NCBI GenBank assembly: GCA_964348095.1
Contig: CAYGBK010000015.1
Location: forward strand, 3,840 to 67,839
Reading direction: 5' to 3'
Source of the DNA: an uncultured Thermodesulfobacteriota bacterium
Lineage (GTDB): Bacteria; Desulfobacterota; BSN033; WVXP01
Length of the DNA stretch: 64,000 nt
In this document: positions 1-64,000 of the stretch, piece after piece
How positions within the stretch are numbered: the stretch's first letter is position 1
How the letters are laid out: each line of letters starts with the position of its first letter
Program-made: the position numbers and the translations under genes
Notes under the pieces: model-generated
What the model saw: the letters and a program-made list of their open reading frames with translations, nothing else
Told to the model about the DNA's origin: nothing
The model's database searches: none

Positions 1-429
1 ACTGCAGCTATCCAGGCTCGCTGGGTCCGGAGGGTAGAATAGGCCCTCTGATTCGACAGCCTCTTGGAGTTGCCCGGTGATGATTCCAGGCTCGGTGATC
101 ACCATGAGGTTCTCCCGATCAATGTCGATGATCCGGTCCATCCTCTCACAGGAAAGAACGATCCCACCATATAGGGGCAAAGCACCGCCACTGAGTCCTG
201 TCCCCAATCCGCGAGGGGTAAGGGGAACGTTTTCACTGTTTGCAAGACGAGCGATGTCGACGATTTCCCGTGGAGTGGCAGGCTTGACAACTACTTCTGG
301 GCGATGAGAGAGGCCCATCGTTTCATCGTGAGAATACTTGTCCAGCGATTCCTCATCGGTAAAGACGGCCTTGGCTCCCAAGATATCGGTCAAGCGCTTT
401 AAAACAGATTCGTTAACCTTACGATACAA
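1..429 (-). CDS. FAD-binding oxidoreductase, GlcD / D-lactate dehydrogenase-like (N-terminal part; C-terminus lies outside the window)
   Basis: The minus-strand frame reads ...LYRKVNESVLKRLTDILGAKAVFTDEESLDKYSHDET...PRGLGTGLSGGALPLYGGIVLS...FYPPDPASLDSCS, the typical FAD_binding_4 N-terminus (RGxGTGLSGGA). The frame is open to coordinate 1. No in-frame ATG; possible TTG start near 429, preceded by GGGGAA. Confidence 0.55.
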   Translation of the reverse strand, partial: MYRKVNESVLKRLTDILGAKAVFTDEESLDKYSHDETMGLSHRPEVVVKPATPREIVDIARLANSENVPLTPRGLGTGLSGGALPLYGGIVLSCERMDRIIDIDRENLMVITEPGIITGQLQEAVESEGLFYPPDPASLDSCS

Positions 430-679
430 TCGCCATTCCCCAGTTCGTCCGAGCTGGATTTGAAAGTCCCATATACCACATTTCTGCGGCCAGGTCCATT
501 CTCCGACCGGTCACTTTCCGGTGAATTGGGGCTATGAGCTCTCTGTTCTACTCGAGCTGCTTCTCGTCAAATATTACTTTTCCGGTTCCCATGGGTGCCA
601 CATTCGTGCCATAATCGATGAGGGGGTGACTCGATTACGCGTTAGGGTACGTGTAAGAGCGATGTGAAAGGATGGAGAC

Positions 680-1732
680 GTGGTCATCCGCGACGCAACA
701 CCTGACGACAATGAGGTGCTCCAGAAGCTGCAGGCGACATGTCCACAAGGCACGTCGGTCCTCGTGTCTATTGTCAACATACCCGACTTTTTTGCACGGG
801 CCAAAACCTATGAGTCTCACCGGGTCTTTGTCGCCTGTGCCGATACCGGGATTATCGGATCAGCTGCGGTAGGGGTGCGTGACGCCATCGTGAACGGCGA
901 AACCCAGCGAGTCGGATACGAGTTCCAGTTTTTCACCGCTCCCGACCACCGAAGAAAGGGCGTTGGACAGGCCCTTCATCGGCATATCGAAGACTACCTC
1001 GTAAGCCAAAAGGCGGCTCTATCTTATCTTTTCGTCATGGCGGGGAACGCTGCCCCTCAGCGGCTCTTTGAGCGTGAGGGTTTCAGACTGCACCGCACAG
1101 TTGCCATGCCGATAATTCTGGTATACAAGAAGATGGGTGTGAATTCCAAAGCGAAGATGAGGCCGATTACCTCCAGAGATTTCCCTATCGTGGCCAGGCT
1201 GATGAATGAGACGTGGACGGGGTATGATTTCTACGAACCAAAGTCGGCCCGCGGATTGGCCCAGTTCATTGATTGCACACCCGCATATAGTCTTGACCAA
1301 TTAATGGTCCTGGAGGATGAGGGCGAGATCATTGCTTGTCTGGGTTTTTGGGACTGGAGTCAAATTGCGCGAATTACGGTCAGGGCGGTCAGTGGGCAGC
1401 TGAAAATTATTGGGCTCATGACGACCCTACTTCGTCCCATTTGGTCGATGCCGCGAATTCCCAAAGCCGGGACAATCATGAAACAGTGGTGCTTGACACC
1501 GATCGCCTATAGGGCCCCCGAGCACCTGATACCACTCATTCGATACATAAACAACCTTGCTATGAACAGGGGCATTGAGCAGATCTATTTCATTTCTGAG
1601 CGAAATGATCCACTGCTCCGTTGTCTGAAAGGACTGTTCCATCGGGATGTGGCCTTGCACCTGTATATTAAATCGCTTCAGAAGATCCTGGTCGGCGACA
1701 ATCGAATCTTTCTCGATGGGATTGACCTTTAG
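680..1732 (+). CDS. GNAT family N-acetyltransferase (two-domain, 350 aa)
   Basis: GTG start preceded by AAAGGATGGAG. GNAT motif A (QRVGYEFQFF...HRRKGVGQALHRHIEDYL). Too long for a single GNAT fold, so the C-terminal half is probably a second acyltransferase-like domain. Confidence 0.6.
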   Translation: MVIRDATPDDNEVLQKLQATCPQGTSVLVSIVNIPDFFARAKTYESHRVFVACADTGIIGSAAVGVRDAIVNGETQRVGYEFQFFTAPDHRRKGVGQALHRHIEDYLVSQKAALSYLFVMAGNAAPQRLFEREGFRLHRTVAMPIILVYKKMGVNSKAKMRPITSRDFPIVARLMNETWTGYDFYEPKSARGLAQFIDCTPAYSLDQLMVLEDEGEIIACLGFWDWSQIARITVRAVSGQLKIIGLMTTLLRPIWSMPRIPKAGTIMKQWCLTPIAYRAPEHLIPLIRYINNLAMNRGIEQIYFISERNDPLLRCLKGLFHRDVALHLYIKSLQKILVGDNRIFLDGIDL

Positions 1733-1881
1733 CAAACGATAGGCGTGCCGGCGCACGGGGGAGGGCGATTATTCGCTTCATCTCTCGATACACAAAGCAG
1801 TGCATGCAATTAGTTCGACGACTCGGTGTGGTGAAACGAACGGCTTTGCCATAGATTCTGGTTCGGAAAGGAGGGCTAAAC

Positions 1882-3111
1882 ATGTTTGATCTTCTTCTGT
1901 CCGAGGAGGAAAGGTCCCTCAAGAAAGAAACGAGGAGATTCGCCAAAAAGGGGGTCTCAAGTGCCCTTATTCGGAAAATGGACGCAGAAGAGGTCCGTTA
2001 TCCACGGGAGTTTATTGAAAAAGCAGCTGCCCAAAATCTGCTCGGTCTGCGATTCCCCGAGCAGTGGGGTGGCAGGGGATTGAAATGGACGGCTGAGGTT
2101 GCTGCTCTGGAGGAGTTGGGCGTTTTGGGATCCAGCCTCATCTGCCTCTATTCTCTCGTCAGTATCGTCGGAGAAGCGATTGATGCCTTCGGAACAGAGG
2201 ATCAGAAAGAGAGATATCTTAAGCCGACCCTTGAGGGTAGGCTCTGCTGTGCAGAGGCTCTCACCGAACCGAGAGGGGGATCGGATTTCTTCGGGGCAAC
2301 GACCATAGCCCGAAAGGATGGGACGGACTATGTCCTGGATGGGCAAAAGCGCTTCGTGGTCGGCGCTGAGGGGGCCGACTATTTTCTGGTCTATGCAAAG
2401 ACCGATCCCGATGCTCACCCTCACAAGTCGATTTCTGCTTTCCTTGTCGATCGAGACGGGGGAGTGGAGGTCAAACATGTGTATGGCCTTCTCGGATCAC
2501 GGGGTGGCGGGACCGGGAGAATATACTTTCAGGATACAAGAGTTCCTGCGAGGAACCTCGTTGGTCCTGAACATGGCGGGGCTATTGTTTTTAATCGGAT
2601 GATGATCCCCGAGAGACTCACAACGGCGGCGGGTTGCCTCGGTATGGCCCGATGTTGCCTCGAAGTGGCAACGCGCTATAGCGATCGGAGAAAGGCCTTT
2701 GGGGATTTCATCCGCCGATTTCAGGCCGTGAGCTTCAAAGTGGCTGATTCTGTCGCGCGACTCGATGCGGCCCGGAGTCTCGTTTACGTAGCGGCCCGGC
2801 ACGTGGATGACGGCCTCGATTCAAGACGGATCGTCTCAGAAGCTAAGAAGACCTCAACCGAGATGCTCTGGTCGGTCGTGAACGACTGCATGCAGGTCAT
2901 GGGGGGCATAGGCTATACCAACGTCTATCCGATAGAGCGATTTCTCAGAGACGCCCGTCTTCAGATGATCTGGACTGGTACGAATGAGGTCATGAACCTC
3001 CTCATTCAACACGAATACTATAAGGAGCTCCTCGGGGGAAAAGACGATGTGAGGGAAGTGGAGATGGACGCCATGGACGAGGAGGGGGAGGAAGAAAAGG
3101 TTTTTGAATAA
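1882..3111 (+). CDS. acyl-CoA dehydrogenase
   Basis: RBS GGAAAGGAGGG. ACAD signatures TEPRGGSDF and QVMGGIGY. Length 409 aa. Confidence 0.85.
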
Positions 3112-3153
3112 GAAACGGTACGAGATTTCACAACCTGCGCAGGAGAATACGAG

Positions 3154-5331
3154 GTGTTCGGTTATCGCAGAAACACTGGTTTTCGAAGATACCTGAGACT
3201 GGCTAAAAACACGCTGAACAACAACTGGACGGGAAGCTACACAAAACCCTCGCCCAGACTCTATCCTCACCAGTGGAACTGGGATTCAGGTTTCATTGCC
3301 ATCGGCTATTCCCATTATGATCAAAGACGGGCACAAAAGGAAATAATGTCTCTTTTCAAGGCACAGTGGCCCAATGGAATGTTACCCCAGATCGTTTTCA
3401 ACGCCCGTGCCCTGGGGAACTATTTCCCTGAACCCGATTTCTGGCAGATACCTGGGGGCGGACTGACCAGTGGTATCACTATGCCACCGCTTCACGCGAC
3501 GGCATGCCTCCGTATCTACCAGTACGCGAGGCAGAGTGATGAAGCACGGAGTTTCTTGACAACCATGTATCCAAAACTGGTGGCCTCTCACCGGTATCTC
3601 TACCAGAGCAGGGATCCGAAAAAGACGGGCCTTGCATATATCAGACATCCTTGGGAATCAGGCCTGGATAATTCCCCAACATGGGATAGCCCTCTCGAGA
3701 AGATGAGGATCGACAAAAAGGCCCTTCCACCATATGAACGGAAGGACCTTAACCACGGGATCCCTGCTGAACAGCGTCCCAGTGATGACCACTACGATCG
3801 ATACGTTTACCTTGTCGATCTTTTTCGGAGGTATCGATACGACGAAGGGTCGATCTACCGGGAATCTCCATTTCTTGTTCAGGATGTGTTGTTCAACTCG
3901 GTTCTGTCAAGAGCTAACCGTGATCTGTCGGAAATAGGGAAAATACTGAAGATGGATACGGGAGAGGTGAAAGAATGGACAACCGAGACGACTCGTGCCC
4001 TTCGTCAGAATCTCTGGTGTGAGAATTGTAGCCACTTCGAGGCATTCGATCTTGTCCAGGAGGAGTTCATCCATACGTCAACGGTTGCCACCTTCATGCC
4101 TTTGTTCGGTCGGGCCGCCTCAACCGCCCAGGCGGAGCGCCTCTATGAGTATCTCAACTCAATCGCCTTTTGCGAATTGCACCAGGGTAACTGTTTTACC
4201 GTGCCGACACATGACATGACCCAAAAGGGCTATGATCCCCAGAATTACTGGCGGGGACCGATCTGGATCAATATTAACTGGATGCTCTCCCAGGGTCTCC
4301 AGGCATATGGCTACAGGGAAAAGACCGACGCCATGAAAAAAGACTTGGCTCAGCTTCCGATCCGGTTCGGTTTTCACGAATACTTTGACTCCCAGACAGG
4401 GGAAGGCTACGGCTCTGACAATTTCTCTTGGACGGCGGCACTCCTCATCGACCTCATCAGCGACTATTATGAAGAGGACAGAAATCGGTTTGGCTGGTTT
4501 GGATTGGGTGGCGTTCGTCGGCTGAAGCGATGCCGAATCCTCAACGCTATCGATGGTGTCAGATCCGACACAATGGCTGACGTTGCATCCGCCCTGAAGG
4601 CTGGCTTAGGGGACCTCAAAGATAAATTCTTCGATATGAACAGAGGGCTGGTCGATTATGAATCGATGAAGAGATCTCCCGAGTATGCGGAATATCAGAA
4701 GAGGGTGACTCAACTCAAACAGTTTGATTTGGCCCAGCTCGTAACGCGGGAGCAGAAGTTGGCATTCTGGATTAACCTTTACAACGTCCTTGTGGTCCAT
4801 GGGATTGTTGACCTCGGTATCAGCGCATCGGTCAGGGAAGTCCCCGATTTCTTCCGCAACATTTCCTACCAAATCGGGGAGTTCTTGTTTTCTCCCGATG
4901 ACATAGAACACGGCGTTCTCAGGGGAAATGCCCGACCACCTTATGGGATCTTTTCTCGATTCAGAGGAGGCGATAGACGTCGACAGTTCATCCTAGACGA
5001 GGTCGATCCCAGAATCCATTTTGCCTTGGTGTGCGGCTCCCGGTCTTGTGCCCCAATTCGGTTCTACAAGGCAGACCATATCTATGATCAGCTGGATCTG
5101 GCAGCAAGGAATTTTATCAACAGTTCAGAAGTGATCATTTTGCCGGAGAAAGACAAGATTTTTTTATCACAGATTTTTCGTTGGTATGAAAGGGATTTTG
5201 GAGGGAAAAAGGGCGTGTTTCAGTTTCTCCTTCGATATCTCGATAGGGACGAGCGGTCGAGATTTCTCGAGAACCACATGGATCGAATAATCACTGAGTA
5301 CCTGTTCTACGACTGGAATCTGAACCATTGA
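3154..5331 (+). CDS. fusion of a GH63-like (glucosyl/mannosylglycerate hydrolase-type) glycoside hydrolase domain with a DUF547 domain
   Basis: N-terminal about 450 aa carries WNWDSGFIAIGY and HPWESGLDNSPTWD (GH63 / MGH-type acid motif). C-terminal about 250 aa carries LAFWINLYNVLVVHGIV, DPRIHFALVCGSRSCAPIRFY and SQIFRWYERDFGG, which are diagnostic of DUF547. Confidence 0.6.
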   Translation: MFGYRRNTGFRRYLRLAKNTLNNNWTGSYTKPSPRLYPHQWNWDSGFIAIGYSHYDQRRAQKEIMSLFKAQWPNGMLPQIVFNARALGNYFPEPDFWQIPGGGLTSGITMPPLHATACLRIYQYARQSDEARSFLTTMYPKLVASHRYLYQSRDPKKTGLAYIRHPWESGLDNSPTWDSPLEKMRIDKKALPPYERKDLNHGIPAEQRPSDDHYDRYVYLVDLFRRYRYDEGSIYRESPFLVQDVLFNSVLSRANRDLSEIGKILKMDTGEVKEWTTETTRALRQNLWCENCSHFEAFDLVQEEFIHTSTVATFMPLFGRAASTAQAERLYEYLNSIAFCELHQGNCFTVPTHDMTQKGYDPQNYWRGPIWININWMLSQGLQAYGYREKTDAMKKDLAQLPIRFGFHEYFDSQTGEGYGSDNFSWTAALLIDLISDYYEEDRNRFGWFGLGGVRRLKRCRILNAIDGVRSDTMADVASALKAGLGDLKDKFFDMNRGLVDYESMKRSPEYAEYQKRVTQLKQFDLAQLVTREQKLAFWINLYNVLVVHGIVDLGISASVREVPDFFRNISYQIGEFLFSPDDIEHGVLRGNARPPYGIFSRFRGGDRRRQFILDEVDPRIHFALVCGSRSCAPIRFYKADHIYDQLDLAARNFINSSEVIILPEKDKIFLSQIFRWYERDFGGKKGVFQFLLRYLDRDERSRFLENHMDRIITEYLFYDWNLNH

Positions 5332-5385
5332 CAGGCGACTGTGTCTCTCCCCTTATGCGGTTTAGATCGATGATTTGGCCAGCAC

Positions 5386-6447
5386 TTATGGTTCACGAGG
5401 AAACTTTTCTTCTCGAATGACCGATATCGGCTTGCCAGTCCTGGCCTCAACCAGATGGTTCCTCACGACCCTAAGAATCTTTTTTGAAAAGACCTTTCCG
5501 GCAATTTCGTCTATTGCCTCTTGTGTTATCTTTTGAAATTCCTCCAGTTCTTGAGGGGAAAGCTCTACCAACTTGATGCCCTCCCGAGTCATCACCTCGA
5601 GTGCCTCTTCGTTGTCCCCTCGGCTTTCGGCATTAATGGGGGCGACGTGTTTTTGGAACGACTCTTTGAGGACCCCCTGGTGTTCCTGAGGGATACGATC
5701 GAATGCCTTCTGAGTCATGACAACCGCACCCATGGAGAAACTCAGGGGCGCTCGAGTGATGTACTTGACTTTGGTGAACCACTGAAGAGCAACGGCCCCA
5801 AAAGGCGTGCTGTAGATGACATCGACTAGCCCCGTCTGAAGGGCCAGCAGGACATCTGAGATTCCCAAAGGAACGGGTGAAACGCCTGCTTTCTCGAAAA
5901 CGGCCTGACTCATTGGATCGCCTTCAGGCATCCACACCTTCGCATTGCGAACGGCTCCCACGCTTGACATGGGTTTGTTTGACATCATGTAAATGAAACC
6001 AATCTCTGACCAGCCGAGAAGAATATATCCCTTCTTTTCCAGAATCTTTTCGAAACGGGTTGAGGTCTTGGACAAGACATGGTCTACTTCTTCATAGGTC
6101 TGGAAAAGAAAGGGAGTTCCCAATACCTGGAGCTCTTTGTCAATCTCACCTACGCCCAGACCGGTAAGCCCAGCAATGTGAATCTGACCAATCCGCATCT
6201 TTCGTAACACAGTATGGTCGTCACCCATAACGCCGCCAGGATAGGCCCTCATTTTCACCGTCCCATCTGTTCGAGATAACAATTCACGGTTCGCCTGCTT
6301 GAAGGCCTTCATCCAAGGGCTGCCCTCTGGAGCCAGGGTGGCAAACTTTAAGATGATCTGCTTTTCCTCTGCGGACGCAGGAGGTGATAAAACCAGCAAG
6401 AGTCCTATCATCAAAAGAAACCAGAGAGCCATCTGTCGTGAAATCAT
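5386..6447 (-). CDS. TRAP transporter substrate-binding protein, DctP family (orphan; no Q/M partner nearby)
   Basis: Signal peptide followed by ILKFATLAPEGSPWMKAF...RAYPGGVMGDD...RIGQIHIAGLTG. Close paralog of the TatP/DctP at 47453..48466. Confidence 0.85.
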   Translation of the reverse strand: MISRQMALWFLLMIGLLLVLSPPASAEEKQIILKFATLAPEGSPWMKAFKQANRELLSRTDGTVKMRAYPGGVMGDDHTVLRKMRIGQIHIAGLTGLGVGEIDKELQVLGTPFLFQTYEEVDHVLSKTSTRFEKILEKKGYILLGWSEIGFIYMMSNKPMSSVGAVRNAKVWMPEGDPMSQAVFEKAGVSPVPLGISDVLLALQTGLVDVIYSTPFGAVALQWFTKVKYITRAPLSFSMGAVVMTQKAFDRIPQEHQGVLKESFQKHVAPINAESRGDNEEALEVMTREGIKLVELSPQELEEFQKITQEAIDEIAGKVFSKKILRVVRNHLVEARTGKPISVIREEKFPREP

Positions 6448-6779
6448 GGCAACCTCCCCCCGGAGAAGTCTGACGATAAACGGCTGGGTTAAAGCAGAGG
6501 TCTGAAGAATCTTACGGCCTCATGCACACACACCCTCGGCCGACGGGCGAACTCAACCATTGCTTCGGACCCCGAATGCTAACCGGTAAATGCATCGTCG
6601 TCTCCTGAGACTACATAGATTCGCATAGGAAATTCAAGCCATAATGAGACCTTGTTGATGATATCTCTGGCCCTTGTGAGCCCAGCAACCGAGGCAGCCA
6701 TGACTAACGCCGCCGCGCCCACACAGACTCTCTCATATAATTTATAACGCTTCACCTCTATTTTCAGCCGCCTTTGCTA

Positions 6780-6945
6780 TGATAAAGGGAACTGATTCAT
6801 TCTTATATAATTTTGTAAATCGACTAAATTAGTTAATATAATTAGAAAATTATATACAGAATCATAATTAATTTTACAATAAAGTGGAAATATGTTATAT
6901 TTATTTAGGTAAGAAAGATCGCCGGTTCCTCATACGGAGGAATTC
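6780..6945. promoter_or_regulatory. strongly AT-rich tract (about 20% GC) upstream of the serine protease gene; probable promoter / curved-DNA / nucleoid-protein binding region
   Basis: Runs of ATAATTA-like repeats (tatataatttt, ttaatataattag, aattatatac, ataattaatttt) in a genome of about 52% GC, directly 5' of the RBS GGAGG and ATG at 6948. Confidence 0.35.
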
Positions 6946-6947
6946 AC

Positions 6948-7946
6948 ATGTTTGTTTCTCGGCCTGGGTCCGCATCATTGACCACAATGCGACGAGGCTT
7001 TTCAGTCTCTAAAGCCATTGCCTCGATCCTGCTCGCTACGCTCCTGCTCGTCACGCTGCAAAACTGTGTGGCGTGGAGAGACGACCTTTCTTCTGTGGAA
7101 AACAAAGCATCGAAGATTGAGGAGAATCTGGAGCAGTTGCACAGGGAGATGGAGCAGAGGTTTGCCCTCTTAGAAAACCGAGACGGTCGGTACGACTATA
7201 ACAATGTTCTGCTCGCCAATCGGCGTGTGTTGGATCGGGTCATCGATTCAATCGTTAGAATCCATACAGAGACTCTTTTTGAGGCCAGCCACGCATCCGA
7301 GCCAGTACCGAGAGATTCAAGAGGTGTGGGGATTGTCTTTGGCTCGTACGTCCTCACTCTCAATCACGTGGTGACACAGAAAAGCCTCGAGGCCGATACC
7401 CCCTTTGGAAGGATCACCCTTCCCTCGACTAAACTTGAGGAGAAGACCTATCTTGTTTCCAGCGAAAGCAGGCTCATCTTGAAAGCGGTCTTGAAGGACC
7501 CGCAACTAGACATTGCCTTGTTTGAAATTCCCGCGAATAATCTGAATCTCGGCTCCCTTGACTGTCCCGTTGGAAATAGCGATGAACTGACGGTGGGGAC
7601 TTTTCTTTATATTATTGGGAATCCCCTCAACTCGGGAGTCAACACGAGGGAAGGGATCGTCAGTGCCGTTTTGGGTCTGCAAGGCACAGAAATATCGACC
7701 CGACGAAGCGATCTCTTCGTGATCTCAAATGGCGTCCTACCCGGTGACAGTGGCGCCCCAGTTCTAGCTTTGAGAGACGGTGTACCTGAATTGGTAGGCC
7801 TTGTCCAGGGAACTGTCGGCAGTACAAGGATAGGGTGGGCTATCAAGATCAATTCGATCCGAGAGGCATTGTCCCAGTTCCTCGGCGAGGATCTCTGTGT
7901 GGGTCAACACGCAGTTGCCTATCAAAATCGAGACGATCCGTCCTAA
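6948..7946 (+). CDS. trypsin-like (S1 family) serine protease with N-terminal membrane anchor/signal and coiled-coil
   Basis: Catalytic triad contexts TLNHVV (His), LDIALFEI (Asp) and LPGDSGAPV (Ser). RBS ACGGAGGAAT. Confidence 0.7.
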   Translation: MFVSRPGSASLTTMRRGFSVSKAIASILLATLLLVTLQNCVAWRDDLSSVENKASKIEENLEQLHREMEQRFALLENRDGRYDYNNVLLANRRVLDRVIDSIVRIHTETLFEASHASEPVPRDSRGVGIVFGSYVLTLNHVVTQKSLEADTPFGRITLPSTKLEEKTYLVSSESRLILKAVLKDPQLDIALFEIPANNLNLGSLDCPVGNSDELTVGTFLYIIGNPLNSGVNTREGIVSAVLGLQGTEISTRRSDLFVISNGVLPGDSGAPVLALRDGVPELVGLVQGTVGSTRIGWAIKINSIREALSQFLGEDLCVGQHAVAYQNRDDPS

Positions 7947-8241
7947 ACACCACAGGTCGATACAGGGACCCTACCTTCGCCGTCCAAAGGTGAAAGTCAC
8001 AGGTCTTCTCCTACCATTGGCTGACGGCCGTCGAAGACCCTCCGCAAGGATGGACTCCCAGGTGATGGTCACAGGGTCACCGCTTACACGGGATGACACG
8101 AACCGTATCCAATCCCCTCGTCGAGGAACAGGACTAGGTAATCTCCTCTTCGAGAATTGTTTTTCCGCCCCCGGGTGGAATATTGGTCAATGGGAAGGAG
8201 AAGCAGCACCCACCTCATATCCGAAGCTTCCAATTATGGCA

Positions 8242-9114
8242 TCACCTTTCCTCCAGTAAACCAGCCACAGCGCGAATGTGATCCGGAGATGTTCCGCAAC
8301 ATCCACCGACAAGACGTGCACCGGCCCGAAAGCACTCGGCAATACCCGCCGCAAAGGTTGTTGGGTCCATTTCGTACCGTGTTACCTTGTCAACTAATTT
8401 GGGTTTGCCTGCATTGGGTTGTGCCACAATAGGCAGTGACGTTGCTGATTGAAGGACTGATACGACAACGCCCATCTGAAATGGATCGAGACTGCCGCAG
8501 TTGGCGCCGATACCATCTGCTCCCGTTGCCATGATCTTTTTCGCACACTCCTCTGCGGAGTTACCCATAATTGTTCTTCCCCCTTTTTCCTCTGTCGTGA
8601 ACGCCATCGAGACAATGACAGGAAGCAAAGAATTATCTCTACAGGCACGAAGCGCGCATAGCGCCTCCCGTAGATCAAACATAGTCTCAATGATAAATCC
8701 ATCCACACCACCTTCTGCCAGGATCTCAGCCTGCTCCTTGAACGCCTGGTAAAACTCTGACTCCTTGTAGGTCCCATAGGGTTCAAGAAGCTGCCCTGTC
8801 GAGCCGATATCTCCCAGCACATAATGATCGTTGTCAGCGGCCTGCTTTGCCAGTTCAGTTCCTGCTCGATTCACCTCCACCACTCCGACGTCAACATGAT
8901 GTGTCTCGATATAGAGGCGGTTCATTGCTAGGGTATTGGTAATCAGGGCATCACATCCACACTGAGCATATTCTCGATGGATCTCCAGCACCACCTGAGG
9001 GTTCGTCAGATTATTCTGACCCCCAGGTTTCAAACCACGCTTTTCCTGCCGAGTTCCCATCGCTCCGTCAAGGAGAATCCTCTTTTGAGTTTGGATGAAG
9101 GTTAGAAAATCCAC
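8242..9114 (-). CDS. homocysteine S-methyltransferase domain protein (stand-alone MetH-type Hcy-binding module)
   Basis: ILLDGAMGT near the N-terminus and the GGCCGTSPDHIRAV zinc-binding Cys cluster at the C-terminus (S-methyl_trans fold). 290 aa. Confidence 0.75.
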   Translation of the reverse strand: MDFLTFIQTQKRILLDGAMGTRQEKRGLKPGGQNNLTNPQVVLEIHREYAQCGCDALITNTLAMNRLYIETHHVDVGVVEVNRAGTELAKQAADNDHYVLGDIGSTGQLLEPYGTYKESEFYQAFKEQAEILAEGGVDGFIIETMFDLREALCALRACRDNSLLPVIVSMAFTTEEKGGRTIMGNSAEECAKKIMATGADGIGANCGSLDPFQMGVVVSVLQSATSLPIVAQPNAGKPKLVDKVTRYEMDPTTFAAGIAECFRAGARLVGGCCGTSPDHIRAVAGLLEER

Positions 9115-9775
9115 TCATGCCTCCCGTGCGTCGCGTCAAATAATCATATCACAAGTTCAGTCGCAAGTACCGAAATTGGCTGATCGTGGACCTATATGAG
9201 ATTTCAGGCGTAAATCAGTAGCGTCTGTACCAATCACTGACTCCAGATTTCATCTTGGACTGAACAGATTGGCAGAGAGAAGTAAGCCAAAATCATCCCT
9301 CTTTTCCTTGGCCAGAGAGAAGGATTCAGGAGACTGTTAGACCGATCCGCCATCTCAGGTCTGGCATTGGACAGGGTTTTTCATCACGGCGACTTATGCG
9401 TTGTGTCAATGGGACAAAAGAATGGGGGTTCTTATCTCAAATCTTTTTTTTTGGAATAATTTCACCGAAAGATTGTCTTAAATAAGACAGAAAGGAGGTG
9501 AAAGGTTCCATGAAGAGATTCGAAAGAAAAAGGGTAAGAAGGGGAGGCTATCTGTCTCCTTTCCGACGACGATCGCTGGCATATGACGAGCGAGCTTTTC
9601 TGAGTCACTCAAAGAAGGCTACATGGTGAGCATCCGCCGAAACTGGCCTTGACGGGCCGGTTTTTCACGCTGTATTCGGGGAGTTCCAGCGTGGTGAATC
9701 GGATTTTCGGGTTCAGGTCAACAATCAACAAAATCGATTGGAGGAGAAGATAGGAAAAAAAGACGTTCGACGATA

Positions 9776-10228
9776 TTGAGTTTGATCGTTCTACTCGGCG
9801 TGGCAACTGGTACGATTTACGCGCAAGGAGTATTGAAGCCAAGCACCAGTTCACCGGAGGAGGTAGTAGCGGCACGTAAATTCGCGATGCAAGTCATAGG
9901 GTCTAATGTTGGCGAAATTCGTGCAAAAATCAAGGCTGGAAACATAAAAGATGTTGCGGCTAATGCTGGAAGTATAGCCGCACTGGCCACTTTCCTGCCA
10001 CTTGTCTATAAGGAGGAGTATGACGAGGTCTATCCTGTAGCAGGATCTGAATACTTCTATAAGGCAGAAATACCTGATGTCGTGGCAGCCTTTGCGAACC
10101 TGAGAGTGCAGGCTGAAGAGCTCATGAAGTTTGCGGATGCGGGTGACAGATCCGGGGTTGAAACCCAAACACGTAACCTACTTGGTGCATGCGGAGGCTG
10201 TCACAAACCAGCCAGAGGAAAATATTAA
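9776..10228 (+). CDS. class II cytochrome c (cytochrome c'-like)
   Basis: Signal peptide. Single CGGCH heme site 10 residues from the C-terminus, the class II four-helix-bundle arrangement. About 150 aa. TTG start in the ORF track, so the N-terminus is uncertain. Confidence 0.6.
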   Translation: MSLIVLLGVATGTIYAQGVLKPSTSSPEEVVAARKFAMQVIGSNVGEIRAKIKAGNIKDVAANAGSIAALATFLPLVYKEEYDEVYPVAGSEYFYKAEIPDVVAAFANLRVQAEELMKFADAGDRSGVETQTRNLLGACGGCHKPARGKY

Positions 10229-10260
10229 TCCCTTCGACCAACAGCCTAAGATTAGCGGCG

Positions 10261-10290
10261 GAGCGGGGTGAGTCACCCCGCTCTTCTGCT
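10261..10290 (+). terminator. rho-independent terminator-like hairpin after the cytochrome c' gene
   Basis: Perfect inverted repeat GAGCGGGGTGA-G-TCACCCCGCTC followed by TTCTGCT. Confidence 0.45.
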
Positions 10291-10720
10291 ACTTAGTTAT
10301 TACTCCCTAGGACAACAAAGGAAGAGAGCATTAGAGTCGTATACCGGAAGAGGGGCCGTGAGTAACGTGATCGGGTTCCGACCCTGTATTGGGAAAGTGT
10401 CTTCTGTATTCCGGTAGGCTGGATGAGATGCGTTTGGTGTTCTGTTTTCACCAGCCAAAGAAATGACGGGAGAGGCGTTCCCACAGTGGATCGGTCAGCA
10501 TGATTTCTTCCCTAAGTCAGACCGACCTGCCCAAGCTAATCCGAATGTCAAGAGTGGGGTATTGGGGGAAATGTCAATATTTCACAAGAGTCTTTTATTC
10601 CCGTAAACCCTGTCTGCTCAATCTAAATCCAAATCTGCCTGTCTTGTTTTTTTCCCTCAATCCCTTAAAATGGATGCCAACAGAACGTGGTGAAAGAACG
10701 CTGAGTCGATCTAATCTATA

Positions 10721-11308
10721 ATGCTTGCCGGAAGAAAGAATCGAGTTATGGACGCTGCACGGCACCACACCCCTACTATAATCGCAACGCTTGTCGACAA
10801 TCACCAGCGCTTCCTTTCGTTCCTCACGCGTCGTGTGGGTAATCCATCCGACGCCGAGGAAATCCTCCAGGCTGCCTTCGTCAAGGGCGTGGAGAAATCG
10901 GATTCGATTCGCGACGGCGAGACCGTCGTGGCGTGGTTCTATCGCCTGCTGCGAAACGCGGTTATCGATTACTACCGCCACCGGGATGCCGAACGCCGTG
11001 CGTTGGAACGCGTGGCTGGAATGGGCACTGAAACGGAGTCCGTGAAAGCAGATTTCGAAAGTGCCGTTTGCCAGTGTGTGAATGATCTGTTGCCGACCCT
11101 AAAGAACGACTATGCTGTGCTGCTCAGGCGTGTTGACTTGGAGGGCGTAAGTATTCCAGAAGTCGCGAAGGAGGCAGGCATCACAGAGAACAACACACGG
11201 GTGAAACTCCACCGCGCCCGGACAACCCTGCGCAAACAGCTCGAGATAAGCTGTGGAAGCTGCGCCGAGCATGGGTGCCTCGACTGCACCTGCCAGCGGC
11301 CCGACTGA
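10721..11308 (+). CDS. ECF-type RNA polymerase sigma factor with Cys-rich C-terminal extension (CorE-like)
   Basis: Sigma-70 region 2 (LQAAFVKGVEK...WFYRLLRNAVIDYYR) and region 4 (LLRRVDLEGVSIPEVAKEAGI). CQC in the linker and C-terminal CGSCAEHGCLDCTC. Alternative start at 10748 (MDAARHH). Confidence 0.75.
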   Translation: MLAGRKNRVMDAARHHTPTIIATLVDNHQRFLSFLTRRVGNPSDAEEILQAAFVKGVEKSDSIRDGETVVAWFYRLLRNAVIDYYRHRDAERRALERVAGMGTETESVKADFESAVCQCVNDLLPTLKNDYAVLLRRVDLEGVSIPEVAKEAGITENNTRVKLHRARTTLRKQLEISCGSCAEHGCLDCTCQRPD

Positions 11309-11410
11309 ACCACGAAGCCCCCCGGTGTAATGCCTGCCCATGTCATCCGTCTACCTCGGTGAAGAGTCATACAGTACCCGTCGTCAAACCAATTTAGAAA
11401 TGGGAGTGAG

Positions 11411-11737
11411 ATGCAATACTGGTTCTACCTTGCTTGGGCCATACTTCTTGAGGTTGCCGGTACGACGTCAATGAAGCTATCCAAAGGCTTCACGAACCCA
11501 GTTCCGTCTATTCTGCTCTTTGTATTCTACCCGGCTTCGTTTGTGGCATTTACGTTCGCGCTGCGAAGGGTTGATATCGGTTTTGGCTATGCAGCCTGGT
11601 CTGGTGTGGGTACCGCCTTAATAGCTACAATTGGAATTCTTTATTTTCGGGAACCTGCTACGGCCCTTAAGCTCGTCAGCATTGGATTCATTATTGCTGG
11701 TGTTTTCGGACTCAATCTTAGCGGAGCTAACCATTGA
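11411..11737 (+). CDS. small multidrug resistance (SMR/EmrE-family) transporter
   Basis: 108 aa, four predicted TM segments, N-terminus MQYWFYLAWAILLEVAGTTSMKLSKGF matches the SMR signature region with the conserved Glu. RBS GGAGTGAG. Confidence 0.8.
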   Translation: MQYWFYLAWAILLEVAGTTSMKLSKGFTNPVPSILLFVFYPASFVAFTFALRRVDIGFGYAAWSGVGTALIATIGILYFREPATALKLVSIGFIIAGVFGLNLSGANH

Positions 11738-11845
11738 ACATTAAATGCCTTCATAATGTTCTTCGGACGCAACAAGATCTCGTGGCGTTTTGGGGTAGAC
11801 GCCTTGCAAGCGCCCCTTAGCGGCAATGAGATAAGGAGGTATATG

Positions 11846-12490
11846 ATGAGGTTATCAAAGCAGAAGATCCGTTCTAATTATGACTCGGCAGCGAAATACT
11901 ACGATTTCGCTCTGCTGCTCTATGGGATCATAGGCATTCGCAAAGCCTATCGTTTACGCGCGGTAAAACTCTTACGTCTTCAACACGGAGACTGTGTTGT
12001 CGAGCTCGGCTGCGGGACCGGCTTAAATTTCCCCCCTATTATCGAACGAATAGGGCCGGAAGGGCGGTTGATAGGGGTTGATCTGAGCCCTAGAATGCTT
12101 GCGTGCGCGGGGGAGCGGGTTGAGCGCGCTGGCTGGAAAAACGTGGAGCTAATCCGGTCAGATATCGCCGCATATAACTTTCCAGAAGGGGTAAACGGCG
12201 TCTTATCAACTGGCGTTTTTGGATACATAGCCGATTATGATGACGTGATTAAGGCGGCCTCGCACGCTCTCGTTCCGGGTGGTCGACTGGCAATTATGGA
12301 TGGTAAACGGCCGGAGCACTTACCTTCATTGGTCTTTAATCTCATTGTGCGGTTGTCTCGATCCTTTGGGGTTACGCGTGATTATTTCGATAACCGTACC
12401 TGGGAATCAGTAGAGCGATATTTTAGGGAAACTGCCTTCGAGCAGATGTACGGAGGCATGATATACATCTCATCCGGCACGGCAGCATAG
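11846..12490 (+). CDS. class I SAM-dependent methyltransferase
   Basis: Motif I VVELGCGTGLN. RBS AAGGAGG 6 nt before the ATG at 11846. The ORF-track start at 11756 is probably too far upstream. Confidence 0.7.
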   Translation: MRLSKQKIRSNYDSAAKYYDFALLLYGIIGIRKAYRLRAVKLLRLQHGDCVVELGCGTGLNFPPIIERIGPEGRLIGVDLSPRMLACAGERVERAGWKNVELIRSDIAAYNFPEGVNGVLSTGVFGYIADYDDVIKAASHALVPGGRLAIMDGKRPEHLPSLVFNLIVRLSRSFGVTRDYFDNRTWESVERYFRETAFEQMYGGMIYISSGTAA

Positions 12491-12797
12491 CGGACGGCCG
12501 AGCAAGGCGCTGAATGCGACAGAGCTAACTCAGCGCCTTGGCGCTATCATTGGTCGCGGCACACGATAAGGGCTACGCTAACCCAGGCAAAACGAGCTGC
12601 AAGCGTGTGCCTCGGAATTGGCTTGAGGACGTTATCTGCCAGAGGCCATCAGTCCTAATTCCGTCGGTTTGCCGGGGAATTCTGTCGCAATCACGATCGA
12701 GGGAAACAGAAGAATCCATATGTCAAGAAAAAGGACGGCAGGGCTATCCCTGACCCTGCCAACCGTTTCCTTTGAGGACTGTGGGACCCCCTGAGCC

Positions 12798-14871
12798 TTA
12801 TTCCAACATGAAACCTAAGAACGGTCTCCCCCACCGTCGTTCCATACGTATCTCCCATCTGATTATGTTTGTCCAGAATCTCAGGGCTCGAGGGGACCTC
12901 TGTGTAAAGGCCTTTAGGAAAGAGGAAATCTCGCGTGAATTATGGATCACTCCCTCATGACCAGCCAAGACGTCTGACACTGCCTCTGGGTTTTCGGTGA
13001 TCAGGTGTGCCGCTTCAGGCATCAACTCTGGATTGGCGAGAAGCACCTCCAGGGCCTCTTCAGAATACTTGTAGAGCAATCTCGTGTATAGCCTTCCCTT
13101 TCTCGTTTTCATGAGAAACTCATCGCGGTATTCACGCAAGATGTCGAGATCAGACTGAGACTCAAAAAGATCGACATAGGCTGTTTCCCACCCATCATCT
13201 CCGCCGCAGACCGGGGCTATGTCCATTTCGACCGCCAACAGGGCCTCTTTGACCTGGTCGCAATCGTCGGGAGTGGTTACACCTGGAATAATCAGATCCT
13301 GGCAGGCCTGGTTCAACGCGTTATAATCATCGACAAAAGAAGACGATGGCGTCAGGTACGTGGTCAACGCGCGATAATGAACCTGACCCATTTTATCGAG
13401 CCCAATGCCACGGATGTCTCGACCGTTGAACGTAGCGCCTACCGTCATCAAATAAGCGGCCTTGTTTGGAATTGCGCTGTTTATGTGGACACCGCCATTG
13501 TCACTCCGCGTACACAGGAATTTGGAGCTCATATCGGGATGTCCGAACCTCGTTGGATCGGCCATATCCCGAATTTCCCCTATAGGGAGGTCTTCTCCGA
13601 GCAACCAGTCGACATCACCCGTATCCGTCCCCTCGCCATTGATCAGATCGACGGTCTCCCCGAAAATGTCTGAGAAAGATTCATTGAGAGCGCTGGATTC
13701 AAATCTATAAATCAACCCCGCCGAGCACTCTGTGACCGCATGAGTCAATTCATGGGCCGTCACGTCGTCGACCGTGAAACCGTCTCCAAAGACCATTTGC
13801 TGACCATTCCAGAAGGCATTTCGATAGTTCGTGTCGTAGTGAACTGTGGCCCGCATCTGAGCTCCACGTTCGTCGTAACTGTCACGGCCGAAATTGTTGA
13901 AAAAGTAGTCGTACGTGTCCCCCAAGAAGTCGTAGGCGTCATCCGTATCTCGATCACCCGTGGGGGATCTCCCTTCAGAACGCCTCAGGGTGCCGGGAAG
14001 GCGGGTGTCGTGATTCGCATCATGGATCTGTCGGTCCCGGACGGTATCCAGCTCATTGTAGCTGGTCAGAATCGCACCGGTCTGAGCATCGACGACATAA
14101 AGATTCCGTGAAGGCTCATCCTCATCAAAAATACGAACCAACCATGCCAGATGGTCACCTGCGACAGCAGGATCGATGTGCCCGCTATAGATCCGCAGGA
14201 CTGGTTCTTCCCAGAGTCCCCCTCCCTGGCTGAACGGCTCTCACTGCGGTTATGGCAGCATCGCTGTCAATGGTGGGCTGAGGAGGAATATCCAGGTTAG
14301 GAATAAATCGGCCATTGACGACGCGGACCGTTGTACCGTCAGGGTCATAGTGGACGATCACCTCCGCGCCATGAACGAGAACCCCTTGGTGGAACTGCTG
14401 GAGGTTGACGTGGATCATACCGATTTTGTCCACCTTTCTTTCCTGAAAGACCAGCTCACGCTGGGCATTGGGCATTCCCAACAAATCCTCGTATCGAGCG
14501 AGGAAGTTCGATACGGCACCAGAAGGGCTCACGGTCAATGACTGACGATCCGCTCCGATGTCGAGACCGCGACGGCTGCGAAGGAATCGGACCGCCCCGG
14601 TGGCCCGATCACGAGTAATCTCGAAATCCTGCTAGGGAGTAGAGATTTCCTCTGATGACGGTGAAGCCCCCAAAGCGAGGTCGAAAGATAGGATTGACAG
14701 CACGGTGAACAGAGAAATCGCCAAAAATGAGACAAAACAGAATCGGAACACCCCTTTGATATTCACGATCCTCCGTCCTTTCTGAATAGAAATGTTCAAG
14801 ACATGGATCACTCCCGGAATGGTCACGTCCACGCCTAAGATTCGTTGGGTGCGGTTCAGACACAAATCCAA
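12798..14871 (-). pseudogene. M4 (thermolysin-like) zinc metalloprotease, disrupted by an in-frame TAG (14632-14634) and a frameshift near 14190-14230
   Basis: Three collinear pieces in two frames. (1) Signal/anchor 14871..14635. (2) FTP/PepSY propeptide 14538..14185. (3) Catalytic domain 14141..12798 with HELTHAVTECSAGLIYRFESSALNESFSDIFGE (thermolysin HEXXH + E). The frameshift lies next to a C5 homopolymer (tccccctccc). Confidence 0.6.
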
Positions 14872-14945
14872 CGTTTGGTCTTCTCAAGTTTCTGTTTTCT
14901 AAAGTCCGGCACGGGTGAGAAGACGGTTGGCCGGCAAAGGGAGTG

Positions 14946-15455
14946 CTATTCCTGATTTACCGACAAGTACGCATTGATAAAGGTGTCCACCAGTTCTTTG
15001 ACCTGATCTCGGATGGTGGATAGCTTATGAGACGTCCCCGTCACAGAAGTCGACCAGGTCGTTGCAGATGTCTCGACGCCCGGTGATCTGACAAGAGACA
15101 CGCCCTGGGACAGCTCGAGCTTGATGTTGAAGATGTACCTGTCGAGAGATCCATACTTTAGAACCTTTGCGTTCACGTAGAGAAGTGGTTTTCCGGGCAT
15201 CACGGCAGACTCCTCTGAGGAGACGACCCTGATTCCTGCCAACCGAAGTTTCAACTCTGTATCCTTTTGAAGCTGGTCCAAGGTTAGCCCGTTCTTTTCT
15301 ATCACCCACTTCAAGGGAGCCACCACCACCCTGACCCCATCGAGACCGCGCAGTGTTTGTCGGGTCGAGCCGTTATCTGGGGCGAAGGCGAACCCGTCCG
15401 GTCGAACCAGGGCCAGGGCCAAAGTGATTAGTGCAATCCAGAGTTTTGGCTTCAT
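14946..15455 (-). CDS. secreted hypothetical protein, immediately upstream of the M4 protease (same strand)
   Basis: Strong RBS AGGAGGAGG. Signal peptide MKPKLWIALITLALALV. No recognisable domain. Confidence 0.6.
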   Translation of the reverse strand: MKPKLWIALITLALALVRPDGFAFAPDNGSTRQTLRGLDGVRVVVAPLKWVIEKNGLTLDQLQKDTELKLRLAGIRVVSSEESAVMPGKPLLYVNAKVLKYGSLDRYIFNIKLELSQGVSLVRSPGVETSATTWSTSVTGTSHKLSTIRDQVKELVDTFINAYLSVNQE

Positions 15456-16187
15456 CTTACTTCCTCCTCCTTTCTAGTTTCGCTCAATGTCTTCATTCGT
15501 CTCCGACACCGTGTGGTGCGAAGAATCGGATGACTCTGAGTGGTTTTTATCGGTCATCCGGAGTACGTCGCCTCAGCATCTAGTGACCTGAAGTATTCGT
15601 CGGCGTGACAGAAATCGATATGCCCACGGCTAACCCTTCTCGGAATTGGGAGTGAACAAAAGGGTTCTCCCTGGCACGCAATTCTGTGAGTTACTTTCTC
15701 TTGTCTTATTCTCTAGTCTCGACTGAGCTAAGAGCAATAAGGGTGCCGTAATTGAATAAAAGAGCGGTCGTTCTGAAGGGGCTGTAGTATTAACCAATTA
15801 TGAGGAAAAGTCAGGGCCCCTAAAAGGGAATCACCCCCTATATCCGAATCGTGATTTTTCAACTATGAAATTTCTGATTACAGAAACGTAATTTCCGAAC
15901 TGGTGAAATGATGACAGATTTCCATCTGAGACACGATGTTCCGATAACAAGGGGATCCATGAGATGAATTCCAGATACGCGGGAGATCCCTCACACTGTT
16001 CTCGGGAGGATAAACATCGGGGAGGCGGTCGAAGGAGGGACGGCTTCTATTCAGAATTGAGAGGGTGGACGGTCTTTCAGAGGGATCCTAGAAAAGAGGC
16101 AGCCGGCAGGTGAGGGGGTGTTCGGTTCGGGAGAAACACCTCTCCTCTGCGAAGAGAGACTCTTTACAGAACACGCCCCGCCCGACC

Positions 16188-16388
16188 TCAGAGACTCTCT
16201 ATAGGGGTCATCTTCCATCCGACCCTGTATCGCTGGCCACAACTGGGGCAGATCAGCACGATCTCGTGATAGCCATCCTTACTTTCGAAGGAGACGTGAA
16301 ATCCATTTTCGTACTGACACTTGTCACAGATGTGAAATTCTCTATTGATCTTTCTCTCGGTTACTCCATCCACAATTGAAAACCTCAA
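16188..16388 (-). CDS. small zinc-ribbon protein (CxxC...CxxC)
   Basis: HICDKCQ ... ICPSCGQ, 66 aa. TTG/GTG start, no clear RBS. Confidence 0.3.
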   Translation of the reverse strand: MRFSIVDGVTERKINREFHICDKCQYENGFHVSFESKDGYHEIVLICPSCGQRYRVGWKMTPIESL

Positions 16389-16605
16389 TCAACGTGACCT
16401 AAAAAGGGCAGGTGGACCACCTCGAAGAAGTGTACCTTAATGGAGATACCCTAATAGAGATCCAGGAGCGTTGTCAAGAACGGCGAGGTGTTTTGCCTGT
16501 TCCCTCCGCTTAGCCATCATACTGGATAGGATAGGGTATCTGTATTCGCCTTGAACGAATGTGTTATAGAATTAGTAAGAGACCCTTGGCACAAGGGGGT
16601 AAACC

Positions 16606-16791
16606 ATGAAAAAAGCCGCAACTGGGTACTGTGTTATCTGCTGTGCAGATGGCTGCAGTATGAAGAGCAATATTTCCGAGATGGTGTGTGCAGGTGAGTC
16701 TGAAAAAGCTGGCTGCACGTCATTCTGGACGAGTCTGAGAGAGATGTGTGGGTTGCCGATGAGCGGGCTCTGGACCTGCGACAGTTGGTAA
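16606..16791 (+). CDS. small cysteine-rich protein (8 Cys in 61 aa)
   Basis: RBS GGGGGT 5 nt upstream of ATG. MKKAATGYCVICCADGCSMKSNISEMVCAGESEKAGCTSFWTSLREMCGLPMSGLWTCDSW. Confidence 0.45.
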   Translation: MKKAATGYCVICCADGCSMKSNISEMVCAGESEKAGCTSFWTSLREMCGLPMSGLWTCDSW

Positions 16792-16815
16792 GATACAGAC
16801 GCAATCTGCCGACTC

Positions 16816-17100
16816 ATGATTTCAACGCGACGGGGAGTTGGTTCGGTCGTACCCGGCGAAAAACCTGTCGTAGCGGGCGAAACTGCGCGAGAGGTTTCCT
16901 TACCACGTTGGACACCGGCGTATAGAACATTGAAAGTCAGTCGAAGGCCAGCCACGTTTCAATGTAAGACGTGTTGCAAGGAATTCACGGTCGACCAAGA
17001 CGATCCTTTCCTCAGGTATTTGACCCGGGGGAGCGAGGTGCCGATGACGTGTCCCCACTGCCGGACAGACCGAATCAGCGAGTTTCGAGGCACGAAGTGA
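16816..17100 (+). CDS. FmdB-like zinc-ribbon protein (true start probably internal)
   Basis: FQCKTCCKEF ... CPHCRT paired CxxC motifs typical of the FmdB regulatory zinc-ribbon family. Confidence 0.35.
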   Translation: MISTRRGVGSVVPGEKPVVAGETAREVSLPRWTPAYRTLKVSRRPATFQCKTCCKEFTVDQDDPFLRYLTRGSEVPMTCPHCRTDRISEFRGTK

Positions 17101-17623
17101 TCTTCGGTCAATTCGGCCCTCAAATTTAGAAATCTAGTGAATACAATCCCGCCATTATCGGAAATCGGTCACCGAAGCGGAATTCAGCCTGAGCTGACGC
17201 CGCGGGCCACTCGAGGGCCTCACCGAATCTCTTAGTGTCAATCCCGACTATTCGCAAAGAACTGCCGTTCTTCTTCAAGAGATCCCCGAAAGGAAGACCG
17301 CGGAGCCGTGACAGGGGGTTGCTGAACCTCTGGGATAGGGCAAAAGCGTATCGAAAGGACGGGAGTGGCCGCCTGTGTCTCAGGTAGGATGTCATCTTTT
17401 TCATCGGATAAATGCTCGGCAGAGCATTGGGCCGTTCAACTCGACATGGATTGAAATCCAGTTTTGACGAAGGGATGATCTGAGATCCCAAATGGTGGTA
17501 TTCACCGAGGTTTGGAGTAGGGATGCCCAGTCCCGTCGGTTTTGCCTAGACTTTCTTGACGAAAAAATGAGATCTTTCCCTATTGACTTGGAACAACATG
17601 TGACCCGGACATTCGCGGAGAGG

Positions 17624-18511
17624 ATGATGGAAAGGACAGCCAAGGGCACGATTACGACCATCGCCGCCTTTTTCCTGTGGGGGATTCTCCCGACATATTG
17701 GAAGGCCTTGAATCATGTCTCCGCGGTTGAGATTCTTGCCCATCGGATCGTTTGGTCCTTGATCTTCGTGATAGTCTTGTTCTTGATCCAGGGGAATTGG
17801 AAGGAGGCAAAGAGGGTCATATCATCTCCTGATGGGCGAATTTTTCTCGTCACATCCTTTCTGATTGGAGCGAACTGGTTAACCTATATCTATGCCGTCA
17901 ATACAAACCAGATTGTTGAGGCGAGCCTCGGATACTTCATCAACCCCCTGTTCATTGTCCTTTTGGGTATCGTTTTTCTGCGGGAACGTCTCAACGTGTG
18001 GCAGACAATCGCTTTGCTGTTGGCATTTATTGGCGTTCTTTTCATGACCATGCAGTACGGTCGAATACCGTGGATCGCCTTGGTTCTGGCATTCACATTC
18101 GGAATCTACGGCCTGCTGCGGAAGACCGCGAAAGCCGAATCAATGGTCGGCCTCCTATGTGAGACGGGGGTTCTCACGCCGATTGCTTCGGTCTATCTCC
18201 TTGTTCTGGGTCTTCGAGGGGCAGTTGCCTTCGGCTCCAGCGGATTGTGGACGAATCTCTTGATGGCTGGGACAGGCGTGGTCACCGCGGGTCCATTACT
18301 CCTGTTTGCTTATGGGGCACGGAGAATCCAATACTCGACCGTTGGCTTTCTCCAGTACATCTCTCCAACTGGGATGCTACTTGTCGGCGTCTTCCTGTAT
18401 AAAGAGCCATTCACCCAAACTCATGGAATCTCCTTTGGCCTTGTTTGGATGGCAATAACCATTTACGCGATTTCTAGTTTCGCCCGTTACCGGAACCAGG
18501 TCGCATCCTGA
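17624..18511 (+). CDS. rarD: RarD / EamA-family (DMT superfamily) permease
   Basis: TIAAFFLWGILPTYWKAL... and 10 TM helices, two EamA repeats. Likely start MMERTAK at 17624 after GGAGAGG. Confidence 0.7.
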   Translation: MMERTAKGTITTIAAFFLWGILPTYWKALNHVSAVEILAHRIVWSLIFVIVLFLIQGNWKEAKRVISSPDGRIFLVTSFLIGANWLTYIYAVNTNQIVEASLGYFINPLFIVLLGIVFLRERLNVWQTIALLLAFIGVLFMTMQYGRIPWIALVLAFTFGIYGLLRKTAKAESMVGLLCETGVLTPIASVYLLVLGLRGAVAFGSSGLWTNLLMAGTGVVTAGPLLLFAYGARRIQYSTVGFLQYISPTGMLLVGVFLYKEPFTQTHGISFGLVWMAITIYAISSFARYRNQVAS

Positions 18512-18680
18512 TCATGCCGTTTTGTTATCAAGTGTGGACGGCTGACCGAATTGAGTACCAGTGGTCATACAATTTTCGTTCACCGAAAAAGGGCTCGATC
18601 GATCCGACATGGGGAACGTGGAAATATGGTAGTCCTCTCTCTAGTGACAAACTTCGGACGACCACCAGGGGTGGCTACTC

Positions 18681-19592
18681 ATGAATGACAGAAAGATGGT
18701 TTTCTGCGTGTTTGTCTTCTTGATGGTGCTTTTCCAGCCTGCAATTGCCCAAGAGAGAAATATTGTTCAGACAGAACACGTTGTTGTTGTTTTTGAGAAG
18801 ACCTTCGGCCGTGCGGCGGAAGAACTGTTGGAAGTCTACGGTCTCGTGAGGACTGAGCTGGAGGGAGCCCTCACATGGCCGGTGAGTTTCAGGCCAACCA
18901 TCGTGCTCGTAAACGAGAGAGAGGTGTTCGAACACATGGCGGGGAGTGATCTCACCGTTGCCTTTGCTATTCCTGAAAAAAAGCTCATCGTCATTGACTA
19001 TTCAAGCGTGACCAGGCGACCTTTCTCTCTGAGAACAATCCTGAAGCACGAACTGTCTCATCTCCTACTTCACGATCAGATCAGGGGTGGCAACCTTCCG
19101 AAATGGCTCGACGAGGGGGTTTCTCAATGGTTGAGTGACGGCATAGCTGAGATCATGATGGATGGGCAGCGATCTATTCTCAGGGAAGCAGTTTTATCGG
19201 GGACCTACCTGAGGCTCGAGGAATTGGAGGAGGGTTTCCCCACTGACAGACGATCCCTCTTGCTCGCTTACGAGGAGAGCAGAAGCCTTGTGGAGTTTAT
19301 CGGCAGCGAGTTTGGCACGAAGGGAATTACAAATATCCTCGAACATCTGAAAGAGGGGGATACGATAGACGTTGCAATCGACAAAAGTCTTTCAATCTCC
19401 TTATATGACCTGGAGAAAAGATGGCATCATCATCTTCAAAAGTGGCCTACCTGGATTATCTATTTGACGGCCAACCTTTATGTGATTCTCTTCTTTCTTG
19501 CCGCGCTTGTAACGGTCCTGGCATTCATCAAGGTGATGATCAAGAAAAGAAGGATCAGGCAAGACAGGGATGACTACCCCTTGATTCACTAA
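18681..19592 (+). CDS. MA-clan zinc metallopeptidase-like protein (HExxH), secreted with C-terminal TM anchor
   Basis: Signal peptide. LKHELSHLLLH ... WLDEGVSQW (HExxH plus a downstream Glu, as in Peptidase_MA_2-type proteins). C-terminal hydrophobic helix. Confidence 0.5.
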   Translation: MNDRKMVFCVFVFLMVLFQPAIAQERNIVQTEHVVVVFEKTFGRAAEELLEVYGLVRTELEGALTWPVSFRPTIVLVNEREVFEHMAGSDLTVAFAIPEKKLIVIDYSSVTRRPFSLRTILKHELSHLLLHDQIRGGNLPKWLDEGVSQWLSDGIAEIMMDGQRSILREAVLSGTYLRLEELEEGFPTDRRSLLLAYEESRSLVEFIGSEFGTKGITNILEHLKEGDTIDVAIDKSLSISLYDLEKRWHHHLQKWPTWIIYLTANLYVILFFLAALVTVLAFIKVMIKKRRIRQDRDDYPLIH

Positions 19593-20178
19593 GGAGATAT
19601 GCCTCTTTCTTGAATAGCTTCCCCGTATGATTCGGATTTTGTTGAAAAGCCTCGATCTCCATAAAAAGCCTCTTATCCCTTCGCTCTCACTCACGTCGCC
19701 TGACGATAACCGACGCCACAGAGTCGAGGAAAGTGCTCACCGACTGGTTGACCTCTGAATTCCTGGGGGGGCCTCCACGTTCCGTGACGGTTGCTGAATC
19801 CGAATTGGCGGCGCATCTTGACAGTTTTACCAGTGATTTGCTAGCTTGAATGGGACTGCGCTAGCCCGAATTGTTCATGAGAGATTTCATCAAAAGCGTG
19901 AAAAATATATAGCATCAAAGACTTATCTTAGGATTTCGACTCGGTCACGAATGACAGTCTGTTTTTGGCGAAGATCCGATTCTGGTGACGAAATCTCTCA
20001 CTCTTTGGGCTCGCCCGCTTTGCACACTGGCTGCGTTATTGGGGTTCGAAGTACATGAGGTCGTCTTCACCCCTGCTGGTCTTGCCAGCGCCCAAATCGG
20101 GCTTCGTGAATAATCCGCGGTAAGTAACACCGAGGATTTGGTGATTTTCCCGGGGGGACAGCTTTCGGTGGGAATCCC

Positions 20179-20604
20179 TCAAAGAACGCCCTTCGAAACA
20201 ACGGTGCTTTTGGGGTCTAGTGAGGGAGGGGACGGGGGATCGAGGGACTGTTTGATGGTCTCTAGAAGTTCCTCAAAGCTGAAAGGCTTGGGGAGGACCT
20301 GAGATGCATAGCCCTCTCGGATGATTCTTTGAGCGAACGGGCTCTGTGGGTTTGCCGTAATCAAAACAATATTCGCAGTTGGATCATATCGCTTGATTTC
20401 TCTGCTTGAATCGTAACCATTCATAACAGGCATTTCTAAATCCATGAGAACGAGGTTCGGTCTGTTTTCCTTGTACTTCGCGAGCCCTTCATGACCGTTG
20501 CATGCAATCTGAACGTTCTCATACCCTCTATACTCGAGCAGCGCCATGAGCAATTTCGAGACGTGATCCTCGTCATCCACGACAAGGATTCTCTCAGCTC
20601 CCAT
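20179..20604 (-). CDS. single-domain response regulator (CheY-like receiver)
   Basis: ILVVDDEDHVSKLL...LVLMDLEMPVMNGYD...IVLITAN. No output domain. Confidence 0.8.
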   Translation of the reverse strand: MGAERILVVDDEDHVSKLLMALLEYRGYENVQIACNGHEGLAKYKENRPNLVLMDLEMPVMNGYDSSREIKRYDPTANIVLITANPQSPFAQRIIREGYASQVLPKPFSFEELLETIKQSLDPPSPPSLDPKSTVVSKGVL

Positions 20605-20790
20605 AGCTTTTCCTCTCGATATCCTTTTAGATTCATAGTAGACCACGGTTTACAATCTGTCAAGCAAAAAATACAATATGCTGTATCCTGAGGTAGAGGA
20701 CATACAATATATAGTGGTATTGTGGAAAAAAAAAGAATCCGTAAGGTCAACTATTTAGGAGGTGAATCCACAGGCTATCAACAGATTTTT

Positions 20791-21345
20791 TCACAAAATC
20801 GACCTTGAAGGATTTTTTTGTCGTCCCACTCCGGGGGGAGACAGATAGCTTCGAGGTATCTGATTGAGGAGGCTCTTCCCCGTGTAGAGACCGCAGCCGA
20901 GAATATGATTTTTGTGGGCGAGAATGACGTATCCCGGTGTGATGGTGAAAGAAAGTGGTATCTCATTGTACCTGAGCAGAGTGGTGAGTTGCTCATTGTC
21001 GAGCTGAATGATACCCGTCTTCGCCTCGCCGCCGAATATCTGCAGAGCGGTTGTTGTGGGTTTAAGGCGTTGCTTCATTTTTCGGAGTATCGGAACGCCA
21101 GCCGTATGGACTTTGATATCTCTGAGCCTTTCGATATGTGATGACCCTGTGAGAAGCCAGAAGGTTCGGGGACTCTCCAGGAGTGTAAAGCCTTCAAACA
21201 CACTCAATCCAAGACCGAACCGGTTGCTGAAATATTCCAAGATTCTACTTCGGCGAGGATCCTCGACGTATTTTGGCGACAAAGAATCCCACAGAGTTGA
21301 GTTGGTGGGGGTAGATTCGCCAGCACCGTTCCATCTGTCGATCAT
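20791..21345 (-). CDS. RsmF-type C-terminal (PUA-like) domain, apparently the frameshifted 3' continuation of 21245..22171
   Basis: The ORF overlaps the upstream MTase ORF by 100 nt in another frame. LSFTITPGYVILAHKNHILGCGLYTGKSLLNQIPR resembles the RsmF PUA-like tail. A G5 run lies at 21305-21310. Confidence 0.45.
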   Translation of the reverse strand: MIDRWNGAGESTPTNSTLWDSLSPKYVEDPRRSRILEYFSNRFGLGLSVFEGFTLLESPRTFWLLTGSSHIERLRDIKVHTAGVPILRKMKQRLKPTTTALQIFGGEAKTGIIQLDNEQLTTLLRYNEIPLSFTITPGYVILAHKNHILGCGLYTGKSLLNQIPRSYLSPPGVGRQKNPSRSIL

Positions 21346-22171
21346 AATCTCTATCCTTCCATCTGAGTAACCCGGGAGAATGTGTAGCCGAGATGCCGAT
21401 AGGCATGACTTCGGCTGGTCGATTGTCGAGCAAATGCTGAATCACGCCTTCATTCTCGTCCGGGTTATAGGTGCACGTAGAATAGACAAGCACCCCGTTG
21501 TCATCGAGCAGGTCGAAGGCTCGAATTAGCAGATTGCGCTGAGTTTCGGGGAGGTAAGGCTGAGCGGTTCGGTGAGCCCTGCGGCTTGATGGCGGTAAGA
21601 ATCGGACTGTTCCCTCACCGCTACATGGGACATCGGCCAGTACCCGGTCGAAGCGCCGACGTCGGGGAAAATCCTGTCCCGCGTATGACGTAGTGACGAC
21701 ATTGGTTATCCCCAGTTTCTTAACGTTGTGCTGTAGCGCCCGGAGACGTTTTTCTTTGGTGTCGTTGGCAACGATAAGCCCCTGGTTGTTCATGAGTTGT
21801 GCCATGTGGGTGGTCTTGCAACCTGGCGCGGCACAGAGATCACAAACGAATTGGCCACATTTCGGATCGAGGGCCATAACCGGTATAGCAGAGGTTAGGG
21901 CCTGGGAGAGAAAATACCCGAGACCGGCTTCCAGTGAATCTCCTGGACGCTCAGACCCATCAGGTTCGAGGAGGTAGCCGGCCAGACAAGAGGGTTTCAC
22001 CCCGTAGCCCCGCTGCTGAAGCAATTCGGTCAGGTCGAAAGGAGTAATGCGGAGCGTGTTCACCCGCAGACACCGAATCAAGGGTGTGTTGAGGCTTTCG
22101 TAAAATGCGTCAACGTCGGGTATGAAGGATTCATATTCCCTAAAAGGTGTGCGACGCTCTGCTAGGTTCAT
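21245..22171 (-). CDS. rRNA cytosine-C5 methyltransferase, RsmB/RsmF (NOL1/NOP2/Sun) family: catalytic domain
   Basis: VCDLCAAPGCKTTHMAQL, DRVLADVPCSGEGTVR, YSTCTYNPDENE. Confidence 0.75.
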   Translation of the reverse strand: MNLAERRTPFREYESFIPDVDAFYESLNTPLIRCLRVNTLRITPFDLTELLQQRGYGVKPSCLAGYLLEPDGSERPGDSLEAGLGYFLSQALTSAIPVMALDPKCGQFVCDLCAAPGCKTTHMAQLMNNQGLIVANDTKEKRLRALQHNVKKLGITNVVTTSYAGQDFPRRRRFDRVLADVPCSGEGTVRFLPPSSRRAHRTAQPYLPETQRNLLIRAFDLLDDNGVLVYSTCTYNPDENEGVIQHLLDNRPAEVMPIGISATHSPGLLRWKDRDYDRQMERCWRIYPHQLNSVGFFVAKIRRGSSPK

Positions 22172-22584
22172 GGGGAGTCCTCTAAAAGTATATCTCCTAG
22201 GTGATCAGGAATCTTTCCCGTTAACCCCGAGGCCCGCTCTCCACTGTGAGGAAGAAGACCCATGGGATAGCTGACGGCATGACTATCCTCAGAAGGTTTG
22301 GACTGTGCGGTATGAAAGACCCGCAAGAGGGAAAGACAACGGGAGGTGAAGGGATTTAAACGATCCGTGCCGATACGTTCTGACGTCAGGCCTTCCAGAT
22401 CACCATTCGAATTCGAAATCGATGCGTTCAGGTCCCATGGTTGTTTAGATATCTTGGAGGACAACGTTGGATATTCGAAAAACAACCGTAAGTAATCTTT
22501 TGTCTCGAGGCAGTGATCCTCATGAATACGCTTAGGGCCGGCTTTAGGCCGGCCCTAACAGTAGTTCACACCGATAAAGAAATC

Positions 22585-22857
22585 CTATTTGACCGCTTGC
22601 TTCAGGGCGCTACCAGGCTTGAATTTGGCTGTTCTAGTTGCCGGGATCTTAATGGTTTGACCGGTTCTAGGGTTTCTCCCCGTCCGTGCCTTCCGTTTGG
22701 CCACCGAAAAAGTACCAAACCCAGTCAGAGAGATGCGGCCGCCCTTTTTCAATTCCTTGGTGACGTTGTTGGCGATAGAATCGATAGCCCTGGCAGCTGC
22801 AACTTTGGTGATCTTGGCCTCCTTGGCCACTGCTCCAATGAGTTGCTCTTTGGTCAT
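22585..22857 (-). CDS. hup: HU/IHF-family nucleoid-associated DNA-binding protein
   Basis: MTKEQLIGAVA...GFGTFSVAKRKARTGRNPRTGQTIKIPA, 90 aa. Confidence 0.9.
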   Translation of the reverse strand: MTKEQLIGAVAKEAKITKVAAARAIDSIANNVTKELKKGGRISLTGFGTFSVAKRKARTGRNPRTGQTIKIPATRTAKFKPGSALKQAVK

Positions 22858-23169
22858 ATTTGCCCCTCCTTCGTTTGGTTTGGTATAGGGTTTACTTACT
22901 CCTCTTATAACAGCAGATTCCGTCTAATTCAACCCCAAAATGATTTTTTTAGAAAAAAATTCAAAGTCGTGGCAATAGGGAATCCATGGCTGGTTGTGAA
23001 AACCTGAATTGTTTGATAGATCACAAGGCAGTCTCGCTCCCAGTTTTGCGATTTCACCGGTTAGTATCGTATTTTTGCTTTTTCTGCATCCCTATGATAA
23101 AAGCCGAGAGTCCCTCCAGAGGTTCTCGGAGACCACCGGTAACCTTCAGGTGGGGTATTCCTGTCGATC

Positions 23170-24336
23170 ATGACGAAGCGAATCTACATTCCCCTTTTAC
23201 TATCAATCTTTTCGGCCATGTTGGGTATGGGAATTATTGCCCCCCTTCTTCCGATCTATGCCCAGAACCTTGGCGCAACGACAGCTGCCATCGGCCTCAT
23301 TTTCGCTTCCTTTTCTATCTCAAGGACGTTTTTTCTTCCCGTGGTTGCCAGGATTTCAGACACCACGGGAATGAAAATCATGATTGTTTTCGGACTGATT
23401 CTCTTTATCCTCACCTCAATTGGCTACGTCTTTTCTTCGAAAATCTTTCACCTTGTCCTGACGAGATCTCTTCAAGGGATTGCTGCGGCACTCATAATCC
23501 CTGCGACTCTCGCCTATGTCGGTGAGGTCTCTCCTGCTCGACGGGAGGGAGCTTTCATGGGGGTTTTCAACCTGTTCTTCTTTGGAGGTCTGGGTGCCGG
23601 ACCTTTCCTGGGAGGGCTACTGAATGACCTGTTTGGGATCGACAGTAGCTTCTACACCATGGGGATGTTGGGTTCCATCGGTCTCCTCCTCACGTTGATT
23701 TTCCTTCCTGAGAGGAAGCCGGACCCTGCGAATCGTAAACACCTCAGTTCGTGGTCGATGTTCCGGGAACCGGCGATACGGGGAATATTTCTCTTCAGGT
23801 TTCTTTACTCCGTGACCGTGGGACTCCTCTGGTCTTTCCTCCCGATCTTTGCCCACAATTTCTTGGGACTGAATAGTTCACGGATCGGAGTTTTGGTCTC
23901 TCTCAATGTTCTCGTGGCCACGGTCTTACAGGCTCCCTGTGGGTTCTTGGCAGACCGGTTGAGCAAGAAGGGGCTTGTCGCCATAGGGGGTGGCATGGGT
24001 GCCATTGGGTTCTCACTGATTCCTCTCTCCAAGAGGTTCGTCGAGATTTTTGGGATTAGCCTTCTCCTTGGCGTATCGGGCGGGATTGCCATGCCAGCGC
24101 TTATGGCGCTGGCCGTGGAGGCGGGTAAGAGGACAGAGGGAATGGGGAGGCTGATGAGCTTTTTTGTTATGGCACACAGCCTGGGAATGATTGTCGGTCC
24201 ACTGATGGCTGGCCTAATCGGAGAGGTGGCGAGTGTTAGCACCGTGTTTTTTATCGGAGCGTTGATCGGGGTTGTGGGTGTTGCCGCACTGGCTCTTTCT
24301 CAAGACCCGCGCGGTGAGAAGGCTCTTCCTGCTTGA
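23170..24336 (+). CDS. MFS transporter
   Basis: 12 TM helices, MFS motif-A-like ARISDTTGMK, 388 aa. Confidence 0.8.
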   Translation: MTKRIYIPLLLSIFSAMLGMGIIAPLLPIYAQNLGATTAAIGLIFASFSISRTFFLPVVARISDTTGMKIMIVFGLILFILTSIGYVFSSKIFHLVLTRSLQGIAAALIIPATLAYVGEVSPARREGAFMGVFNLFFFGGLGAGPFLGGLLNDLFGIDSSFYTMGMLGSIGLLLTLIFLPERKPDPANRKHLSSWSMFREPAIRGIFLFRFLYSVTVGLLWSFLPIFAHNFLGLNSSRIGVLVSLNVLVATVLQAPCGFLADRLSKKGLVAIGGGMGAIGFSLIPLSKRFVEIFGISLLLGVSGGIAMPALMALAVEAGKRTEGMGRLMSFFVMAHSLGMIVGPLMAGLIGEVASVSTVFFIGALIGVVGVAALALSQDPRGEKALPA

Positions 24337-24365
24337 GATTTTTGGTATCTTCCGGTAGGGGTTTT

Positions 24366-24779
24366 TCAGATGGGTTTCTTGATGTCGAGAATGCTCTCCT
24401 GTGTGGGATAAGGATAGGTAGAGTGAACACTGGCTAAGAGTTTGGCGAGTTTTATTCTTTCCTTTTTATCCATTCGGGTAAATTTGATTCCGTATTGATA
24501 GTTTATTGCCTCGCTGGTTTCGATGACGTCTTTCCAAACGATTCTGGCCTGAGCGCTCAGTGCCGTAAACTGGAGCTCAGAAGCATAGAACATCTCAAGA
24601 TCCAATTCTTCGCCCACGCCGATTCGGTCAAAAAGGTATGCGAGAAGACCTCCCTCGCTGATGTTCACAGCCATCCCCGTGGAGATCTCGGCACGGTTTT
24701 GTGAAACGTAGGAAATCGGATAGTCAACGAGAAACCGCTCAAATCTCCTCCGTTCGATGTCTGGGTGTTGGCTATCCAC
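24366..24779 (-). CDS. PilZ-domain protein (putative c-di-GMP receptor)
   Basis: RRRFER ... NISEGG matches the PilZ RxxxR / (D/N)xSxxG motifs. 137 aa. Confidence 0.5.
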   Translation of the reverse strand: MDSQHPDIERRRFERFLVDYPISYVSQNRAEISTGMAVNISEGGLLAYLFDRIGVGEELDLEMFYASELQFTALSAQARIVWKDVIETSEAINYQYGIKFTRMDKKERIKLAKLLASVHSTYPYPTQESILDIKKPI

Positions 24780-25350
24780 GACATCCCCTGGTTGATAATC
24801 GTTTGAAATTAATCTTTATTTGTACTTCATATCTCCTCCGTTGTCAACAAAATGTCTGATCGGAGGTTCCGGACTTTTTGTTCTCTCTTTCAATGGACTG
24901 GTGGCCAAGCCCTTTGAGCGTTCATTCAAGTTTTTTTTGCTCGTAAACCTTAGGCGAGTGGAAGAGAAGCGATCTCAACTGTCTGAGCCGCCGCAGGCGG
25001 AGAGTTTTGAGAGCGCCTAGAGCGAGCCTTAGATTTATCAAAAAACCTTTGGGAAAAGCGAAAAGGGGGTTAACACCATTCCGAAACAGATAGCCATATT
25101 CGTCTCAGAGAGTTATGTAATCCTTTGGCGTTTTCTAAGGAAACTCCGGAGAGCGTAATTGGGCCACGATTTCTGGATGGCTTTTGTCATTGAGCCCCCC
25201 CCGAGAGGACAGGACTTCCCCACGTGAGAACCGCCACCGGGGGGGACGAGAGCGCGGAATCATGGGGTCCTGGTCTCCGGTCAAATGAGACACTGCGGAG
25301 AGAATAGGGTCGGGCTCAGGGGTGAGAGGGGTTATTGGGTCTCGGGGGGT

Positions 25351-27828
25351 TCACATCAAATTGATCGGATCTACGTCCACATCGAGCTGAACATTGACTG
25401 TTTCATTTTCCACCTTTCCAACCAGTTCACCGACGAACCGACGAAGCCTCTCTGTGTGATCGCTTTTGATAAGCAACTGCCATCGATAACGGCCTTTGAT
25501 TCTGGCAAGGGGGGCGGGACAGGGACCGAGTATGTGGAGATGATCTCTATAGACTTTTCGTTTCTCTCTGATCTGGGTTCCAATCGTCCCAAGGCGCCTG
25601 GCGAATTTTTCGGTCACGTCATCTTTGCTCCCGGAAATCCTGAGGTTGGTGAGGCGCGAGAAAGGAGGATATTGCAACTCCTCCCGGTACAGGATCTCTT
25701 GCTGATAGAAGGTGAGAAAGTCGTGGTCCTTTGCCCTCTGAATACTGTAGTGATCAGGGTTATAGGTCTGAATGATGACTCTACCGGTTTGATCTCCTCG
25801 ACCGGCTCGTCCCGCTGCCTGAGTAAGAAGTTGAAAGGTCCTTTCACTGGCTCGAAAATCCGGAAAATGGAGAACGGTGTCCGCGCAGATGACCCCGACA
25901 AGTGTGATGTTGGGGAAGTCGTGTCCTTTCACGATCATTTGGGTCCCGATGAGGACGTCGATCTTCCGCGATTCCATCGCCTGAACAATTCTCCTGTAGG
26001 CTCCTTTTCTCGTGGTCGTGTCGCGGTCCATGCGAGCGATTCTCGCTGAGGGAATGAGCCTGAGGATCTCGTCTTCCACTCTCTGCGTTCCAATTCCCAG
26101 GGAATGCAGGTTGTAGCCCTCGCATCGGGGACAGATTGCCGGTACGTCCGTGGTGAGGCTACAGTGGTGACATTGAAGGGTCCCCTTTGCGGTATGGAGG
26201 GTCAGCGTAACGCTGCAGTTGGGACATTGAGAGGTCCATCCGCAATCCTGGCACAGAATGAAATTGGCAAATCCCCTCCGATTGAGAAAAAGAAGGCTTT
26301 GGAGCCCCTGTTCTGCATTGATGAGGAGTGCTTCTTTAAGTTGCCCCGAGAAGACGCGGTGCCTGAAATCACCTTTTTCAAGACGCATGTCCACGATATC
26401 CACGGTGGGTAGGAGTCGGGACTCGACTCGCTCGGGGAGTCGGAGGCGGCGGAACTTTTTTGTCGTCGTGTTATAAAAAGACTCCATCGATGGGGTAGCA
26501 GATCCCAGGATCAGGAGGGTGCCACACATTTTGGCCCTCATGACGGCGAGATCTCTGGCGTTGTACTTGAGTTTTTCTTCCTGTTTAAAGCTCGTCTCAT
26601 GCTCCTCATCAACGATGATAATGCCGAGCCTCCTGAAGGGCGCAAAGATTGCTGACCGAGCGCCAATGGCGATGGAAACTTCCCCTTTCAGAATCTGGCG
26701 CCACTGGTCGTATCTCTCACCAGGAGAGAGTCTGCTATGCAAGACCGCGATACCCCCTTTGAACCGTCTTTTGAATCGAGAGATCAACTGGGGTGTCAGA
26801 GAAATCTCGGGGACCAGGACAATGGCCTCCCTGCCGTCCTCAATCACTCGTTGGATCGCCCTCAAATAAACCTCGGTCTTGCCGCTCCCGGTGATTCCAT
26901 GAAGAAGAAAAGGACGAAAACCTCCCTTAGAAATCGATTCCTCGATTTCTGATAGGGCCTTTTCTTGATCGAGGGTAAGAGGGGGCCCAGTCTCAGATCC
27001 AAAGTCCTCATCATCGAAAGGATCCCGATAGATCTCTTTGAAATCGAGTGCCACCATTTCTTTTTTCACAAGACCCCTAAGATACGGATCCACCCTAGGG
27101 AACTTTGCGCGAAGATCCCGGCGAGAAACCCTTTTCATTGATCGGATGAATCTAAGAATTTCCGACTGTTTCGGGGTTAGCGGGGGGTCTCCTTCAGGTC
27201 GGTGTTCTCCGCGAAAGACAATAAATGGTTCGACCTTCGCCCTCGTTTTCATCTTCTTCAGCCGAAGCTCTTCAAAAACTAGATTGCTTTTCTTTAGAGA
27301 GAAGATACGAGAATAGAGGTTTTCAAGTTTCAGACGGCGAGAAAGGCCGTGAATGTCAGCTTCGCCCTCTTGTGCCAGGGTCATGAGCAGGCGGCCGTCT
27401 GCTGACTCTGGCGGGAATTGAGCAAGTCGGGCCCGACCGTCAGGCGTGATCTTTACAATCCGGGACGTCTCTACAATCAACCCCGGAGGCAGACTAGTTT
27501 TGATAACCTCACCCAGAGGATGGTAGTAATAATCGGAGATCCACCTTAGGAACCGAAGCATTTGCTCATCGAAAAGGGCGGTCTGATCCAGTACATCAAT
27601 GACATCTCTCACCCGGGCCGGATCGAGACCGTGAGGTGTTGGCGCTGGAAAAGCGAGAACATATCCTGTGACCTTTCGCCTTTGGAAGGGGACCAGAACT
27701 CTTTTCCCAACCCCCACCTGATCCTTAAGTTCACGGGGAACCCGGTAGGTAAATGTCTTCCGGAGAGGGAGACTAACCGCCACCTCAGTAAAACGTTTCA
27801 TTCTCATTTCATTCCTTGCCTGGCTCAT
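25351..27828 (-). CDS. priA: primosomal protein N' (PriA replication-restart helicase)
   Basis: Walker A GITGSGKTEVY, DEEH box, Cys-rich zinc-binding insert CQDCGWTSQCPNCSVTLTLH...CHHCS...CPRCEG. Possible true start at MKRF (27801). Confidence 0.9.
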   Translation of the reverse strand: MSQARNEMRMKRFTEVAVSLPLRKTFTYRVPRELKDQVGVGKRVLVPFQRRKVTGYVLAFPAPTPHGLDPARVRDVIDVLDQTALFDEQMLRFLRWISDYYYHPLGEVIKTSLPPGLIVETSRIVKITPDGRARLAQFPPESADGRLLMTLAQEGEADIHGLSRRLKLENLYSRIFSLKKSNLVFEELRLKKMKTRAKVEPFIVFRGEHRPEGDPPLTPKQSEILRFIRSMKRVSRRDLRAKFPRVDPYLRGLVKKEMVALDFKEIYRDPFDDEDFGSETGPPLTLDQEKALSEIEESISKGGFRPFLLHGITGSGKTEVYLRAIQRVIEDGREAIVLVPEISLTPQLISRFKRRFKGGIAVLHSRLSPGERYDQWRQILKGEVSIAIGARSAIFAPFRRLGIIIVDEEHETSFKQEEKLKYNARDLAVMRAKMCGTLLILGSATPSMESFYNTTTKKFRRLRLPERVESRLLPTVDIVDMRLEKGDFRHRVFSGQLKEALLINAEQGLQSLLFLNRRGFANFILCQDCGWTSQCPNCSVTLTLHTAKGTLQCHHCSLTTDVPAICPRCEGYNLHSLGIGTQRVEDEILRLIPSARIARMDRDTTTRKGAYRRIVQAMESRKIDVLIGTQMIVKGHDFPNITLVGVICADTVLHFPDFRASERTFQLLTQAAGRAGRGDQTGRVIIQTYNPDHYSIQRAKDHDFLTFYQQEILYREELQYPPFSRLTNLRISGSKDDVTEKFARRLGTIGTQIREKRKVYRDHLHILGPCPAPLARIKGRYRWQLLIKSDHTERLRRFVGELVGKVENETVNVQLDVDVDPINLM

Positions 27829-27992
27829 GGCAGTCGGCCTGGAAGGCGAAAAAAAGCATCGTCGATTTCACAGTCGCCTCTACCCCATTATCCCATGCCC
27901 TCGGCGTTTGTCAAAAGGAAAATCCGGGCCACAAAGGCCACGGGCAAAGAACGAAAACTTCAAGTTTGAGCCCCGGCTCCCGATATATTATA

Positions 27993-30176
27993 ATGGGAGT
28001 GATGAAGGCCACCACATCGATCAAAAAGATTCAGTCAAACTGTGTGCTTGTGTCGACCAGAAGCGTTGGAAACATTCTGTTCGGCTGCCCGCCAGAGATT
28101 ATCAAATGGTTTCTTCGCCGGAAGAGGCCGATACCTTCAATCGTCGTCCTCCCGAGGGACTTCCTCATCGACAACCGGCTAAACGTGGAACCAGAGTTTC
28201 TCATCTATGGAAATTTCTTTCTTCAAAAGAGGAGGCTTACCATCATCGGCACGGGGGGTCAACTCCGACGAATCAAGAGGATTTTCAGGGAGTCTTTCCT
28301 GGGGCCGCGAGGGGTCAGGGAGGGTAAAGGAGAAAGGGATTTCCTCAGGGCCAGGAGAGATGATGGGAAGGCTTTGAAGGTGGAGGATCTCGTCAATCTG
28401 AGTCCTTTCCGGCGCGATCGGGACGGTGTGAGAATCGATGGGGTTACGATCAAAACTACCCGTCCGGGTTGTTTTGAAATCTGGGAAGGGGGCGCCCTAC
28501 TTGGAGAGGTGGATACTACAGTTTTCAAGCTCCCGTCTCACCCACCCGATCTTTTCAAGGAAAAGCCCCTGGAGCCCCCAAGCCTTGGTGTGAGCTTTGT
28601 GGGGACCGGGAGTGGATTCAATCCCTATCGGCGGACCACGAGTTTCATTCTCTGGGTCAACGGGAAGGGTATCTTCGTTGATCCGGTCAAAGACCCGTGG
28701 GTGGAGCTCAACAGGTTAGGAATCGAGGATATGGATGTCCCCTCTGTCTTACTTACCCATTGCCATGCCGACCATGATGCGGGCATGATTCGGGCTGCCA
28801 TTCATCAAAGAAGGATACGCCTCATCACCTCCCGGGTCGTTTTCGAGAGCTTTTCGCGTAAGGCAAAGGCATTGGCCGGGTGTGACATTGAGAAATATGT
28901 CGACTTTGTCGAGATCAATCCTGGCGACACCTACGAGTTGGAGAATGCCTCGATTCGGGTTTCGTCTGCCCTCCACCCCATTCCCACGATCCGCTTTGAG
29001 GTTCTGTTCCGTGACCCGAAATCGAGAAAGCGTCTCAGAGTAGCCTATTCGGGAGACACATGTCTTGACTGCACAAAGATCGAAACTATGTATCGTCGGA
29101 GGATCATCGACAAGAAAAGGCGGGACGAGCTTCTTCACTTTGGCTTTGACGCAGACCTCTACATTCACGAGGCTGGCCAAGAGGCGATCCACACGTCGGT
29201 GCAAGAATTCGAGCGTCTTCCCGATCAAGTCATAAAGAAGCTAATCCTTGTTCATGCCGGAGATCTCCCCAAGGACTTGAAAGGCTTGCGGGTTGCGCAA
29301 GAAGGTGAGACGGTTGAACTGATTCCCCCTACCCCATCCCCTCGGGATGTGATCGAGCTGATTGCCTCGAACTCGATCTTCGAGAGCCTCAAAAGGGAAG
29401 CGGTTGTCCGCATTGCAAAGCAGGCCGTCCTCATACCGTTTAAGGTTGGGCAGAATATCGTTACCCAGGGGAAAAAGGGAGATCGATTCTACCTTATCGC
29501 TCTTGGCAGGGCAAAGGTTTTGGTCGATAACGCGATGAAAGCAGTTCTCGGGAAGGGCGATTATTTTGGCGAGATCTCTCTTCTAAGTGGAAAACCCCGA
29601 AATGCAACCGTCCAGGCCATTTCTGATGGATTGGTTCTGACTTTAGAGAAGGAGACTTTTCTCGAACTGGTCAGAGAAGAACCTTCGATCAACAAACGAC
29701 TGCAAGACGTCCTCAGGCTTAGACCCGTTGTGTCTCAGTTGACCTGTTTTAGAGGTCTCCCATCAGATCAGCTTGCCAGGCTGTCCCTTCGGTTTGAAGA
29801 ATGCAGACGTCGCAAGGGCGATCGGGTGGTTGAACAGAAACGGCGAGGGGATGCATTTTTCGTGCTCACGTCGGGAAGAGCCGTTGTGAGCGTGATGGAT
29901 GGAGAGGGCCGTGACAAGATTATTGCAAAGCTAGGCCCCGGAGACGTCTTCGGAGAAATTGCCCTTCTCAGGAACATCCCACGGACGGCAACGGTCGAGA
30001 TTACCTCCGACTCTGCGACCCTGCTCAAGTTGAGAAAAAAAGACTTCCAGACCCTAACGGCATCGATTCCCAGCCTAAGTTTCTACCTCAATCGGATAAC
30101 CGCTGAGAGATTACGGAAGCTGGCAAGGAGAAAGGCGACCGAATTCCATGCGCGCTTTTTGAGTGAATTGGCATAG
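27993..30176 (+). CDS. metallo-beta-lactamase-fold hydrolase fused to two cyclic-nucleotide-binding (CAP-family) domains; putative cNMP-regulated phosphodiesterase
   Basis: LLTHCHADHDAGM (HxHxDH) with downstream His/Asp ligands. Two CNB signatures: GDYFGEISLLSGKPRNATVQA and GDVFGEIALLRNIPRTATVEI. -10-like TATAAT immediately upstream of the ATG at 27993. The ORF-track start at 27816 overlaps priA and is unlikely. Confidence 0.7.
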   Translation: MGVMKATTSIKKIQSNCVLVSTRSVGNILFGCPPEIIKWFLRRKRPIPSIVVLPRDFLIDNRLNVEPEFLIYGNFFLQKRRLTIIGTGGQLRRIKRIFRESFLGPRGVREGKGERDFLRARRDDGKALKVEDLVNLSPFRRDRDGVRIDGVTIKTTRPGCFEIWEGGALLGEVDTTVFKLPSHPPDLFKEKPLEPPSLGVSFVGTGSGFNPYRRTTSFILWVNGKGIFVDPVKDPWVELNRLGIEDMDVPSVLLTHCHADHDAGMIRAAIHQRRIRLITSRVVFESFSRKAKALAGCDIEKYVDFVEINPGDTYELENASIRVSSALHPIPTIRFEVLFRDPKSRKRLRVAYSGDTCLDCTKIETMYRRRIIDKKRRDELLHFGFDADLYIHEAGQEAIHTSVQEFERLPDQVIKKLILVHAGDLPKDLKGLRVAQEGETVELIPPTPSPRDVIELIASNSIFESLKREAVVRIAKQAVLIPFKVGQNIVTQGKKGDRFYLIALGRAKVLVDNAMKAVLGKGDYFGEISLLSGKPRNATVQAISDGLVLTLEKETFLELVREEPSINKRLQDVLRLRPVVSQLTCFRGLPSDQLARLSLRFEECRRRKGDRVVEQKRRGDAFFVLTSGRAVVSVMDGEGRDKIIAKLGPGDVFGEIALLRNIPRTATVEITSDSATLLKLRKKDFQTLTASIPSLSFYLNRITAERLRKLARRKATEFHARFLSELA

Positions 30177-30177
30177 T

Positions 30178-30753
30178 CTATTTCACCACTTCCACCCTGA
30201 CGACTTTCCCTTCTTTGTCGTAGTGTTTGACGAGTCCCTTCCCCGTGGCTGGATCGATCGTGTGAAACCAGTCGATCCGTTTTTGGTTGGAGCTCTCCCT
30301 CAACCATTTGAGTTGGTAGGTGATGTATTTCATGTGGTAACCGTTTACCTTTCCAATGGCGAGATCGACAAGCTTGATCCAGGTGATTCTCCCGTTCTCG
30401 GTATCCTGGTACCACGCGGTCACCTGATCGATGGTCGTTTTGAAGTTTGTTTCTTCCAGTGCCCGGGAATAGTATACGGTCTCCATGAGTAGCCTAGATT
30501 CAATCTGGTTCTTGTCAATGGGTGAGGAAAAATCGAAGCGAGCGTGGGGGAGGGTCCCTTCCAGCATCTCTATGCCCCACCTCCTTCCCTCGATGTATCC
30601 GCGAACAAAGCCAGCCAAGTAGCTTCTGCCATCAGGTGTCTTGGCATTGTGATTCCACAGTGATCCGTCTGTATAGTCTGGCTCTGCAAGGGCCGGCAAA
30701 GAGATGTAGCCCAAAATAGTCAAAAGCAAAAGGACCCTTTTCATCTTCATCAT
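30178..30753 (-). CDS. secreted hypothetical protein
   Basis: RBS AGGAGGAG. Signal peptide MMKMKRVLLLLTILGYISLPALA. Convergent with the MBL-CNB gene; the stops are 1 nt apart. Confidence 0.55.
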   Translation of the reverse strand: MMKMKRVLLLLTILGYISLPALAEPDYTDGSLWNHNAKTPDGRSYLAGFVRGYIEGRRWGIEMLEGTLPHARFDFSSPIDKNQIESRLLMETVYYSRALEETNFKTTIDQVTAWYQDTENGRITWIKLVDLAIGKVNGYHMKYITYQLKWLRESSNQKRIDWFHTIDPATGKGLVKHYDKEGKVVRVEVVK

Positions 30754-30872
30754 TCGGGACTCCTCCTTTGAGTGGTATTTTACTCCCTAAGGGACGCTGA
30801 TTTTCAAGACGTAGCAGGGCACCTTGTGGACGATCCTCCAAATTCAATGGGAGAGGTAACCGCAAACCATTC

Positions 30873-31760
30873 CTAGGGCAACAAGGGCCTTGCCGGGTTG
30901 TGCCCGTGAAAGTTCTTCTGGGCTGCCTTTGGAGTGCTGTTAGCGTAACAGTAGATGCACCCCTGGGGACAAGTATCGTACGCTCCGATATCCGTGCTTT
31001 CCACGCACCTGCAAAGCTTTCGCTGGCCCCTGTCTTTCGAGATGGAAAGGTCCAGTCCGAAGAGCCGATTGAGGAGCTCGTCGTCGATGCACTTTCCGTG
31101 GCCGATGCCGAACGCCTCCAGGTCGAATGGTTCGGCACAGGTGACGACCTCGAACCCGTGATTCCCGCCGATCTCGCCGATGAATTTGGGGAGATCACCT
31201 ACCTGTCCCTCCTGATCATGAATATCTGTGACTATGATGTCTTTTCCTCTCTCTAAATGCTTGAGGGTCTTCATTCGTTTTGGGTAGATGTCGAGAAAAC
31301 TGATAACGCATCGGCAGGTAAACCCGCTCAGGGCCTCGGCAATCTCCCCAAAGGTGTCGTGGTGATACCTCTGATCGGTCAAACTGCTGAGAATGATCGG
31401 GTCATATCGCCAGATGATCCGACTCGCCCCTACCCTGCCGCTCAGTCTCTTGAATCTCTCTATTTTCAAAGAAATAGAGCCAGGAGACGATTCGAAGACC
31501 CTCGGGTAATGAACCAAGGTATATTGGAAGTAGTAGCGAAACCCCATCCCATCCAATTCGTCCAGATATGGAATGAGGGGATCGGCGTTTCGTGTCCAAA
31601 AGACAATCCCGTCCACATCTGGTGGCTCGAGGCTGACTCGGGTGGTCTGGCTAGGGCGAAAGGGGGTGCGAGTAAAAGCAAAACCACGTCTGATCCGGTT
31701 CATAAACCATGCGGAGTAATAGGCTGGTATGTCAGTTCTTCTACTGGCGCTAATGATCAT
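30873..31760 (-). CDS. DUF1848-family protein with C-terminal Cx3Cx2C cluster
   Basis: MIISASRRTDIPAYYSAWF... is the characteristic DUF1848 N-terminus. C-terminal CPQGCIYCYA. Confidence 0.65.
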   Translation of the reverse strand: MIISASRRTDIPAYYSAWFMNRIRRGFAFTRTPFRPSQTTRVSLEPPDVDGIVFWTRNADPLIPYLDELDGMGFRYYFQYTLVHYPRVFESSPGSISLKIERFKRLSGRVGASRIIWRYDPIILSSLTDQRYHHDTFGEIAEALSGFTCRCVISFLDIYPKRMKTLKHLERGKDIIVTDIHDQEGQVGDLPKFIGEIGGNHGFEVVTCAEPFDLEAFGIGHGKCIDDELLNRLFGLDLSISKDRGQRKLCRCVESTDIGAYDTCPQGCIYCYANSTPKAAQKNFHGHNPARPLLP

Positions 31761-31885
31761 GGCAGTTTGAACGGTGAAAGCAAAAATGGTAACTTAGGAT
31801 AGATCTTGGACCGGTTAAATTCAAGCGGAAAGGGGACCTGAAACCCGCATTTTGTGAAACCCAAAACAGGGATGGGTGAGTCTAG

Positions 31886-32794
31886 ATGAAGTTTGTTCCC
31901 CCATATGTTCAGCTTTATGAAAGTGGGGAATTGGAGGACAGGATTGAGAAGTTGAACCAGATTCTTAAGTCCTGTGAGCTCTGTCCCCGTCGATGTCGGA
32001 TCGATCGCCTGAACGACGACCTGGGCTACTGCCGTGCTGGGAGTGGCTTGAAGGTGTCCAGCGTCTTTCCTCATTTTGGTGAAGAACCTCCCCTGGTCGG
32101 TCGGCATGGTTCGGGGACGATTTTTCTGGCTCACTGCAATCTTCGCTGTGTCTTTTGCCAGAACTACGACATTAGTCATCATGGAGGTGGGGAGGGAGTA
32201 ACAACCGAGCAGATGGCTCGATATATGATCAAACTCCAGCAGATCGGTTGTCATAATATTAACTTTGTCACGCCAACGCACTATGTCGCACAGATTGTGG
32301 CCGCCTTACCCAAAGCGATTGAGCTGGGCCTTCGAGTCCCTCTCGTTTTCAACTGTGGAGGGTACGAATCCCTGGACGTCATAAAGCTGCTCGATGGGGT
32401 AATCGACATTTATATGCCCGATGTCAAATTCTTCTCTTCCCATGTGGCTGAAAGGCTCTGCAATGCGCCAGACTATCCAGAGGTCGTCCAATCGGTACTC
32501 AAGGAAATGTATCGCCAGGTGGGAGACCTGACGTTGGATTCTCACGGAATCGCCGAGCGGGGTCTTCTTATTCGACACCTCGTCATGCCCCATGACCTGG
32601 CGGGGACCGAGGGCGTTGTTCGGTTTATTGCCCAGAATCTCTCTCGGGACAGCTACGTGAACATAATGGCCCAATACAGGCCTGTTTATCGGGCAGTCGA
32701 GCTTCCGGATATCAATCGTCCCGTCACAACTGAGGAATTCCTGGGGGCTCTCGATGTAGCTCGGAAGTATGGTTTGCACAGGGGTTTTGAGTGA
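31886..32794 (+). CDS. radical SAM enzyme, PflX-like (COG1313; PFL-activase homolog of unknown substrate)
   Basis: CNLRCVFCQN (Cx3Cx2C) plus N-terminal CELCPRRCRIDR...GYC cluster. 302 aa. Confidence 0.8.
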   Translation: MKFVPPYVQLYESGELEDRIEKLNQILKSCELCPRRCRIDRLNDDLGYCRAGSGLKVSSVFPHFGEEPPLVGRHGSGTIFLAHCNLRCVFCQNYDISHHGGGEGVTTEQMARYMIKLQQIGCHNINFVTPTHYVAQIVAALPKAIELGLRVPLVFNCGGYESLDVIKLLDGVIDIYMPDVKFFSSHVAERLCNAPDYPEVVQSVLKEMYRQVGDLTLDSHGIAERGLLIRHLVMPHDLAGTEGVVRFIAQNLSRDSYVNIMAQYRPVYRAVELPDINRPVTTEEFLGALDVARKYGLHRGFE

Positions 32795-33693
32795 AACGCG
32801 ACCAGATCCTTCTCGACGTGTCTCATTTGCGTCAGCAGCTAGAGGAGCTGAGGAACCGCATCGATGCCTTGGAGAAGACCTTTCTAAATGGATCTTTTCT
32901 CACGGACCGGTTAAGAGGGCGCGGTCTTAAGATTCATCGCCACAATCCTCATGATAAGCTTCTTGTTCCCCCAGACCTTTCTCCTGAACTCACCACGCAA
33001 TTCTATGAAAAAATGAAGAAATACTCCTTTCGGCTTTTCTTAAGAGAACTCGTCAAGACTGGGACTCCCTTTTGTCCCAGTGACCTGACTCGGTACTGCT
33101 CAGACCGGGTGGCCGAGGAATATAACCGTTTCCTGAGTGCGACATCCACGGTCTGTTCTCTCAAAGGAGATACGTATCGTCTGAATCGTTCTGGGATTTC
33201 GAGTTTCGGTCCCACCCTAGAGTGGTTTGTGGCACAGATGTTCCAACGGGAATTCGGCTGCCCGGCCACCTATGGGGTCCATTTCAGGGAGACGGATGTG
33301 GGTGGAGACTACGATGTCCTTGCCCTCTGGGAGAATCGTCTCCTCTACGTGGAGGTTAAGTCTTCGCCACCGAAAAGCATTGAGGATCAGGAGATAAAGG
33401 CATTTTTCCTAAGACTCCACGACCTGATTCCTGACCTGGCCTTCTTCTTCAACGACACCCATCTGCGAATGATGGATAAGGTGATTGAGATTTTTAACCG
33501 TGAGATGAAGCGGGTTCCAGAGGGGAGACTGCTAGGAAATCCACCGGAAAGACTCAAAGATGAAATCTATCATATGGACCATTGGATCTACATCTTAAAC
33601 AGCAAGAGAGATATTGTTGGCAATTTCAGTCTCTGTTTGAGAGATCATCTTAGACAGATCAAAGGCCGACGATCGTCATCGCCCGCGAACTGA
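32791..33693 (+). CDS. coiled-coil / winged-helix / PD-(D/E)xK (Mrr-cat-like) nuclease-fold protein, translationally coupled to the radical SAM gene
   Basis: GTG start overlaps the upstream TGA (GTGA). Motif layout TLEWFVAQ (E) ... DVGGDYDVLAL (D) ... YVEVKSS (E-x-K). Confidence 0.5.
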   Translation: MKRDQILLDVSHLRQQLEELRNRIDALEKTFLNGSFLTDRLRGRGLKIHRHNPHDKLLVPPDLSPELTTQFYEKMKKYSFRLFLRELVKTGTPFCPSDLTRYCSDRVAEEYNRFLSATSTVCSLKGDTYRLNRSGISSFGPTLEWFVAQMFQREFGCPATYGVHFRETDVGGDYDVLALWENRLLYVEVKSSPPKSIEDQEIKAFFLRLHDLIPDLAFFFNDTHLRMMDKVIEIFNREMKRVPEGRLLGNPPERLKDEIYHMDHWIYILNSKRDIVGNFSLCLRDHLRQIKGRRSSSPAN

Positions 33694-33765
33694 CAGTTCC
33701 CTTTGTGGAATCGAGGTCGGTTTGATTCTGCTTTCACAGCGGGTCAGCCGGTGCCCTATTTCAGG

Positions 33766-34164
33766 TTATCCCTGTAGGACGTTGATTATGGTCTGCTGGA
33801 TCTTCCGTGAGGCGTCCTGATCGCCGAAAGTCCCCACTCGAATGCCGACCTCCGTGACATCGAGACCTTTGTTCTCAATTTTGATAAGCACACCCTTTCC
33901 GTCGCCCCGGCGTCCCTTGATCCTTCCATTCAGCGCATCCCGCTGCTGACTGGTCACGTTAATGTTCAACTTTTCCAGGGCAGTCAAAGAGGCATCCCAG
34001 GTCCGATCGTAGGGAAAGGGGTACAACACCTTCAGTTCTCCTTTGACATAACTGTACGTCCCCAAACCACTCCCCCCACCGATCCCGACCACAGCAGGAG
34101 TGCAGCCGTAAATAAGTAGAATCGGAAGAAGCAAACCCATCACCAGATACGTTAGCGACTTCAT
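33766..34164 (-). CDS. small lipoprotein of unknown function
   Basis: Lipobox LIYGC. GTYSYVKGELKVLYPFPYDRTWDASLTALEKLNINV is shared with the divergent neighbour. Confidence 0.55.
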   Translation of the reverse strand: MKSLTYLVMGLLLPILLIYGCTPAVVGIGGGSGLGTYSYVKGELKVLYPFPYDRTWDASLTALEKLNINVTSQQRDALNGRIKGRRGDGKGVLIKIENKGLDVTEVGIRVGTFGDQDASRKIQQTIINVLQG

Positions 34165-34295
34165 TTAATTCCCTCACCTCTCGGATAGATTCTTGAACCC
34201 TATATTACCAGAAGTTCCTTGACATTACACCAGAGAAAATCGTAAATGTGGAATCAATTCACCCTGTCCATGGGGCCGGACAATCGAGGAGGAGA

Positions 34296-34688
34296 AAAAT
34301 GGATCGGCTCGGAAAGAGTATCTCCCTTTCGCTTTTATCCCTGTTCGTAGCAGGATGTGCTGCTTTCGTGCTCGGGGCGGGGATGTCAGTTGGGACCTAC
34401 CACGTGGTTAAAGGAGACCTCACGAGATTATATCGGGCGAGCTATGACAAGGCCTGGGAAGCTGCCGTGGTTACGCTGGAGGAACTGGAAATGACAGTTG
34501 TTGATCAAAACAAAGGAGAGGCGGAAGGTTCGATTAAGGCTGAGAGGTTCGATGGGAGTCCTGTCAGGCTCGCCCTCAAGCGCAAAGCTCTCGATGTGAC
34601 ACAGCTCCGGGTCCGTATCGGTCCGATAGGCGACCGGGGGAAAGCCCAACTCTTTCACGAGAGTTTTCGAAAGAATGTTTTTGAGTAG
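34296..34688 (+). CDS. small lipoprotein, paralog of 33766..34164
   Basis: RBS AGGAGGAG. Lipobox FVAGC. GTYHVVKGDLTRLYRASYDKAWEAAVVTLEELEMTV. Confidence 0.55.
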   Translation, partial: KMDRLGKSISLSLLSLFVAGCAAFVLGAGMSVGTYHVVKGDLTRLYRASYDKAWEAAVVTLEELEMTVVDQNKGEAEGSIKAERFDGSPVRLALKRKALDVTQLRVRIGPIGDRGKAQLFHESFRKNVFE

Positions 34689-34691
34689 GGG

Positions 34692-35522
34692 CTAAAGACC
34701 CCCGGAGAGCACCTTTGCGATTAAGGTTAACAGATTCATCTTCCAATCCGGGAGAGGAACAGGGATAAATGAGAGAATGAAAACCGAAAAGATCACTCCT
34801 GCTAGAAGCTTCCTCCTCCCATCCAGTTCGGTCTCGTCATCACTCGGAGGTGGATGTCTGAATCCTATGAGAAGGATCAGAACGAGGGGCAGGAGCCACG
34901 GTGGGAAAAAAAACAGCCCAAGGATCCCAAACCCAATCGCCGCTAGATAAAAGAGGATTTTACTTCTCCGGCCAAAGACTGCGTATACAACGTGTCCCCC
35001 ATCGAGCTGCCCTATTGGCATGAGGTTGAGGGCTGTAACAAACAGCCCCACCCACGCCGCATAAGCCAGAGGGTGTAGTACCACATCTGACCCTTCGGGA
35101 ACGTTACCGATGATGATCCTCTGGAGCACCCCAAAAAGGAGGGAGTCTCCCAATCGGAAGGATACCCCCTCTATGTGGGCAAGCTGAACAACCTCGGACA
35201 ATTCTAAGCCAATAATGGCGGCAGGGATCGTCAAGCAGAATCCCACCAAAGGACCTGCCGCTCCGATGTCGAAGAGGGCCTTTCGAGAACTGATTCTCCC
35301 TCGCATGAGAATGACCGCCCCGAGGGTTCCGAACAGATTGGGAAAGGGTATGAAAAAAGGGAGAGAACTCTGAATTCGGTAGTATCGGCTCACAAAAAAA
35401 TGGCCCAACTCATGGGCCAGGAGGATGGCCATAATCGATATGCAATACCAAACCCCTCCGACGAAAACCGTTGACCCGACTGTCAAGATAAACAAAAAGA
35501 TGTGCACCAGGAGCCGTATCAT
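34692..35522 (-). CDS. site-2 protease family (peptidase M50) intramembrane metalloprotease
   Basis: HELGHFFVSRYY inside a TM helix. Multiple TM segments. Confidence 0.7.
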   Translation of the reverse strand: MIRLLVHIFLFILTVGSTVFVGGVWYCISIMAILLAHELGHFFVSRYYRIQSSLPFFIPFPNLFGTLGAVILMRGRISSRKALFDIGAAGPLVGFCLTIPAAIIGLELSEVVQLAHIEGVSFRLGDSLLFGVLQRIIIGNVPEGSDVVLHPLAYAAWVGLFVTALNLMPIGQLDGGHVVYAVFGRRSKILFYLAAIGFGILGLFFFPPWLLPLVLILLIGFRHPPPSDDETELDGRRKLLAGVIFSVFILSFIPVPLPDWKMNLLTLIAKVLSGGL

Positions 35523-35529
35523 TTGTATT

Positions 35530-35622
35530 CTACTTCTTGCGCTTGTGCCGGGTCTTGGCAAGCAGTTTTCTGTGTTTATGCCGACTGATCTTCTTTTTTC
35601 TTTTCTTGATCACATTGCCCAT
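35530..35622 (-). CDS. ribosomal protein bS22-like (AURKAIP1/COX24-type 30-aa basic protein)
   Basis: Not in the ORF track (under 60 aa). MGNVIKKRKKKISRHKHRKLLAKTRHKRKK closely matches the mycobacterial bS22 pattern [25 protein letters not shown]. Confidence 0.5.
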   Translation of the reverse strand: MGNVIKKRKKKISRHKHRKLLAKTRHKRKK

Positions 35623-35657
35623 ACGTTTCTCCGATCCCTCTATGAGTTCTGGCGATT

Positions 35658-35891
35658 TCAGTCCACAATCACGTTGGTTTGAGTCCGCAAGACGCCGGGG
35701 AGTCCTTGGATCTTCGTGACTATAAACTCACCGAGAATGTGGACACTCTCAGCTTCAACCAGGGCGACCACATCGTACGGACCGGTCGTTGCGTTGGACC
35801 TCTGGACCCCTTGGATCTTCGAAACCTCAGTGGCGACTTGCCTGGCGGCTCCCGCCGTACATTCAATGAAAACGTAGGCTGAAACAGACAT
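35658..35891 (-). CDS. stand-alone Lrp/AsnC-type ligand-binding (RAM) domain protein
   Basis: RBS AGGAGGGAG. MSVSAYVFIECTAGAARQVATEVSKIQGVQRSNATTGPYDVVALVEAES, about 78 aa. Confidence 0.55.
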   Translation of the reverse strand: MSVSAYVFIECTAGAARQVATEVSKIQGVQRSNATTGPYDVVALVEAESVHILGEFIVTKIQGLPGVLRTQTNVIVD

Positions 35892-36234
35892 GGCTCCCTC
35901 CTTTCTTTTCAATCCTATGCCTCGTGACATTCACCCGTGGTCCCTGACTCAGCCAGTATGGAGGCTTGAGATTGTTGATTATAACAGAACCCGGGTATTT
36001 TTCAACTCTTTGATAGGTCGGCGATAGGCCCCTTTTCGGATGTTGTCTGGTCTTAATCTTGACTCTTGTGGAGTCTACATGATCCTGAGAAAGTGCGACA
36101 AGACGTGTGATTTTTGGGTGAATCTTTTTCTGACCAGGACATGAAAATTCTGCCGAGGCGCCTTGACAAAGAGTCTCTTGGCAATATAATTGCAACGTAG
36201 CGTCTCCATCAGAAAAAAGAGGAGGCTATGTACC

Positions 36235-36528
36235 ATGTCAAAGAAAAGGATAGTTAGGGTTCTTGCAATCGCTCTTGCCGTCGTGCTTATCTCTTCTGCG
36301 CTGAATCTTGCCCATGCTGTGGGAGAGGAGCAACTCGTCATTCCCGACTTACTTATTGGGAAGCCGCTGGGTTTTGTTACACTGGGTCTTGGTACGCTGA
36401 CCTGGGCCATCACGCTCCCAGTAACGATACCATTTGGGTGGCAGCGCCAAGCCCGTAAGCACCTCGTTGATAAACCTTACCGGTTCACCTTCGAAAGAGG
36501 ACTCGGGGAAGATTTGGATAGGTACTAG
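36235..36528 (+). CDS. small membrane/secreted hypothetical protein
   Basis: RBS GAGGAGG 10 nt upstream. MSKKRIVRVLAIALAVVLISSALNLAHA signal peptide. Confidence 0.45.
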   Translation: MSKKRIVRVLAIALAVVLISSALNLAHAVGEEQLVIPDLLIGKPLGFVTLGLGTLTWAITLPVTIPFGWQRQARKHLVDKPYRFTFERGLGEDLDRY

Positions 36529-36561
36529 CGTCATATTTCTCCTAACCAGAAACCCAGGATT

Positions 36562-36634
36562 GGGGCTGTAGCTCAGCTGGGAGAGCGATGCGTTCGCAAC
36601 GCATAGGTCGGGGGTTCGAATCCCCTCAGCTCCA
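36562..36634 (+). tRNA. tRNA-Ala (anticodon CGC)
   Basis: Cloverleaf folded by hand. 7-bp acceptor stem with the G3:U70 Ala identity pair. Anticodon loop TTCGCAA. T-loop TTCGAAT. CCA is not encoded. Confidence 0.9.
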
Positions 36635-37068
36635 CTCTCTGAACCTGCCTTTGCGATCTATGGGCGAGTGACGTTTAGCCGGTCGCGATCGTTTGACCGT
36701 TCGCCAGTCCACTCGAGACTTAAGCCGATTCGTCGTTTATTCGTGAAACCGGCCTCTGACTCTTCTTGGCAGAACTCTCCTGGCATACGTGGATCTTCCG
36801 TGCCATCTCCCCACCCGCGCTTTTTCTCAATGGGACGTGTCTACAGGGACTATCCTTTTTTCGGAAAGATAGGAAAGTAGAAGGAAAAAGCGGCATTTCG
36901 CCAGGAATTTATGATATCCTATTGAAGATTCCCCGTCGTGTCGGAGAGACAAGCGCACGTCTGAGTATTCTTAGCAGTACTCTCAGAAACTGGAGAGGGA
37001 TTCCAACCACGGCCTCTCCGGAGATGACTCCCTTCTATCCATAAACCCTCAGATCGTGGAGGTATCCG

Positions 37069-39504
37069 ATGGTAGATATCGCGAGAAATGAGCCCGTGAA
37101 TGTGAACATCGAAGACGAAATGAGGAGATCCTACATTGATTATGCCATGAGCGTCATTATTGGACGCGCCCTTCCGGATGTCCGTGATGGACTCAAGCCT
37201 GTTCACCGTCGTATTCTTTACGCCATGCATGAGATGCGTAATCTATGGAATCAACCTTACCGTAAGTCGGCACGAATTGTGGGCGATGTCATCGGGAAGT
37301 ATCATCCTCACGGCGACGCGGCGGTTTATGACTCCATTGTCAGAATGGCTCAGGACTTTTCTCTTCGGTATCCACTCGTCGACGGCCAGGGCAATTTCGG
37401 ATCGGTCGACGGTGATCCGCCTGCGGCGATGCGGTACACAGAGATCAGGATGGACCATCTCGCCGGTGAGTTACTGGCGGACATCGACAAGGATACGGTC
37501 GATTTTATTCCTAACTACGATGAGTCTTTGATGGAGCCTTCCGTCCTGCCAGCAGGGGTTCCAAATCTTCTCGTGAATGGGTCCTCGGGTATAGCTGTTG
37601 GAATGGCGACAAACATCCCTCCCCACAATCTCACCGAGGTGGTTGATGCGATTATTGCCACGATTCAGAATCCGGATATCGACTTGACTCAGCTAATGGA
37701 GATCATTCCCGGCCCTGATTTTCCCACAGGGGGATTCATTACAGGGAGACGGGGAATAGTAGAGGCCTATCAAACAGGCAGAGGTGTTATCCAAATCAGA
37801 GCACTTGCGACGATTGAAAAGAACAAACGGACAGATCGGGACAGTATTGTCGTAACGGAACTCCCTTTCCAGGTGAACAAGGCTAAAGTCATCGAAGATA
37901 TTGCCAGGCTTGTCAAAGACAAAGTCATTGAAGGCGTTTCTGATCTCCGGGATGAGTCTGATCGAGAGGGCATGCGAATTGTGATTGACCTCAAGCGGGG
38001 TGAGGTCCCTCAGGTCACCTTGAATCAGCTCTATAAGCACACGCAGATGCAGACTTCCTTCGGTATCATTCTGCTTTCCATTGTCGATGGTCGCCCCCGT
38101 CTATTGAATCTGAAAGAGTTGGTTTCCTGCTTTATAAATTTTCGAAGAGAGATCGTCATGCGACGATCTCATTATCAACTCAAAAAGGCTGAAGCAAGAG
38201 CCCATATACTCGAGGGCCTCAGAATTGCGTTAAAGAATATCGACGCTGTTGTGGCTCTGATTAAATCGTCACCCAACCCAGGTCATGCAAAATCGGGTCT
38301 GATGAAACGTTTCTCTCTGTCCGAACAACAGGCACAGGCTATCCTCGACATGAGACTCCAAAGACTGACCGGCCTCGAGCAGGACAAGATTTCGGAGGAA
38401 TATCAACAGCTCATCAAAGAGATCGCCCGTCTCAATGAAATCCTGACCAATGAATCTCTACTACTGAATGCTATCGTTGAAGAACTCAAGCAGAATTCAG
38501 CGCGTTACGGAGACGAGCGGCGCACACAGATCATCGATGAGGTATCGGAGATCAAGATTGAAGACTTGATTGCTGAAGAGGACATGGCCGTCACCATCTC
38601 TAATACGGGGTATATCAAACGGAACCCGATAAGCCTCTACCGAAGCCAGCATAGGGGTGGTAAGGGAAAGCTGGGAATGGGTGTCAAGGAAGCCGATTTT
38701 GTCCAACAGCTATTCATCGCCTCAACTCACGACACGCTCCTATTCTTCACGACTGCGGGTAAGGCCCATTGGCTCAAGGTGCACCAGATCCCTCAGGCGA
38801 GTCGTGCGTCTCGTGGGAAGGCTATTGTAAACCTGCTGAGCCTCGGGCCATCTGAACGTCTGACGGCTGTTCTTTCTTTCAAGGAGTTCCAGCCTGGCCA
38901 GTACATTACGTTGGCTACTCGAAAGGGTGTCGTGAAAAAGGTCGATGTGATGGCTTTCAGTCATCCCCGTGCTGGCGGGATCATCGGAATCAACCTCGAT
39001 CATGGAGACGAACTTATCTCTGCCAAGCTAACTGACGGAAAACAGGACCTCTTTCTTGCTACTCGATCGGGCAAGTCCATTCGATTCCCAGAATCAGGAA
39101 TCCGTCCCATGGGACGGAACGCCAGAGGTGTTCGAGGGATCTTGATTTCGGAAGGTGATCATGTTGTCGGGATGGAGGTTGTAGAAGACGACAAGAATAT
39201 TCTCGTTGTGACCGAAAAAGGCTACGGGAAGAGGACTTCAGCGTCGGCCTACCGCAAGCAGGGACGGGGCGGAAAGGGCCTCATCACCGTACGAGTGACA
39301 GAACGGAACGGACCGATCGTTGCCGTTCGACAGGTTTCCGAGGATGATGATCTTATGATCGTTACTAATCAGGGCAAGATTATCCGAATCCGGGTGAGCG
39401 ATATCCCAAGTGTGGGCAGAATCACACAAGGGGTGAAACTCATTGGCATTGAGGGAGATGAACGAGTCGTGGCCGCTGCTCCCTTGGCTGAAAAAGATAT
39501 CTGA
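37069..39504 (+). CDS. gyrA: DNA gyrase subunit A
   Basis: [28 protein letters not shown], active-site Tyr region, C-terminal beta-pinwheel repeats. 811 aa. Confidence 0.93.
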
Positions 39505-39809
39505 TGGCCACTTGTGCCTCTCTGGAGACCGACCCCTGTCATGTCGACAGAATAGGGGATTATTCGGGTCGGTCTTGGATGGCCTTCAAAGAGAAATCGC
39601 ATATAGTATCTCATTACGGGAGACTGTGGAGACCGGTTATGTGTGATCACGAATCGAAGCGGGTTCAGAAGAAGGTTAAGGTGAGTGAAGAAGAGATCCC
39701 TTGCGCCTACGCTGCCACTCAGACCAAAATCGTTTTCCAAGTGACCTATGAGTGTGATGATTGCAAAGAGACCTGGACAGAAGAAGCAGAGGAGTGGAGA
39801 GGGATGTGA
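39504..39809 (+). CDS. hypothetical small Cys-containing protein, start overlaps the gyrA stop (TGATG)
   Basis: ATG embedded in the gyrA stop codon. CxH...CxxC-like spacing (PCAYAAT...YECDDCKETW). Confidence 0.3.
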   Translation: MATCASLETDPCHVDRIGDYSGRSWMAFKEKSHIVSHYGRLWRPVMCDHESKRVQKKVKVSEEEIPCAYAATQTKIVFQVTYECDDCKETWTEEAEEWRGM

Positions 39810-39952
39810 TTCGTGATGTGATGGCTATTCTCTGGATTGATCTGTAAGAACTCTGAACGGATCAAGAGAGAAAAGGCCATAGGCCGTCAGATGAAGATCA
39901 AGAGGCCTATGGCCGAGTATGGACAAGATTTATCGTGAGTGAGGGGAGGCCC

Positions 39953-41404
39953 TTACTCATAGAAACTTCGTAATTTGCACTTCCTCTTCGGGTGTTTCAG
40001 CTTCCTTAAGGCCTTTGCCTCAATCTGTCTAATTCGTTCTCTCGTGATTCCAAATTGACGCCCCAATTCCTCGAGGGTGTAATCCCTTTTTTCCTCGATT
40101 CCAAATCGCATTCTCAGTATCTTGGCCTCTCTCGGGTTCAGAGAGGAGAGAACCCTTTTGATCTCCTTGTTGAGATTGGTCTGAACCGTCATCTCAAGGG
40201 GCGACACGGCGTCCTCATCGGCAATGAAGTCACCGAAACGGGTCTCACTATCTCCTACAGGCGTCTCCAGGGAGGTCGGTTGCTCCATCCGAATGTGGAA
40301 AATCTTGTTGACTTTCTCCAGGGGAAGGTTGGCTGCCTCTGCCACCTCGGGTGGAGTGGGTTTTCTTCCAAGTTGATTGAAGAGGCTGTAGCAGATCTTT
40401 CTCATCTTCATCTCATTCTCAAGCAGGTGAACGGGTAGTCTGATCATTCTGGCCTGATCGGCTATGGCTCTAGTTATTCCCTGCATGATCCACCAGGAAG
40501 CATAGGTGCTGAACTTGTATCCCTTGCGGTAATCAAATCGATCTACAGCCTTCATGAGACCAATGTTGCCCTCCTGAATCAGATCAGGAAGAGAGAGTCC
40601 TCGGTTAACGTATTTCTTGGCAATATTGATTACCAACCGCAAGTTGGCTTTAACGAAATCATCTTTTGCCTGCTTGACCTCTTGTCGGGCCCTTCCAACC
40701 GATGAAATGATGCCCTCCAGCTTTTCCCGACCATCTCCAGACCAGTAGACGTCGTCAGCCTTTGCCCGCGGATTTGCTCGTTCTCGGAGAATAACCTCGA
40801 TGTTTTCTAGAACCTGCTTTTTCACGGCCATCTTGTTGATCAGAGTTTCGATGACCATTTGATTCTCTGCCATTTTGGCCGCGAGGGAAGGACCTTCCCG
40901 CCGGGTTCCTATCTTTTGTCGATACTTCTCATTTTGCTTACTCAGTCTGAGGATTTCTCTCACGGTTTTAATAAACTGTTTCTTAAGGGTGGACTCCTCC
41001 TGTGGCGGGTAATGGGAGTTGGTTGGAACGTCCAGAATGTCTCTCACCTCGATCTCTCCAGCATGGATCTCTTTCGCGCTGAGGGCGATCCATTCCATGC
41101 CCACAGGATTCTGAACAAGGAGGGCCTTTACCCGGTTTTCGCCCTCTTCAATCCTCTTGGCGAGTCCCTGTTCCTCCTCAGGGCTAAGGAGAGGGACGCA
41201 TCCGATCTCTTTCAGATAAACTCCTATTGAGGAATAGGGAAAATCAGAAATCTGGGTGGCCGGCGCACTGTCCGATTCTTCGTTTTCCGAGTACTTCCCA
41301 CCGTAGGAATCCTCGGACTCTTCGCGGTCGAACTGAAATTCCTCGTCCTCAATTTCCCCCAACTCGCTGCCCTTGTTGACAAATTGATTGTTGTAAACGT
41401 CCAT
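39953..41404 (-). CDS. rpoD: RNA polymerase primary sigma factor (sigma-70)
   Basis: Acidic N-terminus. Region 2 [33 protein letters not shown]. Region 4 ILRMRFGI...[28 protein letters not shown]. Confidence 0.92.
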
Positions 41405-41600
41405 TTTTCTCTCGCCCTATCTCTAGGTGAAAAAAAAAAGCCCTTTCACCACGTCGAAAGAGCCCTGCGAAAGTCAGGGTTAAACTGTATTATCACGGTT
41501 CTCCTGTATCGCTTTATTTCAGATGTTATTATAAAGGAACAATAGGGATTTGTCAAATATTTCTTTCATTTTTTTAGATGAGAGTTAAGGCAATACCTTA
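41405..41600 (-). promoter_or_regulatory. AT-rich rpoD upstream/promoter region
   Basis: A10 tract, then tgtattatcac, ttattataaagg and ttgtcaaatat elements 5' of rpoD on the minus strand. Confidence 0.3.
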
Positions 41601-41781
41601 CTCTTTGCTATGTCTCCAGCCGTTGACGCTGCCTTGAACCCGGATAGGCCTGTGAGCCAATCGGCCACCTCCAGATCTCATTTCTCTCACGGGATGCGCC
41701 CCAAGGGAATGGTTCTCGGGACCCATCAAGGGCCAACGGGCTGTCCTGTCGGATAGGCTCTGAGGATAAGGAAATGTCGTC

Positions 41782-42699
41782 CTAAGAGAGGCCAATTCTT
41801 TCCAACAAAGCCATTCCCGTCAAAAGCTGGTTCCTGGTCGATTTCCCGTGTACCTCAAGGATCTTTAATTGAGCAGGTTCGAGGTCTTTTTTCAAGGCCC
41901 AAAAATCGATTTCTCCTGAACCCGGGGCCCAATGATCATCAGTCCCATTGGCGTCATGAATATGGACACCCAAAAGCATGGGGCTGTATGTTTGGATAAG
42001 GGTGCCAGGTTCCATAAATCCTAGTTTCTCCTGAACGTGGGCATGACCCACGTCATGCCAATAACGAAGAGAACCTCCAGAATACGAATCGAGGATAAGG
42101 CCAACCTCTTCAAAGTCAGGAATTTCGTGATAATGATAGCGGTTCTCGATCCCAAGGAGAACACCACGCTTTTCTCCTTCCTTGTTTAGGCGATCCAAGC
42201 TACGGAGCAGAGCATCTACATAAGGTCCCCGGTGCTGCCGTCTTTCCTCTAACTTCCTCTCGACGAAACGCCTCCCCTCTGGTGAATCCAACATGTTGTC
42301 GCGAGATAAGGTGTGGAGTCGATCGTATTCGGTTTTCATCTCAACTCTTCCGAGGTGAAGGACCACGGCCGGGGCACCGAGATCTTGGGCCGATTCAATG
42401 GTTCGAAGGGTCATCTCGACAGCCCTGGATCTTTCGTCTTTGTCCGGAGAAGAGAGAAGAAACAAATCCCCACCCCCCCAGGAGGTGGGAGTACCATTCG
42501 GACAGGGGAAATAGTTATGGATGCTTATTATTTTCAGTTCTTCCCTGAGAATAAGGGGGACCATTTCTCTGAACGCGGTGTCGGTAATCCGGTAATCAAG
42601 CTCTATTTCACTGAATCCCAGGGTGACGATCTCTTGGATGACTTTTCGACCCGTCATGTTGGTTCTTTGGGTGAGCCAGGACGTGGATAGGCCAATCAT
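41782..42699 (-). CDS. sugar phosphate isomerase/epimerase (xylose-isomerase-like TIM barrel) family protein
   Basis: GLSTSWL...GFSEIELDYR N-terminal strand-helix pattern. Conserved His/Glu/Asp metal-ligand spacing typical of the AP-endonuclease-2 TIM-barrel fold. Confidence 0.5.
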   Translation of the reverse strand: MIGLSTSWLTQRTNMTGRKVIQEIVTLGFSEIELDYRITDTAFREMVPLILREELKIISIHNYFPCPNGTPTSWGGGDLFLLSSPDKDERSRAVEMTLRTIESAQDLGAPAVVLHLGRVEMKTEYDRLHTLSRDNMLDSPEGRRFVERKLEERRQHRGPYVDALLRSLDRLNKEGEKRGVLLGIENRYHYHEIPDFEEVGLILDSYSGGSLRYWHDVGHAHVQEKLGFMEPGTLIQTYSPMLLGVHIHDANGTDDHWAPGSGEIDFWALKKDLEPAQLKILEVHGKSTRNQLLTGMALLERIGLS

Positions 42700-42929
42700 T
42701 TCCGCTTCTCTCTTTCAGGGTGAATCTTGGATGAAACGTTAGCGAAGGAAAAGGCGAGGTGCAGCGTCTGTGGATGCCTTGCCCCGTGAGCTTTGAGGCC
42801 CGCGTCCAGTCGCCCCGCTCAGGGCCTGAGACGGGAGAGGTTCGAGCTGCGACCTGAGGGCCGACCAGCCAATCCTCAACCCTGCCCCGGTGGTGAACCA
42901 AACAGGCTTTCAGGGGGTCCTATTCCTAT

Positions 42930-43454
42930 CTACTGGCTTTTCAGTGCCGTGATAATTTCACGACAGAAGGCAGGCAGATCGTCAGGCATCCGGGAGGTGA
43001 TAAGGTTTCCGTCACGGACAACCTCTTGGTCGAGGTATTCAGCCCCTGCATTGATCAAATCGTCTCGAATGGCAGAAAAACAGGTTGCTTTTTTGCCTTT
43101 GAGAATTCCAGCGGAGACGAGCATCCACCCGGCATGACAGATAGCGCCAATCACTTTGCCCTGATCGTGACCACGACGGACAAGGGTCACCATGGAGGGA
43201 TAGCGTCTCATGATGTCAGGAGCGTAGCCACCGGGGATAATGAGTCCATCGTAGGCTGCCACGTCGATGTCATCAGCAGAGAGATCGACAGTGACCGGAT
43301 AACCCATCTTGCTTGTAAAGGTTGAACTACTTCCGGACCCCACAATCTTCACTTCGGCGCCCTCTTCTTTGAGCCGATAGAAGGGATACCATAATTCCAT
43401 TTCCTGATAGTTATTCTCGGCTAGAATGATTACTTTCTTCCCTTTCAGAACCAT
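42930..43454 (-). CDS. DJ-1/PfpI family protein
   Basis: Nucleophile-elbow GAICHAGWML, 174 aa. Confidence 0.8.
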   Translation of the reverse strand: MVLKGKKVIILAENNYQEMELWYPFYRLKEEGAEVKIVGSGSSSTFTSKMGYPVTVDLSADDIDVAAYDGLIIPGGYAPDIMRRYPSMVTLVRRGHDQGKVIGAICHAGWMLVSAGILKGKKATCFSAIRDDLINAGAEYLDQEVVRDGNLITSRMPDDLPAFCREIITALKSQ

Positions 43455-43583
43455 TCATGCCTCCATAGCAGGTTTAGGGATTCTTGACGTATACTCAATC
43501 CCCCACCCACTTTTCCTCAGCGGGAGGGGTATGGTCTGGATGGCCGCTGACCAAAAGAGATTGGGGCACCCGCCTGGTGATAT

Positions 43584-44204
43584 CTACCTCTCCATCTGAA
43601 AGGATGACGCCTCCTCTTCGGCATTCTTCCAATGGGTACTTCGACCCAGCTTGATCCCAGCTTGTAAGGCTTCCCTGAGGGCCGTCGGGTGGCTTCTGAT
43701 ATCGCCCCGCTTATCTATCTCCCTGAAAAGCAGATGTCCCAAATATCTCGCATCGATGGCATCGAAGAAATACTTCACCGTGAGAATCGTACAATCGAAC
43801 ATTTTTTTTCCTTTGGTACCGCCCACGGATAGAAAAAAGCCCAATTTTGCCCGCCCTCTCTTCTTGAGAATGTATTTCCGAGACCACAAAGCTTGACACC
43901 GGTCAATCAGCGTTTTACACTGGGCCGTGACATTATAGAAATAGACGGGTGAGGCCAAGACGATGGCATCGGCGGCATCGATTCGGTCGTATACTCCGCA
44001 CATCTGGTCCTCAATCGCGCATTGTCCCGTCTTTTCGCAGGCGCCGCAGCCGTTGCAAGGTGCAATTTGAATGCGACAGACGTGGATCTTCTCCGTTTCA
44101 GCTCCTGCCTCTTTAGCTCCTTTCAGGAATTGATCGAGAAGGAGATCTGTATTGCCCCGCTTTCGCGGACTACAGAAAAGGCCAAGAACCCTCATGGGCG
44201 ACAT
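43584..44204 (-). CDS. iron-sulfur flavoprotein (Isf) / NADPH-dependent FMN reductase family
   Basis: Flavodoxin-like N-terminus LGLFCSPRKRGNT with compact CNGCGACEKTGQC (Cx2Cx2Cx5C) Isf cluster motif. Confidence 0.7.
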   Translation of the reverse strand: MSPMRVLGLFCSPRKRGNTDLLLDQFLKGAKEAGAETEKIHVCRIQIAPCNGCGACEKTGQCAIEDQMCGVYDRIDAADAIVLASPVYFYNVTAQCKTLIDRCQALWSRKYILKKRGRAKLGFFLSVGGTKGKKMFDCTILTVKYFFDAIDARYLGHLLFREIDKRGDIRSHPTALREALQAGIKLGRSTHWKNAEEEASSFQMER

Positions 44205-44637
44205 TGGTCCTCCCCCGGCCTGAAGTCAAAGATTTCCTCGACCGTAATTTTCACCACATACTCAGGATTCGGGAGGTCGAGGCGGAGGCCTTCCTTGGTG
44301 ACGACCACGTCGCTGTAAAGGTGACCTTCCTCGGTGAGCTCAGCCTTTCCCTTGAACTGAAAGCCGTTCATAGCCGTGGTATCGACAACGGCAACAACGA
44401 TGTTGGGGTTCACCGGCAGACTGTCCCGCGTCTTTCTGATGTCACAATCTGCGAAAGGGAGTGTCTCATCAACACCAGGATGGATCCTTTGGGAGAAACA
44501 TTGTCTCGACCGTCCCTGTCGCAGGTGGCAGCAAAACAAATCTTCTGACCAGAGATCAGATCGGTCATTTCAGCAGTCAACTTTGCCAGGGGTTCGGTCC
44601 CCTTTGCAGGGTCAGCCCTATTGGAGCTTCTCTTCAA
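44192..44637 (-). pseudogene. pyridoxamine-5'-phosphate-oxidase-like (PNPOx/FMN-binding split barrel) gene, split over two frames
   Basis: N-terminal piece ...AATCDRDGRDNVSPKG in one frame, C-terminal piece LPFADCDIRKTRDSLPVNPNIVVAVVDTT in another. The switch lies around 44470-44500. Confidence 0.45.
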
Positions 44638-44965
44638 GGGCGTCCAGTTCGATCTCCTCTGATCCCTTCGCTTCCAGTTTCAATACAATGCTGGTGAAAT
44701 CTCCCAGGGCTATCTTTTCTTTCACTCGATTGATGCCCTTCTCTCTCAACAATGGCACAGCCCTTTTGACACCCTCCTCTTCCCGTCCCGATTCAGGCTT
44801 CATTCTGGTGGTCAGGTGCTCTCTGTCAGCCCAGACGCAGTAGGTGAATTTTTTCTCCCCCTCTTTTGAGACAACGAAGAAATACAGCCAACGATCTGCG
44901 TCCCCAGGCTTCAAACCCTCCCAGACAGTAAAACCCTGATAATCCCATGTTTGACCTGGATTCAT
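44618..44965 (-). CDS. hypothetical protein
   Basis: 115-aa ORF with no recognisable motif, upstream in the same-strand cluster. Confidence 0.3.
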   Translation of the reverse strand: MNPGQTWDYQGFTVWEGLKPGDADRWLYFFVVSKEGEKKFTYCVWADREHLTTRMKPESGREEEGVKRAVPLLREKGINRVKEKIALGDFTSIVLKLEAKGSEEIELDALEEKLQ

Positions 44966-45029
44966 GACCCCTCCTATTGCTTCAGTTAAAAAACCTATTG
45001 GTTTGACCTGACTGGCGAAAAGGCGATTT

Positions 45030-45458
45030 CTATTCTATGGCGATGTCAACTTTTTTCTTACGGGGTCGCTTCGCCTTAGGCAGCGTGATTCTCAAGAGGC
45101 CATTCCGGTAGTGCGACGTTGCGTGATCTTTTTCGATGTTAAAGGGAATGTGTATCCGCTTTTCAAAAGATCCTGAATCTATCTCAATCTGATGGCATTT
45201 GATATGATAAAAATCTGCCAGAGACTCACGCCTGCCGCTGATTTTGAGACGTCCCATGTCAAAGGAGATCTTCAGACTTTCTGGAACAACGCCAGCGAGT
45301 TCGATAACGATCAGGAGATCCTCCTCGGTTTCATATATGTCCATGGGGGGTCGCCAGGTTTCTCCTGGCATCTGCATGAACCTATCCGGGAAAAAATCTC
45401 CAAGGATCTTTTCCATCCTTTTGTGAATCTCTTCGAGTTCTTCGTCGGAGACCACCAC
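45030..45458 (-). CDS. Hsp20/alpha-crystallin small heat-shock protein
   Basis: WRPPMDIYETEEDLLIVIELAGV...NGLLRITLPK. Confidence 0.85.
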   Translation of the reverse strand: MVVSDEELEEIHKRMEKILGDFFPDRFMQMPGETWRPPMDIYETEEDLLIVIELAGVVPESLKISFDMGRLKISGRRESLADFYHIKCHQIEIDSGSFEKRIHIPFNIEKDHATSHYRNGLLRITLPKAKRPRKKKVDIAIE

Positions 45459-45693
45459 GCGATCCTCTTGTGAATCGAAAAGGGCGTAACTGTACGGAAA
45501 TGCCTATCGAATTCCCTCATAAGACTAGCACAATGGCGACTTCATCCGCAAGGAATTTGTAAGAGCAAAAGTGAGTCGGGGGGCGTCAGAAGCCGAATGG
45601 GATGGGTGAGGGGGGACTAGATCCCTTTTCAATGTGAATACTCTCCTCAGGCTTTCCAGAATCGTCCGGCGAGTTTCTTCCGGATGAATCCGG

Positions 45694-46956
45694 TCACTTG
45701 AGTAGGATAAGGGTGATTCCGGGAAAGTACGTGATAACAATGAGTCCCAAAAGCAAAATAGCCAGGAACGGAAGAGAGGCGAGATAGAGGCTGAGGATAG
45801 GACGACCAAAACGGTAACTTGCGATAAAGAGGTTGATCCCTACAGGTGGCGTGGAATAGCCGATCCCCAGGTTGGTGAGAAAGATGATTCCCAGATGAAC
45901 GGGATCAATACCGTAAGCCTGAGCGAGGGGAAGGATCAACGGGACGACGACGACGAGGGCGGAAAAGATATCAATCATGCAGCCGACAACAAGAAGAAAG
46001 ATGTTGAGGAGGATCAGGAAAAGCCATTTACTCGTGATATGTCCCTGAATGAAGGCGAGAATCTTCAGGGGAACCTGAGCATCGATAAGGTAGTTCGTAT
46101 AGGCAAGGGCCACTCCGAGGATTATCAGAATTCCCCCCACCAGGACCATACTCTCCTTTATGATAGAGAGCAGGGCTTTGACTTTGACCTCACGATGGAC
46201 TAGCACCTCAACAATAAGGACGTAAAAGGCGGTAATGGCAGCCGCATCACTGACGGCAAAAAAACCTGTGTATATCCCCCCGATGACAACAAACGGCAGA
46301 GGAATCTCCCAAATGGAGTCGCGAATGGCCTGCCCCATTTCCCGGGCTGATGATCTTACTATCGGTGTGCCGGCCTTCCATCCCCTGAACACACTGTAAA
46401 CCATCAGAAGAATCACCAGAACTGATCCTGGAAGGATGCCCGCTATGAAGAGCTTGTCAACGCTTGTCTTGGAGATGACCCCGTAGAGGATCAAAGGGAG
46501 ACTGGGCGGGAGAAGCAGCCCGAGTGCACCAGAGGTGGTGATCAATCCTAGAGAGAATCTCTCGGGATATCTCTGGCTGATCAGGGCAGGAAAGACCAAG
46601 CCCCCGAGGGCGATGATGGTGACCCCGGAAGCGCCCGTAAAGGCGGTGAAAAGTGTACATGCGACCAATACCACAACGCCCAACCCGCCAGGCATCCAAC
46701 CAACAAAAGCCTGGGAAAGCCTGACCAGTCGCTTTGGGGCATTGCTTTCTGCCAAGACATAGCCTGCAAAAGCAAAGAGCGGAATTGCCTCAAGCAAGGG
46801 CGTGGAGGCCAATCGATACATTTCGATGATGACAGCGGAGGAGTCAATGCCAGAAAAGTAAAAACTGAGGAGAGCCCCTGCCGCAATAACGATAAACAGG
46901 GGCGTACCGGTCGCTGCCAGAATCAGCGTGACAAGTGAAGTGACCGAGCTCATCAA
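45694..46956 (-). CDS. dctM: TRAP transporter large permease
   Basis: 420 aa, about 12 TM helices, DctM-type repeats. Overlaps dctQ by 4 nt. Confidence 0.85.
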   Translation of the reverse strand: MMSSVTSLVTLILAATGTPLFIVIAAGALLSFYFSGIDSSAVIIEMYRLASTPLLEAIPLFAFAGYVLAESNAPKRLVRLSQAFVGWMPGGLGVVVLVACTLFTAFTGASGVTIIALGGLVFPALISQRYPERFSLGLITTSGALGLLLPPSLPLILYGVISKTSVDKLFIAGILPGSVLVILLMVYSVFRGWKAGTPIVRSSAREMGQAIRDSIWEIPLPFVVIGGIYTGFFAVSDAAAITAFYVLIVEVLVHREVKVKALLSIIKESMVLVGGILIILGVALAYTNYLIDAQVPLKILAFIQGHITSKWLFLILLNIFLLVVGCMIDIFSALVVVVPLILPLAQAYGIDPVHLGIIFLTNLGIGYSTPPVGINLFIASYRFGRPILSLYLASLPFLAILLLGLIVITYFPGITLILLK

Positions 46957-47453
46957 ACCGATTCCTCAAAACTAAGGATTTTGGCAAACCCGTTGAGGCA
47001 GAAATGCAGGGTAATAATCGAGAAGGCCAGTGGGAAAATGATCCCGAGGATCCACCCCGGAATCTCCAAGAAGGAGGTGGTATTTGCCAGGAATTCATCT
47101 CGGACGAACTTAAGCGATCCATGGGTGAGCAAAAGGCATATGAGAGCAGAGAAGAAATCGATGAATATGCTGAGGAGGTTTTTTGCCTTTCCGTGAAGCA
47201 GCCGGGGCAAGATATCGATGGTAATGTGCCTTGACTCTCGGGTTGCCACGGTGGCCCCAAACAGTCCCACCCAAAGGACCAGGTGTCGCAGAGCAACATC
47301 CCCCCAGATGATGCCGAAATGGAAGAGGATACGAAGACAGATCTGGATGAAAGCGAGTCCCACCATTATCAGAACCAAAGAGACAAGGATTGACTGCTCG
47401 ATTTTCTCGAAGAACATGTCCGAACGGCGAAGGAAATGCCGAATAGATTGCAT
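46953..47453 (-). CDS. dctQ: TRAP transporter small permease
   Basis: 166 aa, 4 TM helices, immediately 5' of dctM. Confidence 0.7.
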   Translation of the reverse strand: MQSIRHFLRRSDMFFEKIEQSILVSLVLIMVGLAFIQICLRILFHFGIIWGDVALRHLVLWVGLFGATVATRESRHITIDILPRLLHGKAKNLLSIFIDFFSALICLLLTHGSLKFVRDEFLANTTSFLEIPGWILGIIFPLAFSIITLHFCLNGFAKILSFEESV

Positions 47454-48466
47454 TATCTCTCTCCTCTCAGTTCGCTCAGGTGGTTATTGACCTCTCGCAG
47501 GATTTCAACTGGAAAAACCTTTCCAGCCATCTCTTCGGTGGCTTTCCGGGCTATTCCTTGGAAATGATCCAGTTCCTGAGCTGAGGGTTCCACAAACTGG
47601 ATCCCTTCCCGTTCCATTATACGCAGGGCTTCCTCGTTGTCTCTTCTGGTCTGGGCGTTGAGAGCGTCGACTCTTCCATGGAAGATCTCTTTGAATATCG
47701 TCTGGTCGTTCTCTGGGATTCTCTCAAAAGCTTTCCCCGTGATAACAACGCCGCCCAAAGCGTAGCTCAGGGGGACACGGGTGAGGTATTTCACCTTTGT
47801 GAACCACTGAAGGCTAATAGCCCCAATGGGTGCGCCGTAGACCACGTCAACTAGGCCGGTCTGCAGGGCGAGTAGGACGTCTGAGATCGCCAGGGGAACG
47901 GGCGAGACTTTAGCCTTTTCGAACACGGCCTGGCTAACGGGGTCCCCTTCCGGGATCCACACTTTTGTTCCTTTAAAGGTCTCAAGACTAGTCACGGGTT
48001 TGTTGGACATTAGGTAGACAAAGCCGATCTCAGACCATCCGAGCAGGATAAAGCCATTCTGTTTAAGGACCCTTTCCAGTCGACCTGTCGTTCTTTCTAA
48101 GACGTAATCGACTTCGTTGTAGTTCCGAAAGAGAAAGGGCGTACCGAACACCTGAATATCCTTGCAGATCGATCCTAAACCGAGTCCCGTGAGTCCGCCG
48201 ATGTGGATCTGACCGATCCGCATCTTCCGCAAAACCGCCTCCTCGTCCCCCATGACGCCACCGGGGTAAGCCCGCATCGTTAGACGGCCCTCAGTTCTGG
48301 ACTCCAGTTCCTTGTTCGCGCTGTGGAAGGTCTTCATCCAGGTGCTCCCATCAGGAGCGAGGGTTGCCAACTTAAGAACAATCGCTTTGTCTTCTCCTCG
48401 CACTGAGGTCGTCACGGTGAGGCAGATTCCAATCCCTATCAGAAGGAGTCTCTTGGACAAGGTCAT
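47453..48466 (-). CDS. dctP: TRAP transporter substrate-binding protein (DctP / TatP-type)
   Basis: IVLKLATLAPDGSTWMKTF...RAYPGGVMGDE...RIGQIHIGGLTG. Confidence 0.85.
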   Translation of the reverse strand: MTLSKRLLLIGIGICLTVTTSVRGEDKAIVLKLATLAPDGSTWMKTFHSANKELESRTEGRLTMRAYPGGVMGDEEAVLRKMRIGQIHIGGLTGLGLGSICKDIQVFGTPFLFRNYNEVDYVLERTTGRLERVLKQNGFILLGWSEIGFVYLMSNKPVTSLETFKGTKVWIPEGDPVSQAVFEKAKVSPVPLAISDVLLALQTGLVDVVYGAPIGAISLQWFTKVKYLTRVPLSYALGGVVITGKAFERIPENDQTIFKEIFHGRVDALNAQTRRDNEEALRIMEREGIQFVEPSAQELDHFQGIARKATEEMAGKVFPVEILREVNNHLSELRGER

Positions 48467-48467
48467 A

Positions 48468-49352
48468 TTAGAACAACTCCTCCACCTGATTCAGCAACTC
48501 GTTGGCCCTATCTTTTGCGACAGTGTTTATGAGAGTCAATTCCGGAACCTTATCGACTGGGGCCTCGTGCACCTTTTCCAGAAGAGAGACGAATAGATCC
48601 TTCTGAAATGTCTTTCTGGCGTAAGCGTCGGCATAGTAGACGTAGGCCATCAGGAAGTCTCCATGACCAATTTCCAAAGCCCTCTCAAAGTGTCTGCGCG
48701 CCTCCTCTGGTTGACCACCATAGGTTTCCGGTTTTGCTGATTTGTAAACGCCCATAAAAAGGTGAGCCCCTCCATACTGGTATGTTTCATCTAGCTCTAA
48801 GATGCGCTCCATGAGGAGGACGACTCGAGGAAGATCAGCCACCGCCTCTACCGAATCCGAGGTCACACTGATCCATCCTGCCCAGCAGCTGGCAAACCAG
48901 AAAAGGGCGGGAACGTCTGCCTTGGAAAAATCTCCGACCGCTTCTTCTAATCTCGCAAAGGGCTGAGAAAGGACAAGGGTAAATTCCTGTTGATTTGACA
49001 TAGCCCTCAGGGCATATTCTTTTCCCTTCAGGTAGAGGCTGCCAGCCGCCTCGGGATTACTCTCATCTGAGAAGGCACCGGCGTACGAGCAGTATGCCTC
49101 GGCGCCAGCCAGAAGGAGTCGCTTCTCTTTTGGATATGCCTCGATCAGGCCGTCGAGAAGCATCAGATATGCTGGGGTGCCTTTTTTGACAAGGGATGGA
49201 TCTGTTTGCTTAGCCGACGCCCGCACCACGTCTTCCAGGATCATTCCCACGCTGGCAACGGTAAGTTTCTTGGAAGGAAAGCAGCCGATGGCAAGACTTG
49301 CATAGAGGGAAATCAAAATGAGGAAGAGATTCTTTCGTCTCGGCAGCCACAT
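48468..49352 (-). CDS. TatT-like TPR lipoprotein (T-component of TPR-protein-associated TRAP transporters)
   Basis: Lipobox LAIGC. Helical-repeat protein placed directly upstream of dctP-Q-M. Confidence 0.55.
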   Translation of the reverse strand: MWLPRRKNLFLILISLYASLAIGCFPSKKLTVASVGMILEDVVRASAKQTDPSLVKKGTPAYLMLLDGLIEAYPKEKRLLLAGAEAYCSYAGAFSDESNPEAAGSLYLKGKEYALRAMSNQQEFTLVLSQPFARLEEAVGDFSKADVPALFWFASCWAGWISVTSDSVEAVADLPRVVLLMERILELDETYQYGGAHLFMGVYKSAKPETYGGQPEEARRHFERALEIGHGDFLMAYVYYADAYARKTFQKDLFVSLLEKVHEAPVDKVPELTLINTVAKDRANELLNQVEELF

Positions 49353-49546
49353 TGCTAGCCCCCTTACTCTCTAGATGCTGGCATGTCCCAACATTCTTAC
49401 AGATGACGACTTCTGAGTCAACCAAAATCTATGGGGAATTTCCTGAGCTTGCGGGGCGCCTCCGCCCTCAGGCAGTATTGGCGTGGGAGAGCTCGTCTTT
49501 ACTCGTTTTTGTCTCACCAATTTGTCTCTGAATTCGTGAGGGACGG

Positions 49547-50341
49547 TTGGTCCCTAGTGATAGTATTCGAAATCTCTTTTCCAAGGCAGAAGAACTGCTT
49601 GAGTTTTACGTCGAGAAATTTACAAAGAGTAAGATCTATGCTATTCGTACGGCATATGAGAAGAGGATAGATGAGACCCTCGAGGATTTTCTCTGTGCGG
49701 CCGCTGGCCGATTCAATCAATGGCCCGATCATTTTGAGGGGTGGGACGTGAACATTTCAGACATAAAAAGGCTCGACCTCCTTTGGGGCAGAATCTATCC
49801 GTATCTAGCTGATTATGTGATGTCTTTCCTTCCGGGGGGGGCTCAAGAGGTCCTAGAACTTGGTCCCTTTTCGGGGGGAATCTCTTTTGAACTGGCAAGA
49901 GCGCGTCGTAACTACTCGATCGTGATTGCTGATGAGCGTCAAGATGTTCTGGACTATCTTGCTCGGGAGGCGGAAAAGCAGAATCTCTTGCATCGGATTC
50001 GGCTAGAACAAACCACCCTATCACCGCTGAAGTTTGAGGATTGTGAGTTCGATGCGGTTATTTCTCGAGGCGTATTCTTTTTCCTTGATGAACCGATTCT
50101 CAAAGAGATGTATCGGATTCTGAGGCCGGGGGGAATTGGGTTTATTGGGGGTGGATTCGGGATCTCAACTCCCAGGGTTCTGATTGATGATATTGCGTCT
50201 GAATCAAGAAGGCTCAATCAGAGGCTCGGGAAGAAATGGATTTCTGAGGCGCAATTGAGAGAGATGGTCATATCGGCAGGCCTTGGGGAATATGCACGGA
50301 TCATCAACGAGGGGGGGTTATGGTTGCGCGTCGAGAAATAG
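49547..50341 (+). CDS. SAM-dependent methyltransferase domain protein
   Basis: VLELGPFSGGISFELAR (motif I) ... ILRPGGIGFIGGGFG. TTG start in the ORF track. Confidence 0.5.
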   Translation: MVPSDSIRNLFSKAEELLEFYVEKFTKSKIYAIRTAYEKRIDETLEDFLCAAAGRFNQWPDHFEGWDVNISDIKRLDLLWGRIYPYLADYVMSFLPGGAQEVLELGPFSGGISFELARARRNYSIVIADERQDVLDYLAREAEKQNLLHRIRLEQTTLSPLKFEDCEFDAVISRGVFFFLDEPILKEMYRILRPGGIGFIGGGFGISTPRVLIDDIASESRRLNQRLGKKWISEAQLREMVISAGLGEYARIINEGGLWLRVEK

Positions 50342-50609
50342 AGGAATCTCCCCGTTCAGATTCCTCAGGACAATTTTAAACTGCTAGATGGGCCCCCCAG
50401 ATCCCTTGGCCCTCGGGTCCCCGGTCTACCCTGTCTCCGCTTGTAACGGCATTCCTAGTAAAAGTTTCTTGGGGATATGGGCTGCACGGCACCCAGAAAA
50501 CCCCGCCATTGGATTCCATTGCATTTTAGATTTCCCTGTGCTAAGAAGTTTTGAGCTTGAGATAAAAGTGTCGTGGGGGAGTTTCCCAGTCGGCATGTGG
50601 GGGTGAGGC

Positions 50610-51821
50610 GTGGAGAAAATAATTGCCATGATCCTCGCTGGAGGAAAAGGGGAAAGACTCTATCCCCTCACCAGAGATCGAACGAAGCCCGCCGTTCCTT
50701 TTGGCGGTATCTACAGAATTATTGACTTTACGCTGAGCAACTGCGTCAATTCGAGCGTTCGTCGAATCTATATCCTCACGCAGTACAAATCGATTTCCCT
50801 CAACCGTCATATTGAGCTGGGGTGGGACATTCTGAGTAGCCAACTGGGCGAGTTTGTCAGCCTCATTCCGGCACAGCAACGACTCGATGAAAGCTGGTAC
50901 CAGGGGACAGCTGATGCCATTTTCCAAAACATATACACCCTCCAGGAAGATCAGCCTGATATCGTTCTGATTCTGTCCGGTGATCACGTGTACAAGATGG
51001 ACTACAGATTGATCATCGATTTCCACATCGAGCGGCAGGCGGATCTCACTATTGGTGTCCTGCGAGTTGATAGACGTTCTTCAAGGAATTTCGGGGTGGT
51101 TGAGGTGAATAGTGCGTTTCGTGTCAAGGGATTTCAAGAGAAACCCTCAACCCCAAAAACGATGCCTGAAAGGCCTGAGTGTATCCTGGCATCCATGGGT
51201 ATCTACGTCTTTAACACAGAGGTCTTGGTAAGGCGCCTCATCGACGATTTCCGGAATGAGAAGAGCTCTCACGATTTTGGTAAGGATGTCATTCCAAACA
51301 TGGTGAAAAAGGATAGGGTCTTTGCTTTTGATTTTGTGAAACGAGAAACGGGAGAGCCTGAGTACTGGCGGGACGTAGGAACTTTGGATGCCTACTGGGA
51401 AGCCAACATGGATCTGGTCAGTGTGATACCCCAGCTGAACCTTTACGACACTGGGTGGCCGATCCACACCTTCCAGGGTCATTATCCTCCCGCGAAAACG
51501 GTTCACGCTGAGAAAGGCAGAACCGGTACAGCCATAAATTCAGTTGTTTCCGGAGGCTGCATTATCAGTGGAGCCAGGGTAAGAAGGTCCCTCCTTTCGC
51601 CAAATGTTCATGTCCACAGTCATGCGCTGATTGAAGATTCGATCATCATGGAGGGCGTCCAGGTGGAGGAGCGGGCACGGGTGAGAGGGGCGATCGTCGA
51701 CAAGAACGTTCGAATCCGCGAAGGTGCGAAGGTTGGGTATGATAGGAGAAAGGACAGGAAGAGATTTAAAATCACCGATTCTGGGATTGTTGTGATCCCG
51801 AAAGGCATGCAAATCGATTGA
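50610..51821 (+). CDS. glgC: glucose-1-phosphate adenylyltransferase
   Basis: ILAGGKGERLYPLTRDRTKPAVPFGGIYRIIDFTLSNCVNS... C-terminal left-handed beta-helix. Confidence 0.9.
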   Translation: MEKIIAMILAGGKGERLYPLTRDRTKPAVPFGGIYRIIDFTLSNCVNSSVRRIYILTQYKSISLNRHIELGWDILSSQLGEFVSLIPAQQRLDESWYQGTADAIFQNIYTLQEDQPDIVLILSGDHVYKMDYRLIIDFHIERQADLTIGVLRVDRRSSRNFGVVEVNSAFRVKGFQEKPSTPKTMPERPECILASMGIYVFNTEVLVRRLIDDFRNEKSSHDFGKDVIPNMVKKDRVFAFDFVKRETGEPEYWRDVGTLDAYWEANMDLVSVIPQLNLYDTGWPIHTFQGHYPPAKTVHAEKGRTGTAINSVVSGGCIISGARVRRSLLSPNVHVHSHALIEDSIIMEGVQVEERARVRGAIVDKNVRIREGAKVGYDRRKDRKRFKITDSGIVVIPKGMQID

Positions 51822-51989
51822 CAATCCGATAGGGATTTGGGCTGGATTCCGCTTGGGCGGAAAGAACGGTACGGAAACTCCACAATGAACACGGCAGGGT
51901 GATTGACGGACAGACTTCAGTCCCATTGCTCATTCCCGAATGATTTTATTTACCATGACACCTCTCTAAGCGAAGATCAGCAGGGTTTT

Positions 51990-53135
51990 TCAGCCGAGTT
52001 TGCCGACCGCCTCGACCTCCTCGAGCTGACGATGCAGTAGATCAATTTGGCCCTGATTCAGGTTATCAAGCTTCAGGGCGCGATGAAGAAAATCGGCGGC
52101 ATCCTGGAAGAGTCCTTTTTCGAAGTGACACCTGGCGAGCATGATCAGACACTCGAGCGGCTTGGTCCCCTGGTCAAGAGATTTTGTAAACTCTTCGATA
52201 GCCTTATCTGGCAACTCCATTTCGCGGTAGGCTACGCCAAGATGGTAGTGGAGATGGGGATCCTCTGCCGACGGTTCAACGTGTGTTTGGGGGTTATTGA
52301 AAGGGGTTGATTGGGGACTATCGGCAGGCGGAGGGGATACGGGGTGGCTGTCGATTTCTTGAGAGGGAAAATCATTCGAAATATCACCAACCGTCAGATC
52401 TCGAAGAACGGTCCCGTGGAGTGAATCCTTGGCCTCGGTCCCTGCTTCGTCAGGTGGCTGGTCAATATCGAGAAGCTCATCCGGCTGAATCTTCCCGAGG
52501 TCCATTTCGAAATCCTTTGTTCCGTCTGGAGAAAGTTCTGGACCCCCAGTTTGCCCCCTATCGGAGAAATCGCCAATGTCAAAGCCTTCCAGATTTATTT
52601 CTGACGTGGGAGGAGCTGATTGGGGAGGTGGGTTTTCAACGTTAGAGGGGACGAGCAAGTCCTCAATAGGGACGGGATCGGACTCACCTGTGCCCTGAAT
52701 TGGCTCCTCTTCGAGGATATGGCTTCCGTATTGGCTCGGTCCAGGCGCTCTCGGTTCTTCCAATTCTCGCAAAGCCGCCTGGGTCTCTTCGTCCTCAGGT
52801 CTTATGTGTAGGATCTTTTCATAAGTTCTTCTCGCTTCGGCGATAAGACCCTCTTCGGTGTAAAGAGCGGCGAGAGATTTATGATTGCCCAAAGATGTGC
52901 TCCCCAGGGTGAGCACCTTTTTATAAATGGCTATGGCTTTGAGATTGAATCCCTCTTCACTCAGGTGGCTTGCGGCAGTCTGGTATTCCTGAATGGCGGA
53001 TTTCTTGTCACCCGAACGGAGATAGTGGTCGGCGAGTTTGAGCCTATTCTTGGTATTCTCTGGGTCTTTCTGGAGGAGGTCTATGAGCTTATCGAGCTCT
53101 TTGTTGTTCTTATTCTTCTTCCTGAAGGCAAACAT
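51990..53135 (-). CDS. TPR-repeat protein with proline/acidic-rich C-terminal half
   Basis: Several 34-aa TPR units (AIQEYQTA..., AIAIYKKVL..., ARRTYEKIL..., ECLIMLARCHFEKGLFQDAADFL). Confidence 0.6.
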   Translation of the reverse strand: MFAFRKKNKNNKELDKLIDLLQKDPENTKNRLKLADHYLRSGDKKSAIQEYQTAASHLSEEGFNLKAIAIYKKVLTLGSTSLGNHKSLAALYTEEGLIAEARRTYEKILHIRPEDEETQAALRELEEPRAPGPSQYGSHILEEEPIQGTGESDPVPIEDLLVPSNVENPPPQSAPPTSEINLEGFDIGDFSDRGQTGGPELSPDGTKDFEMDLGKIQPDELLDIDQPPDEAGTEAKDSLHGTVLRDLTVGDISNDFPSQEIDSHPVSPPPADSPQSTPFNNPQTHVEPSAEDPHLHYHLGVAYREMELPDKAIEEFTKSLDQGTKPLECLIMLARCHFEKGLFQDAADFLHRALKLDNLNQGQIDLLHRQLEEVEAVGKLG

Positions 53136-53891
53136 GCCGTCGAAACCTGTGCTCTAATCGCAATGAATGGGATTGCCATGAGAAGACAGAAGGACAGATG
53201 ACTGATTATGCAGGAAATGTGCCAATGGATGAGGTCCTGAAATGCCGGGAAAAGGGGGTGGGCAGAGCCCTCGTGGCCATCTGAAGACTCTGCCCCTCTA
53301 AGGAGGGTGAAAATACCCCATTATCGCTCCTCTTGTGATAACGGGGCAGGAAAAAGCAGGGTGAAATCGGGGTCCAGGAAAGACGGGTCGCGGGTGAACA
53401 GAGGTTCAGCGGGAAGATGAAGTTGGACAGAAAGCAGCTGGAGAAGAGATCGCGCGTGAACGGGATGTTCGGTGTCTTTCACTGGCCCCGATAGTGAAAA
53501 AGATTTTTTTCACTTACTGCTCTATTTCTTACCCTCAATCCCTCACACCGTCAACCTTTTTTTTTGAAAAATTACATATTATTTAATTTCTTTTTAAAAT
53601 TGCTTAATTTCTAACGATGACCATGTCTCTAATTCCCGCCATTCTTGGTATCCCGCTGGCTGACTGATGGGAAAGTCCCTTAGGGCCTGCTTACCTGGAG
53701 ATGGTTCGTACTCACAAACCTGAGGCGAGTCCTGCCACGGGCCGCACCGGTTTGGGGTCGCCTGGAGCGAGCCTAAGCTCGCGTTATTGATCAATTATCT
53801 CGCATCGTCAGTATATGCGTGCAAGAGATACCTCTTGCCTTCTTGTAGGTTTGAACACGGGGCGACGCACCGTGCCCACGGTGACCTTATC

Positions 53892-54254
53892 CTACACCAC
53901 CTCAAAAGCGTTCCGGATGTGCTCCACCTCGTTATCCTCCCCTTTTCGTCTGATTGCGACGACATCGAACCGGGCCCGTGCGTTCAATAACCCTCTTTTC
54001 TTCAAGAAATAGAGAGCAACTCTCGACAACTTACGTTGCTTCCGTTTGTGCACCGCCACCTCTGGTCTGTCGTACGTATCGGTTGATCGTCTCTTGACTT
54101 CAACAAAGCAGATCGTCTTTCTGTCCACCGCCACGATATCGATCTCTCCCAATGGACAGCGATAGTTCTGTTCAACGATCCGGTACCCGTTTTTTCTCAG
54201 ATATTCGATTGCGATAGCCTCGCCTTCACGGCCGATCTTAGACGAGTGAACCAT
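53892..54254 (-). CDS. yraN: YraN-family (UPF0102) endonuclease
   Basis: GEAIAIEYLRKNGYRIVEQNYRCPLGEIDIVAV...CFVEVKRR. Confidence 0.75.
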   Translation of the reverse strand: MVHSSKIGREGEAIAIEYLRKNGYRIVEQNYRCPLGEIDIVAVDRKTICFVEVKRRSTDTYDRPEVAVHKRKQRKLSRVALYFLKKRGLLNARARFDVVAIRRKGEDNEVEHIRNAFEVV

Positions 54255-54602
54255 GGCGTCACCCTGATTGCTGGTGAATCTTCCTGGAAATGCCGGTTAC
54301 CATCTACCCGAAGTCCTGGGATTCATGACTTCTATGTCGAGCCTATTCACTCAGGACTGCGTCTTGAATGAGCGGCGTCGTTCATCATAAGTGTGAGAAT
54401 TTAGCACACCATGTGTGAATCGCCGCCCTCGGTTTCTCGTCGTGCAGGCATGGGGATGGTCAATTGACCTCGACGGTCAGCAGTCATCAGTCCTTCCCAA
54501 ATAAGCTTGGGGAGGCGGGCCAATGAGACGGGTGTAGATTGGGCGGAGACGACCATCTCTATCTGTCGTGACCCAGGGGTAGAGTTTGTACAGTATGCCC
54601 CT

Positions 54603-55313
54603 TCAGCTTCCGTCAAATATGAAACCAGACTGCCCAGAGAGGGTTGAAGAATGAGGAAGAGAGCCTTTGACCCCCTTGAAAGTCTTCCGGTGGTATTCGC
54701 AATACCCGTGTCGTCTTATGGCGTCGAGGTGTTCCTGAGTGCCATAGCCCTTGTGTTTTGCGAAATTATATTGGGGATACTTCTCGTGGTAGGAGGTCAT
54801 GATTCGATCTCGAGTGACTTTGGCAACGATTGATGCGGCACCTATGGAAACACAGAGGTTGTCGCCTTTCACGATGGTGCGCTGTGGCATTGGCAGGGGG
54901 ATGGGGAGGGACCCATCGACGAGCAGCATTTCTGGCTTCCTATTCAGTAGGCGAACTGCTTTCGCCATCGCCTTCTGGGTGGCCCTTCCAATATTGATCT
55001 GGTCTATCTCTTCTGCCTCGATCACGCCGGTACCGATGGAGACAGCCACCTTCAAGATCTTTTCATACAGGGATTCTCTCATTTCGGGCTGAAGTTTCTT
55101 CGAATCCCAAAACCCTTCTTGAAATGCCGAAAAAGGGAGTATGACGGCAGCCGCAACGACGGGACCGGCCAGTGGCCCCCGACCTGCTTCGTCCACACCC
55201 GCGATCAACCGACATCCCTGGCCCGAAAACCGCCTCTCGAAAAAATCCAGGGCTTGGGATGGCGCAGATCCAATAAGGTCTTTTTGCTGGCGCCCTGACA
55301 TGATAGAGACCAC
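54603..55313 (-). CDS. rnhB: ribonuclease HII
   Basis: LIAGVDEAGRGPLAGPVVAAAVIL. Confidence 0.85.
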   Translation of the reverse strand: MVSIMSGRQQKDLIGSAPSQALDFFERRFSGQGCRLIAGVDEAGRGPLAGPVVAAAVILPFSAFQEGFWDSKKLQPEMRESLYEKILKVAVSIGTGVIEAEEIDQINIGRATQKAMAKAVRLLNRKPEMLLVDGSLPIPLPMPQRTIVKGDNLCVSIGAASIVAKVTRDRIMTSYHEKYPQYNFAKHKGYGTQEHLDAIRRHGYCEYHRKTFKGVKGSLPHSSTLSGQSGFIFDGS

Positions 55314-55314
55314 C

Positions 55315-55656
55315 TCACTGCTCTTCCTTTATTCGAGCAGCTTTCCCTCGGCGTTTTCTCAGGTAGTAGAGTTTCGCCCGCCGCACCTTGCCTCTGCCTA
55401 TCAGTTCAACCCGGTCGATCCGTGGAGAATAGAGGGGAAATATTCGCTCGACGCCGACCCCATAAGACACTTTTCTGACAGTGAAGGTTGCGCGGGGACC
55501 TCCCCGCCGCTTACTGATGACAACACCTTCAAAGACTTGTGTCCTCTCCTTGTCGCCTTCGATGATCTTAACGTAAACCCGAACCGTGTCACCCGCTTTG
55601 AAATCGGGCAAATCCGTTCGGATGTGTTCCCTCTCAATCAATTCGATGGAATCCAT
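55315..55656 (-). CDS. rplS: 50S ribosomal protein L19
   Basis: [29 protein letters not shown]... Confidence 0.92.
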
Positions 55657-55672
55657 TCTCGGCTCCTCCTCT

Positions 55673-56254
55673 CTATCGATTCCCCGTTAACCGGTCCAGA
55701 ATGATGGCTATCGCTGATCGAACGGACAGGTGATTGTAATCGAGTACTCCCTCTACTGGTGCTAAGATATAGTCACTTTCTTCAAGAACCTCTCGGGCGA
55801 GGCCCCACCCCGTTCCAAGAACGAGGAGATAAGGCCAGGGGCCCTCGTAAAGAAGCTCATGCATGTGATTATAGGAAATGTTCTTCTTGTGCTGTGTCGC
55901 ATCGGTTGCAACGGTCTTTACCGGCAATCGATGCGATCTTGATATGTCCTGAATCACCTCCTGGAGACTTGCCCTCACCTCGATCCGCTCGAATGCCTGT
56001 TTTCGGATCGGATTGTAAAGGGCTCCTGCCCCCTCTCTCCAATGGGCAATTATCTTACGGACGAGTTCTTTTTGCGAGTCGAGGGGATTGATAATGTACC
56101 CAGCCCGAACACCAAAAGTCATTGCGCACCGTGCTATGTCGTGAATATCGAGATTGGTGACTGCGGTACAAATGACTTTTCCTTGTTTGTTGTAGACGGG
56201 ATAATGTACCAAACCTACGTAGAGGTTTAATTGGTCTACGCCTCCCCTTTTCAA
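55673..56254 (-). CDS. conserved hypothetical protein inserted between trmD and rplS (possible SPOUT-like fold)
   Basis: 193 aa. [21 protein letters not shown] resembles the SPOUT motif-II glycine-rich loop. Overlaps the trmD stop (ATGA). Confidence 0.4.
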
Positions 56255-56991
56255 AATCTCCCTTCTCTCTCTATCTCATCGACGGTCCTGCAATCCTCAG
56301 GGGTGAGATCTAAATGCGCTAAAAGATCCGGCCTGCGAAGCCATGTTTTACGAATAGACTCTCTCCTTCGCCATCGATTGATCTCTTGGTGATTTCCCGA
56401 GATGAGAATCTCAGGAACATGGAGGCCTCGAAATTTCCGTGGTTTTGTATACTGGGGATATTCAAGAAGTCCGTCTGAAAAAGAATCGTTCCGAGCTGCA
56501 GCTTCATTTCCTAGAACCCCTTCAATCTGTCGCGAAACAGCATCGATAATGACCATCGCCGCTAGCTCCCCGCCAGTGAGGACGTAGTCTCCAATGGAGA
56601 TCTCTTCGTCGACAAACCCGAGCCTTACCCTCTCATCAACTCCCTCATATCGTCCACAAACAAGAACCAGATGAGGGAATTCGGCCAGTCTGCAAACCTG
56701 GTCATGGTCCAGTAGAGCCCCTTGCGGGGTCAACAGGATCACCCTGGCAAATGGATACGGTTTTTTGATAGATTCGATGGCCCGAACGATGGGTTCAGGT
56801 TTCATCACCATCCCGCCCCCCCCACCATAGGGCGTATCATCGACCACCCGGTGGCGGCCCTCAGCGAAATCTCGAATATTACGAATGGTGATCTTGATTT
56901 GTTCCCTGTTTATAGCCCTATCGAGAATGCTCTCCTTGAGCGGAGACTCAAACATTTGAGGGAAAAGCGTCAGCACGTCAAATTGAATCAT
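56251..56991 (-). CDS. trmD: tRNA (guanine37-N1)-methyltransferase
   Basis: [18 protein letters not shown]...[20 protein letters not shown]. Confidence 0.9.
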
Positions 56992-57523
56992 CTTTCGTCA
57001 TCTCCTCTGGGAGGCAAACTGTCATGTGCCGAGCGACGATGTCCACCTTTCTAATGACCTCATCATTGGCTGGAACAAGGATCTCTTTTTCGCCTTTCTT
57101 GATGACAAAGACATCTGTACCACCGGTTGGAATGATATCTGCAAGCTTTCCGACCCGATCTTTTCTTTCGGTCCAAACGTCCATTCCGATAAGGTCGGTC
57201 CAATAGTATTCTCCTTCTTCCAACACTGGGAGGGCGGCTTTTTCCACCAGGATTGGAGCTCCAACCAGGCGTTCTGCCTGATCGATGGACTCCACATTTT
57301 CTAGCTTAACGATTACCTGTCTTCGGTGGATTCTTGCCTCTGTAACGCCAAACGGCTTTGGGTGGCCACCCGGGGTCATCAAAAGAACTCTTCCATATGA
57401 AAGGAAAAAGCTCTTGTTTTCATTGTAATATCTTACTCGGAGTCTCCCATGGATTCCATGGGTCCGGATGACCTTGCCAATGGCAATGAGTTCGGTTTCT
57501 TGAGAGTTATTCGATGATTTCAA
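56978..57523 (-). CDS. rimM: 16S rRNA processing protein RimM
   Basis: [18 protein letters not shown]... PRC-barrel C-terminus. Confidence 0.85.
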
Positions 57524-57737
57524 GGACGGAATGCTTTCTTAGCTTCATTGAGGCGGCACTCAGAATCGTCCTCATGGCTTTCGCCGTTCTTCCCTGTTTG
57601 CCGATGACCTTTCCGAGGTCTTCTTTGGCCACACCCAACTCAATCACCGATGTCTTTTCCCCCTCAATTTCAGAAACTCGAACCTGATCGGGGTTATCGA
57701 CCAATGCCTTCGCGATATACTCGATTAACTCCTTCAT
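57507..57737 (-). CDS. KH-domain RNA-binding protein (UPF0109 / YlqC-like)
   Basis: [16 protein letters not shown], 76 aa, between rpsP and rimM as usual. Confidence 0.8.
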
Positions 57738-57794
57738 CGTCAGCTTCCCCCCTTTACTGCCCGGCCCCCAGGCATCTAAGACATACCAAACCCC

Positions 57795-58061
57795 TTAGGA
57801 TTCTTTGCCTTCAGCCATTTTCTGAAAGAGACCAGATTTCTCCATCAGTTTTCTCACAGTTTCTGAAGGTTGTGCCCCCTTTCTCATCCAGTCGATCGCC
57901 TTATCATCTTCAATTCGAATCAGGGCGGGATTCTGGTTTGGGTCGTAGATTCCAATGTTCTCGATGAACTTTCCATCTCGAGGAGCCCGTGAGTCAGCCA
58001 CAACAATACGATAGGTGGGTCGTTTCTTACCTCCAAACCGGGCCAGTCTGATTGCAACGGC
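57795..58061 (-). CDS. rpsP: 30S ribosomal protein S16
   Basis: MAVAIRLARFGGKKRPTYRIVVADSRAPRDGKFIENIGIYDP. Confidence 0.9.
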   Translation of the reverse strand, partial: AVAIRLARFGGKKRPTYRIVVADSRAPRDGKFIENIGIYDPNQNPALIRIEDDKAIDWMRKGAQPSETVRKLMEKSGLFQKMAEGKES

Positions 58062-58122
58062 CATCTTTCGATTCACCTCCACGTCATGAATTAAAGTTCC
58101 AAATTCACAAGCAGCGTTCTTT

Positions 58123-59454
58123 TCAAAAAGGGAAGCCCCCCATCTGGAGGCCTCTCATCCCTCCCTTCTTCATTTTGCTGAGCATTTTTCGAGTTGTCAT
58201 ATACTGTTTGAGAAGCCTGTTGACATCCTGCACCGTAGTTCCACTTCCCCTCGCGATCCGTAACCGTCTCTTTCCACTTATGATTGAGTGATTGCGCCTC
58301 TCCTGCGGGGTCATGGAATTGATAATTGCCTCGACTTTCACCAATTCCTTCTCCGCCAGATGAAGTGGGCCAATTCCTTTTAGTTTGCCCAGTCCGGGTA
58401 CCATCTTCAGAAGGCTCTCGACGGAGCCTATTTTCCGGAGCTGTACAAGCTGGTCTTTGAAATCCTCCAGCGTGAATTCGGCTTTGCGGATCTTTTTTTC
58501 GAGGTCCTTGGCCTTTTTTTCATCGAATGCAACCTGAGCCTTTTCGATGAGAGAGAGCACGTCCCCCATCCCGAGGATGCGAGAGGCCATTCGATCGGGA
58601 TGGAAAAGCTCAAGGGCCTCAATCTTCTCACCCACCCCAACATACTTGATTGCGCTTCCAGTGACCGCCCTAATAGATAAGGCTGCTCCACCCCGAGCGT
58701 CGCCATCCATTTTCGTCAGGATCACGCCGTCAATACCCAACTGGTCGTTGAAACTCTTGGCGATATTCACGGCATCCTGCCCCGTCATCGCATCTGCCAC
58801 AAGCAGGATTTCCCTGGGGGAAATCGCTCCCTTGATCTGGCGAAGTTCATTCATCAAAACCTCATCGATGTGAAGCCTACCGGCCGTATCGATAAGAAGC
58901 GTATCGTACCCCCCTCGCAGGGCGCTCTCCCTGGCTTTCCTACAAATCTCAACGGGGCTTTCACCGCGATGGGGTTCATAGAAATCGACCTCAACCTGTG
59001 AGGCGAGCTTACGGAGTTGATCGATAGCTGCCGGCCTGTAGATGTCAGCAGGGACCATAAAAGGGAACCGGCCGTTTCCCTTTAGGAGTCTGGCCAATTT
59101 GGCAGTTGTGGTGGTTTTTCCGCATCCATGAAGGCCTACCAACATAAGGGGTACGGGAGGATTACCAGAGAATCTTATTTGACGGTCTTCTGCTCCCATG
59201 AGATCGATTAGTTCCTGGTGAACGATTTTGATGACCTGCTGGGCAGGGGTCAGACTCCCCATGACTTCCTCACCAATGGCTCGTTCTCGGACTGACTCAA
59301 CAAAATCTCTGACCACACGAAAGTGAACGTCCGCCTCAAGGAGGGCCATTCTCACCTCTTTGAGAGCCTCCTGGATATTCTGCTCCGTTAGCTTCCCATG
59401 GCCTCTCAACTTCTTGAAAACCAGCGAGAGTTTGTCGGTTAATTGGTCAAACAT
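58123..59454 (-). CDS. ffh: signal recognition particle protein Ffh
   Basis: N-domain, NG GTPase (GLHGCGKTTTTAKLA, DTAGR, TKMDGD), Met-rich M domain. Confidence 0.92.
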   Translation of the reverse strand: MFDQLTDKLSLVFKKLRGHGKLTEQNIQEALKEVRMALLEADVHFRVVRDFVESVRERAIGEEVMGSLTPAQQVIKIVHQELIDLMGAEDRQIRFSGNPPVPLMLVGLHGCGKTTTTAKLARLLKGNGRFPFMVPADIYRPAAIDQLRKLASQVEVDFYEPHRGESPVEICRKARESALRGGYDTLLIDTAGRLHIDEVLMNELRQIKGAISPREILLVADAMTGQDAVNIAKSFNDQLGIDGVILTKMDGDARGGAALSIRAVTGSAIKYVGVGEKIEALELFHPDRMASRILGMGDVLSLIEKAQVAFDEKKAKDLEKKIRKAEFTLEDFKDQLVQLRKIGSVESLLKMVPGLGKLKGIGPLHLAEKELVKVEAIINSMTPQERRNHSIISGKRRLRIARGSGTTVQDVNRLLKQYMTTRKMLSKMKKGGMRGLQMGGFPF

Positions 59455-59619
59455 TGGTCAGTGTCTTTCTTCCACGCACTATTTACCAAAAACCGTTTAT
59501 TCTAAACAATTTAAGGAAGATTGTCAATTTGGGACCGCACCTGTTTCTCGCAGAGAACACCACAGCACCGGAACCTCTTCTGGCTCGAGTCCGTCATTCT
59601 GTCTCAGGATTTCACCCGG

Positions 59620-60507
59620 TCAGTGAATTCGTATCCAAACTATTGGAGATGGTGTCCTGTCATCGGTGGCAGAACCGAATGACCTTGACAATACAGAAGC
59701 GTCGCGATCAGCTTTCAATACGGGCCCCAACATGGTCGTGGCATCTTTCCCTCTCAACCCTGATTTGAGGATCGCTTCAGCCTTAGGCGAGTATTCACTG
59801 TCAGGGTACTGGCGGGTGATTTCCAAAAAGGTCTCCTTCGCCTTATCGTAAAGGGACAGGTTTATAAAGGCTTTGCCTAAGTGGAAGAGTGCTTGGGGCA
59901 CCAGTCCCGTGTCCTCGTAATTGGCAATGATCTCTTCGAACCTCGCAGCTGCCCCTCGGTAGTTGCCTTTCCGGTAGTAGAATTTTCCAACGGCAAATTC
60001 ATGCTCGGCAAGGCCCCGGCGGCAGACACGAATCCTCTCTTTGGCCGTCTCCGTGAAAATGCTGGGCGGATAGTTCTCGACCAGATATCGAAAGTTGGAG
60101 AGCGCTTTTCGTGCGGGAGTCTGATCACGGTCGGATGATTTTACCTGTTTGAAATAGGCCTGGCCAATTTGGAAGAGGATGTAGGGGATATCCTCATGGT
60201 AGGGATGGAGTTTCCGAAACTCCTCATATATGACGATGGCCTCTTCATACTCAGCCAGAAAGAAGTGGGCGTCAGCGATTTTTATTTCGGCCCGAGACGC
60301 ATATGTCGACTCCGGGTAATAGTTCTTGACGTCGTTGAAAATCTCTATGGCGGTTTGGTATTTGCCACTATTAAAGCGGGACAAGCCCTTGTCATAGAGT
60401 TTCTCCGGTCCTCCGCCGAAGGGTTCATTTCCTCTTTTTGCGGAGCACCCAGCGAGAATCAGACACACGACCAGGATAGATGCGGCGAGCCTATTGAAAC
60501 TCATCAT
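59620..60507 (-). CDS. bamD: outer membrane assembly lipoprotein BamD/YfiO-like (TPR)
   Basis: Lipobox LAGCSA. LYDKGLSRFNSGKYQTAIEIFNDV...YYPESTYASRAEIKIADAHF. Confidence 0.7.
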   Translation of the reverse strand: MMSFNRLAASILVVCLILAGCSAKRGNEPFGGGPEKLYDKGLSRFNSGKYQTAIEIFNDVKNYYPESTYASRAEIKIADAHFFLAEYEEAIVIYEEFRKLHPYHEDIPYILFQIGQAYFKQVKSSDRDQTPARKALSNFRYLVENYPPSIFTETAKERIRVCRRGLAEHEFAVGKFYYRKGNYRGAAARFEEIIANYEDTGLVPQALFHLGKAFINLSLYDKAKETFLEITRQYPDSEYSPKAEAILKSGLRGKDATTMLGPVLKADRDASVLSRSFGSATDDRTPSPIVWIRIH

Positions 60508-60799
60508 CGTTAGAGAAACCAGTTTCGAGAGGATTTAGACTAAATATGAGATCAAAGCGGGGACGATGTCAAGGGAAATTGTGTTAAACTCTCCTACGTA
60601 AGCTCGCCCCGGAGACTGACAGTCCGTCGGGTGGGACACAGCATCAGTCTTCAGCGGCCAGAGAGTGGATCACGTGACCAGAATGTGGACATGATACCGA
60701 TTTCCTGAAATGACGCTGTCAGAATAATAGATAGGAAAAGACGTATCCCTGCTATACCGAGAATAAAGATTATCATCTGAGACCGACCAGTTTACACCC

Positions 60800-61450
60800 A
60801 TGGAAAACCGAGAGATTCTTGTTTCTGGAGCTCGCCTTCTCGGGGTTTCCCTCGATGCGAGCCAGGCGGCGGCATTTGAAAGGTTCCTCGATGAATTGAC
60901 GAGATGGAATCAGCGAATGAATCTTACCGCCTTTCGGGAGAAACGGTCGATTATCATCCGACACTTTTTGGATTCCCTTACCGTGGTGAGATATCTTCCA
61001 GAAACTATCAATCTTCTCGATCTTGGTTCAGGGGCCGGTTTCCCAGGGATTCCTCTGAAGATTGCTAAGCCCCGTTTTCAGGTGGTCTTGTTGGACGGGT
61101 CGAGGAAAAGGACGTATTTTCAGAAGCATGTGATTCGATCGCTCGATCTTTCTGGTATCCGAAGTGTCTGGGGAAGGAGTGATTGGGTAGAGATCCGGGA
61201 AGCACTCGGGAATAGTTTCGACGTTGTGGTTTCACGGGCTGTGTCATCTCTTGAGGTTTACCTTGGCCAAGCGATCCATTTTATTCCTGAGGGGGGAATG
61301 ATAATTGCAATGAGGGGTAGGGACGTCAGTGTCCCGATTCGTCCTGAATCCCTTTCGCTCAGGCTCGACAAAACGGTTTCCACCGATTTGCCATTTGAGG
61401 GGATCAGAAGAACGCTTCAGTTCTTCAGAAAGACCACGCTCTCCGTCTGA
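60800..61450 (+). CDS. rsmG: 16S rRNA (guanine527-N7)-methyltransferase
   Basis: FERFLDELTRWNQRMNLTAFREKRSIIIRHFLDSL...LLDLGSGAGFPGIPL. Confidence 0.85.
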   Translation: MENREILVSGARLLGVSLDASQAAAFERFLDELTRWNQRMNLTAFREKRSIIIRHFLDSLTVVRYLPETINLLDLGSGAGFPGIPLKIAKPRFQVVLLDGSRKRTYFQKHVIRSLDLSGIRSVWGRSDWVEIREALGNSFDVVVSRAVSSLEVYLGQAIHFIPEGGMIIAMRGRDVSVPIRPESLSLRLDKTVSTDLPFEGIRRTLQFFRKTTLSV

Positions 61451-61715
61451 GCATCCGTCTAATCGACAGTGCCCCATGACATACACGAACGGTAGGGATG
61501 GGGACCTAAATGGTACCATTAAATGAGCGGGCCGCTTAACCCAAGGAAGGTTCGTTCTCCCTGACCGAAAGAGATTTCTCAGAGTTCCAAAAGGCCCTTG
61601 CCCGGCCATGCTAGGCCCTGCTTTCTGGCGTCGAGCTTGTCCTTTTCAAAGACGGAGGGTTGTGTTAATATTTCGCAAACTTTGTTGGGGACGGTGAGGC
61701 CATCTCATAGAGACT

Positions 61716-62492
61716 ATGACGAAAATCATCTCTGTTGCTAATCAAAAAGGTGGGGTGGGGAAGACCACAACAGCAATTAATCTGTCGGCTTCACTCGCGG
61801 TTGCAGAGAAGAGGACTCTGCTAGTCGATATCGATCCCCAGGCAAATTCAACCAGTGGCTGTGGGTTCAATAGGGATGAACTCGAGGAGACCGTTTACAG
61901 TGCCATCGTAAGGGGGAGCAACCTTCAAAGGGCTATCCGGACGACAACGGTGCCTTTTCTCGATATTGCCACCTCTAACACCGATCTGATCGGGGCCGAA
62001 ATTGAATTGATCAATGAGACAGACCGAGAGCAGAAGCTCAAGTTCCTTTTGAAAGAAATCGAACAGAATTATAGTTTTGTTCTTATTGACTGTCCTCCGT
62101 CTCTCGGGCTCTTGACTGTCAATTCTCTGACAGCCTCCGACTCGGTGCTTATTCCCCTTCAATGTGAATACTATGCTATGGAAGGATTGGGCCAGTTGAT
62201 GAAAACAATTTCTCTTATCAAGAGTCGGTTGAATCCTGGCCTCCATATTGAGGGCATCCTCCTCACCATGTTCGACATAAGGAACAATTTGTCCCATCAG
62301 GTCGCTCGGGAGGTTCAAAACCATTTTGGGGACAAAGTCTTCAAAACCATCATTCCGAGAAACGTGAGACTCAGCGAGGCTCCAAGTTATGGGAAGCCTG
62401 TCATTCTCTACGATATTCACTCCAAAGGTGCGGAGAGTTATCTGAGCTTGGCTCAGGAAGTCTTGTTCAACGGGGGAAATCGACATGGGTAA
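61716..62492 (+). CDS. parA: chromosome partitioning ATPase ParA/Soj
   Basis: Deviant Walker A KGGVGKTTTAINL. Confidence 0.9.
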   Translation: MTKIISVANQKGGVGKTTTAINLSASLAVAEKRTLLVDIDPQANSTSGCGFNRDELEETVYSAIVRGSNLQRAIRTTTVPFLDIATSNTDLIGAEIELINETDREQKLKFLLKEIEQNYSFVLIDCPPSLGLLTVNSLTASDSVLIPLQCEYYAMEGLGQLMKTISLIKSRLNPGLHIEGILLTMFDIRNNLSHQVAREVQNHFGDKVFKTIIPRNVRLSEAPSYGKPVILYDIHSKGAESYLSLAQEVLFNGGNRHG

Positions 62493-63342
62493 AAGGATAG
62501 CCCTTGGGAAAGGATTGGGGGCTCTGATTCCTGATGCGGATAAACCAAAAGGTGAGCTTTTTCTGTGCGGCATCGAGGAGATTGTCCCAAATCGAAGACA
62601 GCCCCGAAAACGATTTGATGAGGAAAAGATAAAGGAATTGACAGAATCGATTAAAGAAAAGGGGATCCTTGAACCTCTATTGGTTAGAAAAGCCGGGGAC
62701 GGGTATGAATTGATTGTGGGGGAGAGGCGATGGCGGGCAGCCCAGAAGGCCGGTCTTAGGGAAGTGCCCGTACTCCTTAGGCATGTTGAGGATCGTGAGG
62801 CTCTCGAACTTGCCCTGGTGGAGAATCTTCAGCGGGAAGATCTTGGAGTTCTTGAAGAAGCTGATGGATACCGGCAATTGATTGACGAATTCCAGTTCAC
62901 CCAGGAGAAACTGGCGTCACGAATTGGGAAGGATCGTACGTCTATCACAAATACACTAAGGTTACTTCGCCTTCCTGACGATATAAAGGAGAAACTCGCG
63001 GACAACGCCCTTTCGCCTGGCCACGGGAGGGCATTGCTCAGTTTGCCGACCGAAGTCGATCAGAGGGAGGCATGTAACACAATCATCAGAAAGGGCCTCT
63101 CGGTTCGAGAGACGGAGAGTCTGGTGAGACGGTGGAGGACGAGAAAGCCAGTTTCACCATCCGCCAAGGAGTCGGTGGACCTTGAATGGAAGCAACTGCA
63201 GGACGATCTCAGGAGATTTCTGAGCACTAGGGTACACATCTCACGGAGGGGCAAGGGGGGTAAGATTTCGATTGAATTCTATTCGCCCGCTGAACTTCAG
63301 AGAATCGCAGACCTCATTACTGGGGAGAAAGGAGTCTTATAA
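62485..63342 (+). CDS. parB: chromosome partitioning protein ParB/Spo0J
   Basis: LEPLLVRKAGDGYELIVGERRWRAAQKAGL (ParB box II, GERRxRA). Overlaps the parA stop. Confidence 0.9.
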   Translation: MGKRIALGKGLGALIPDADKPKGELFLCGIEEIVPNRRQPRKRFDEEKIKELTESIKEKGILEPLLVRKAGDGYELIVGERRWRAAQKAGLREVPVLLRHVEDREALELALVENLQREDLGVLEEADGYRQLIDEFQFTQEKLASRIGKDRTSITNTLRLLRLPDDIKEKLADNALSPGHGRALLSLPTEVDQREACNTIIRKGLSVRETESLVRRWRTRKPVSPSAKESVDLEWKQLQDDLRRFLSTRVHISRRGKGGKISIEFYSPAELQRIADLITGEKGVL

Positions 63343-63797
63343 TGATAGGTGCCAAAGATCAAAAGGGAATACCCAAGGTTGACGAGGTGAATGCCTTTCT
63401 GGGCAAAGGGACGACCTTCGAGGGAAAGATGACTTTTGAAGGCATATTCCGCCTTGACGGGAAGTTTGAGGGGGAGATATTTGCTGGAGATTCCTTGATT
63501 GTTGGAGAGACAGGCGAGGTCAATGCGCAAATAAAGGTGAACGCCCTCATGGTGAACGGGAACGTGAGCGGTAACATCGTCGCGAACAGTCGGGTGGAAA
63601 TCTATCCGCCGGGTCGTGTTGTCGGCGATATCAAGACACCCACGCTGGTTATTTCGGAGGGCGCCATTTTTGAGGGGAATTGCCAGATGCAGAAAAAGGA
63701 GACGAGACGCGACGAAAAGGTGTCCGTGTTGAAGGTGAAAGGAGATGAAAAGGAAGAGTTAGAGATCACGGAGATCGAAACAGAATCAGGTTCCTGA
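63342..63797 (+). CDS. bactofilin (DUF583) family cytoskeletal protein
   Basis: Repetitive beta-helical core GDSLIVGETGEVNAQIKVNALMVNGNVSGNIVANSRVEIYPPGRVVGDI. Start overlaps the parB stop (TAATG). Confidence 0.8.
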   Translation: MIGAKDQKGIPKVDEVNAFLGKGTTFEGKMTFEGIFRLDGKFEGEIFAGDSLIVGETGEVNAQIKVNALMVNGNVSGNIVANSRVEIYPPGRVVGDIKTPTLVISEGAIFEGNCQMQKKETRRDEKVSVLKVKGDEKEELEITEIETESGS

Positions 63798-64000
63798 CGG
63801 GCAGTTCCTTTGCGATTTGATCCAGAAAACAGAACGTTCACAGGTGCAGGAATTGCATAGAAGATAACGCCCTTCTGACATTTTCCCATATTTGTTAGCT
63901 GCGCTATCTTTACAGACAAGAAAAGAATCCGTTCCAGGGTCTTTCGAGGACGCTTTCCATTATTACTTACCTCCGCCCCACGTGCCGCGCAGGAGTCTGT

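Follow-up and report, generated by a model that had tools for sequence, protein, structure and literature searches.

A conserved fusion of a GH63-type glycoside hydrolase to DUF547 in an uncultured Thermodesulfobacteriota bacterium, with a possible link to thiol/NADPH metabolism

Introduction

The closest described counterparts of the hydrolase studied here are Tt8MgH of Thermus thermophilus HB8 (TTHA0978; PDB 2z07, 4wva-c; CAZy GH63), a one-domain protein of 420 aa, and MhGgH of Mycolicibacterium hassiacum (PDB 5ohc and others; PMC6608630), an inverting enzyme that acts through Asp182 and Glu419. Eleven substrate-contacting residues (Tyr36, Trp40, Trp42, Asp43, Tyr88, Gln115, Gly180, Arg216, Tyr222, Tyr375 and Trp376 in MhGgH numbering) are strictly conserved in all characterised mannosylglycerate (MgH) and glucosylglycerate (GgH) hydrolases, and the characterised homologues are oligomeric, with a tetramer described in PMC6608630.

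DUF547 is a large family, with 8,293 clusters at 50% identity spread across bacteria, plants and protists. Plants and other eukaryotes have many members, joined to GRX-DEP, RasGAP, PTEN or kinase domains. The DUF547 of the plant class IV glutaredoxins (GRX-DEP-DUF547) and of other eukaryotic proteins ranks with the nearest multi-domain relatives of the domain described below and is also uncharacterised; unlike the bacterial protein, however, these are eukaryotic, and the class IV proteins carry a glutaredoxin and a DEP domain and no glycosidase. In the literature searched we found no paper that gives DUF547 a function or ties it to ArsS, DedA or a flavoprotein disulfide reductase (FDR), in agreement with the initial annotation, which had described the domain as one without assigned function. 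Here, we analyse a gene in which a GH63-type hydrolase and DUF547 form a single protein.

Results

Gene and genomic position

The window, by which we mean the whole 64-kb stretch of DNA analysed, carries the fusion as one uninterrupted ORF of 725 aa with a GTG start (ORF listing and translation). The single ORF without internal stop reported by the initial annotation was recovered, as were the GNAT and acyl-CoA dehydrogenase (ACAD) genes that it had placed upstream:

680..3111, + strand: upstream genes on the same strand, encoding a GNAT-domain protein (680-1732) and ACAD (1882-3111)
3141..3145, + strand: Shine-Dalgarno sequence AGGAG, 8 nt 5' of the GTG start
3154..5331, + strand: whole gene, stop codon included; predicted cytoplasmic two-domain protein, GH63-type MGH1-like hydrolase plus DUF547

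In an alignment, the N-termini of homologues line up with the GTG at 3154, and no signal-like N-terminal segment was seen in the 725-aa sequence. The ACAD stop codon (3111) lies 42 nt from this start, and the GNAT, ACAD and fusion genes may form one transcription unit. L007, the nearest genome relative at 74% identity, has the same gene order, and ACAD likewise precedes the fusion gene at a further locus (L002), these two neighbours recurring in the closest relatives only. Promoter and terminator scans around the fusion gene were uninformative, with counts no higher than in shuffled sequence. Neither compatible-solute synthesis genes nor, by tblastn, any of the partner genes described below (FDR, DedA, oxidative pentose-phosphate pathway, ArsS-type) were found in the window, the remaining genes of which are housekeeping genes.

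A hydrolase of the MgH/GgH family

The N-terminal half matches the Pfam family MGH1-like_GH (PF22422) between aa 37 and 427 (E 1.8e-103; 347 bits, cut-off 27), over all of profile positions 1-356 of 356, with weaker Pfam matches to Trehalase and Glyco_hydro_63. The motifs singled out by the initial annotation lie where expected (WNWDSGF at aa 41-47, HPWESGLDNSPTWD at aa 165-178), and the region that it had linked to acid-base catalysis, HPWESGLDNSP, indeed holds the predicted general acid. The features of this half are as follows:

3202..4464, + strand: glycoside hydrolase domain, MGH1-like/GH63-type, aa 17-437 (Pfam; TTHA0978 match; pLDDT mostly >90)
3262..3294, + strand: YPHQWNWDSGF, in which Tyr37, Trp41, Trp43 and Asp44 correspond to substrate-binding Tyr36, Trp40, Trp42 and Asp43 of MhGgH; invariant in 60/60 family members
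3481..3483, + strand: Met110, where characterised GgH/MgH have the sugar-binding Gln115; invariantly Met across the fusion family
3667..3669, + strand: Asp172, predicted general acid (Asp182 of MhGgH), within HPWESGLDNSPTWD (3646-3687)
4171..4194, + strand: CELHQGNC, with the pair Cys340 and Cys347, invariant in 60/60; segment missing from the Thermus enzyme
4378..4380, + strand: Glu409, predicted general base (Glu419 of MhGgH)

TTHA0978 aligns over 422 positions with 44% identity (E 2.3e-106). It shares the catalytic Asp and Glu, the aromatic substrate cage and a Phe where MhGgH has Gln434. In contrast to the Thermus enzyme, the window protein has 290 further C-terminal residues (linker and DUF547), a Met for the sugar-binding Gln, a Gln for His at aa 79, and an added loop with the invariant Cys340/Cys347 pair, which precedes the substrate-binding Tyr365 and Trp366 in a stretch of lower pLDDT (60-77). 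With MhGgH, which has no DUF547, it shares the catalytic pair, invariant as D172 and E409 in 60/60 family members, and ten of the eleven strictly conserved substrate residues (Tyr36, Trp40, Trp42, Asp43, Tyr88, Gly180, Arg216, Tyr222, Tyr375 and Trp376), but differs at Gln115 (Met110) and at His78 (Gln79). It also falls short of the NCBIfam glucosylglycerate hydrolase equivalog (NF047898; 372 bits against a cut-off of 550).

Of the resemblance to glucosylglycerate/mannosylglycerate (GG/MG) hydrolases proposed by the initial annotation, the family placement therefore stands: read from the sequence, 'GG/MG hydrolase' is the name of a family here and not an established substrate. We infer that the domain cleaves a small glucosylglycerate-type alpha-glucosyl or alpha-mannosyl compound and releases free hexose; its exact substrate is uncertain because an invariant Met replaces the conserved sugar-binding Gln and the score stays below the GgH cut-off. 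Sequence alone does not justify annotating such proteins as glucosylglycerate hydrolase.

The fusion is conserved

Pfam also detects DUF547 (PF04784), which spans aa 530-655 with E 2.4e-37 and 128 bits (cut-off 27). Both domain calls of the initial annotation were thus right, and the join that it described is genuine and conserved. Both domains occur together, in proteins of about 725 aa, in at least 120 sequence clusters (90% identity), and the best 80 loci in GTDB species-level genomes all cover residues ~1-725. The fusion is kept intact across about six phyla. Mean pairwise identity is 68% and 62% for the two halves and 27% for the linker. The full-length model has a pTM of 0.82 with only a short disordered linker, and near the linker end a conserved 'hLN' motif (Asn464) marks what is the N-terminus of stand-alone cytoplasmic DUF547 proteins. 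As judged from these comparisons, the fusion is real and selection acts on both halves. That the ORF is instead an assembly or annotation artefact joining two separate genes, raised as a formal possibility by the initial annotation, gained no supporting evidence and is practically inconceivable: the clusters and the 80 loci show the same uninterrupted architecture in different assemblies and phyla, base composition runs on unchanged across the join and no split version occurs among the loci examined, which together rule out a chimeric join.

The DUF547 half

4474..4578, + strand: variable interdomain linker, aa 441-475 (pLDDT <50 at aa 441-453)
4579..5328, + strand: DUF547 region, aa 476-725, a conserved fold unit about twice the Pfam core (4741-5118)
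4906..4923, + strand: EHGVLR, with Glu585, His586 and Arg590; Arg590 kept in 149/149 representatives
4933..5001, + strand: 23-residue segment, aa 594-616, marking the cytoplasmic-type DUF547 subfamily; in 149/150 closest representatives
5017..5049, + strand: HFALVCGSRSC, with His622 (145/150) and the C-x4-C pair Cys627 (138/150) and Cys632 (137/149)
5194..5196, + strand: Asp681, in IFRWYERDFGG; kept in 144/144 representatives

The remaining motifs quoted by the initial annotation were likewise in place (FWINLYN at aa 538-544, DPRIHFALVCGSRSCAP at aa 618-634, IFRWYERDFGG at aa 674-684). The hallmarks FWINxYN, EH, HFAxxCxxxSC, WYxxDF and YDWxLN are common to stand-alone and GH15-fused DUF547, and the 23-residue segment is missing from exported stand-alone paralogues. 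An AF2 model of the domain has a pLDDT of 87 and a pTM of 0.87, with the pLDDT of the HFALVCGSRSC loop below 50, and no relative was found in the PDB. One JGI homologue record is labelled 'thiol-disulfide isomerase/thioredoxin'; domain and structure searches give this identity no support, and no thioredoxin fold with a CxxC active site was found in the window protein.

The cysteine pair to which the initial annotation drew attention is present, but it is not a universal hallmark, being conserved in ~92% of relatives and missing from ~8%, including one GH63-DUF547 cluster (P0249). The most strictly conserved residues are R590, D681, N541/N544/N592 and H622, not the cysteines. Cys627 and Cys632 are gained and lost together (Fisher p 6e-10 for the loss), which argues that both work as a pair.

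Gene neighbourhoods in relatives

Neighbour families were labelled by BLAST to representatives. Taking loci as they stand, shared ancestry included and many of them from Desulfobacterota, we found at 54 unique GH63-DUF547 loci an FDR in 22, DedA in 18, G6PD in 16, 6PGD in 14 and a stand-alone DUF547 in 14. Where the flanks reached 7 kb or more in each direction (23 loci), FDR was present at 11, oxidative pentose-phosphate pathway (oxPPP) genes at 11, Ars-type genes at 8 and any partner at 14. The partners seen at ~60% of well-sampled loci comprise a lipoamide-dehydrogenase-like disulfide reductase (the FDR), the membrane protein DedA, glucokinase, G6PD, 6PGL, 6PGD and ArsS-type genes. The FDR, the commonest neighbour, has a CLH[YF]GC site and a conserved C-terminal ...KGRAC tail. 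AhpD-like CxxC proteins are also encoded beside fusions, and in Desulfuromonas the DUF547 gene follows a lipoyl E2 gene. Partner genes are missing from 22/54 loci and none occur in the window, so coupling in cis is not obligatory.

Matches above the curated cut-offs for ArsS (TIGR04167), TIGR04169, TIGR04282 and TIGR04283 lie beside GH63-fused, GH15-fused and stand-alone DUF547 genes. Both hydrolase fusions, the orthologues of the window gene as well as the GH15 type, lie inside the ArsS-type 'arsenosugar biosynthesis' neighbourhood, together with FDR, DedA and stand-alone DUF547, whereas the window gene itself has no ArsS, TIGR04169, TIGR04282, TIGR04283 or ArsM within the 64 kb. Neither DUF547 nor its hydrolase fusions were found as a named part of the ArsS system in NCBIfam or in the literature searched.

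Other fusions of DUF547

A second, independent fusion joins DUF547 to a GH15 trehalase-like enzyme in at least 120 clusters. These TREH_N-GH15-DUF547 proteins (~885 aa, annotated 'glycoside hydrolase family 15 protein') end in a cytoplasmic-type DUF547 with 38-44% identity to ours and are found where the GH63 fusion lies in the conserved gene cluster, but their hydrolase is unrelated in sequence to the GH63-type domain and resembles archaeal-type trehalase TreH1 (415 bits, below the cut-off). GH15 and GH63 domains are both inverting (alpha/alpha)6 alpha-glucoside hydrolases. The GH15-fusion cluster reads DedA, FDR and GH-DUF547, then 6PGL/G6PD/6PGD, CMD and ArsS; ArsS-type genes stand beside the GH15 fusion at 4/4 loci. 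Stand-alone DUF547 genes occur in such clusters without any glycoside hydrolase. DedA-DUF547 fusion proteins also exist, and glutaredoxin-DUF547 accounts for 13/35 multi-domain relatives.

Discussion

The physiological setting described for MhGgH is recovery of mycobacteria from nitrogen starvation, whereas the fusion family belongs, in anaerobes, to a redox/oxPPP/ArsS-type cluster. We tentatively propose, as a reading with somewhat less than an even chance of being right, that DUF547 couples a hexose-releasing hydrolase to an NADPH/thiol redox system. The fusion would be a cytoplasmic bifunctional or regulated enzyme, the hydrolase of which mobilises a stored glucoside. Released beta-glucose could then pass through glucokinase into the oxidative pentose-phosphate pathway and yield NADPH for the disulfide reductase. 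DUF547 would be the constant module, with the hydrolase swapped between GH63 and GH15, and would most probably link sugar release to the thiol/disulfide system, either as a partner or as a control domain that responds to redox state. The 'redox or regulatory' role hinted at by the initial annotation thus finds circumstantial support in the frequency of FDR neighbours, the glutaredoxin-DUF547 proteins and the paired loss of cysteines, but not in a universal cysteine pair.

The invariant Arg, Asp, Asn and His would also be at home in a site for ligand binding or catalysis that has no connection with redox. DUF547 might be a non-redox allosteric sensor that binds a small metabolite (for example a sugar, a sugar phosphate or the head group of a phospholipid) and modulates the fused partner, with incidental or structural cysteines. 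That DUF547 is joined to so many different signalling and catalytic partners (hydrolase, glutaredoxin-DEP, RasGAP, kinase, PTEN, DedA) fits such a sensor, as do the strict invariance of Arg, Asp, Asn, His, Trp and Tyr rather than Cys, the ~8% of members that do without the pair, and one plant DUF547 protein reported to be associated with the plasma membrane. However, the steady association with FDR, glutaredoxin and AhpD-like proteins would be left unexplained, and the joint loss of both cysteines speaks for a function of the pair; we regard this sensor as unlikely. It is very unlikely that DUF547 is a mere structural or oligomerisation appendage of an ordinary GG/MG hydrolase recycling a compatible solute, the cluster links being inherited synteny without functional meaning. 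The hydrolase domain alone does look fully competent from its sequence, its characterised homologues are oligomers and the window locus has no partner genes. Nevertheless, the DUF547 half is as strongly conserved as the catalytic half and has many invariant polar residues, and the domain is also fused to the unrelated GH15, with that fusion taking the same place in the cluster in other phyla, and stands without any hydrolase in these clusters.

A further alternative, decidedly unlikely in our view, is that DUF547 itself catalyses a step of the ArsS-type ('arsenosugar') pathway, in which case the fusion would be genuinely bifunctional, with both activities serving that pathway. We know of no enzyme assigned to the steps after ArsS, and found no such assignment in the literature searched. 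The putative pocket would comprise Arg590, Asp681, Asn541/544/592, His622 and Glu585, with or without the cysteine pair; candidate steps are the thiol-dependent reduction of pentavalent methyl-arsenicals or the processing of the ArsS product 5'-deoxy-5'-dimethylarsinoyl-adenosine, and the hydrolase domain would supply or remove the sugar or aglycone. An active site would typically show such a number of invariant polar residues, and the four ArsS-type families flank all three kinds of DUF547 gene, Ars-type genes being present at 8/23 long-flank loci. Against this, they are rarer neighbours than FDR or oxPPP genes and missing from the window, TIGR04169 and TIGR04282 are named 'hypothetical equivalog' in NCBIfam, and an arsenic-specific role is unlikely for the abundant DUF547 of plants and other eukaryotes (GRX-DEP, RasGAP, PTEN, kinase). 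A broader version, a long shot that we consider improbable, would make cytoplasmic-type DUF547, be it stand-alone or fused to GH63, GH15 or DedA, the catalytic or thiol-relay part of a widespread ArsS/FDR/DedA system of anaerobes, carrying out one step of organoarsenical biosynthesis or detoxification, with the fused hydrolase and oxPPP as a fuel line from stored glucosides to NADPH. If true, this would provide a first function and a first fold assignment for a family of more than 8,000 clusters, plants included. We set aside the possibility that an ArsS-type pathway depends on the glycerate aglycone of GG, as a GH15 trehalase-like domain with no glycerate subsite fills the same slot.

Returning to the coupling of sugar release to thiol/NADPH metabolism, the GH63-, GH15-, DedA- and glutaredoxin-DUF547 fusions point one way, towards a thiol/NADPH-linked role beside FDR and DedA, often in an ArsS-type cluster. 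Together with the gene neighbourhoods, they offer the first testable clues to the function of DUF547. They suggest that some GG/MG-type hydrolases of anaerobes may be wired to redox supply and not to osmotic or nitrogen recovery, and flag candidate genes for steps of bacterial organoarsenical metabolism.

In some genomes (L083, L079) the two hydrolase fusions are adjacent. An apparent GH63-DUF547-6PGD triple fusion at another locus (L070) proved to be an artefact of out-of-frame ORF calling in GC-rich DNA.

The fusion gene and its locus

The initial annotation described a single ORF joining a GH63-like hydrolase to DUF547, downstream of a GNAT gene and an acyl-CoA dehydrogenase (ACAD) gene, and each of these points held. 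The ORF is uninterrupted, begins with GTG 42 nt past the stop codon of the ACAD gene, and has a Shine-Dalgarno sequence, AGGAG, 8 nt 5' of that start. The quoted motifs all lie at the expected residues, and both domains were matched by Pfam, with Trehalase and Glyco_hydro_63 as lesser matches.

Features at the fusion locus (window coordinates; domains in residues)
680-1732: GNAT protein
1882-3111: ACAD
3154-5331, plus strand: fusion gene, 725 aa
aa 37-427: MGH1-like_GH (PF22422), E 1.8e-103, all 356 profile positions matched
aa 530-655: DUF547 (PF04784), E 2.4e-37
5386-6447, 3' of the fusion gene and convergent with it: orphan DctP-type TRAP solute-binding protein

The order GNAT-ACAD-fusion also occurs in the closest genome relative (locus L007, 74% identity), and in another relative (L002) an ACAD gene lies 5' of a lipoamide-dehydrogenase-like flavoprotein disulfide reductase (FDR) gene and the fusion. 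The GNAT protein has 350 aa, with its acetyltransferase domain confined to aa ~3-140 and no Pfam match in the C-terminal ~200 residues.

A conserved two-domain protein

Public databases already contain proteins of this architecture, labelled uninformatively and mostly as 'DUF547 domain-containing protein'. Searched against ~5.8 billion proteins, the fusion protein matches at least 120 clusters in which both Pfam domains occur together (~725 aa, 55-91% identity), drawn from NCBI, JGI, ENA and Logan assemblies. Among GTDB genomes, each species represented once, relatives are encoded by 342 stretches; in every one of the best 80 of these loci, all from MAGs, residues ~1-725 are covered. These 80 belong mostly to Desulfobacterota, with Nitrospirota, Aquificota (Hydrogenothermaceae), Gemmatimonadota, Ca. 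Scalindua, Aminicenantes and Deferrisomatales. No split form was found among the loci of relatives, and the recurrence of the two-domain form across these clusters and loci excludes an assembly artefact. In a 60-sequence alignment, mean pairwise identity is 68% in the hydrolase part and 62% in the DUF547 core but only 27% in the linker, which indicates that selection acts on both halves.

The hydrolase half

The nearest solved protein is Thermus TTHA0978, a mannosylglycerate/glucosylglycerate hydrolase (E 2.3e-106, 44% identity across 422 aligned positions), followed by the mycobacterial glucosylglycerate hydrolase GgH (E about 1e-72). Pocket residues were taken from the lists of PMC6608630 and located in the printed alignments to the solved proteins, the offset being checked on Tyr36, Trp40, Trp42 and Asp43. 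The catalytic Asp182 and Glu419 of GgH correspond to D172 and E409, and Tyr36, Trp40, Trp42, Asp43, Tyr88, Gly180, Arg216, Tyr222, Tyr375 and Trp376 are all kept, invariant in 60/60 family members. The fusion protein thus retains an intact GH63-type catalytic machinery. In contrast, Gln115, a hydrogen-bonding partner of the sugar that is 'strictly conserved' among characterised enzymes (PMC6608630), is replaced by Met110 in 60/60, and His78 by Gln79 in 51/60. Against the glucosylglycerate-hydrolase equivalog of NCBIfam the protein scores 372 bits, below the cut-off of 550. The resemblance to this type of hydrolase noted in the initial annotation is borne out for the family type and the catalytic Asp/Glu. 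It is very probable that the domain is active as an inverting alpha-glycosidase of this type; its sequence gives a family placement and does not establish the exact substrate.

A cysteine pair, Cys340/Cys347 (FCxLHQGNC; aa 340-347, window 4171-4194), is invariant in the fusion family and lies in a loop segment with no counterpart in the Thermus enzyme, just N-terminal to Tyr365/Trp366, which bind substrate by homology. The pair may act as a second thiol switch, located on the mobile active-site loop.

The DUF547 half

Conservation extends over aa ~476-725, roughly double the length of the Pfam core. An AlphaFold2 model of aa 445-725 was confident save for the Cys loop (pLDDT 87, pTM 0.87); for the full length the values are pLDDT 84 and pTM 0.82, with disorder limited to aa 441-453. 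With aa 470-725 as query, an exhaustive HMMER scan over 1.84 billion representatives gave 8,293 clusters at E<=1e-3. Of the closest 150, 149 contain a 23-residue segment (aa 594-616) missing from exported paralogues, and 113 are stand-alone proteins of ~270-300 aa, mostly without a signal-like N-terminus; these two features define a cytoplasmic-type subfamily.

Among the same 150 (window numbering), conserved residues include R590 (149/149), D681 (144/144), N592 (147/149), N544 (145/146), N541 (144/146), H622 (145/150), E585 (141/149), C627 (138/150) and C632 (137/149). Loss of one cysteine goes with loss of the other (both present in 134, neither in 9, single losses 3 and 3; Fisher p 6e-10, uncorrected for phylogeny), and one GH63-DUF547 cluster is among those without both. 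DUF547 is here an orphan fold with a co-varying Cys pair.

The exported-type stand-alone paralogues (~255 aa; for example L009 6298-7056, L028 6358-7134, L024 6470-7237, L057 6323-7084) are only 25-33% identical to the window domain. Their signal-like hydrophobic N-terminal segment makes export probable, and their genes usually adjoin the FDR gene.

Other DUF547 fusions

In two loci from Nitrospirota, the GH63 fusion has as its neighbour a TREH_N + GH15 (trehalase-like) + DUF547 protein, which represents a family of at least 120 clusters (~885 aa). Genes of this family (L083 5301-8036, L079 1655-4309, L086-L089 9001-~11700) have the same position in the gene cluster as the GH63 fusion, so that two non-homologous glycoside hydrolase-DUF547 fusions recur in one conserved cluster. 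Among the 35 multi-domain proteins closest in their DUF547 part, the partner is glutaredoxin in 13 (12 of these also with DEP), GH15 in 5, MGH1-like in 2, RasGAP in 2, and protein kinase and HTH in 1 each. VTT/DedA + DUF547 fusions of ~510 aa occur in Geobacteraceae (proteins P0456, at L092 9001-10548, and P0505).

Gene neighbourhood in relatives

ORFs of 85 loci were clustered and labelled by Pfam and NCBIfam, and duplicate loci were dropped.

Neighbours in 54 unique GH63-DUF547 loci (total flank at least 6 kb)
FDR: 22/54
DedA: 18/54
G6PD: 16/54
Short 6PGD: 14/54
Exported stand-alone DUF547: 14/54
ArsS: 9/54
6PGL: 8/54
Glucokinase: 8/54
TIGR04169, peroxidase-like: 7/54
TIGR04282: 6/54
ArsM-like: 4/54

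Where at least 7 kb was available on each side (n=23), any partner was present in 14 loci, FDR in 11, oxidative pentose-phosphate genes in 11 and ars-type genes in 8. The typical order (L009, L027) is stand-alone DUF547 > FDR > 6PGD > GH63-DUF547 > G6PD > TIGR04169 > ArsS > DedA ... 6PGL > glucokinase. FDR, DedA, oxidative pentose-phosphate and ArsS-type partners are absent from the window's 64 kb, the remainder of which holds housekeeping and transport genes, and 22/54 loci likewise have no partner genes. The cluster-based inference thus comes from orthologues (55-66% identity) and not from the window locus.

At the four GH15-DUF547 loci analysed, a CMD-family gene and/or ArsS lies beside the fusion in 4/4, and DedA and FDR are present in 3/4. 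L086 and L088 carry TIGR04282 and TIGR04283 upstream (opposite strand), then DedA > FDR > GH15-DUF547 and, downstream on the opposite strand, 6PGL, G6PD and 6PGD, then TIGR04169 > ArsS and RpiB; in L086, all four ars-type assignments exceed curated cut-offs. A Geobacteraceae cluster without a glycoside hydrolase reads AhpD-like > DedA-DUF547 > ArsM-like, then DUF547 > FDR > DedA > ArsS > 6PGD; the cluster around P0456 also has a Pit/PHO4-like transporter.

The FDR (for example L083 3804-5252, L009 7238-8716, L002 6513-7976) has a CLH[YF]GC redox site and resembles lipoamide dehydrogenase and MerA. Its C-terminal extension ends ...KIFSxKVKKxLKFFFxLKGRAC, the KGRAC tail with its single terminal Cys being conserved in 19/25 cases, an arrangement that brings to mind the relay cysteines at the C-terminus of MerA or TrxR.

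In Desulfuromonas, the stand-alone DUF547 gene comes after 2-oxoacid dehydrogenase E1/E2 (lipoyl) genes. The row (L091 5119-10753, Desulfuromonas versatilis AP024355.1, and L090) is operon-like: E1alpha, E1beta, E2 (lipoyl), a 163-aa protein without a family match, cytoplasmic DUF547 and an aldo-keto reductase, with no E3 gene within it. D. versatilis is cultured, and DUF547 could be studied there.

Other neighbours were seen at single loci or a few. A Ca. Scalindua locus without the usual partners (L056) has a catalase-peroxidase-type gene (7227-9647, 806 aa, Pfam peroxidase) directly 5' of GH63-DUF547 on the same strand. DUF3047, a function-unassigned family with a signal peptide, lies directly 3' of the fusion in Nitrospirota (L076 12187-12900, L083, L024; 4/54 loci overall). 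In L001, a long-read MAG chromosome (CP070710.1), FDR, G6PD and other neighbours were called as short fragments (4065-4905, 10256-10936), which suggests assembly frameshift errors, not real pseudogenes.

Possible role of the fusion

Both GH63 and GH15 hydrolases work by inversion, and G6PD takes the beta anomer. The hydrolase would free a hexose from a small stored glucoside, and the hexose could pass through glucokinase and the oxidative pentose-phosphate enzymes to yield NADPH for FDR. DUF547, which other fusions link to glutaredoxin and to DedA, would be the constant part. In this reading it would couple sugar release to the thiol/disulfide system, most likely as a control domain or partner that responds to redox state. 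The domain may instead be an enzyme of the ArsS-type pathway, may sense a ligand without redox chemistry, or may be no more than a structural appendage.

Published work names GRX-DEP-DUF547, MIP1-DUF547 and PTEN-DUF547 proteins without assigning a function, and our literature search found no paper that treats GH63-DUF547, gives DUF547 a function, or ties it to ArsS, FDR or DedA. The fusion pairs a GH63-type hydrolase with an orphan-fold, uncharacterised domain, in a context that is new to the literature searched.

Other observations in the window

In a 786-aa ORF (27816-30176), a metallo-beta-lactamase-fold domain is accompanied by two cyclic-nucleotide-binding domains; the ORF shares a few bases with the end of priA (25351-27828, opposite strand). 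The genes for a DUF1848 protein (30873-31760, minus strand) and a radical SAM protein (31886-32794) point away from each other, and the latter is followed by a 300-aa ORF (32791-33693) without a family match. A TRAP transporter with a TAtT-type T component lies at 45694-49352 (TAtT 48468-49352, DctP 47453-48466, small ORFs, DctM 45694-46956).

Follow-up and report, generated by a model that had tools for sequence, protein, structure and literature searches.

The locus described here lies in a 64-kb stretch of DNA (the window) and holds a set of genes whose order is fixed in relatives, with p169 and zr66 read leftwards and cys61, zr56 and rarD read rightwards. On the minus strand, p169 (14946–15455) encodes a 169-aa secreted protein with a signal peptide, and zr66 (16188–16373) encodes a zinc-ribbon mini-protein of 61 aa. 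From the zr66 stop to the p169 start, 732 nt (15456–16187) are gene-free and form a putative control region. On the plus strand, cys61 (16606–16791) encodes a 61-aa, predicted cytoplasmic protein with eight Cys, and its 3´ partner zr56 (16930–17100) encodes a second zinc-ribbon mini-protein of 56 aa. The neighbours of cys61 are zinc ribbons, rarD, p169, an M4 peptidase pseudogene and Peptidase_MA_2. Beside the small genes lies an annotated 92-aa ORF (17126–17404) that is probably spurious. Our comparisons cover three or four closely related lineages, and in one of these, L060, synteny is complete and includes the N-terminus of rarD. A genome scan with RarD gave 44 loci, the closest of which (L012–L014, 62–65% identity) share neither the synteny nor any of the three small ORFs. 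The small Cys genes were found only within a restricted set of uncultured bacteria from marine sediment.

An earlier note on this DNA had pointed to 15456–16050 as lacking any ORF of at least 60 aa in any frame. The ORF list of the window bears this out, and at 595 nt the stretch is the longest of its kind in the window (runners-up 494, 442 and 392 nt). Shuffles with the composition of the tract yield ORF-free runs of more than 1 kb, and the run is therefore a mere mark of non-coding DNA and no statistical anomaly. Across the window, L004, L057, L058 and L060, mean column identity in the tract is 60% and indels of about 90–160 nt occur; the gene-free region measures 505 nt in L057 vs 732 nt in the window. 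Conservation against L004 is patchy (67–90% per 50 nt), with several blocks at 84–90%. Two parts of the tract can still be aligned with L057 and L058, a −24/−12 promoter-like element and a single block upstream of it.

The first of these elements, CGGCACCCTTATTGCT (15733–15748, minus strand), resembles a sigma-54-type promoter, with GG at 15747–15746 and TTGC at 15737–15734, and points at p169. Its core, GGCAC-N5-TTGC, has one exact occurrence in the 64-kb window, at 15747–15734 on the p169 strand, a single match that is not significant on its own (at least one is found in 27% of shuffles). Compared with TGGCAC-N5-TTGCW, the element has one mismatch in 11 specified bases, reading CGGCAC for TGGCAC. 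More sigma-54-like sites occur in the window (5) than the 1.4 expected, and one of them lies 73 nt upstream of the start of another gene. The GGCAC and TTGC bases are all identical in the window, L004, L057, L058 and L060. The TTGC element ends 119–287 nt 5´ of the p169 ATG (278 nt in the window, 287 in L004 and 119 in L057). The gene itself is well conserved (dN/dS 0.17 vs L004) and has an orthologue of 70% identity at the same position in L057. It belongs to no known family, with no match in Pfam, NCBIfam or PDB, and a genome scan with p169 as query recovered no relative.

The second element, AAATyACGTTTyTGTAAtcAAAAATTTCATAGTTGAAAA (15850–15896, minus strand), is a putative enhancer (UAS) for a sigma-54 activator. 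It is 87–90% identical to L057 and L058 while its flanks do not align, and it lies at a constant 122–123 nt from the −24 element in all five sequences, across intervening DNA that is divergent. Within it is the palindrome TTTCTG-TAAT-CAGAAA (15871–15886), which a paired C>T/G>A change leaves intact in L004 and L058 and which is partly degraded in L057 and L060. The block itself shows no sign of folding as RNA (z −0.4 to −0.6). Conservation of the promoter and upstream motifs is thus directly visible in the alignments, and the motifs themselves point to use of sigma-54 at the p169 promoter and binding of an enhancer protein at the upstream block. RNA polymerase with sigma-54 would bind the minus-strand element at 15747–15734, and an enhancer-binding ATPase encoded elsewhere would bind the palindrome-bearing block some 120–150 bp upstream and activate the promoter via DNA looping. 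Transcription of p169 would then start near 15722 and give a leader of about 267 nt (15456–15722, minus strand).

Could the functional element of the tract instead be an RNA, either a non-coding transcript or a leader of riboswitch type? The gene-free region is long, the putative leader is long by the standards of bacterial genes, and the blocks conserved against L004 might be read in this way. A stable hairpin (−12.3 kcal/mol, z −2.35) is also present at 15527–15560, within the predicted p169 leader. It is formed by the arms CGGATGAC (15527–15534) and GTCATCCG (15553–15560), and corresponds to what had been described as a perfect 9-bp inverted repeat with an N18 spacer; the spacer is indeed 18 nt, but the arms are 8 bp, the ninth position being T/G and not C/G. 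Shuffling the tract yields a perfect 8-bp repeat with a loop of 3–30 nt in 15% of cases, and further 8-bp repeats lie close by. One arm is mutated without compensation in L004, and the entire repeat is deleted in the more distant relatives L057, L058 and L060. The repeat is probably incidental and would amount to a non-essential hairpin within the leader. As for the leader as a whole, its folding z-score is only −1.05, and about 160 nt of it, hairpin included, are missing from L057, L058 and L060, which retain the gene. The earlier note had also proposed an Rfam scan, and no known RNA family accounts for the tract: none is found there at the gathering threshold, where the sole passing match in the whole window is a tRNA at 36562, and at E<=10 the interval 15300–17600 gives chance-level matches only (best 12–20 bits vs cutoffs of 32–77). 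Moreover, the two blocks that survive at the distance of L057, L058 and L060 are the −24/−12 promoter and a DNA palindrome devoid of an RNA-fold signal. We therefore regard a functional RNA as unlikely. A sigma-54 promoter and its enhancer explain the tract better than an RNA gene does, and it is most likely the ordinary control region of this kind for the secreted-protein gene p169.

The minus-strand zinc ribbon was noted previously as CxxC-x21-CxxC; the ORF (16188–16388) is present, but the spacing is x22. Family length and a conserved start indicate that the true protein has 61 aa and begins at the GTG at 16373, preceded by the SD GAGG, rather than being the 66-aa ORF that extends to 16388. 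Seven homologues share 65–77% identity with zr66 and six of them are 61 aa long; dN/dS vs L004 is 0.31. CDKC...CPSC is retained in eight of nine aligned members, the remaining one reading SDKC. Matches to zinc ribbons in Pfam are all sub-threshold. In an AF2 model (pLDDT 74) three beta strands are predicted, and two CxxC knuckles would flank a small beta sheet as in zinc ribbons generally; the fold matches are weak and generic, led by Rpb9/TFIIS-type ribbons at non-significant E-values and including HVO_0758. Upstream of the gene a sigma-70-like promoter can be proposed (16448–16477, minus strand), with a −35 TTGACA at 16477–16472, an 18-nt spacer and a −10 TAGGGT at 16453–16448. Both hexamers are invariant in five aligned sequences, and the assignment is tentative because a simple promoter scan missed the site. 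From this promoter zr66 may be transcribed on its own. Paralogues of zr66 occur at loci L006–L011, which carry neither cys61 nor zr56; these loci also have no copy of the p169-type promoter or of the upstream block.

On the other strand, the eight-Cys ORF of 61 codons with a good RBS is present as previously described, with the SD AAGGGGG at 16593–16599, 6 nt 5´ of the ATG, and it is already annotated (NIQ39266). The Cys are at positions 9, 12, 13, 17, 28, 37, 48 and 58, and the conserved C-terminus reads GLPMSGLWTCDSW. Orthologues are 87% (L004/L056) and 61% (L057/L060) identical and keep the 61 codons, the start and stop positions and all eight Cys, which upholds the expectation that the Cys pattern is conserved in orthologous loci. 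Conservation extends over the full length and is strongest in the non-Cys C-terminal motif GLPMSGLWTxDSW. A promoter-like element, TTGAAC-N8-TATAGA (16551–16570, plus strand) with an extended −10 TGnTATAGA at 16562–16570, is invariant in the window, L004, L056, L057 and L058, and cys61 and zr56 may be read from it divergently to zr66. A sigma-54-like GG-N11-GC in the zr66–cys61 spacer was considered and rejected, its spacing being one base too long. Also rejected was the N-terminus of cys61 as a lipoprotein signal or signal peptide: it has only a short hydrophobic stretch and a poor lipobox, and in the orthologue it is hydrophilic (MRKSKEGY). In database comparisons, cys61 has no match in PDB and to no NCBIfam or Pfam family, the sole family match at E<=10 being PF07434 CblD to the L004 version (E 0.14). 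A word-indexed protein search returned only cys61 itself, a first metagenome scan using its patterns recovered no relative, and tblastn against plasmids and phages gave no match. Its AF2 model, built from a single sequence, is unreliable (pLDDT 57).

The third ORF (16816–17100) was thought to encode an FmdB-like zinc ribbon; it does encode a zinc ribbon, but by HMM not one of FmdB type, and its 94-aa form is not real. The ATG of the long form is ATA in L004, and the N-terminal 38 codons (16816–16929) contain a stop in L004 and have a dN/dS of 1.05, vs 0.33 for the 56-aa form, zr56, which starts at a TTG and has the pattern CxxC-x25-CxxC. zr56 is 84% identical in L004 and 59% in L060, and four of four Cys are kept in the three lineages. 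It is called in no database or pipeline, and a word-indexed protein search found nothing. It fails both FmdB family HMMs (TIGR02605, 8.9 bits vs a cutoff of 31.3; PF09723, 11 vs 34.4), and its best similarity, also sub-threshold, is to the zinc site of HypA. In L060 the gene has a GTG start and the SD GGGGTGAG and begins only 21 nt past the cys61 stop. In the window it starts at TTG, 138 nt past cys61 and without a clear SD, so co-transcription of the two genes is less certain in the window than in L060.

Small ORFs such as these may arise by chance in non-coding DNA. That cys61 is a singleton cluster in a database of 5.8 billion protein clusters, that no pipeline calls zr56, and that differences in cys61 between the window and L004 are flat over codon positions (6/5/5) would all be expected of chance ORFs. 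Against L057, however, the codon-position differences in cys61 are 18/18/33, with pN 0.27 vs pS 0.86; length, start and stop are kept at 63% nucleotide identity, ORF length, SD and stop are identical in four divergent versions, and every alternative frame has a stop in at least one relative. Furthermore, dN/dS of the small genes (0.31–0.36) is three to five times below that of truly spurious overlapping or neighbouring ORFs (0.85–1.66), compared with 0.17–0.19 for p169 and rarD. The chance origin is thus largely refuted and can be considered highly improbable. All three small ORFs code for protein, keep their synteny and evolve under purifying selection.

Only one other homologue of cys61, P0019, was found among 1.84 billion proteins, and the two make up a mini-protein family that has not been described before, unusual in its arrangement of four core and four optional Cys. 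P0019 retains C9, C12, C28 and C37 and has lost the other four together. It occurs in an unrelated context on three contigs, 212 nt upstream of a gene for a 562-aa B12-binding radical SAM/DUF4070 protein, and is preceded by a promoter-like element of matching architecture, TTGAAA-N8-TATAAT with TGT. Judging from the spacing and co-occurrence of the Cys, the core four most likely form one metal site, and the extra four (C13, C17, C48 and C58), present or absent as a set, a second. The invariant C-terminal motif may be a surface for contacts to a partner. C28-x8-C37 is not a classical zinc knuckle, and cys61 has the N-terminal knuckle only, one short of the pair that marks a ribbon. Profile-profile comparison of zr66, cys61 and zr56 revealed no relationship beyond a shared N-terminal knuckle.

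The context of P0019 bears on the idea that cys61 is a RiPP precursor, of the SCIFF/ranthipeptide type that the earlier note named as one option, or another radical-SAM substrate, with a maturase from elsewhere in the genome acting on its Cys or aromatic residues. The protein is small, Cys-dense, leaderless-looking and Trp-rich at its C-terminus, and the enzyme encoded next to P0019 is weakly similar to RiPP radical SAM families, e.g. ApyD, among many other B12-radical SAM families. However, B12-radical SAM genes are abundant in anaerobes, which makes a single adjacency weak evidence; a terminator-like hairpin with a T-run parts P0019 from the enzyme gene; and the homologue that has this neighbour is the one short of half the Cys. 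The window has no homologue of this enzyme. The absence of a maturase next to cys61, as noted before, is confirmed in the window: no radical SAM/SPASM gene, RRE, leader peptidase or ABC exporter clusters with cys61, and the only radical SAM protein in the 64 kb is an activase-like protein of 302 aa, 15 kb away, that matches no SPASM or maturase model. No NCBIfam or Pfam precursor family, SCIFF included, is matched at E<=10, no test was positive for such a precursor, and conservation spans the whole peptide instead of following a conserved-leader/variable-core pattern. A precursor role is accordingly improbable, and we give equally little credence to the notion that cys61 and P0019 define a new family of 61-aa peptides on which a B12-dependent radical-SAM enzyme acts or with which it partners. 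If it were true, it would imply a new RiPP-like or cofactor-like system with a maturase unlinked in the rarD-associated lineage, and the four extra Cys, as a lineage-specific addition, would serve either for crosslinks or to hold a second metal or Fe-S site.

The position of cys61 upstream of rarD suggests yet another role, that of a Cys-sensing upstream ORF or leader peptide that tunes this EamA-family exporter. E. coli EamA is an exporter of cysteine and O-acetylserine, an activity that would fit Cys sensing, and the Cys-rich ORF precedes an EamA-family (DMT) transporter in three of three lineages that carry it. Yet the distance from cys61 to the rarD start is about 830 nt in the window and about 430 nt in L060, with the conserved zr56 in between, and rarD has a promoter-like site upstream. 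In contrast to the very short ORFs with clustered codons of attenuators, which alternative terminator and antiterminator hairpins follow at once, cys61 has 61 codons with dispersed, not tandem, Cys codons, and zr56 and more than 400 nt come before rarD. Many non-Cys residues are invariant, which indicates a folded product, and P0019 is not beside a transporter. A leader-peptide function is therefore very unlikely, more so than the precursor role. We return to the reading in which binding of metal, by proteins specific to this lineage, is the most likely role of the small genes: from their Cys spacing alone, zr66, cys61 and zr56 would all be cytoplasmic, Cys-liganded, probably Zn-binding mini-proteins, and they may act as adaptors or regulators.

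In conclusion, we consider it reasonably probable, taking both parts together, that the locus combines a sigma-54 control region for p169 with three genuine genes for small Cys-proteins. The value of this is chiefly in annotation, where a gene absent from every database (zr56) is added and an existing ORF (17126–17404) is cast into doubt, and in the proposal that a sigma-54 promoter with its enhancer explains a long "empty" tract. The small genes and the control region overturn no expectation and open no long-standing question; biochemical work on metal binding or redox chemistry would find a small but clean target in the cys61 family.

Known sigma-54 (RpoN) promoters that work with an enhancer, a site expected some 80–150 bp upstream, include glnAp2/NtrC and nifH/NifA. 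The p169 region resembles these in its GG and GC elements at canonical spacing (GGCAC-N5-TTGC), in a dyad-bearing conserved block about 120–150 bp upstream at a fixed distance, and in a promoter that faces the downstream gene. It differs in the first base of TGGCAC, which is C, in a leader that is unusually long (about 267 nt) in the window lineage, and in that the 64-kb window shows neither an activator nor an rpoN gene, no GAFTGA or RpoN-box motif occurring in it (the window is part of a 3.8-Mb, 77%-complete MAG). With FmdB proteins (TIGR02605 CxxC_CxxC_SSSS/PF09723 Zn_ribbon_8), zr56 shares its small size of about 56 aa, an aromatic residue two positions before the N-terminal CxxC (F-Q-C-K-T-C) and a second CPxC knuckle, but it falls far under both cutoffs and has distinctive conserved motifs of its own, PFLRYL and ISEF. 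SCIFF/ranthipeptide precursors (TIGR03973 with rSAM-SPASM maturases) are likewise short, Cys-rich and devoid of a signal peptide; cys61 differs in having no HMM match and no adjacent rSAM-SPASM gene, in Cys that are spread over 61 aa and not clustered C-terminally, and in that half of them are dispensable in P0019. The stand-alone micro-proteins HVO_0758 of Haloferax, Brz of Halobacterium and NblD of cyanobacteria come from other phyla and share no sequence homology with the small proteins described here, and the Cys of cys61 are non-classically spaced and doubled in number. They are similar in being stand-alone proteins of about 55–66 aa with Cys4 sites, and characterised zinc-finger micro-proteins of this kind work by contacting other proteins, as regulators or adaptors (e.g. 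Brz, PMC2253796; NblD, PMC7865187).

The three small ORFs that the earlier note had picked out between p169, the gene of a 169-aa secreted protein (14946–15455, minus strand), and the EamA-family transporter gene rarD are present and real, and are confined to a narrow lineage: the zinc ribbon zr66 (16188–16373, minus strand), the eight-cysteine protein cys61 (16606–16791, plus strand) and the zinc ribbon zr56 (16930–17100, plus strand). The DNA is chromosomal, since it carries the housekeeping genes priA, gyrA, rpoD and ffh, and is matched by contig WVXX01000160 of GCA_011773285.1, a MAG (3.8 Mb, 77% complete) named "Proteobacteria bacterium CS1-C090" that comes from deep Gulfs of Kathiawar sediment (PMC8319310). 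Two other assemblies, L002 and L003, are 100% identical to the window over 14900–18600. Comparators fell at three levels of divergence: L004 and L056 (~84% nucleotide identity over the whole locus); L057, L058 and L060 (protein identity 70% for p169 and 77% for zr66); and P0019, a cys61 homologue (56% identical) in the unrelated genomic context of loci L061–L063.

The coding status of the small genes is borne out by dN/dS, conserved ORFs and synteny. Against L004, dN/dS is 0.31 for zr66, 0.36 for cys61 and 0.33 for zr56, compared with 0.17–0.19 for p169 and rarD and 0.85–1.66 for overlapping or neighbouring ORFs regarded as spurious. The gene order is complete in L060 (p169 <- zr66 | cys61 -> zr56 -> rarD). 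There, zr56 begins with GTG behind the Shine-Dalgarno (SD) sequence GGGGTGAG, 21 nt past the cys61 stop, so that cys61 and zr56 would form an operon in this lineage; in the window, 138 nt separate the two genes and zr56 has a poor SD. The 217-nt spacer between the divergent zr66 and cys61 holds conserved promoter-like motifs for both, TTGACA-18-TAGGGT (minus strand) and the extended -10 element TGnTATAGA (plus strand), respectively. Each of the three non-coding spacers in the locus (15456–17623) is longer in the window lineage than in that of L057/L060 (732 vs 505, 138 vs 21 and 523 vs ~240 nt).

The three proteins are mutually unrelated, save for an N-terminal knuckle common to cys61 and zr56, and are best described as putative Cys4-type metal-binding proteins. 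For zr66, the ribbon proposed earlier exists, with a spacing of CxxC-x22-CxxC rather than x21 and a true length of 61 aa from GTG at 16373. Its seven homologues are 65–77% identical, and six of them are also 61 aa long. Some occur elsewhere, after a Gly-zipper gene: in L006–L011, relatives with 65–75% identity lie 58–90 nt downstream of the gene of a 242-aa Gly-zipper protein and are followed by an AMP-binding enzyme gene. A model built with the homologue alignment as input is a three-stranded zinc ribbon (pLDDT 74), whose fold matches, to Rpb9/TFIIS ribbons and the micro-protein HVO_0758, are generic and not significant. The third ORF is likewise present, but its conserved part comprises 56 aa from TTG at 16930, not 94 aa; the upstream 38 codons have a dN/dS of 1.05, and L004 has a stop there and ATA replacing the ATG. 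The FmdB-like label failed with FmdB models.

The cysteine pattern of cys61 is conserved. Orthologues at the L057 level retain all eight cysteines, exactly 61 codons, and the SD, start and stop; differences by codon position are 18/18/33 (pS 0.86, pN 0.27). Of the 61 residues, 24 are changed; under uniform substitution, all eight cysteines would be kept with p ~0.013 by our own calculation. No relevant match was obtained in Pfam, NCBIfam or PDB even at E<=10, nor any among plasmids and phages, and when 1.84 billion representative proteins were searched exhaustively with HMMER, only cys61 itself and P0019 were returned. The protein founds a tiny new family. P0019, also 61 aa and with the same promoter and SD architecture, has GYCV[IV]C, NISE and the C-terminal GLPMSGLWTxDSW in common with cys61. 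It retains only C9, C12, C28 and C37, the others being substituted (C13 to S, C17 to H, C48 to G, C58 to P); the family therefore has four core cysteines and an optional set of four. We propose that the core would form one structural metal site family-wide, with the optional set adding another in the rarD-linked lineage, and that the invariant non-Cys C-terminus may be a functional surface; this reading stays an inference because the single-sequence AF2 model of cys61 was unusable.

Precursors of RiPP (SCIFF) type had been considered for cys61, and the sole lead in this direction comes from P0019. In the two-gene segment L061 5791–7874 (also in L062 and L063), its gene lies 212 nt upstream of that of a B12-binding radical SAM/DUF4070 protein of at least 562 aa, truncated by the contig end, whose C-terminal region is STAS-like (anti-sigma antagonist). 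A terminator-like hairpin separates the two genes; further upstream, plsY and a YacP-like gene are encoded on the other strand. The lead is weak because the adjacency is a single case, the window encodes no homologue of the enzyme, no further RiPP genes are nearby, and it is the Cys-poor copy that sits beside the radical SAM gene. The window itself has a single radical SAM protein (302 aa, 31886–32794, plus strand), 15 kb from cys61; it weakly resembles NrdG-type activases and AmmeMemoRadiSam enzymes and matched no SPASM/maturase model, and we judge it unrelated to cys61.

Behind p169, a thermolysin-like M4 protease gene (12798–14751, minus strand) is disrupted by an in-frame stop directly past the signal peptide (14632–14634) and a frameshift near 14224, and the L005 orthologue stays in one frame without interruption for at least 416 aa; either the gene is a pseudogene or three identical assemblies have an error in common. 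Between zr56 and rarD, gene finders call a 92/121-aa ORF (17126–17491, minus strand), which is probably spurious (dN/dS 0.85–0.91, stops in L004); the 523-nt spacer is mostly missing in L060 (gap ~240 nt). In the 339-aa rarD ORF, the first 44 codons show no conservation at the protein level (dN/dS 1.43), placing the true start at 17624. Upstream (17451–17623) lie two 96% conserved blocks with a direct repeat, TTGACGAAnnnATGA, whose copies are at 17464 and 17556, together with TTGAAA-17-GATGAT (17451–17479), which resembles a promoter; these may be rarD control elements.

The gene-free tract 15456–16187 is most likely an ordinary regulatory region, putatively of sigma-54 type. Its ORF-free part (15456–16050) indeed lacks any ORF of at least 60 aa and is the longest such run in the window; since runs above 1 kb arise in shuffled sequence, it merely marks non-coding DNA. 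The inverted repeat is present, but measures 8 bp (15527–15534/15553–15560) rather than 9 bp. Such a repeat turns up in 15% of shuffles, one arm is mutated in L004 with no compensating change, and the element is entirely deleted in L057/L058. An Rfam search of the tract, suggested at first reading, found no family, and the inferred p169 leader folds unremarkably (z -1.05).

The tract was aligned across the window, L004, L057 and L058 on the minus strand, which encodes both flanking genes. Only two conserved blocks stand out from a tract in which mean column identity is 60% and indels are large. The first, CGGCACCCTTATTGCT (15748–15733, minus strand), has one mismatch to the sigma-54 -24/-12 consensus TGGCAC-N5-TTGCW and is identical in all five sequences (these four and L060), its TTGC ending 119–287 nt ahead of the start codon of p169. 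GGCAC-N5-TTGC occurs once in the 64 kb. One-mismatch sites are somewhat enriched (5 found vs 1.4 expected), the others being 596–611 and 53209–53224 (minus strand), and 33230–33245 and 36179–36194 (plus strand); that at 53209–53224 borders a further ORF-free stretch and is 73 nt from the start (53135) of a downstream TPR-protein gene. A conserved sigma-54-like GGCATTATATTTGC[AT], with the core GGCAT-N5-TTGC, precedes a bactofilin gene in L006–L011. Neither rpoN nor a sigma-54 activator is encoded within the window.

The second block, of ~45 bp (15850–15896), is besides the first block the sole part of the tract that BLAST aligns to L057/L058 (87–90%). It contains the palindrome TTTCTG-TAAT-CAGAAA, which by a paired change is TTTTTG-TAAT-CAAAAA in L004 and L058, and neither strand of the block gives an RNA-folding signal (z -0.4 to -0.6). 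In all five sequences it lies 122–123 nt from the -24 element, with diverged intervening DNA. From this layout, we conclude that 15456–16187 is a putative control region and long leader of p169, in which the arrangement of 15733–15748 and 15850–15896 matches the standard layout of enhancer-dependent sigma-54 promoters.

What the first reader, a model, noticed from the sequence alone, without database searches (positions are those of the whole stretch)
27993..30176. Metallo-beta-lactamase-fold hydrolase fused to two cyclic-nucleotide-binding domains
One polypeptide carries an MBL HxHxDH centre (LLTHCHADHDAGM, also compatible with the class II cAMP-phosphodiesterase signature HxHLDHxxG). Two C-terminal CAP-type cNMP-binding domains follow, each with the FGE...R.A.V phosphate-binding cassette. 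The architecture suggests a phosphodiesterase or other hydrolase that its own substrate or product nucleotide allosterically gates. A self-contained cNMP turnover switch of this kind is little characterised in bacteria. The 230-aa N-terminal region (IIGTGGQLRRIKRIF...) has no motif I can place. Its gene abuts a convergent secreted-protein gene with only 1 nt between the stops.
Basis: partly seen in the sequence, partly recalled or inferred. Interest (0 to 1): 0.6.

Follow-up and report, generated by a model that had tools for sequence, protein, structure and literature searches.

The report
Cyclic-nucleotide-gated MBL phosphodiesterase, Dictyostelium GbpA/B type
This gene encodes a bacterial relative of the slime-mould enzymes that destroy cAMP/cGMP and are switched on by the same nucleotide; it belongs to a known family, but its unexplained front part turns out to be a dead second copy of the catalytic domain.

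Summary
Window 27993-30176 (+) is one ORF encoding a metallo-beta-lactamase (MBL) domain with a complete metal-ligand set, followed by two canonical cyclic-nucleotide-binding (CNB) domains. The true start is probably ATG 28002.

It is not a PF02112/class IIa enzyme.

This two-MBL module defines a family of at least 492 clusters at 50% identity. The family includes a CNB-less form of about 465 aa and eukaryotic members.

No conserved operon partner was found, and the window contains no cyclase. No bacterial member appears to have been characterised biochemically.

Verdict: a new member of a known kind, of moderate interest.

The parts
27966..27994 (+). Sigma-70-type promoter-like site (TTGAGC-17-TATAAT). 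The -10 box ends 7 nt before ATG 28002, so the mRNA probably has little or no leader.
   Evidence: Consensus scan, 10/12 matches. The GTTTG of the -35 region and the TAT.ATA of the -10 are invariant columns in the alignment with three relatives whose proteins are 57-74% identical; the full -10 hexamer TATAAT is intact in the window, L001 and L005 and degenerate (GATACA) in L002. Function is inferred, not shown.
28002..30176 (+). Probable true coding sequence (724 aa plus stop) of the cNMP-gated MBL phosphodiesterase.
   Evidence: ORF list. Homologues P0001 (93% identity) and P0002 (81% full-length identity; 86% over the N-terminal 445 residues) are 724 aa and start MKA/MKS. Upstream alignment.
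27993..28580 (+). N-terminal degenerate (pseudo) MBL-fold domain, residues 1-196. It has no HxHxDH motif. Its own conserved residues are G31, P34, E35, K38 (GCPPExxK), P48, E68, F69, Y72, F76, G104, P105 and E114.
28581..29327 (+). Catalytic MBL domain, residues 197-445 (Apyc1/YhfI/RNase Z-like branch).
28758..28775 (+). HxHxDH metal-binding motif (HCHADH, residues 256-261). The other ligands are D230 (28680-28682), H328 (28974-28976), D355 (29055-29057), H400 in IHT (29187-29195) and H421 (29253-29255). HEAG lies at 29166-29177.
   Evidence: All are invariant in 42 family sequences. Coordinates checked by translation.
29355..29717 (+). Cyclic-nucleotide-binding domain A (residues ~455-575). 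Its phosphate-binding cassette is FGEISLLSGKPRNAT at 29565-29609 (G526, E527, R536, A538).
   Evidence: Pfam cNMP_binding. PKA/PKG regulatory-domain matches. The cassette is conserved in 36 of 39 family members that have the domain.
29736..30131 (+). Cyclic-nucleotide-binding domain B (residues ~582-713). Its cassette is FGEIALLRNIPRTAT at 29949-29993 (G654, E655, R664, A666).
   Evidence: Pfam cNMP_binding best stretch 607-689. The cassette is intact here and in the close clade, but the Arg is kept in only 17 of 37 family members.

Best explanation
The gene encodes a cytoplasmic, stand-alone 3',5'-cyclic-nucleotide phosphodiesterase of the GbpA/GbpB (PdeD/PdeE, 'class IIb') family. It has four domains in one chain.
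1. A catalytically dead MBL-fold domain.
2. An active binuclear-metal MBL domain that hydrolyses the cyclic phosphodiester.
3. and 4. A PKA-R-like tandem of cyclic-nucleotide-binding domains.

Proposed mechanism:
- The dead N-terminal domain takes the place of the second subunit of the homodimeric short MBL phosphodiesterases and nucleases (Apyc1, YhfI, short RNase Z). This gives an intramolecular pseudo-dimer, as in long-form RNase Z.
- When cAMP or cGMP rises, it occupies the CNB cassette(s). The resulting movement of the CNB helices raises catalytic activity, so the nucleotide accelerates its own removal. That behaviour would clip nucleotide pulses.

Shown here: the domain composition, the complete ligand and cassette sets, homology to the dictyostelid enzyme and to Apyc1/YhfI, and the MBL fold and Trz1-like packing of the N-terminal domain in the predicted model.

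Inferred: the hydrolytic activity, activation rather than inhibition by the nucleotide, which nucleotide is involved, and any contribution of the dead domain to the active site.
For: - Architecture: MBL plus 2x cNMP_binding. The full-length AlphaFold model is confident (pLDDT 91, pTM 0.91).
- Metal ligands D230, H256, H258, D260, H261, H328, D355, H400 and H421 are invariant in 42 sequences. Both cassettes are canonical.
- Direct BLASTP against Cavenderia fasciculata XP_004358696.1, named 'cAMP/cGMP-stimulated cAMP/cGMP phosphodiesterase': 30% identity over 569 columns, E = 8e-68. It covers the N-terminal domain, the MBL domain and the start of CNB-A. A second colinear segment covers the CNBs (E = 2e-12). 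That protein has the same Pfam architecture.
- GbpA/GbpB are MBL phosphodiesterases activated by nucleotide binding to two downstream CNB domains (PMC11988041).
- Closest solved relatives of the catalytic domain are Apyc1 and the YhfI-like BA1088. Hobbs et al. 2022 showed that Apyc1 and YhfI cleave cyclic mononucleotides (PMC9117128).
- In Trz1 the N-terminal MBL domain has likewise lost its catalytic residues, and the protein mimics the short-form dimer (PMC5449637).
Against: - No enzymatic or binding data exist for this protein, or for any bacterial member found in the searched literature.
- The window contains no nucleotide cyclase among the 40 ORFs scanned (ORFs of at least 180 aa plus two shorter neighbours; six overlapping or alternative-frame ORFs and the other ORFs under 180 aa were not scanned). 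The rest of the genome is unknown.
- Pfam's Apyc1 model scores far below its cut-off (18.7 against 50 bits).
- The pseudo-dimer geometry rests on a predicted model whose coordinates I could not inspect.
- Sequence evidence for the internal duplication is weak (hhalign probability 6.5%).
Confidence: 0.72

Rival explanations
1. A cNMP-regulated hydrolase acting on a different phosphodiester, such as RNA 3' ends as with RNase Z, 2',3'-cyclic nucleotides as with PhnP, or another phosphodiester. In this reading cAMP/cGMP is only the allosteric signal, not the substrate.
For: - NCBIfam's best MBL hits are RNase Z models (E = 3e-8).
- The tandem MBL layout is that of long-form RNase Z.
- The HEAG...IHT motifs resemble the HEAT/HST motifs of tRNase Z (from my own knowledge of that family).
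Against: - The best sequence and structure matches are cNMP phosphodiesterases.
- The dictyostelid orthologues hydrolyse cAMP/cGMP.
- The model's secondary structure shows no long protruding tRNA-binding arm in the N-terminal domain. This was judged by eye from the element list.
Confidence: 0.12
2. The protein is a phosphodiesterase, but the CNB tandem inhibits it or merely localises it on ligand binding, or it binds a ligand other than the substrate. Examples would be cGMP controlling cAMP breakdown, or a non-nucleotide ligand as in some CRP/FNR proteins. In that case it is not a self-activated switch.
For: - CNB domains can transmit either sign of regulation.
- CNB-B has lost its cassette Arg in about half of the family, so the two sites are not equivalent.
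- The residue after the cassette Arg differs between the sites (Asn in A, Thr in B). From my own knowledge, the PKG-like Thr is compatible with different nucleotide preferences.
Against: - Both cassettes here keep every residue that contacts the cyclic phosphate.
- The characterised homologues are activated by their own substrate.
Confidence: 0.1
3. A host-side regulator of cyclic-pyrimidine (cCMP/cUMP, Pycsar-type) immune signalling. An Apyc1-like nuclease would be coupled to PycTIR-like sensor domains, so that stray immune signal is cleared.
For: - The phage gene at the Apyc1 locus aligns end to end.
- Hobbs et al. raise the possibility that host Apyc1-like enzymes regulate Pycsar or other cNMP signalling.
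Against: - No Pycsar cyclase or any other defence gene lies nearby. The neighbours are priA, rsmF, a PilZ protein, gyrA and rpoD.
- The gene sits in a conserved housekeeping synteny block.
- There is no conserved neighbour across 80 loci.
- The CNBs match PKA/PKG equally well or better.
- Close bacterial MBL phosphodiesterases such as YhfI prefer cAMP/cGMP.
Confidence: 0.05

Closest known systems
Dictyostelium GbpA (PdeD/PDE5) and GbpB (PdeE/PDE6): class IIb cNMP-stimulated MBL phosphodiesterases
   Same: - Same order of all four domains: pseudo-MBL, MBL, CNB-A, CNB-B.
- 30% identity, E = 8e-68, colinear with the Cavenderia fasciculata orthologue.
- Same HxHxDH core (LTHCH[AS]DHD).
- NCBI already gives bacterial homologues this family's name.
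   Different: - Bacterial and compact (724 aa against 1105 aa for the Cavenderia orthologue; other eukaryotic hits run from about 800 to over 1400 aa), with none of the low-complexity inserts visible.
- No activity data exist.
- Nucleotide preference is unknown.
- D. discoideum sequences themselves could not be retrieved, so a dictyostelid orthologue stands in for them.
Apyc1 (phage anti-Pycsar) and B. subtilis YhfI / B. anthracis BA1088: short homodimeric MBL cNMP phosphodiesterases
   Same: - Same metal ligand set.
- Cyclic mononucleotides are their substrates.
   Different: - They are single-domain homodimers of about 250 aa without sensor domains.
- Here a dead MBL copy appears to replace the partner subunit, and two CNB domains are appended.
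- The Pfam PF23023 score is below its cut-off.
Long-form RNase Z (yeast Trz1, human ELAC2)
   Same: - Tandem MBL domains in one chain, with the N-terminal copy stripped of catalytic residues and the C-terminal copy active.
- 371 residues of the model superpose on Trz1.
- Trz1 mimics the short-form dimer.
   Different: - Different substrate class (pre-tRNA).
- Trz1's N-terminal domain keeps a flexible tRNA-binding arm, which is not seen here.
- The linkers are unrelated.
- RNase Z family models score far below their cut-offs.
- This is most likely an independent duplication (inference).
Class IIa phosphodiesterases (PF02112: Vibrio CpdP, yeast PDE1, Dictyostelium PdsA)
   Different: - No PF02112 hit at E <= 1, and the family signature is not matched.
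- They have no CNB domains and no pseudo-MBL domain.
PKA/PKG regulatory subunits (tandem CNB-A/CNB-B)
   Same: The C-terminal 270 residues match RI-alpha and PKG tandem CNBs (Foldseek E = 2.6e-24, 26-28% identity; phmmer E = 4e-38). The same phosphate-binding cassette is present.
   Different: The output is an in-cis hydrolase, not a kinase catalytic subunit. There is no inhibitor or pseudosubstrate segment.

Membership tests
GbpA/GbpB (PdeD/PdeE) class IIb cNMP-stimulated MBL phosphodiesterases | Domain order: MBL catalytic domain followed by two cyclic-nucleotide-binding domains | tested here: met
   Pfam Lactamase_B_2 at 227-358 plus two cNMP_binding stretches. The dictyostelid member P0192 has the same Pfam content.
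GbpA/GbpB (PdeD/PdeE) class IIb cNMP-stimulated MBL phosphodiesterases | Significant colinear sequence similarity to a dictyostelid family member over the catalytic and regulatory parts | tested here: met
   BLASTP against C. fasciculata XP_004358696.1: E = 8e-68, 30% identity, residues 24-511 aligned to 258-817, plus 522-716 aligned to 902-1105 (E = 2e-12). D. discoideum GbpA/B themselves were not available.
GbpA/GbpB (PdeD/PdeE) class IIb cNMP-stimulated MBL phosphodiesterases | Complete binuclear metal ligand set (Asp, HxHxDH, His, Asp, His, His) | tested here: met
   D230, H256, H258, D260, H261, H328, D355, H400 and H421 are invariant in 42 sequences.
GbpA/GbpB (PdeD/PdeE) class IIb cNMP-stimulated MBL phosphodiesterases | CNB phosphate-binding cassette with the conserved Gly-Glu and Arg-x-Ala | tested here: met
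   G526, E527, R536, A538 in CNB-A and G654, E655, R664, A666 in CNB-B.
GbpA/GbpB (PdeD/PdeE) class IIb cNMP-stimulated MBL phosphodiesterases | Hydrolysis of cAMP and/or cGMP, stimulated by the nucleotide | not testable with these tools
   This needs enzyme assays. It is known for the Dictyostelium enzymes only (PMC11988041).
Class IIa phosphodiesterase (Pfam PF02112 PDEase_II) | Match to PF02112 and to the family signature around HxHLDH | tested here: not met
   PF02112 is absent from the hmmscan list at E <= 1. The signature regex, recalled from memory, does not match HCHADHDAGMIRAAI.
Apyc1 family (Pfam PF23023) | Score above Pfam's gathering threshold (50 bits) | tested here: not met
   [not shown]
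Ribonuclease Z (NCBIfam TIGR02651 / NF000801) | Score above the equivalog cut-off | tested here: not met
   32.9 bits against a cut-off of 292.95, and 32.7 against 252.
Long-form (tandem-MBL) RNase Z-like architecture | An N-terminal MBL-fold domain lacking catalytic residues, fused to an active C-terminal MBL domain in a dimer-mimicking arrangement | tested here: met
   [not shown]
Long-form (tandem-MBL) RNase Z-like architecture | A flexible arm (exosite) for tRNA in the N-terminal domain | tested here: inconclusive
   The secondary-structure list of the model shows no long protruding insertion, but the coordinates could not be inspected.
PKA-R-like tandem CNB module | Two consecutive CNB beta-barrels with connecting helices that superpose on R-subunit structures | tested here: met
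   Foldseek: 1ne4 E = 2.6e-24, 262 columns, 26% identity. phmmer: PKG E = 4e-38.

The most novel reading that the evidence does not exclude
The whole GbpA/GbpB-type phosphodiesterase family, including this bacterial protein, may be a 'long-form' MBL enzyme. A dead N-terminal MBL copy would replace the second subunit of the Apyc1/YhfI/short RNase Z homodimer. Through its own near-invariant cluster (GCPPExxK, EFPxY, FGP, E114), it would complete or gate the active site that the tandem CNB domains control.

On this reading the two-MBL module is ancestral and bacterial, with at least 492 clusters at 50% identity and a form of about 465 aa without CNBs. It would have been passed on to amoebozoans, algae and other protists. 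I found no description of this organisation in the literature I could search.
Probability: 0.45. Interest if true: 0.5.

Novelty: new member of a known kind. Interest (0 to 1): 0.35.

Why it matters
Substrate-activated phosphodiesterases shape second-messenger pulses, and in Dictyostelium this family sets the cGMP and cAMP dynamics of chemotaxis.

The same four-domain enzyme turns out to be widespread in bacteria. At least 380 stretches from the species-representative genome collection encode a relative. These include cultured Leptospira and Labilithrix, and the family extends to Thermodesulfobacteriota such as the source of this window. That gives the family tractable prokaryotic models and suggests that cAMP/cGMP turnover in these phyla is actively shaped.

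Recognising the N-terminal region as a dead MBL copy explains a conserved 200-residue block that has no Pfam family. It also gives a concrete structural hypothesis (an intramolecular pseudo-dimer) for how the family is built and regulated.

The finding does not reveal a new kind of system.

Tried and rejected
- Foldseek against afdb50, to reach the Dictyostelium models, was not available. I reached a dictyostelid orthologue instead through the exhaustive HMMER search and the cluster look-up.
- The original Dictyostelium papers (PMC133599, PMC133600) are not held. I relied on the 2025 review.
- Class IIa/PF02112 membership was rejected.
- An operon or functional partner was rejected. Synteny (priA, the target, a 189-191 aa secreted protein, DUF1848, a radical SAM gene) holds only among relatives at 57-67% identity. 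It is absent at about 30% identity. Clustering the ORFs of 80 loci gave no neighbour family in more than 13 loci. The larger clusters were antisense shadow ORFs of the target itself.
- No cyclase or second CNB protein was found among the 40 window ORFs scanned (ORFs of at least 180 aa plus two shorter neighbours; six overlapping or alternative-frame ORFs were left out).
- A defence-system reading is not supported. PADLOC hits arise only from the CNB domains.
- Sequence proof of the internal MBL duplication is weak. hhalign gives a colinear alignment, but with probability 6.5% and P = 0.0056. The claim therefore rests on fold comparison.
- Five literature searches for a characterised bacterial member found none. 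That library lacks most subscription journals, so absence is not proven.
- No intrinsic terminator lies between the convergent genes.
Full report
**1. The observation**

Window 27993-30176 lies in a single + strand ORF. Residues are numbered from 27993 throughout.

- Pfam finds two cNMP_binding domains (E = 3.2e-37) and Lactamase_B_2 (E = 1.3e-6, residues 227-358). There are weaker Lactamase_B, Lactamase_B_3 and Apyc1 (PF23023) hits at residues 197-270.
- The quoted motif LLTHCHADHDAGM is residues 253-265 (HCHADH = nt 28758-28775).
- The two phosphate-binding cassettes are FGEISLLSGKPRNAT (525-539) and FGEIALLRNIPRTAT (653-667).
- The + gene stops at 30174-30176. The convergent 191-aa ORF (30178-30753, -) stops at 30178-30180, so one nucleotide separates the stops.

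Two details need correction.

The start is most likely ATG 28002. The 93% and 81% identical homologues are 724 aa and begin MKA/MKS. ATG 27993 sits inside a TATAAT box (27989-27994) belonging to a TTGAGC-17-TATAAT promoter-like site. The GTTTG of the -35 and the TAT.ATA of the -10 are invariant columns in an alignment with three relatives whose proteins are only 57-74% identical; the full TATAAT hexamer is intact in two of them and degenerate (GATACA) in L002. The start codon follows the -10 box by 4-9 nt in all four sequences, which suggests a leaderless or nearly leaderless mRNA. That last point is an inference.

The unplaced N-terminal region is about 196 residues, not 230.

**2.

I aligned 42 family members spanning 93% to 23% identity. 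The following are invariant: D230, H256, H258, D260, H261, H328, D355, H400 and H421. H392 and E393 (HEAG) are nearly invariant. This is the full ligand set of the RNase Z/Apyc1 branch of the MBL superfamily.

Both CNB domains of the window protein keep the Gly-Glu and Arg-x-Ala of the cassette. Across the family, the CNB-A cassette is conserved in 36 of 39 sequences. The CNB-B Arg is kept in only 17 of 37, and it is intact in the window's clade. Neither refutation criterion is met.

**3. What family it is**

A search of 5.8 billion proteins returned about 80 full-length relatives with the same architecture. NCBI names several of them 'cAMP/cGMP-dependent 3',5'-cyclic-AMP/GMP phosphodiesterase'.

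An exhaustive HMMER search used a profile of the N-terminal region plus the MBL domain (alignment A4). It found 492 cluster representatives at E <= 1e-30 and 1062 at E <= 1e-10. Many hits are 800-1400 aa. The cluster look-up identified several of them as eukaryotic:

- P0192 is Cavenderia fasciculata XP_004358696.1, 'cAMP/cGMP-stimulated cAMP/cGMP phosphodiesterase'. This is the dictyostelid GbpB/PdeE type.
- Others come from Chlorokybus, Aplanochytrium and Rhodelphis.

Direct BLASTP of the window protein against P0192 gives 30% identity over 569 columns (E = 8e-68). The alignment runs from residue 24 through the N-terminal region and the MBL domain into CNB-A. A second colinear segment covers the CNBs (E = 2e-12). 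P0192 has the same Pfam content.

The 2025 review of Dictyostelium phosphodiesterases describes GbpA and GbpB as class IIb enzymes whose MBL catalytic domain is activated by nucleotide binding to two downstream CNB domains. GbpA prefers cGMP and GbpB prefers cAMP (PMC11988041). The window protein is thus a bacterial member of that family. It is not a class IIa/PF02112 enzyme, because there is no PF02112 hit at E <= 1 and no signature match.

**4. The catalytic domain**

A profile of residues 1-445 searched against all PDB sequences hits only through the MBL part. The best hits are:

| PDB entry | Protein | E-value |
|---|---|---|
| 7T28 | 'Putative metal-dependent hydrolase' as deposited; I take it to be a Paenibacillus Apyc1 of Hobbs et al. 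(my attribution) | 7.9e-13 |
| 7U2S, 7U2R | Apyc1 | 7.1e-12, 4.3e-9 |
| 1ZKP | B. anthracis BA1088 | 4.4e-11 |
| 6KNS | 'Putative metal-dependent hydrolase' as deposited; I take it to be B. subtilis YhfI (my attribution) | 9.1e-7 |

Hobbs et al. showed that Apyc1 and YhfI are Zn-dependent homodimeric cyclic-mononucleotide phosphodiesterases. YhfI prefers cAMP/cGMP, and residues from the opposing protomer contribute to catalysis (PMC9117128). This supports cNMP hydrolysis as the chemistry here but does not fix the substrate.

**5. The N-terminal region**

This region has no Pfam, NCBIfam or PDB sequence match. It is nevertheless conserved throughout the family, with near-invariant G31, P34, E35, K38, P48, E68, F69, Y72, F76, G104, P105 and E114.

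A profile-profile comparison with the catalytic domain is colinear over 142 columns. It places 'VVLPRDF' where the catalytic domain has 'LTHCHADHD', but it is statistically weak (P = 0.0056, probability 6.5%).

The region is therefore a degenerate MBL domain that has lost all metal ligands.

I infer that the dead domain replaces the partner subunit of the Apyc1/YhfI-type dimer. Its conserved acidic, basic and aromatic cluster may play the part of the trans-acting residues. This last step is hypothesis. I could not inspect the coordinates.

**6. Family breadth and context**

The same two-MBL module occurs without CNB domains in a large group of proteins of about 465 aa (P0084, P0107-P0155). It also occurs with extra domains in some eukaryotes and in a 2403-aa Omnitrophota protein.

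The nearest, at 74% identity, is an uncultured Thermodesulfobacteriota MAG. Others are Leptospira biflexa and L. yanagawae, Brevinematales, Riflebacteria, Sericytochromatia, Planctomycetota, Vulcanimicrobiota and Labilithrix luteola.

The gene is stand-alone. It is divergent from priA and convergent with a small secreted protein, in a housekeeping region with rsmF, gyrA, rpoD, ffh, trmD, rsmG and parB. This order is kept in relatives at 57-67% identity. It is lost at about 30% identity, and no neighbour family recurs in more than 13 of 80 loci. No cyclase is encoded among the window ORFs scanned.

**7. Mechanism and rivals**

The best-supported reading is a cytoplasmic cNMP phosphodiesterase that is switched on by the nucleotide it degrades. 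It is built as pseudo-MBL + MBL + CNB-A + CNB-B (confidence about 0.7).

The rivals are:

- A cNMP-regulated hydrolase of another phosphodiester. RNase Z and PhnP are close structural neighbours, but their family models score far below cut-off.
- A phosphodiesterase whose CNBs act with the opposite sign or bind a different ligand.
- A regulator of cyclic-pyrimidine immune signals. Apyc1 and PycTIR similarities point this way, but there is no defence context.

The nucleotide preference cannot be called. The residue after the cassette Arg is Asn in CNB-A and Thr in CNB-B, and from my own knowledge that is not diagnostic.

**8. Novelty**

The architecture and its logic have been established in Dictyostelium since 2002, and bacterial homologues already carry the name. 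I found no biochemical study of a bacterial member, though the library is incomplete.

What this analysis adds:

- Direct evidence that the bacterial and dictyostelid proteins share all four domains.
- Identification of the conserved N-terminal block as a dead MBL copy in an RNase-ZL-like arrangement.
- The size and spread of the two-MBL family.

This is a new member of a known kind. Interest is moderate (0.35).

Noticed in passing
P0084, P0107-P0155; no copy in the window: A large sister family of proteins of about 465 aa consists only of the pseudo-MBL plus the active MBL module, without CNB domains. It has a very conserved GNILFGCPPEILKRIL motif and HVHEDH in place of HCHADH. It occurs in SAR324 and many metagenomes, and its function is unknown.
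   Followed up: partly
P0189 (Rhodelphis marinus, 1084 aa) and P0171 (Omnitrophota, 2403 aa): The two-MBL plus CNB module is fused to other domains. In Rhodelphis it is fused to a class I phosphodiesterase domain (PF00233), giving two unrelated PDE domains in one chain. In an Omnitrophota protein it is fused to AlaDH/PNT and glucosamine-6-P-isomerase-like domains.
   Followed up: no
window 27966-28004: The -35 core (GTTTG) and the -10 core (TAT.ATA) are invariant across the window and three relatives; the full TATAAT hexamer is intact in two of them and degenerate in L002. The start codon lies only 4-9 nt after the -10 box, which suggests a leaderless mRNA.
   Followed up: partly
window 30178-30753 (-): The convergent 191-aa protein has an N-terminal signal-peptide-like segment and no Pfam family. 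It keeps its position, tail to tail with the phosphodiesterase gene, in relatives at 57-67% identity (189 aa in L001 and L002). No terminator-like site lies between the two genes.
   Followed up: partly
window 30873-33693: A conserved trio lies downstream: a DUF1848 protein (30873-31760, -), a radical SAM protein (31886-32794, +), and an overlapping 300-aa protein without any family (32791-33693, +; 4-nt overlap suggests translational coupling). The same order is found in L001 and L002.
   Followed up: no
window 24366-24779 (-): A stand-alone PilZ-domain protein (a c-di-GMP receptor type) lies next to priA. Relatives also carry an HDOD/HD protein and a His-kinase/Hpt/receiver cluster a few kb upstream (L001, L002). 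The neighbourhood is therefore rich in signalling genes, though none is linked to cAMP/cGMP.
   Followed up: no
window 12798-14538 (-): A thermolysin-like M4 peptidase ORF (12798-14141) is preceded by a separate 117-aa ORF (14185-14538) that looks like its missing N-terminal or propeptide part. This could be a frameshift, an internal stop or a pseudogene.
   Followed up: no
window 15500-17450: About 1.9 kb has no convincing ORF (only overlapping ORFs of 127 aa or less), no Rfam hit and no repeats.
   Followed up: partly
window 20791-22171 (-): The RsmB/F-type methyltransferase (21245-22171) and its PUA-domain part (20791-21345) are called as two ORFs that overlap by 101 nt. In L002 they are two adjacent genes. 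The split appears to be natural in this clade.
   Followed up: no
window 37069-41404 and 54603-63342: The window carries gyrA, rpoD, rnhB, trmD, rimM, ffh, bamD, rsmG and parB. This looks like a core chromosomal region, and rsmG/parB suggest it may be near the replication origin. There is a single tRNA-Ala(CGC) at 36562-36635.
   Followed up: no

Follow-up and report, generated by a model that had tools for sequence, protein, structure and literature searches.

Does a radical SAM enzyme gene that runs stop-to-start into the gene of a nuclease-fold protein mark a dedicated two-protein system? The question is raised by a locus in the window, the 64,000-nucleotide stretch of DNA from an uncultured Thermodesulfobacteriota bacterium analysed here, where a first-pass annotation had described a divergent, partly coupled cluster of three genes. 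The ORF list and the translations confirmed this layout in every element, including the three ORFs, the stop/start overlap, the spacer and the Cys motifs. The DUF1848 gene (30873..31760, minus strand) encodes 295 aa and carries a C-terminal CPQGCIYC motif (residues 264-271; 30948-30971, minus strand). It is separated by a divergent spacer of exactly 125 bp (31761..31885) from a radical SAM enzyme gene (31886..32794, plus strand; 302 aa) of the PflX, or "putative pyruvate formate lyase activating enzyme", type. The latter runs into the gene of a 300-aa protein (32791..33693, plus strand; GTG start), here termed Nuc300, which combines a predicted winged helix-turn-helix (wHTH) with a predicted PD-(D/E)xK nuclease fold and belongs to an unnamed family. 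The two genes have GTGA in common (32791..32794, plus strand), which comprises the TGA stop of the first and the GTG start of the second; the junction reads ...TTTGAGTGAAACGC, and a Shine-Dalgarno-like AGGGG run (32780-32784, plus strand) is situated 6 nt upstream of the Nuc300 start. The flanks of the locus contain priA, gyrA and genes for an rpoD-like sigma-70 factor, an M50 protease and an AsnC-like protein.

The divergent DUF1848 gene and the 125-bp spacer

The DUF1848 protein matched PF08902 over profile positions 1-262 of 262, with 311.6 bits against a cut-off of 30.5 (7e-93). Its gene had been grouped with the other two as one cluster; however, among 80 related genome loci it adjoins the pair only in the three closest relatives (L001-L003), and for this reason it was rejected as a member of the unit. 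DUF1848 is a lineage-specific, unrelated neighbour of the pair. It is the only protein of the locus that clearly matches a PADLOC model, namely that of reverse-transcriptase-associated DUF1848 (PDLC03815, 2e-46), and one member of its cluster bears, as annotation only, the JGI label "DNA repair photolyase". The literature searched mentions DUF1848 only in an accessory role to UG25 reverse transcriptases (PMC9226505). A UG25 DRT with DUF1848, the system to which PADLOC pointed, was discarded because no reverse transcriptase gene, the core of such a system, was found among the flanking ORFs.

The spacer had been proposed to hold inverted repeats shared by the divergent genes, and none was present. 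It contains a short direct repeat, TGAAACCC, in two copies, and a promoter-like TTGAAC-17 nt-TAACTT arrangement (31767-31795, plus strand). In L001-L003, conservation is limited to the DUF1848-proximal half of the spacer, which includes both hexamers, and does not extend to the half adjoining the radical SAM start. No promoter was called in the spacer by the consensus scan, promoter and terminator scans did not exceed the shuffle expectation, and neither this region of the window nor 11 related loci matched an Rfam family. An operator or riboswitch in the spacer was rejected on the lack of an inverted repeat and of an Rfam match, the promoter-like element being a weak, conserved signal.

Motifs and predicted folds of the two coupled proteins

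The radical SAM protein fits the Radical SAM superfamily (PF04055) in having the canonical CX3CX2C motif, here CNLRCVFC (C84, C88, C91; 32135..32158, plus strand), together with a partial TIM-barrel core. Its model reached a pLDDT of 89.7, and the closest structure was that of the pyruvate formate-lyase activase. Upstream of the canonical motif lies an N-terminal Cys4 site (C30, C33, C37, C49; 31973..32032, plus strand; translation CELCPRRCRIDRLNDDLGYC), a probable auxiliary Fe-S or Zn site. All seven Cys residues are invariant in 35 homologs and are also kept in the homologs of Methylocystis, Natronorubrum, Monoglobus and Collinsella (four other phyla; 37-50% identity), and the motifs are thus not a chance occurrence. 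Many homologs at 62-81% identity are named "putative pyruvate formate lyase activating enzyme" by JGI, a name that we take to correspond to K04070/COG1313, and the PflX-type group occurs in both Bacteria and Archaea. Of the proposed PflX-like identity, the motifs, their invariance and the model support a radical SAM enzyme that resembles the PFL activase and has an additional Cys4 site at its N-terminus.

Searches of the PDB and of the literature, including COG1313 and K04070, revealed no solved structure of, or paper on, the PflX-type group, nor biochemical data on the radical SAM or Nuc300 family; likewise, a literature search for radical SAM genes neighbouring restriction endonuclease-like proteins returned nothing relevant. 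Phmmer and profile hmmsearch runs of the radical SAM enzyme, Nuc300 and DUF1848 against the PDB gave no meaningful match. The archaeosine radical SAM enzyme RaSEA presumably belongs to a different COG than the PflX group. As a candidate relative of this group it was set aside, since no NCBIfam match points to it and PMC11298593 gives no RaSEA family.

Nuc300 has no family in Pfam or NCBIfam. Its homologs form 565 clusters at 50% identity, with lengths of about 250-315 aa; among the best 150 of these 565 clusters the longest protein has 402 aa, and no radical SAM-nuclease fusion occurs. Residues 1-60 comprise, according to the AF2 model and the alignment, a long helix (residues 3-32; 32797..32886, plus strand; block pLDDT 84-89) and a conserved RG-containing linker. 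The helix, which is missing from many distant family members, is a possible coiled-coil or dimerisation element. In the linker, L41, R44 and G45 are near-invariant family-wide and lie in a stretch of low pLDDT. The predicted wHTH follows at about residues 65-131 (32983..33183, plus strand), with a conserved YSFR motif within it, and residues 138-295 (33202..33675, plus strand) are assigned to the PD-(D/E)xK nuclease-fold domain from the predicted topology and the invariant residues.

This domain opens with the motif SFGPTLEW (33202-33225, plus strand). The catalytic-type residues are E144 in helix 1 (33220-33222), D173 and D175 of a DYD motif at the start of strand 2 (33307-33315) and E188 and K190 of an EVK motif in strand 3 (33352-33360), all on the plus strand, which are the secondary-structure elements expected for a PD-(D/E)xK site. 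The modelled core (helix 143-155, strands 159-161, 174-180 and 183-190, helix 199-212, strand 216-221) reproduces the alpha-beta-beta-beta-alpha-beta order of this superfamily. The model is of moderate quality (pLDDT 76), falling below 50 at residues 170-172 beside D173. The five residues are invariant in 52 close and 38 distant homologs, down to 24% identity, and the motifs are thus not fortuitous. Foldseek searches with the model retrieved VC1899 (9.7e-5) and FokI (9.2e-4), and the best structural matches overall were Can2, Card1, VC1899 and FokI; TM-scores against FokI-type and other wHTH + PD-(D/E)xK nucleases were low (0.2-0.34), meaning that only the fold is common. Sub-threshold Pfam matches of Nuc300 or its family included DUF4143, Card1_endonuc and Hjc, and the recurrent ones were all PD-(D/E)xK families; Card1_endonuc (PF09002) appeared below threshold in three of the 38 family members, with a best E of 0.057.

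The coiled-coil N-terminus, winged helix and PD-(D/E)xK core announced by the first-pass annotation were all seen in the AF2 model, the Foldseek matches and the invariant E / D-x-D / E-x-K residues, the first as a coiled-coil-like helix. Two of its further attributes did not hold: Mrr_cat (PF04471), invoked for the motif block, gave no match at E<=1 with the protein of the window and did not rank among the best-matching families of the 38 members, and there was no sign of the sequence specificity suggested for Nuc300. As modelled, Nuc300 is a CARF-less Card1-like nuclease fold and not an Mrr_cat protein.

Such a fold might also have been recruited for regulation, with the wHTH sitting on an operator, the PD-(D/E)xK domain acting as a ligand or metal sensor or as a dimerisation module, and Nuc300 autoregulating the operon as a transcription factor. 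A DtxR-like regulator gene beside basal relatives would suit this role. However, it is at odds with the invariance of all catalytic-type residues down to 24% identity, since a degenerate nuclease fold without catalysis does not usually keep them so strictly. The spacer has no palindromic operator and its half by the radical SAM start is unconserved; moreover, nuc300 follows the gene that it would control, and for most of the family this radical SAM gene is not a neighbour. We regard a regulatory role as very unlikely.

Conservation of the gene pair and its possible meaning

The radical SAM gene adjoins the nuc300 gene in 64 of the 80 related loci, and the junction spans -4 to +1 nt, with stop and start fused, in 52 of these 64. 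The translational coupling of the pair, proposed from the window, is thus conserved. The proposal turned on two points, a PD-(D/E)xK core in the predicted structure and the recurrence of the pairing among close radical SAM homologs, and both were found. The paired loci group in a single Desulfobacterota clade, within which four flank types occur, and a lookup from the radical SAM side located a nuc300 homolog downstream in both P0219 and P0211. The adjacency is lost in one nested lineage (L065/L066), and one gene is inserted between the two in L166/L167; basal relatives adjoin the DtxR-like regulator gene mentioned above. Furthermore, a gene for a family-X DNA polymerase (PolX; HHH_8 / DNA_pol_B_thumb / PHP) directly follows nuc300 in 41 of the 80 loci and overlaps it by 4 nt in 14, and the window itself contains none.

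Beyond the clade, this radical SAM gene was found beside distant nuc300 homologs (26-45% identity) in 0 of 80 metagenome loci, whose neighbours are varied housekeeping genes, and PolX was near them in 0 of 80. Conversely, nuc300 was beside none of the four distant radical SAM homologs (Methylocystis, Natronorubrum, Monoglobus, Collinsella), which have other neighbours. The pairing is real within the clade, yet it is a property of neither gene family, and only one group of anaerobic sediment bacteria has it.

Our preferred reading, to which we give about an even chance, is that of a lineage-specific two-gene operon of two independently widespread families, with no obligatory mechanistic link and possibly with a DNA repair theme. 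The two genes, fused stop-to-start in this one clade, would be co-translated from one transcript. Nuc300 would be a stand-alone nuclease whose N-terminal helix probably mediates dimerisation and whose winged helix would bind nucleic acid, and the E144 / D173-x-D175 / E188-x-K190 site is predicted to bind Mg2+ or Mn2+ and to cut a phosphodiester bond; its architecture would equal the winged-helix and nuclease part of Card1/Can2/VC1899 minus the CARF sensor. Because of the distribution of the radical SAM enzyme, Nuc300 is probably not its substrate. For the cell, the likeliest theme is the processing or repair of chromosomal DNA in strict anaerobes, and not defence, because PolX follows in about half of the loci; since the window lacks PolX, this theme is borrowed from the relatives. 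Against this reading, the stop/start fusion has stayed intact through at least four flank changes, which exceeds the usual passive synteny and hints that co-expression or interaction has been selected; in other lineages the two families may conceivably be linked in function in trans.

A closer partnership would unite the radical SAM enzyme, Nuc300 and, in relatives, PolX in a functional module of strict anaerobes, devoted to the repair or processing of a particular lesion or modification in DNA or RNA. Damage to a base or to the backbone would be reversed or converted chemically by the radical SAM enzyme, in the manner of spore photoproduct lyase; Nuc300 would identify or cut the site, and the gap would be filled by PolX. 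The tight adjacency through four flank types, the PolX gene with its own overlaps, the invariant active-site residues of Nuc300 and, as annotation only, the photolyase label on the DUF1848 cluster member are consistent with such a module. However, both adjacencies lie within one clade, neither the radical SAM gene nor PolX being near the distant Nuc300 homologs and nuc300 being beside none of the four distant radical SAM homologs. The pair is separated in L065/L066 and interrupted in L166/L167, and homologs of the radical SAM enzyme in haloarchaea and Alphaproteobacteria retain 46-50% identity, which suggests that its substrate is universal. We therefore hold the repair module to be doubtful, though it deserves consideration. 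A bolder version appears to us unlikely. In it, the PflX-type enzyme and the Card1-like nuclease that lacks CARF, joined in relatives by PolX, would constitute a hitherto unrecognised pathway by which strictly anaerobic syntrophs repair or modify nucleic acids, with radical chemistry and the PD-(D/E)xK nuclease directed at a common lesion or at one another.

At its extreme, this pathway would have a PFL-activase-like enzyme activating the nuclease post-translationally. The radical SAM enzyme would then be a maturase or activase of Nuc300, as PFL-AE is of PFL, and H abstraction or another modification, for which the near-invariant R44-G45 in its flexible segment would be one candidate site, would license the nuclease or tune its activity. 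Two motifs of the radical SAM enzyme, CxxxCxxCxN and GSG, are of the kind seen in activases, translational coupling would entail roughly equimolar synthesis, and L41, R44 and G45 are conserved family-wide despite low pLDDT. Against this, most genes of the Nuc300 family do not adjoin a radical SAM gene, nor do most radical SAM homologs adjoin a nuclease gene; RVxG[FWY], the fingerprint of glycyl radical enzymes, is unmatched in Nuc300, which has no barrel to shelter a radical; and the NCBIfam models of PFL-AE and other activases scored far below their cut-offs. Activation of Nuc300 by its neighbour is accordingly improbable.

The first-pass annotation had further suggested a defence pair or a toxin, of which there was no sign. 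An anti-phage or toxin function of the pair, with or without DUF1848, would accord with the CRISPR ancillary nucleases being the nearest structural relatives of Nuc300, with the PADLOC match of DUF1848 and with the weak pVip-type matches of the radical SAM enzyme (E 0.002-0.008). However, PADLOC and PHROGs returned nothing for Nuc300 and no assignment for the radical SAM enzyme, and Nuc300 homologs were absent from 72,556 plasmids and 50,697 phages (tblastn) and from IMG/VR. Composition is flat across the window, and a defence or mobile element was rejected on these grounds. Moreover, Nuc300 has neither a CARF domain nor any other sensor domain; genes for a reverse transcriptase or a cyclase, CRISPR genes and any phage, plasmid or defence context are missing around the pair; in many MAGs the pair keeps its place, with conserved synteny, among core genes; and DUF1848 adjoins it in three close relatives only. 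A defence or toxin role is thus extremely unlikely.

In our preferred reading of a lineage-specific operon, the pairing is a modest lead that sits among housekeeping genes and is not a new defence system; because the clue is confined to one lineage, it lends no support to the claim of a new system. It matters nonetheless, since contextual clues to the substrate of the PflX-type enzymes are few, and a conserved operon that includes a nuclease and a repair polymerase provides one.

Relation to known radical SAM enzymes and nucleases

The radical SAM enzyme has the GSG...CxxxCxxCxN signature in common with the glycyl-radical activases PflA and NrdG, to which it adds an invariant Cys4 site at the N-terminus and about 60 residues. 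It fell below the cut-offs of the three NCBIfam activase models tested, TIGR02493 (PFLA) and TIGR02495 (NrdG2), both weakly matched, and TIGR02494 (31.8 against 131.15, 21.5 against 231.75 and 14.1 against 174.35), and the radical SAM-nuc300 locus has no glycyl radical enzyme gene. The AmmeMemoRadiSam enzyme (TIGR04337) also has Cys residues N-terminal to CX3CX2C and matched weakly over residues 29-195 (1.1e-7); however, the score was 31 bits against a cut-off of 220, and neither AMMECR1 nor Memo genes are nearby. Spore photoproduct lyase (COG1533, "DNA repair photolyase"), the only well-known radical SAM case directly in DNA repair, is the conceptual model for the repair module.

Like FokI, AF1548, the DUF4143 domain of COG1373 ATPases and Hjc, Nuc300 has, as predicted, a DNA-recognition winged helix and a separate PD-(D/E)xK cleavage domain. 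Its HMM matches to DUF4143 and Hjc were weak and all below the curated cut-offs and, unlike FokI-type systems, its locus lacks a partner methyltransferase and any restriction-modification setting. The cyclic-oligoadenylate-activated CRISPR ancillary nucleases Card1, Can2 and VC1899 (DUF1887, PF09002) share with Nuc300 the order of winged helix followed by PD-(D/E)xK domain, and the modelled wHTH and nuclease module resembles that of Card1/Can2 in structure. At the sequence level, their HMM gave no Nuc300 family match above threshold, and no PDB chain showed significant sequence similarity. Card1 and Can2 have an N-terminal CARF sensor, in place of which Nuc300 has a single long helix and the RG linker; they are CRISPR ancillary proteins, whereas the nuc300 loci have no CRISPR or cyclase genes and housekeeping neighbours. 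Nuc300 defines a sizeable, nameless family that places the Card1/Can2 winged-helix and nuclease module, free of its sensor, in core-genome positions, which suggests that, outside CRISPR signalling, this module occurs as a nuclease of the housekeeping type.

Gene layout and genomic setting

The radical SAM gene (31886-32794, +; 302 aa) lies directly upstream of the gene for a 300-aa protein, here termed nuc300 (32791-33693, +; GTG start), and a DUF1848 gene occupies the other strand (30873-31760, -; 295 aa). The ORF listing reproduced the coordinates that the first-pass annotation had assigned to all three ORFs, as well as its claim of a stop/start overlap: the TGA stop of the radical SAM gene and the GTG start of nuc300 have GTGA in common within the junction TTTGAGTGAAACGC, and an AGGGG run is located 6 nt 5' of the nuc300 start. 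This fused stop/start would lead to co-translation of the two proteins, and the pair is probably co-transcribed. The NCBI names for the three products (NIQ37759-61) are hypothetical protein, radical SAM protein and DUF1848 family protein.

The DUF1848 product is a clean, full-length PF08902 member (311.6 bits versus a cut-off of 30.5) and carries the CPQGCIYC motif attributed to it (30948-30971, -). Its gene is separated from the radical SAM gene by exactly 125 bp, as annotated; the proposal that it forms a cluster with the pair was not sustained, since only L001-L003, the closest three relatives, have it beside the pair. The shared inverted repeat sought in the 125-bp spacer was absent, and the spacer yielded no Rfam match and no call in a consensus promoter scan. 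A promoter-like TTGAAC-17 nt-TAACTT arrangement (31767-31795, +), not called by that scan, is kept in the same three relatives, in which the spacer half adjoining the radical SAM start is not conserved. The spacer also contains a short direct repeat, TGAAACCC, at 31839 and 31855.

The flanks in the window consist of core genes (priA, an MBL-fold protein, two DUF3568 lipoproteins, an M50 protease, an AsnC-type protein, gyrA and a sigma-70 factor), and GC content and skew are unremarkable. No nuc300 homologs were found on mobile elements among 72,556 plasmids, 50,697 phage records and IMG/VR, and the link to defence raised earlier drew no PADLOC match for nuc300. A defence or toxin system, which finds no support anywhere in the genomic context, is the least probable reading and a very improbable one.

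A large ORF (27816-30176, +) combines a metallo-beta-lactamase-fold domain (PF12706) with two PF00027 cyclic-nucleotide-binding domains and lies beside priA only in L001-L003; its listed TTG start overlaps the priA 5' end, so translation may in fact begin at a more 3' position. Between this gene and DUF1848, a 191-aa ORF (30178-30753, -), whose N-terminus resembles a signal peptide and which matches nothing in Pfam or NCBIfam, is conserved only in L001-L003.

The radical SAM enzyme

Translation of the exact sub-ranges recovered both cysteine features noted from the sequence, namely the radical SAM CX3CX2C triad CNLRCVFC (32135-32158, +) and the N-terminal Cys segment CELCPRRCRIDRLNDDLGYC (31973-32032, +). 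The sole family match of the 302-aa protein was the generic Radical_SAM domain (5.7e-11), and its NCBIfam scores were all far below the cut-offs (NrdG2, 31.8 versus 131; AmmeMemoRadiSam enzyme, 31 versus 220; PFLA, 21.5 versus 232). In JGI annotation, homologs sharing 62-81% identity with it bear the name 'putative pyruvate formate lyase activating enzyme'. The triad and residues C30, C33, C37 and C49 are invariant in 35 homologs, and all seven Cys are likewise retained in the Methylocystis, Natronorubrum, Monoglobus and Collinsella homologs. The protein would be a PFL-activase-like enzyme with an additional, probably metal-binding Cys4 site. It would share its substrate with its archaeal and Gram-positive homologs, and nuc300 is therefore an unlikely substrate.

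No relative of the radical SAM protein was detected in IMG/VR by pattern scan. Homologs with 32-43% identity occur on eight unannotated human-gut contigs labelled 'Bacteriophage sp.' (MT835546.1, MT835878.1, MT837979.1, MT835689.1, MT838379.1, MT835673.1, MT835472.1 and MT836872.1). On a Methylocystis rosea plasmid (L162), a second, weak radical SAM-like match (3010-3834, -; 23% identity) lies immediately upstream of, and antisense to, the PflX-type gene, where the PLSDB gene table has no CDS.

Distribution of the pair

One genome per species was scanned for nuc300; of the 239 relatives detected, the best 80 loci were kept, and all come from MAGs with the label Desulfobacterota, 'delta proteobacterium' or Syntrophaceae-like. 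In 64 of the 80 loci, nuc300 was immediately preceded on its own strand by the radical SAM gene, bearing out the expectation that the pairing would recur in other genomes; three further loci lacked upstream DNA. Of the 64 paired loci, 52 have a junction between -4 and +1 nt, and, approached from the radical SAM side, two homologs (P0219 and P0211, 64-65% identity) also had a nuc300 homolog downstream. At the same loci the radical SAM protein is better conserved (61-67% identity) than nuc300 (43-50%). In an NJ tree of nuc300, the paired loci essentially grouped as a single clade, in which four flank arrangements occur (that of the window, SLT-pair-PolX, pair-HU, and others); two loci nested within it (L065/L066) lack the radical SAM gene, and the other unpaired loci (L059, L070-76 and L080) are basal. 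In one basal subgroup (L070-L076), nuc300 is flanked by genes for a DtxR/FeoA-like regulator and a PEP-CTERM protein rather than preceded by a radical SAM gene. In one of the cases approached from the radical SAM side (L166/L167), the radical SAM and nuc300 homologs are split by about 800 bp containing an opposite-strand gene (4994-5317, -) for a 107-aa NTP_transf_2/Polbeta-type nucleotidyltransferase, which resembles a minimal toxin-antitoxin component.

A family-X DNA polymerase gene (PolX; HHH_8, DNA_pol_B_thumb and PHP domains) was the next gene after nuc300 in 41 of the 80 loci (for example, L005/L081 11071-12783 and L168 6153-7880), and in 14 of those 41 the two genes share 4 nt. Because PolX so often follows nuc300, a DNA processing or repair theme is suggested. 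A true radical SAM-nuclease(-PolX) repair module would accord with the fact that the fused pair has persisted while its flanks changed several times, but is weakened by the restriction of the pair to one clade, and we regard it as possible though rather unlikely. No PolX is present anywhere in the window, where two divergent, paralogous DUF3568 lipoprotein genes (33766-34164, -, and 34248-34688, +) lie immediately downstream of nuc300, at the position of PolX in most relatives.

Beyond the clade, a search of metagenome contigs with an alignment (A4) built from distant nuc300 members recovered 80 loci, with products sharing 26-45% identity with nuc300. Neither this radical SAM gene nor PolX occurred in the flanking sequence available for any of the 80; a single locus (L094) showed an unrelated radical SAM-like match (23% identity). 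The neighbours were varied housekeeping genes, the recurrent ones resembling, by sequence inspection, LpxK with a YjbQ-like protein, ADP-forming acetyl-CoA synthetase subunits, an HD-domain protein and phosphofructokinase. Likewise, radical SAM homologs (37-50% identity) in large plasmid/chromid records of Methylocystis, Natronorubrum, Monoglobus and Collinsella had no nuc300 neighbour. Pairing is not a property of the two families. The best-supported reading, which we consider about evenly balanced, is an operon specific to the lineage and made up of two genes that are each widespread independently of the other; any functional link between the two products is putative.

Fold and affinities of nuc300

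No Pfam, NCBIfam, PADLOC or PHROG family was found for nuc300, its only family match being a sub-threshold DUF4143 hit (E 0.0028), and the PDB held no sequence relative, even by profile search. Homologs numbered 3311 among 90% clusters, and the family comprised 565 clusters at 50% identity (E<=1e-3); in the best 150 of these, the members are stand-alone proteins of about 250-315 aa without fusions. The AF2 model (pLDDT 76.3, pTM 0.64) predicts a long N-terminal helix (residues 3-32), a winged-helix region (helices 65-75, 78-90 and 105-117; hairpin 121-131) and a C-terminal part (H143-155, E159-161, E174-180, E183-190, H199-212, E216-221) whose modelled element order from residue 143 on is that of a PD-(D/E)xK core. 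Foldseek matched VC1899 (9.7e-5) and FokI (9.2e-4). Catalytic-type residues are placed at E144 in helix 1, D173/D175 at the start of strand 2 and E188-x-K190 in strand 3, within the translated motifs SFGPTLEW (33202-33225, +), DYD (33307-33315, +) and EVK (33352-33360, +). E144, D173, D175, E188 and K190 do not vary among 52 homologs, nor among 38 members whose identity is only 24-41%; R81, G140, G172, R208 and D222 are likewise invariant in this distant set.

The nuclease fold of the first-pass annotation was therefore upheld as PD-(D/E)xK by model topology, Foldseek and invariant residues, but its kinship with Mrr was not: Mrr_cat was absent when the 38 distant members were scanned one by one against Pfam, the only recurrent weak matches being DUF4143 (4), Card1_endonuc (3) and Hjc (3), and this assignment was rejected. 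The winged helix would bind nucleic acid, and nuc300 may act as an autonomous metal-dependent nuclease, probably dimeric, although we infer both catalysis and dimerisation. That nuc300 is instead a nuclease-fold transcription factor is highly unlikely: its catalytic residues are invariant, and no operator was found.

The segment that joins the N-terminal helix to the winged helix is modelled with low confidence and is probably flexible; within it (residues 41-45; 32911-32925), L41, R44 and G45 are nearly invariant family-wide, with 'RRG[FYL]' in many members. Such a segment, together with PFL-AE as the closest structure of the radical SAM enzyme, would suit a maturase acting on nuc300; nuc300 has no glycyl-radical fingerprint, however, and family-wide linkage of the two is missing, so that this reading is improbable, if slightly less so than a transcription factor.

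Searches of the literature, the PDB and family collections yielded neither a publication nor a solved structure nor a curated family for nuc300 or the PflX-type enzyme, and nuc300 is for this reason a new, unnamed family in a well-known fold. Its operon with the radical SAM enzyme appears undescribed and is confined to one bacterial clade; the pair gives no evidence of a new kind of system and offers a reasonable lead toward what an orphan group of radical SAM enzymes acts on. The nearest relative of nuc300 is the wHTH and nuclease part of the DUF1887/Card1 group, whose members possess a CARF domain, whereas nuc300 has none; its domain logic is thus a known one, Card1-like without CARF.
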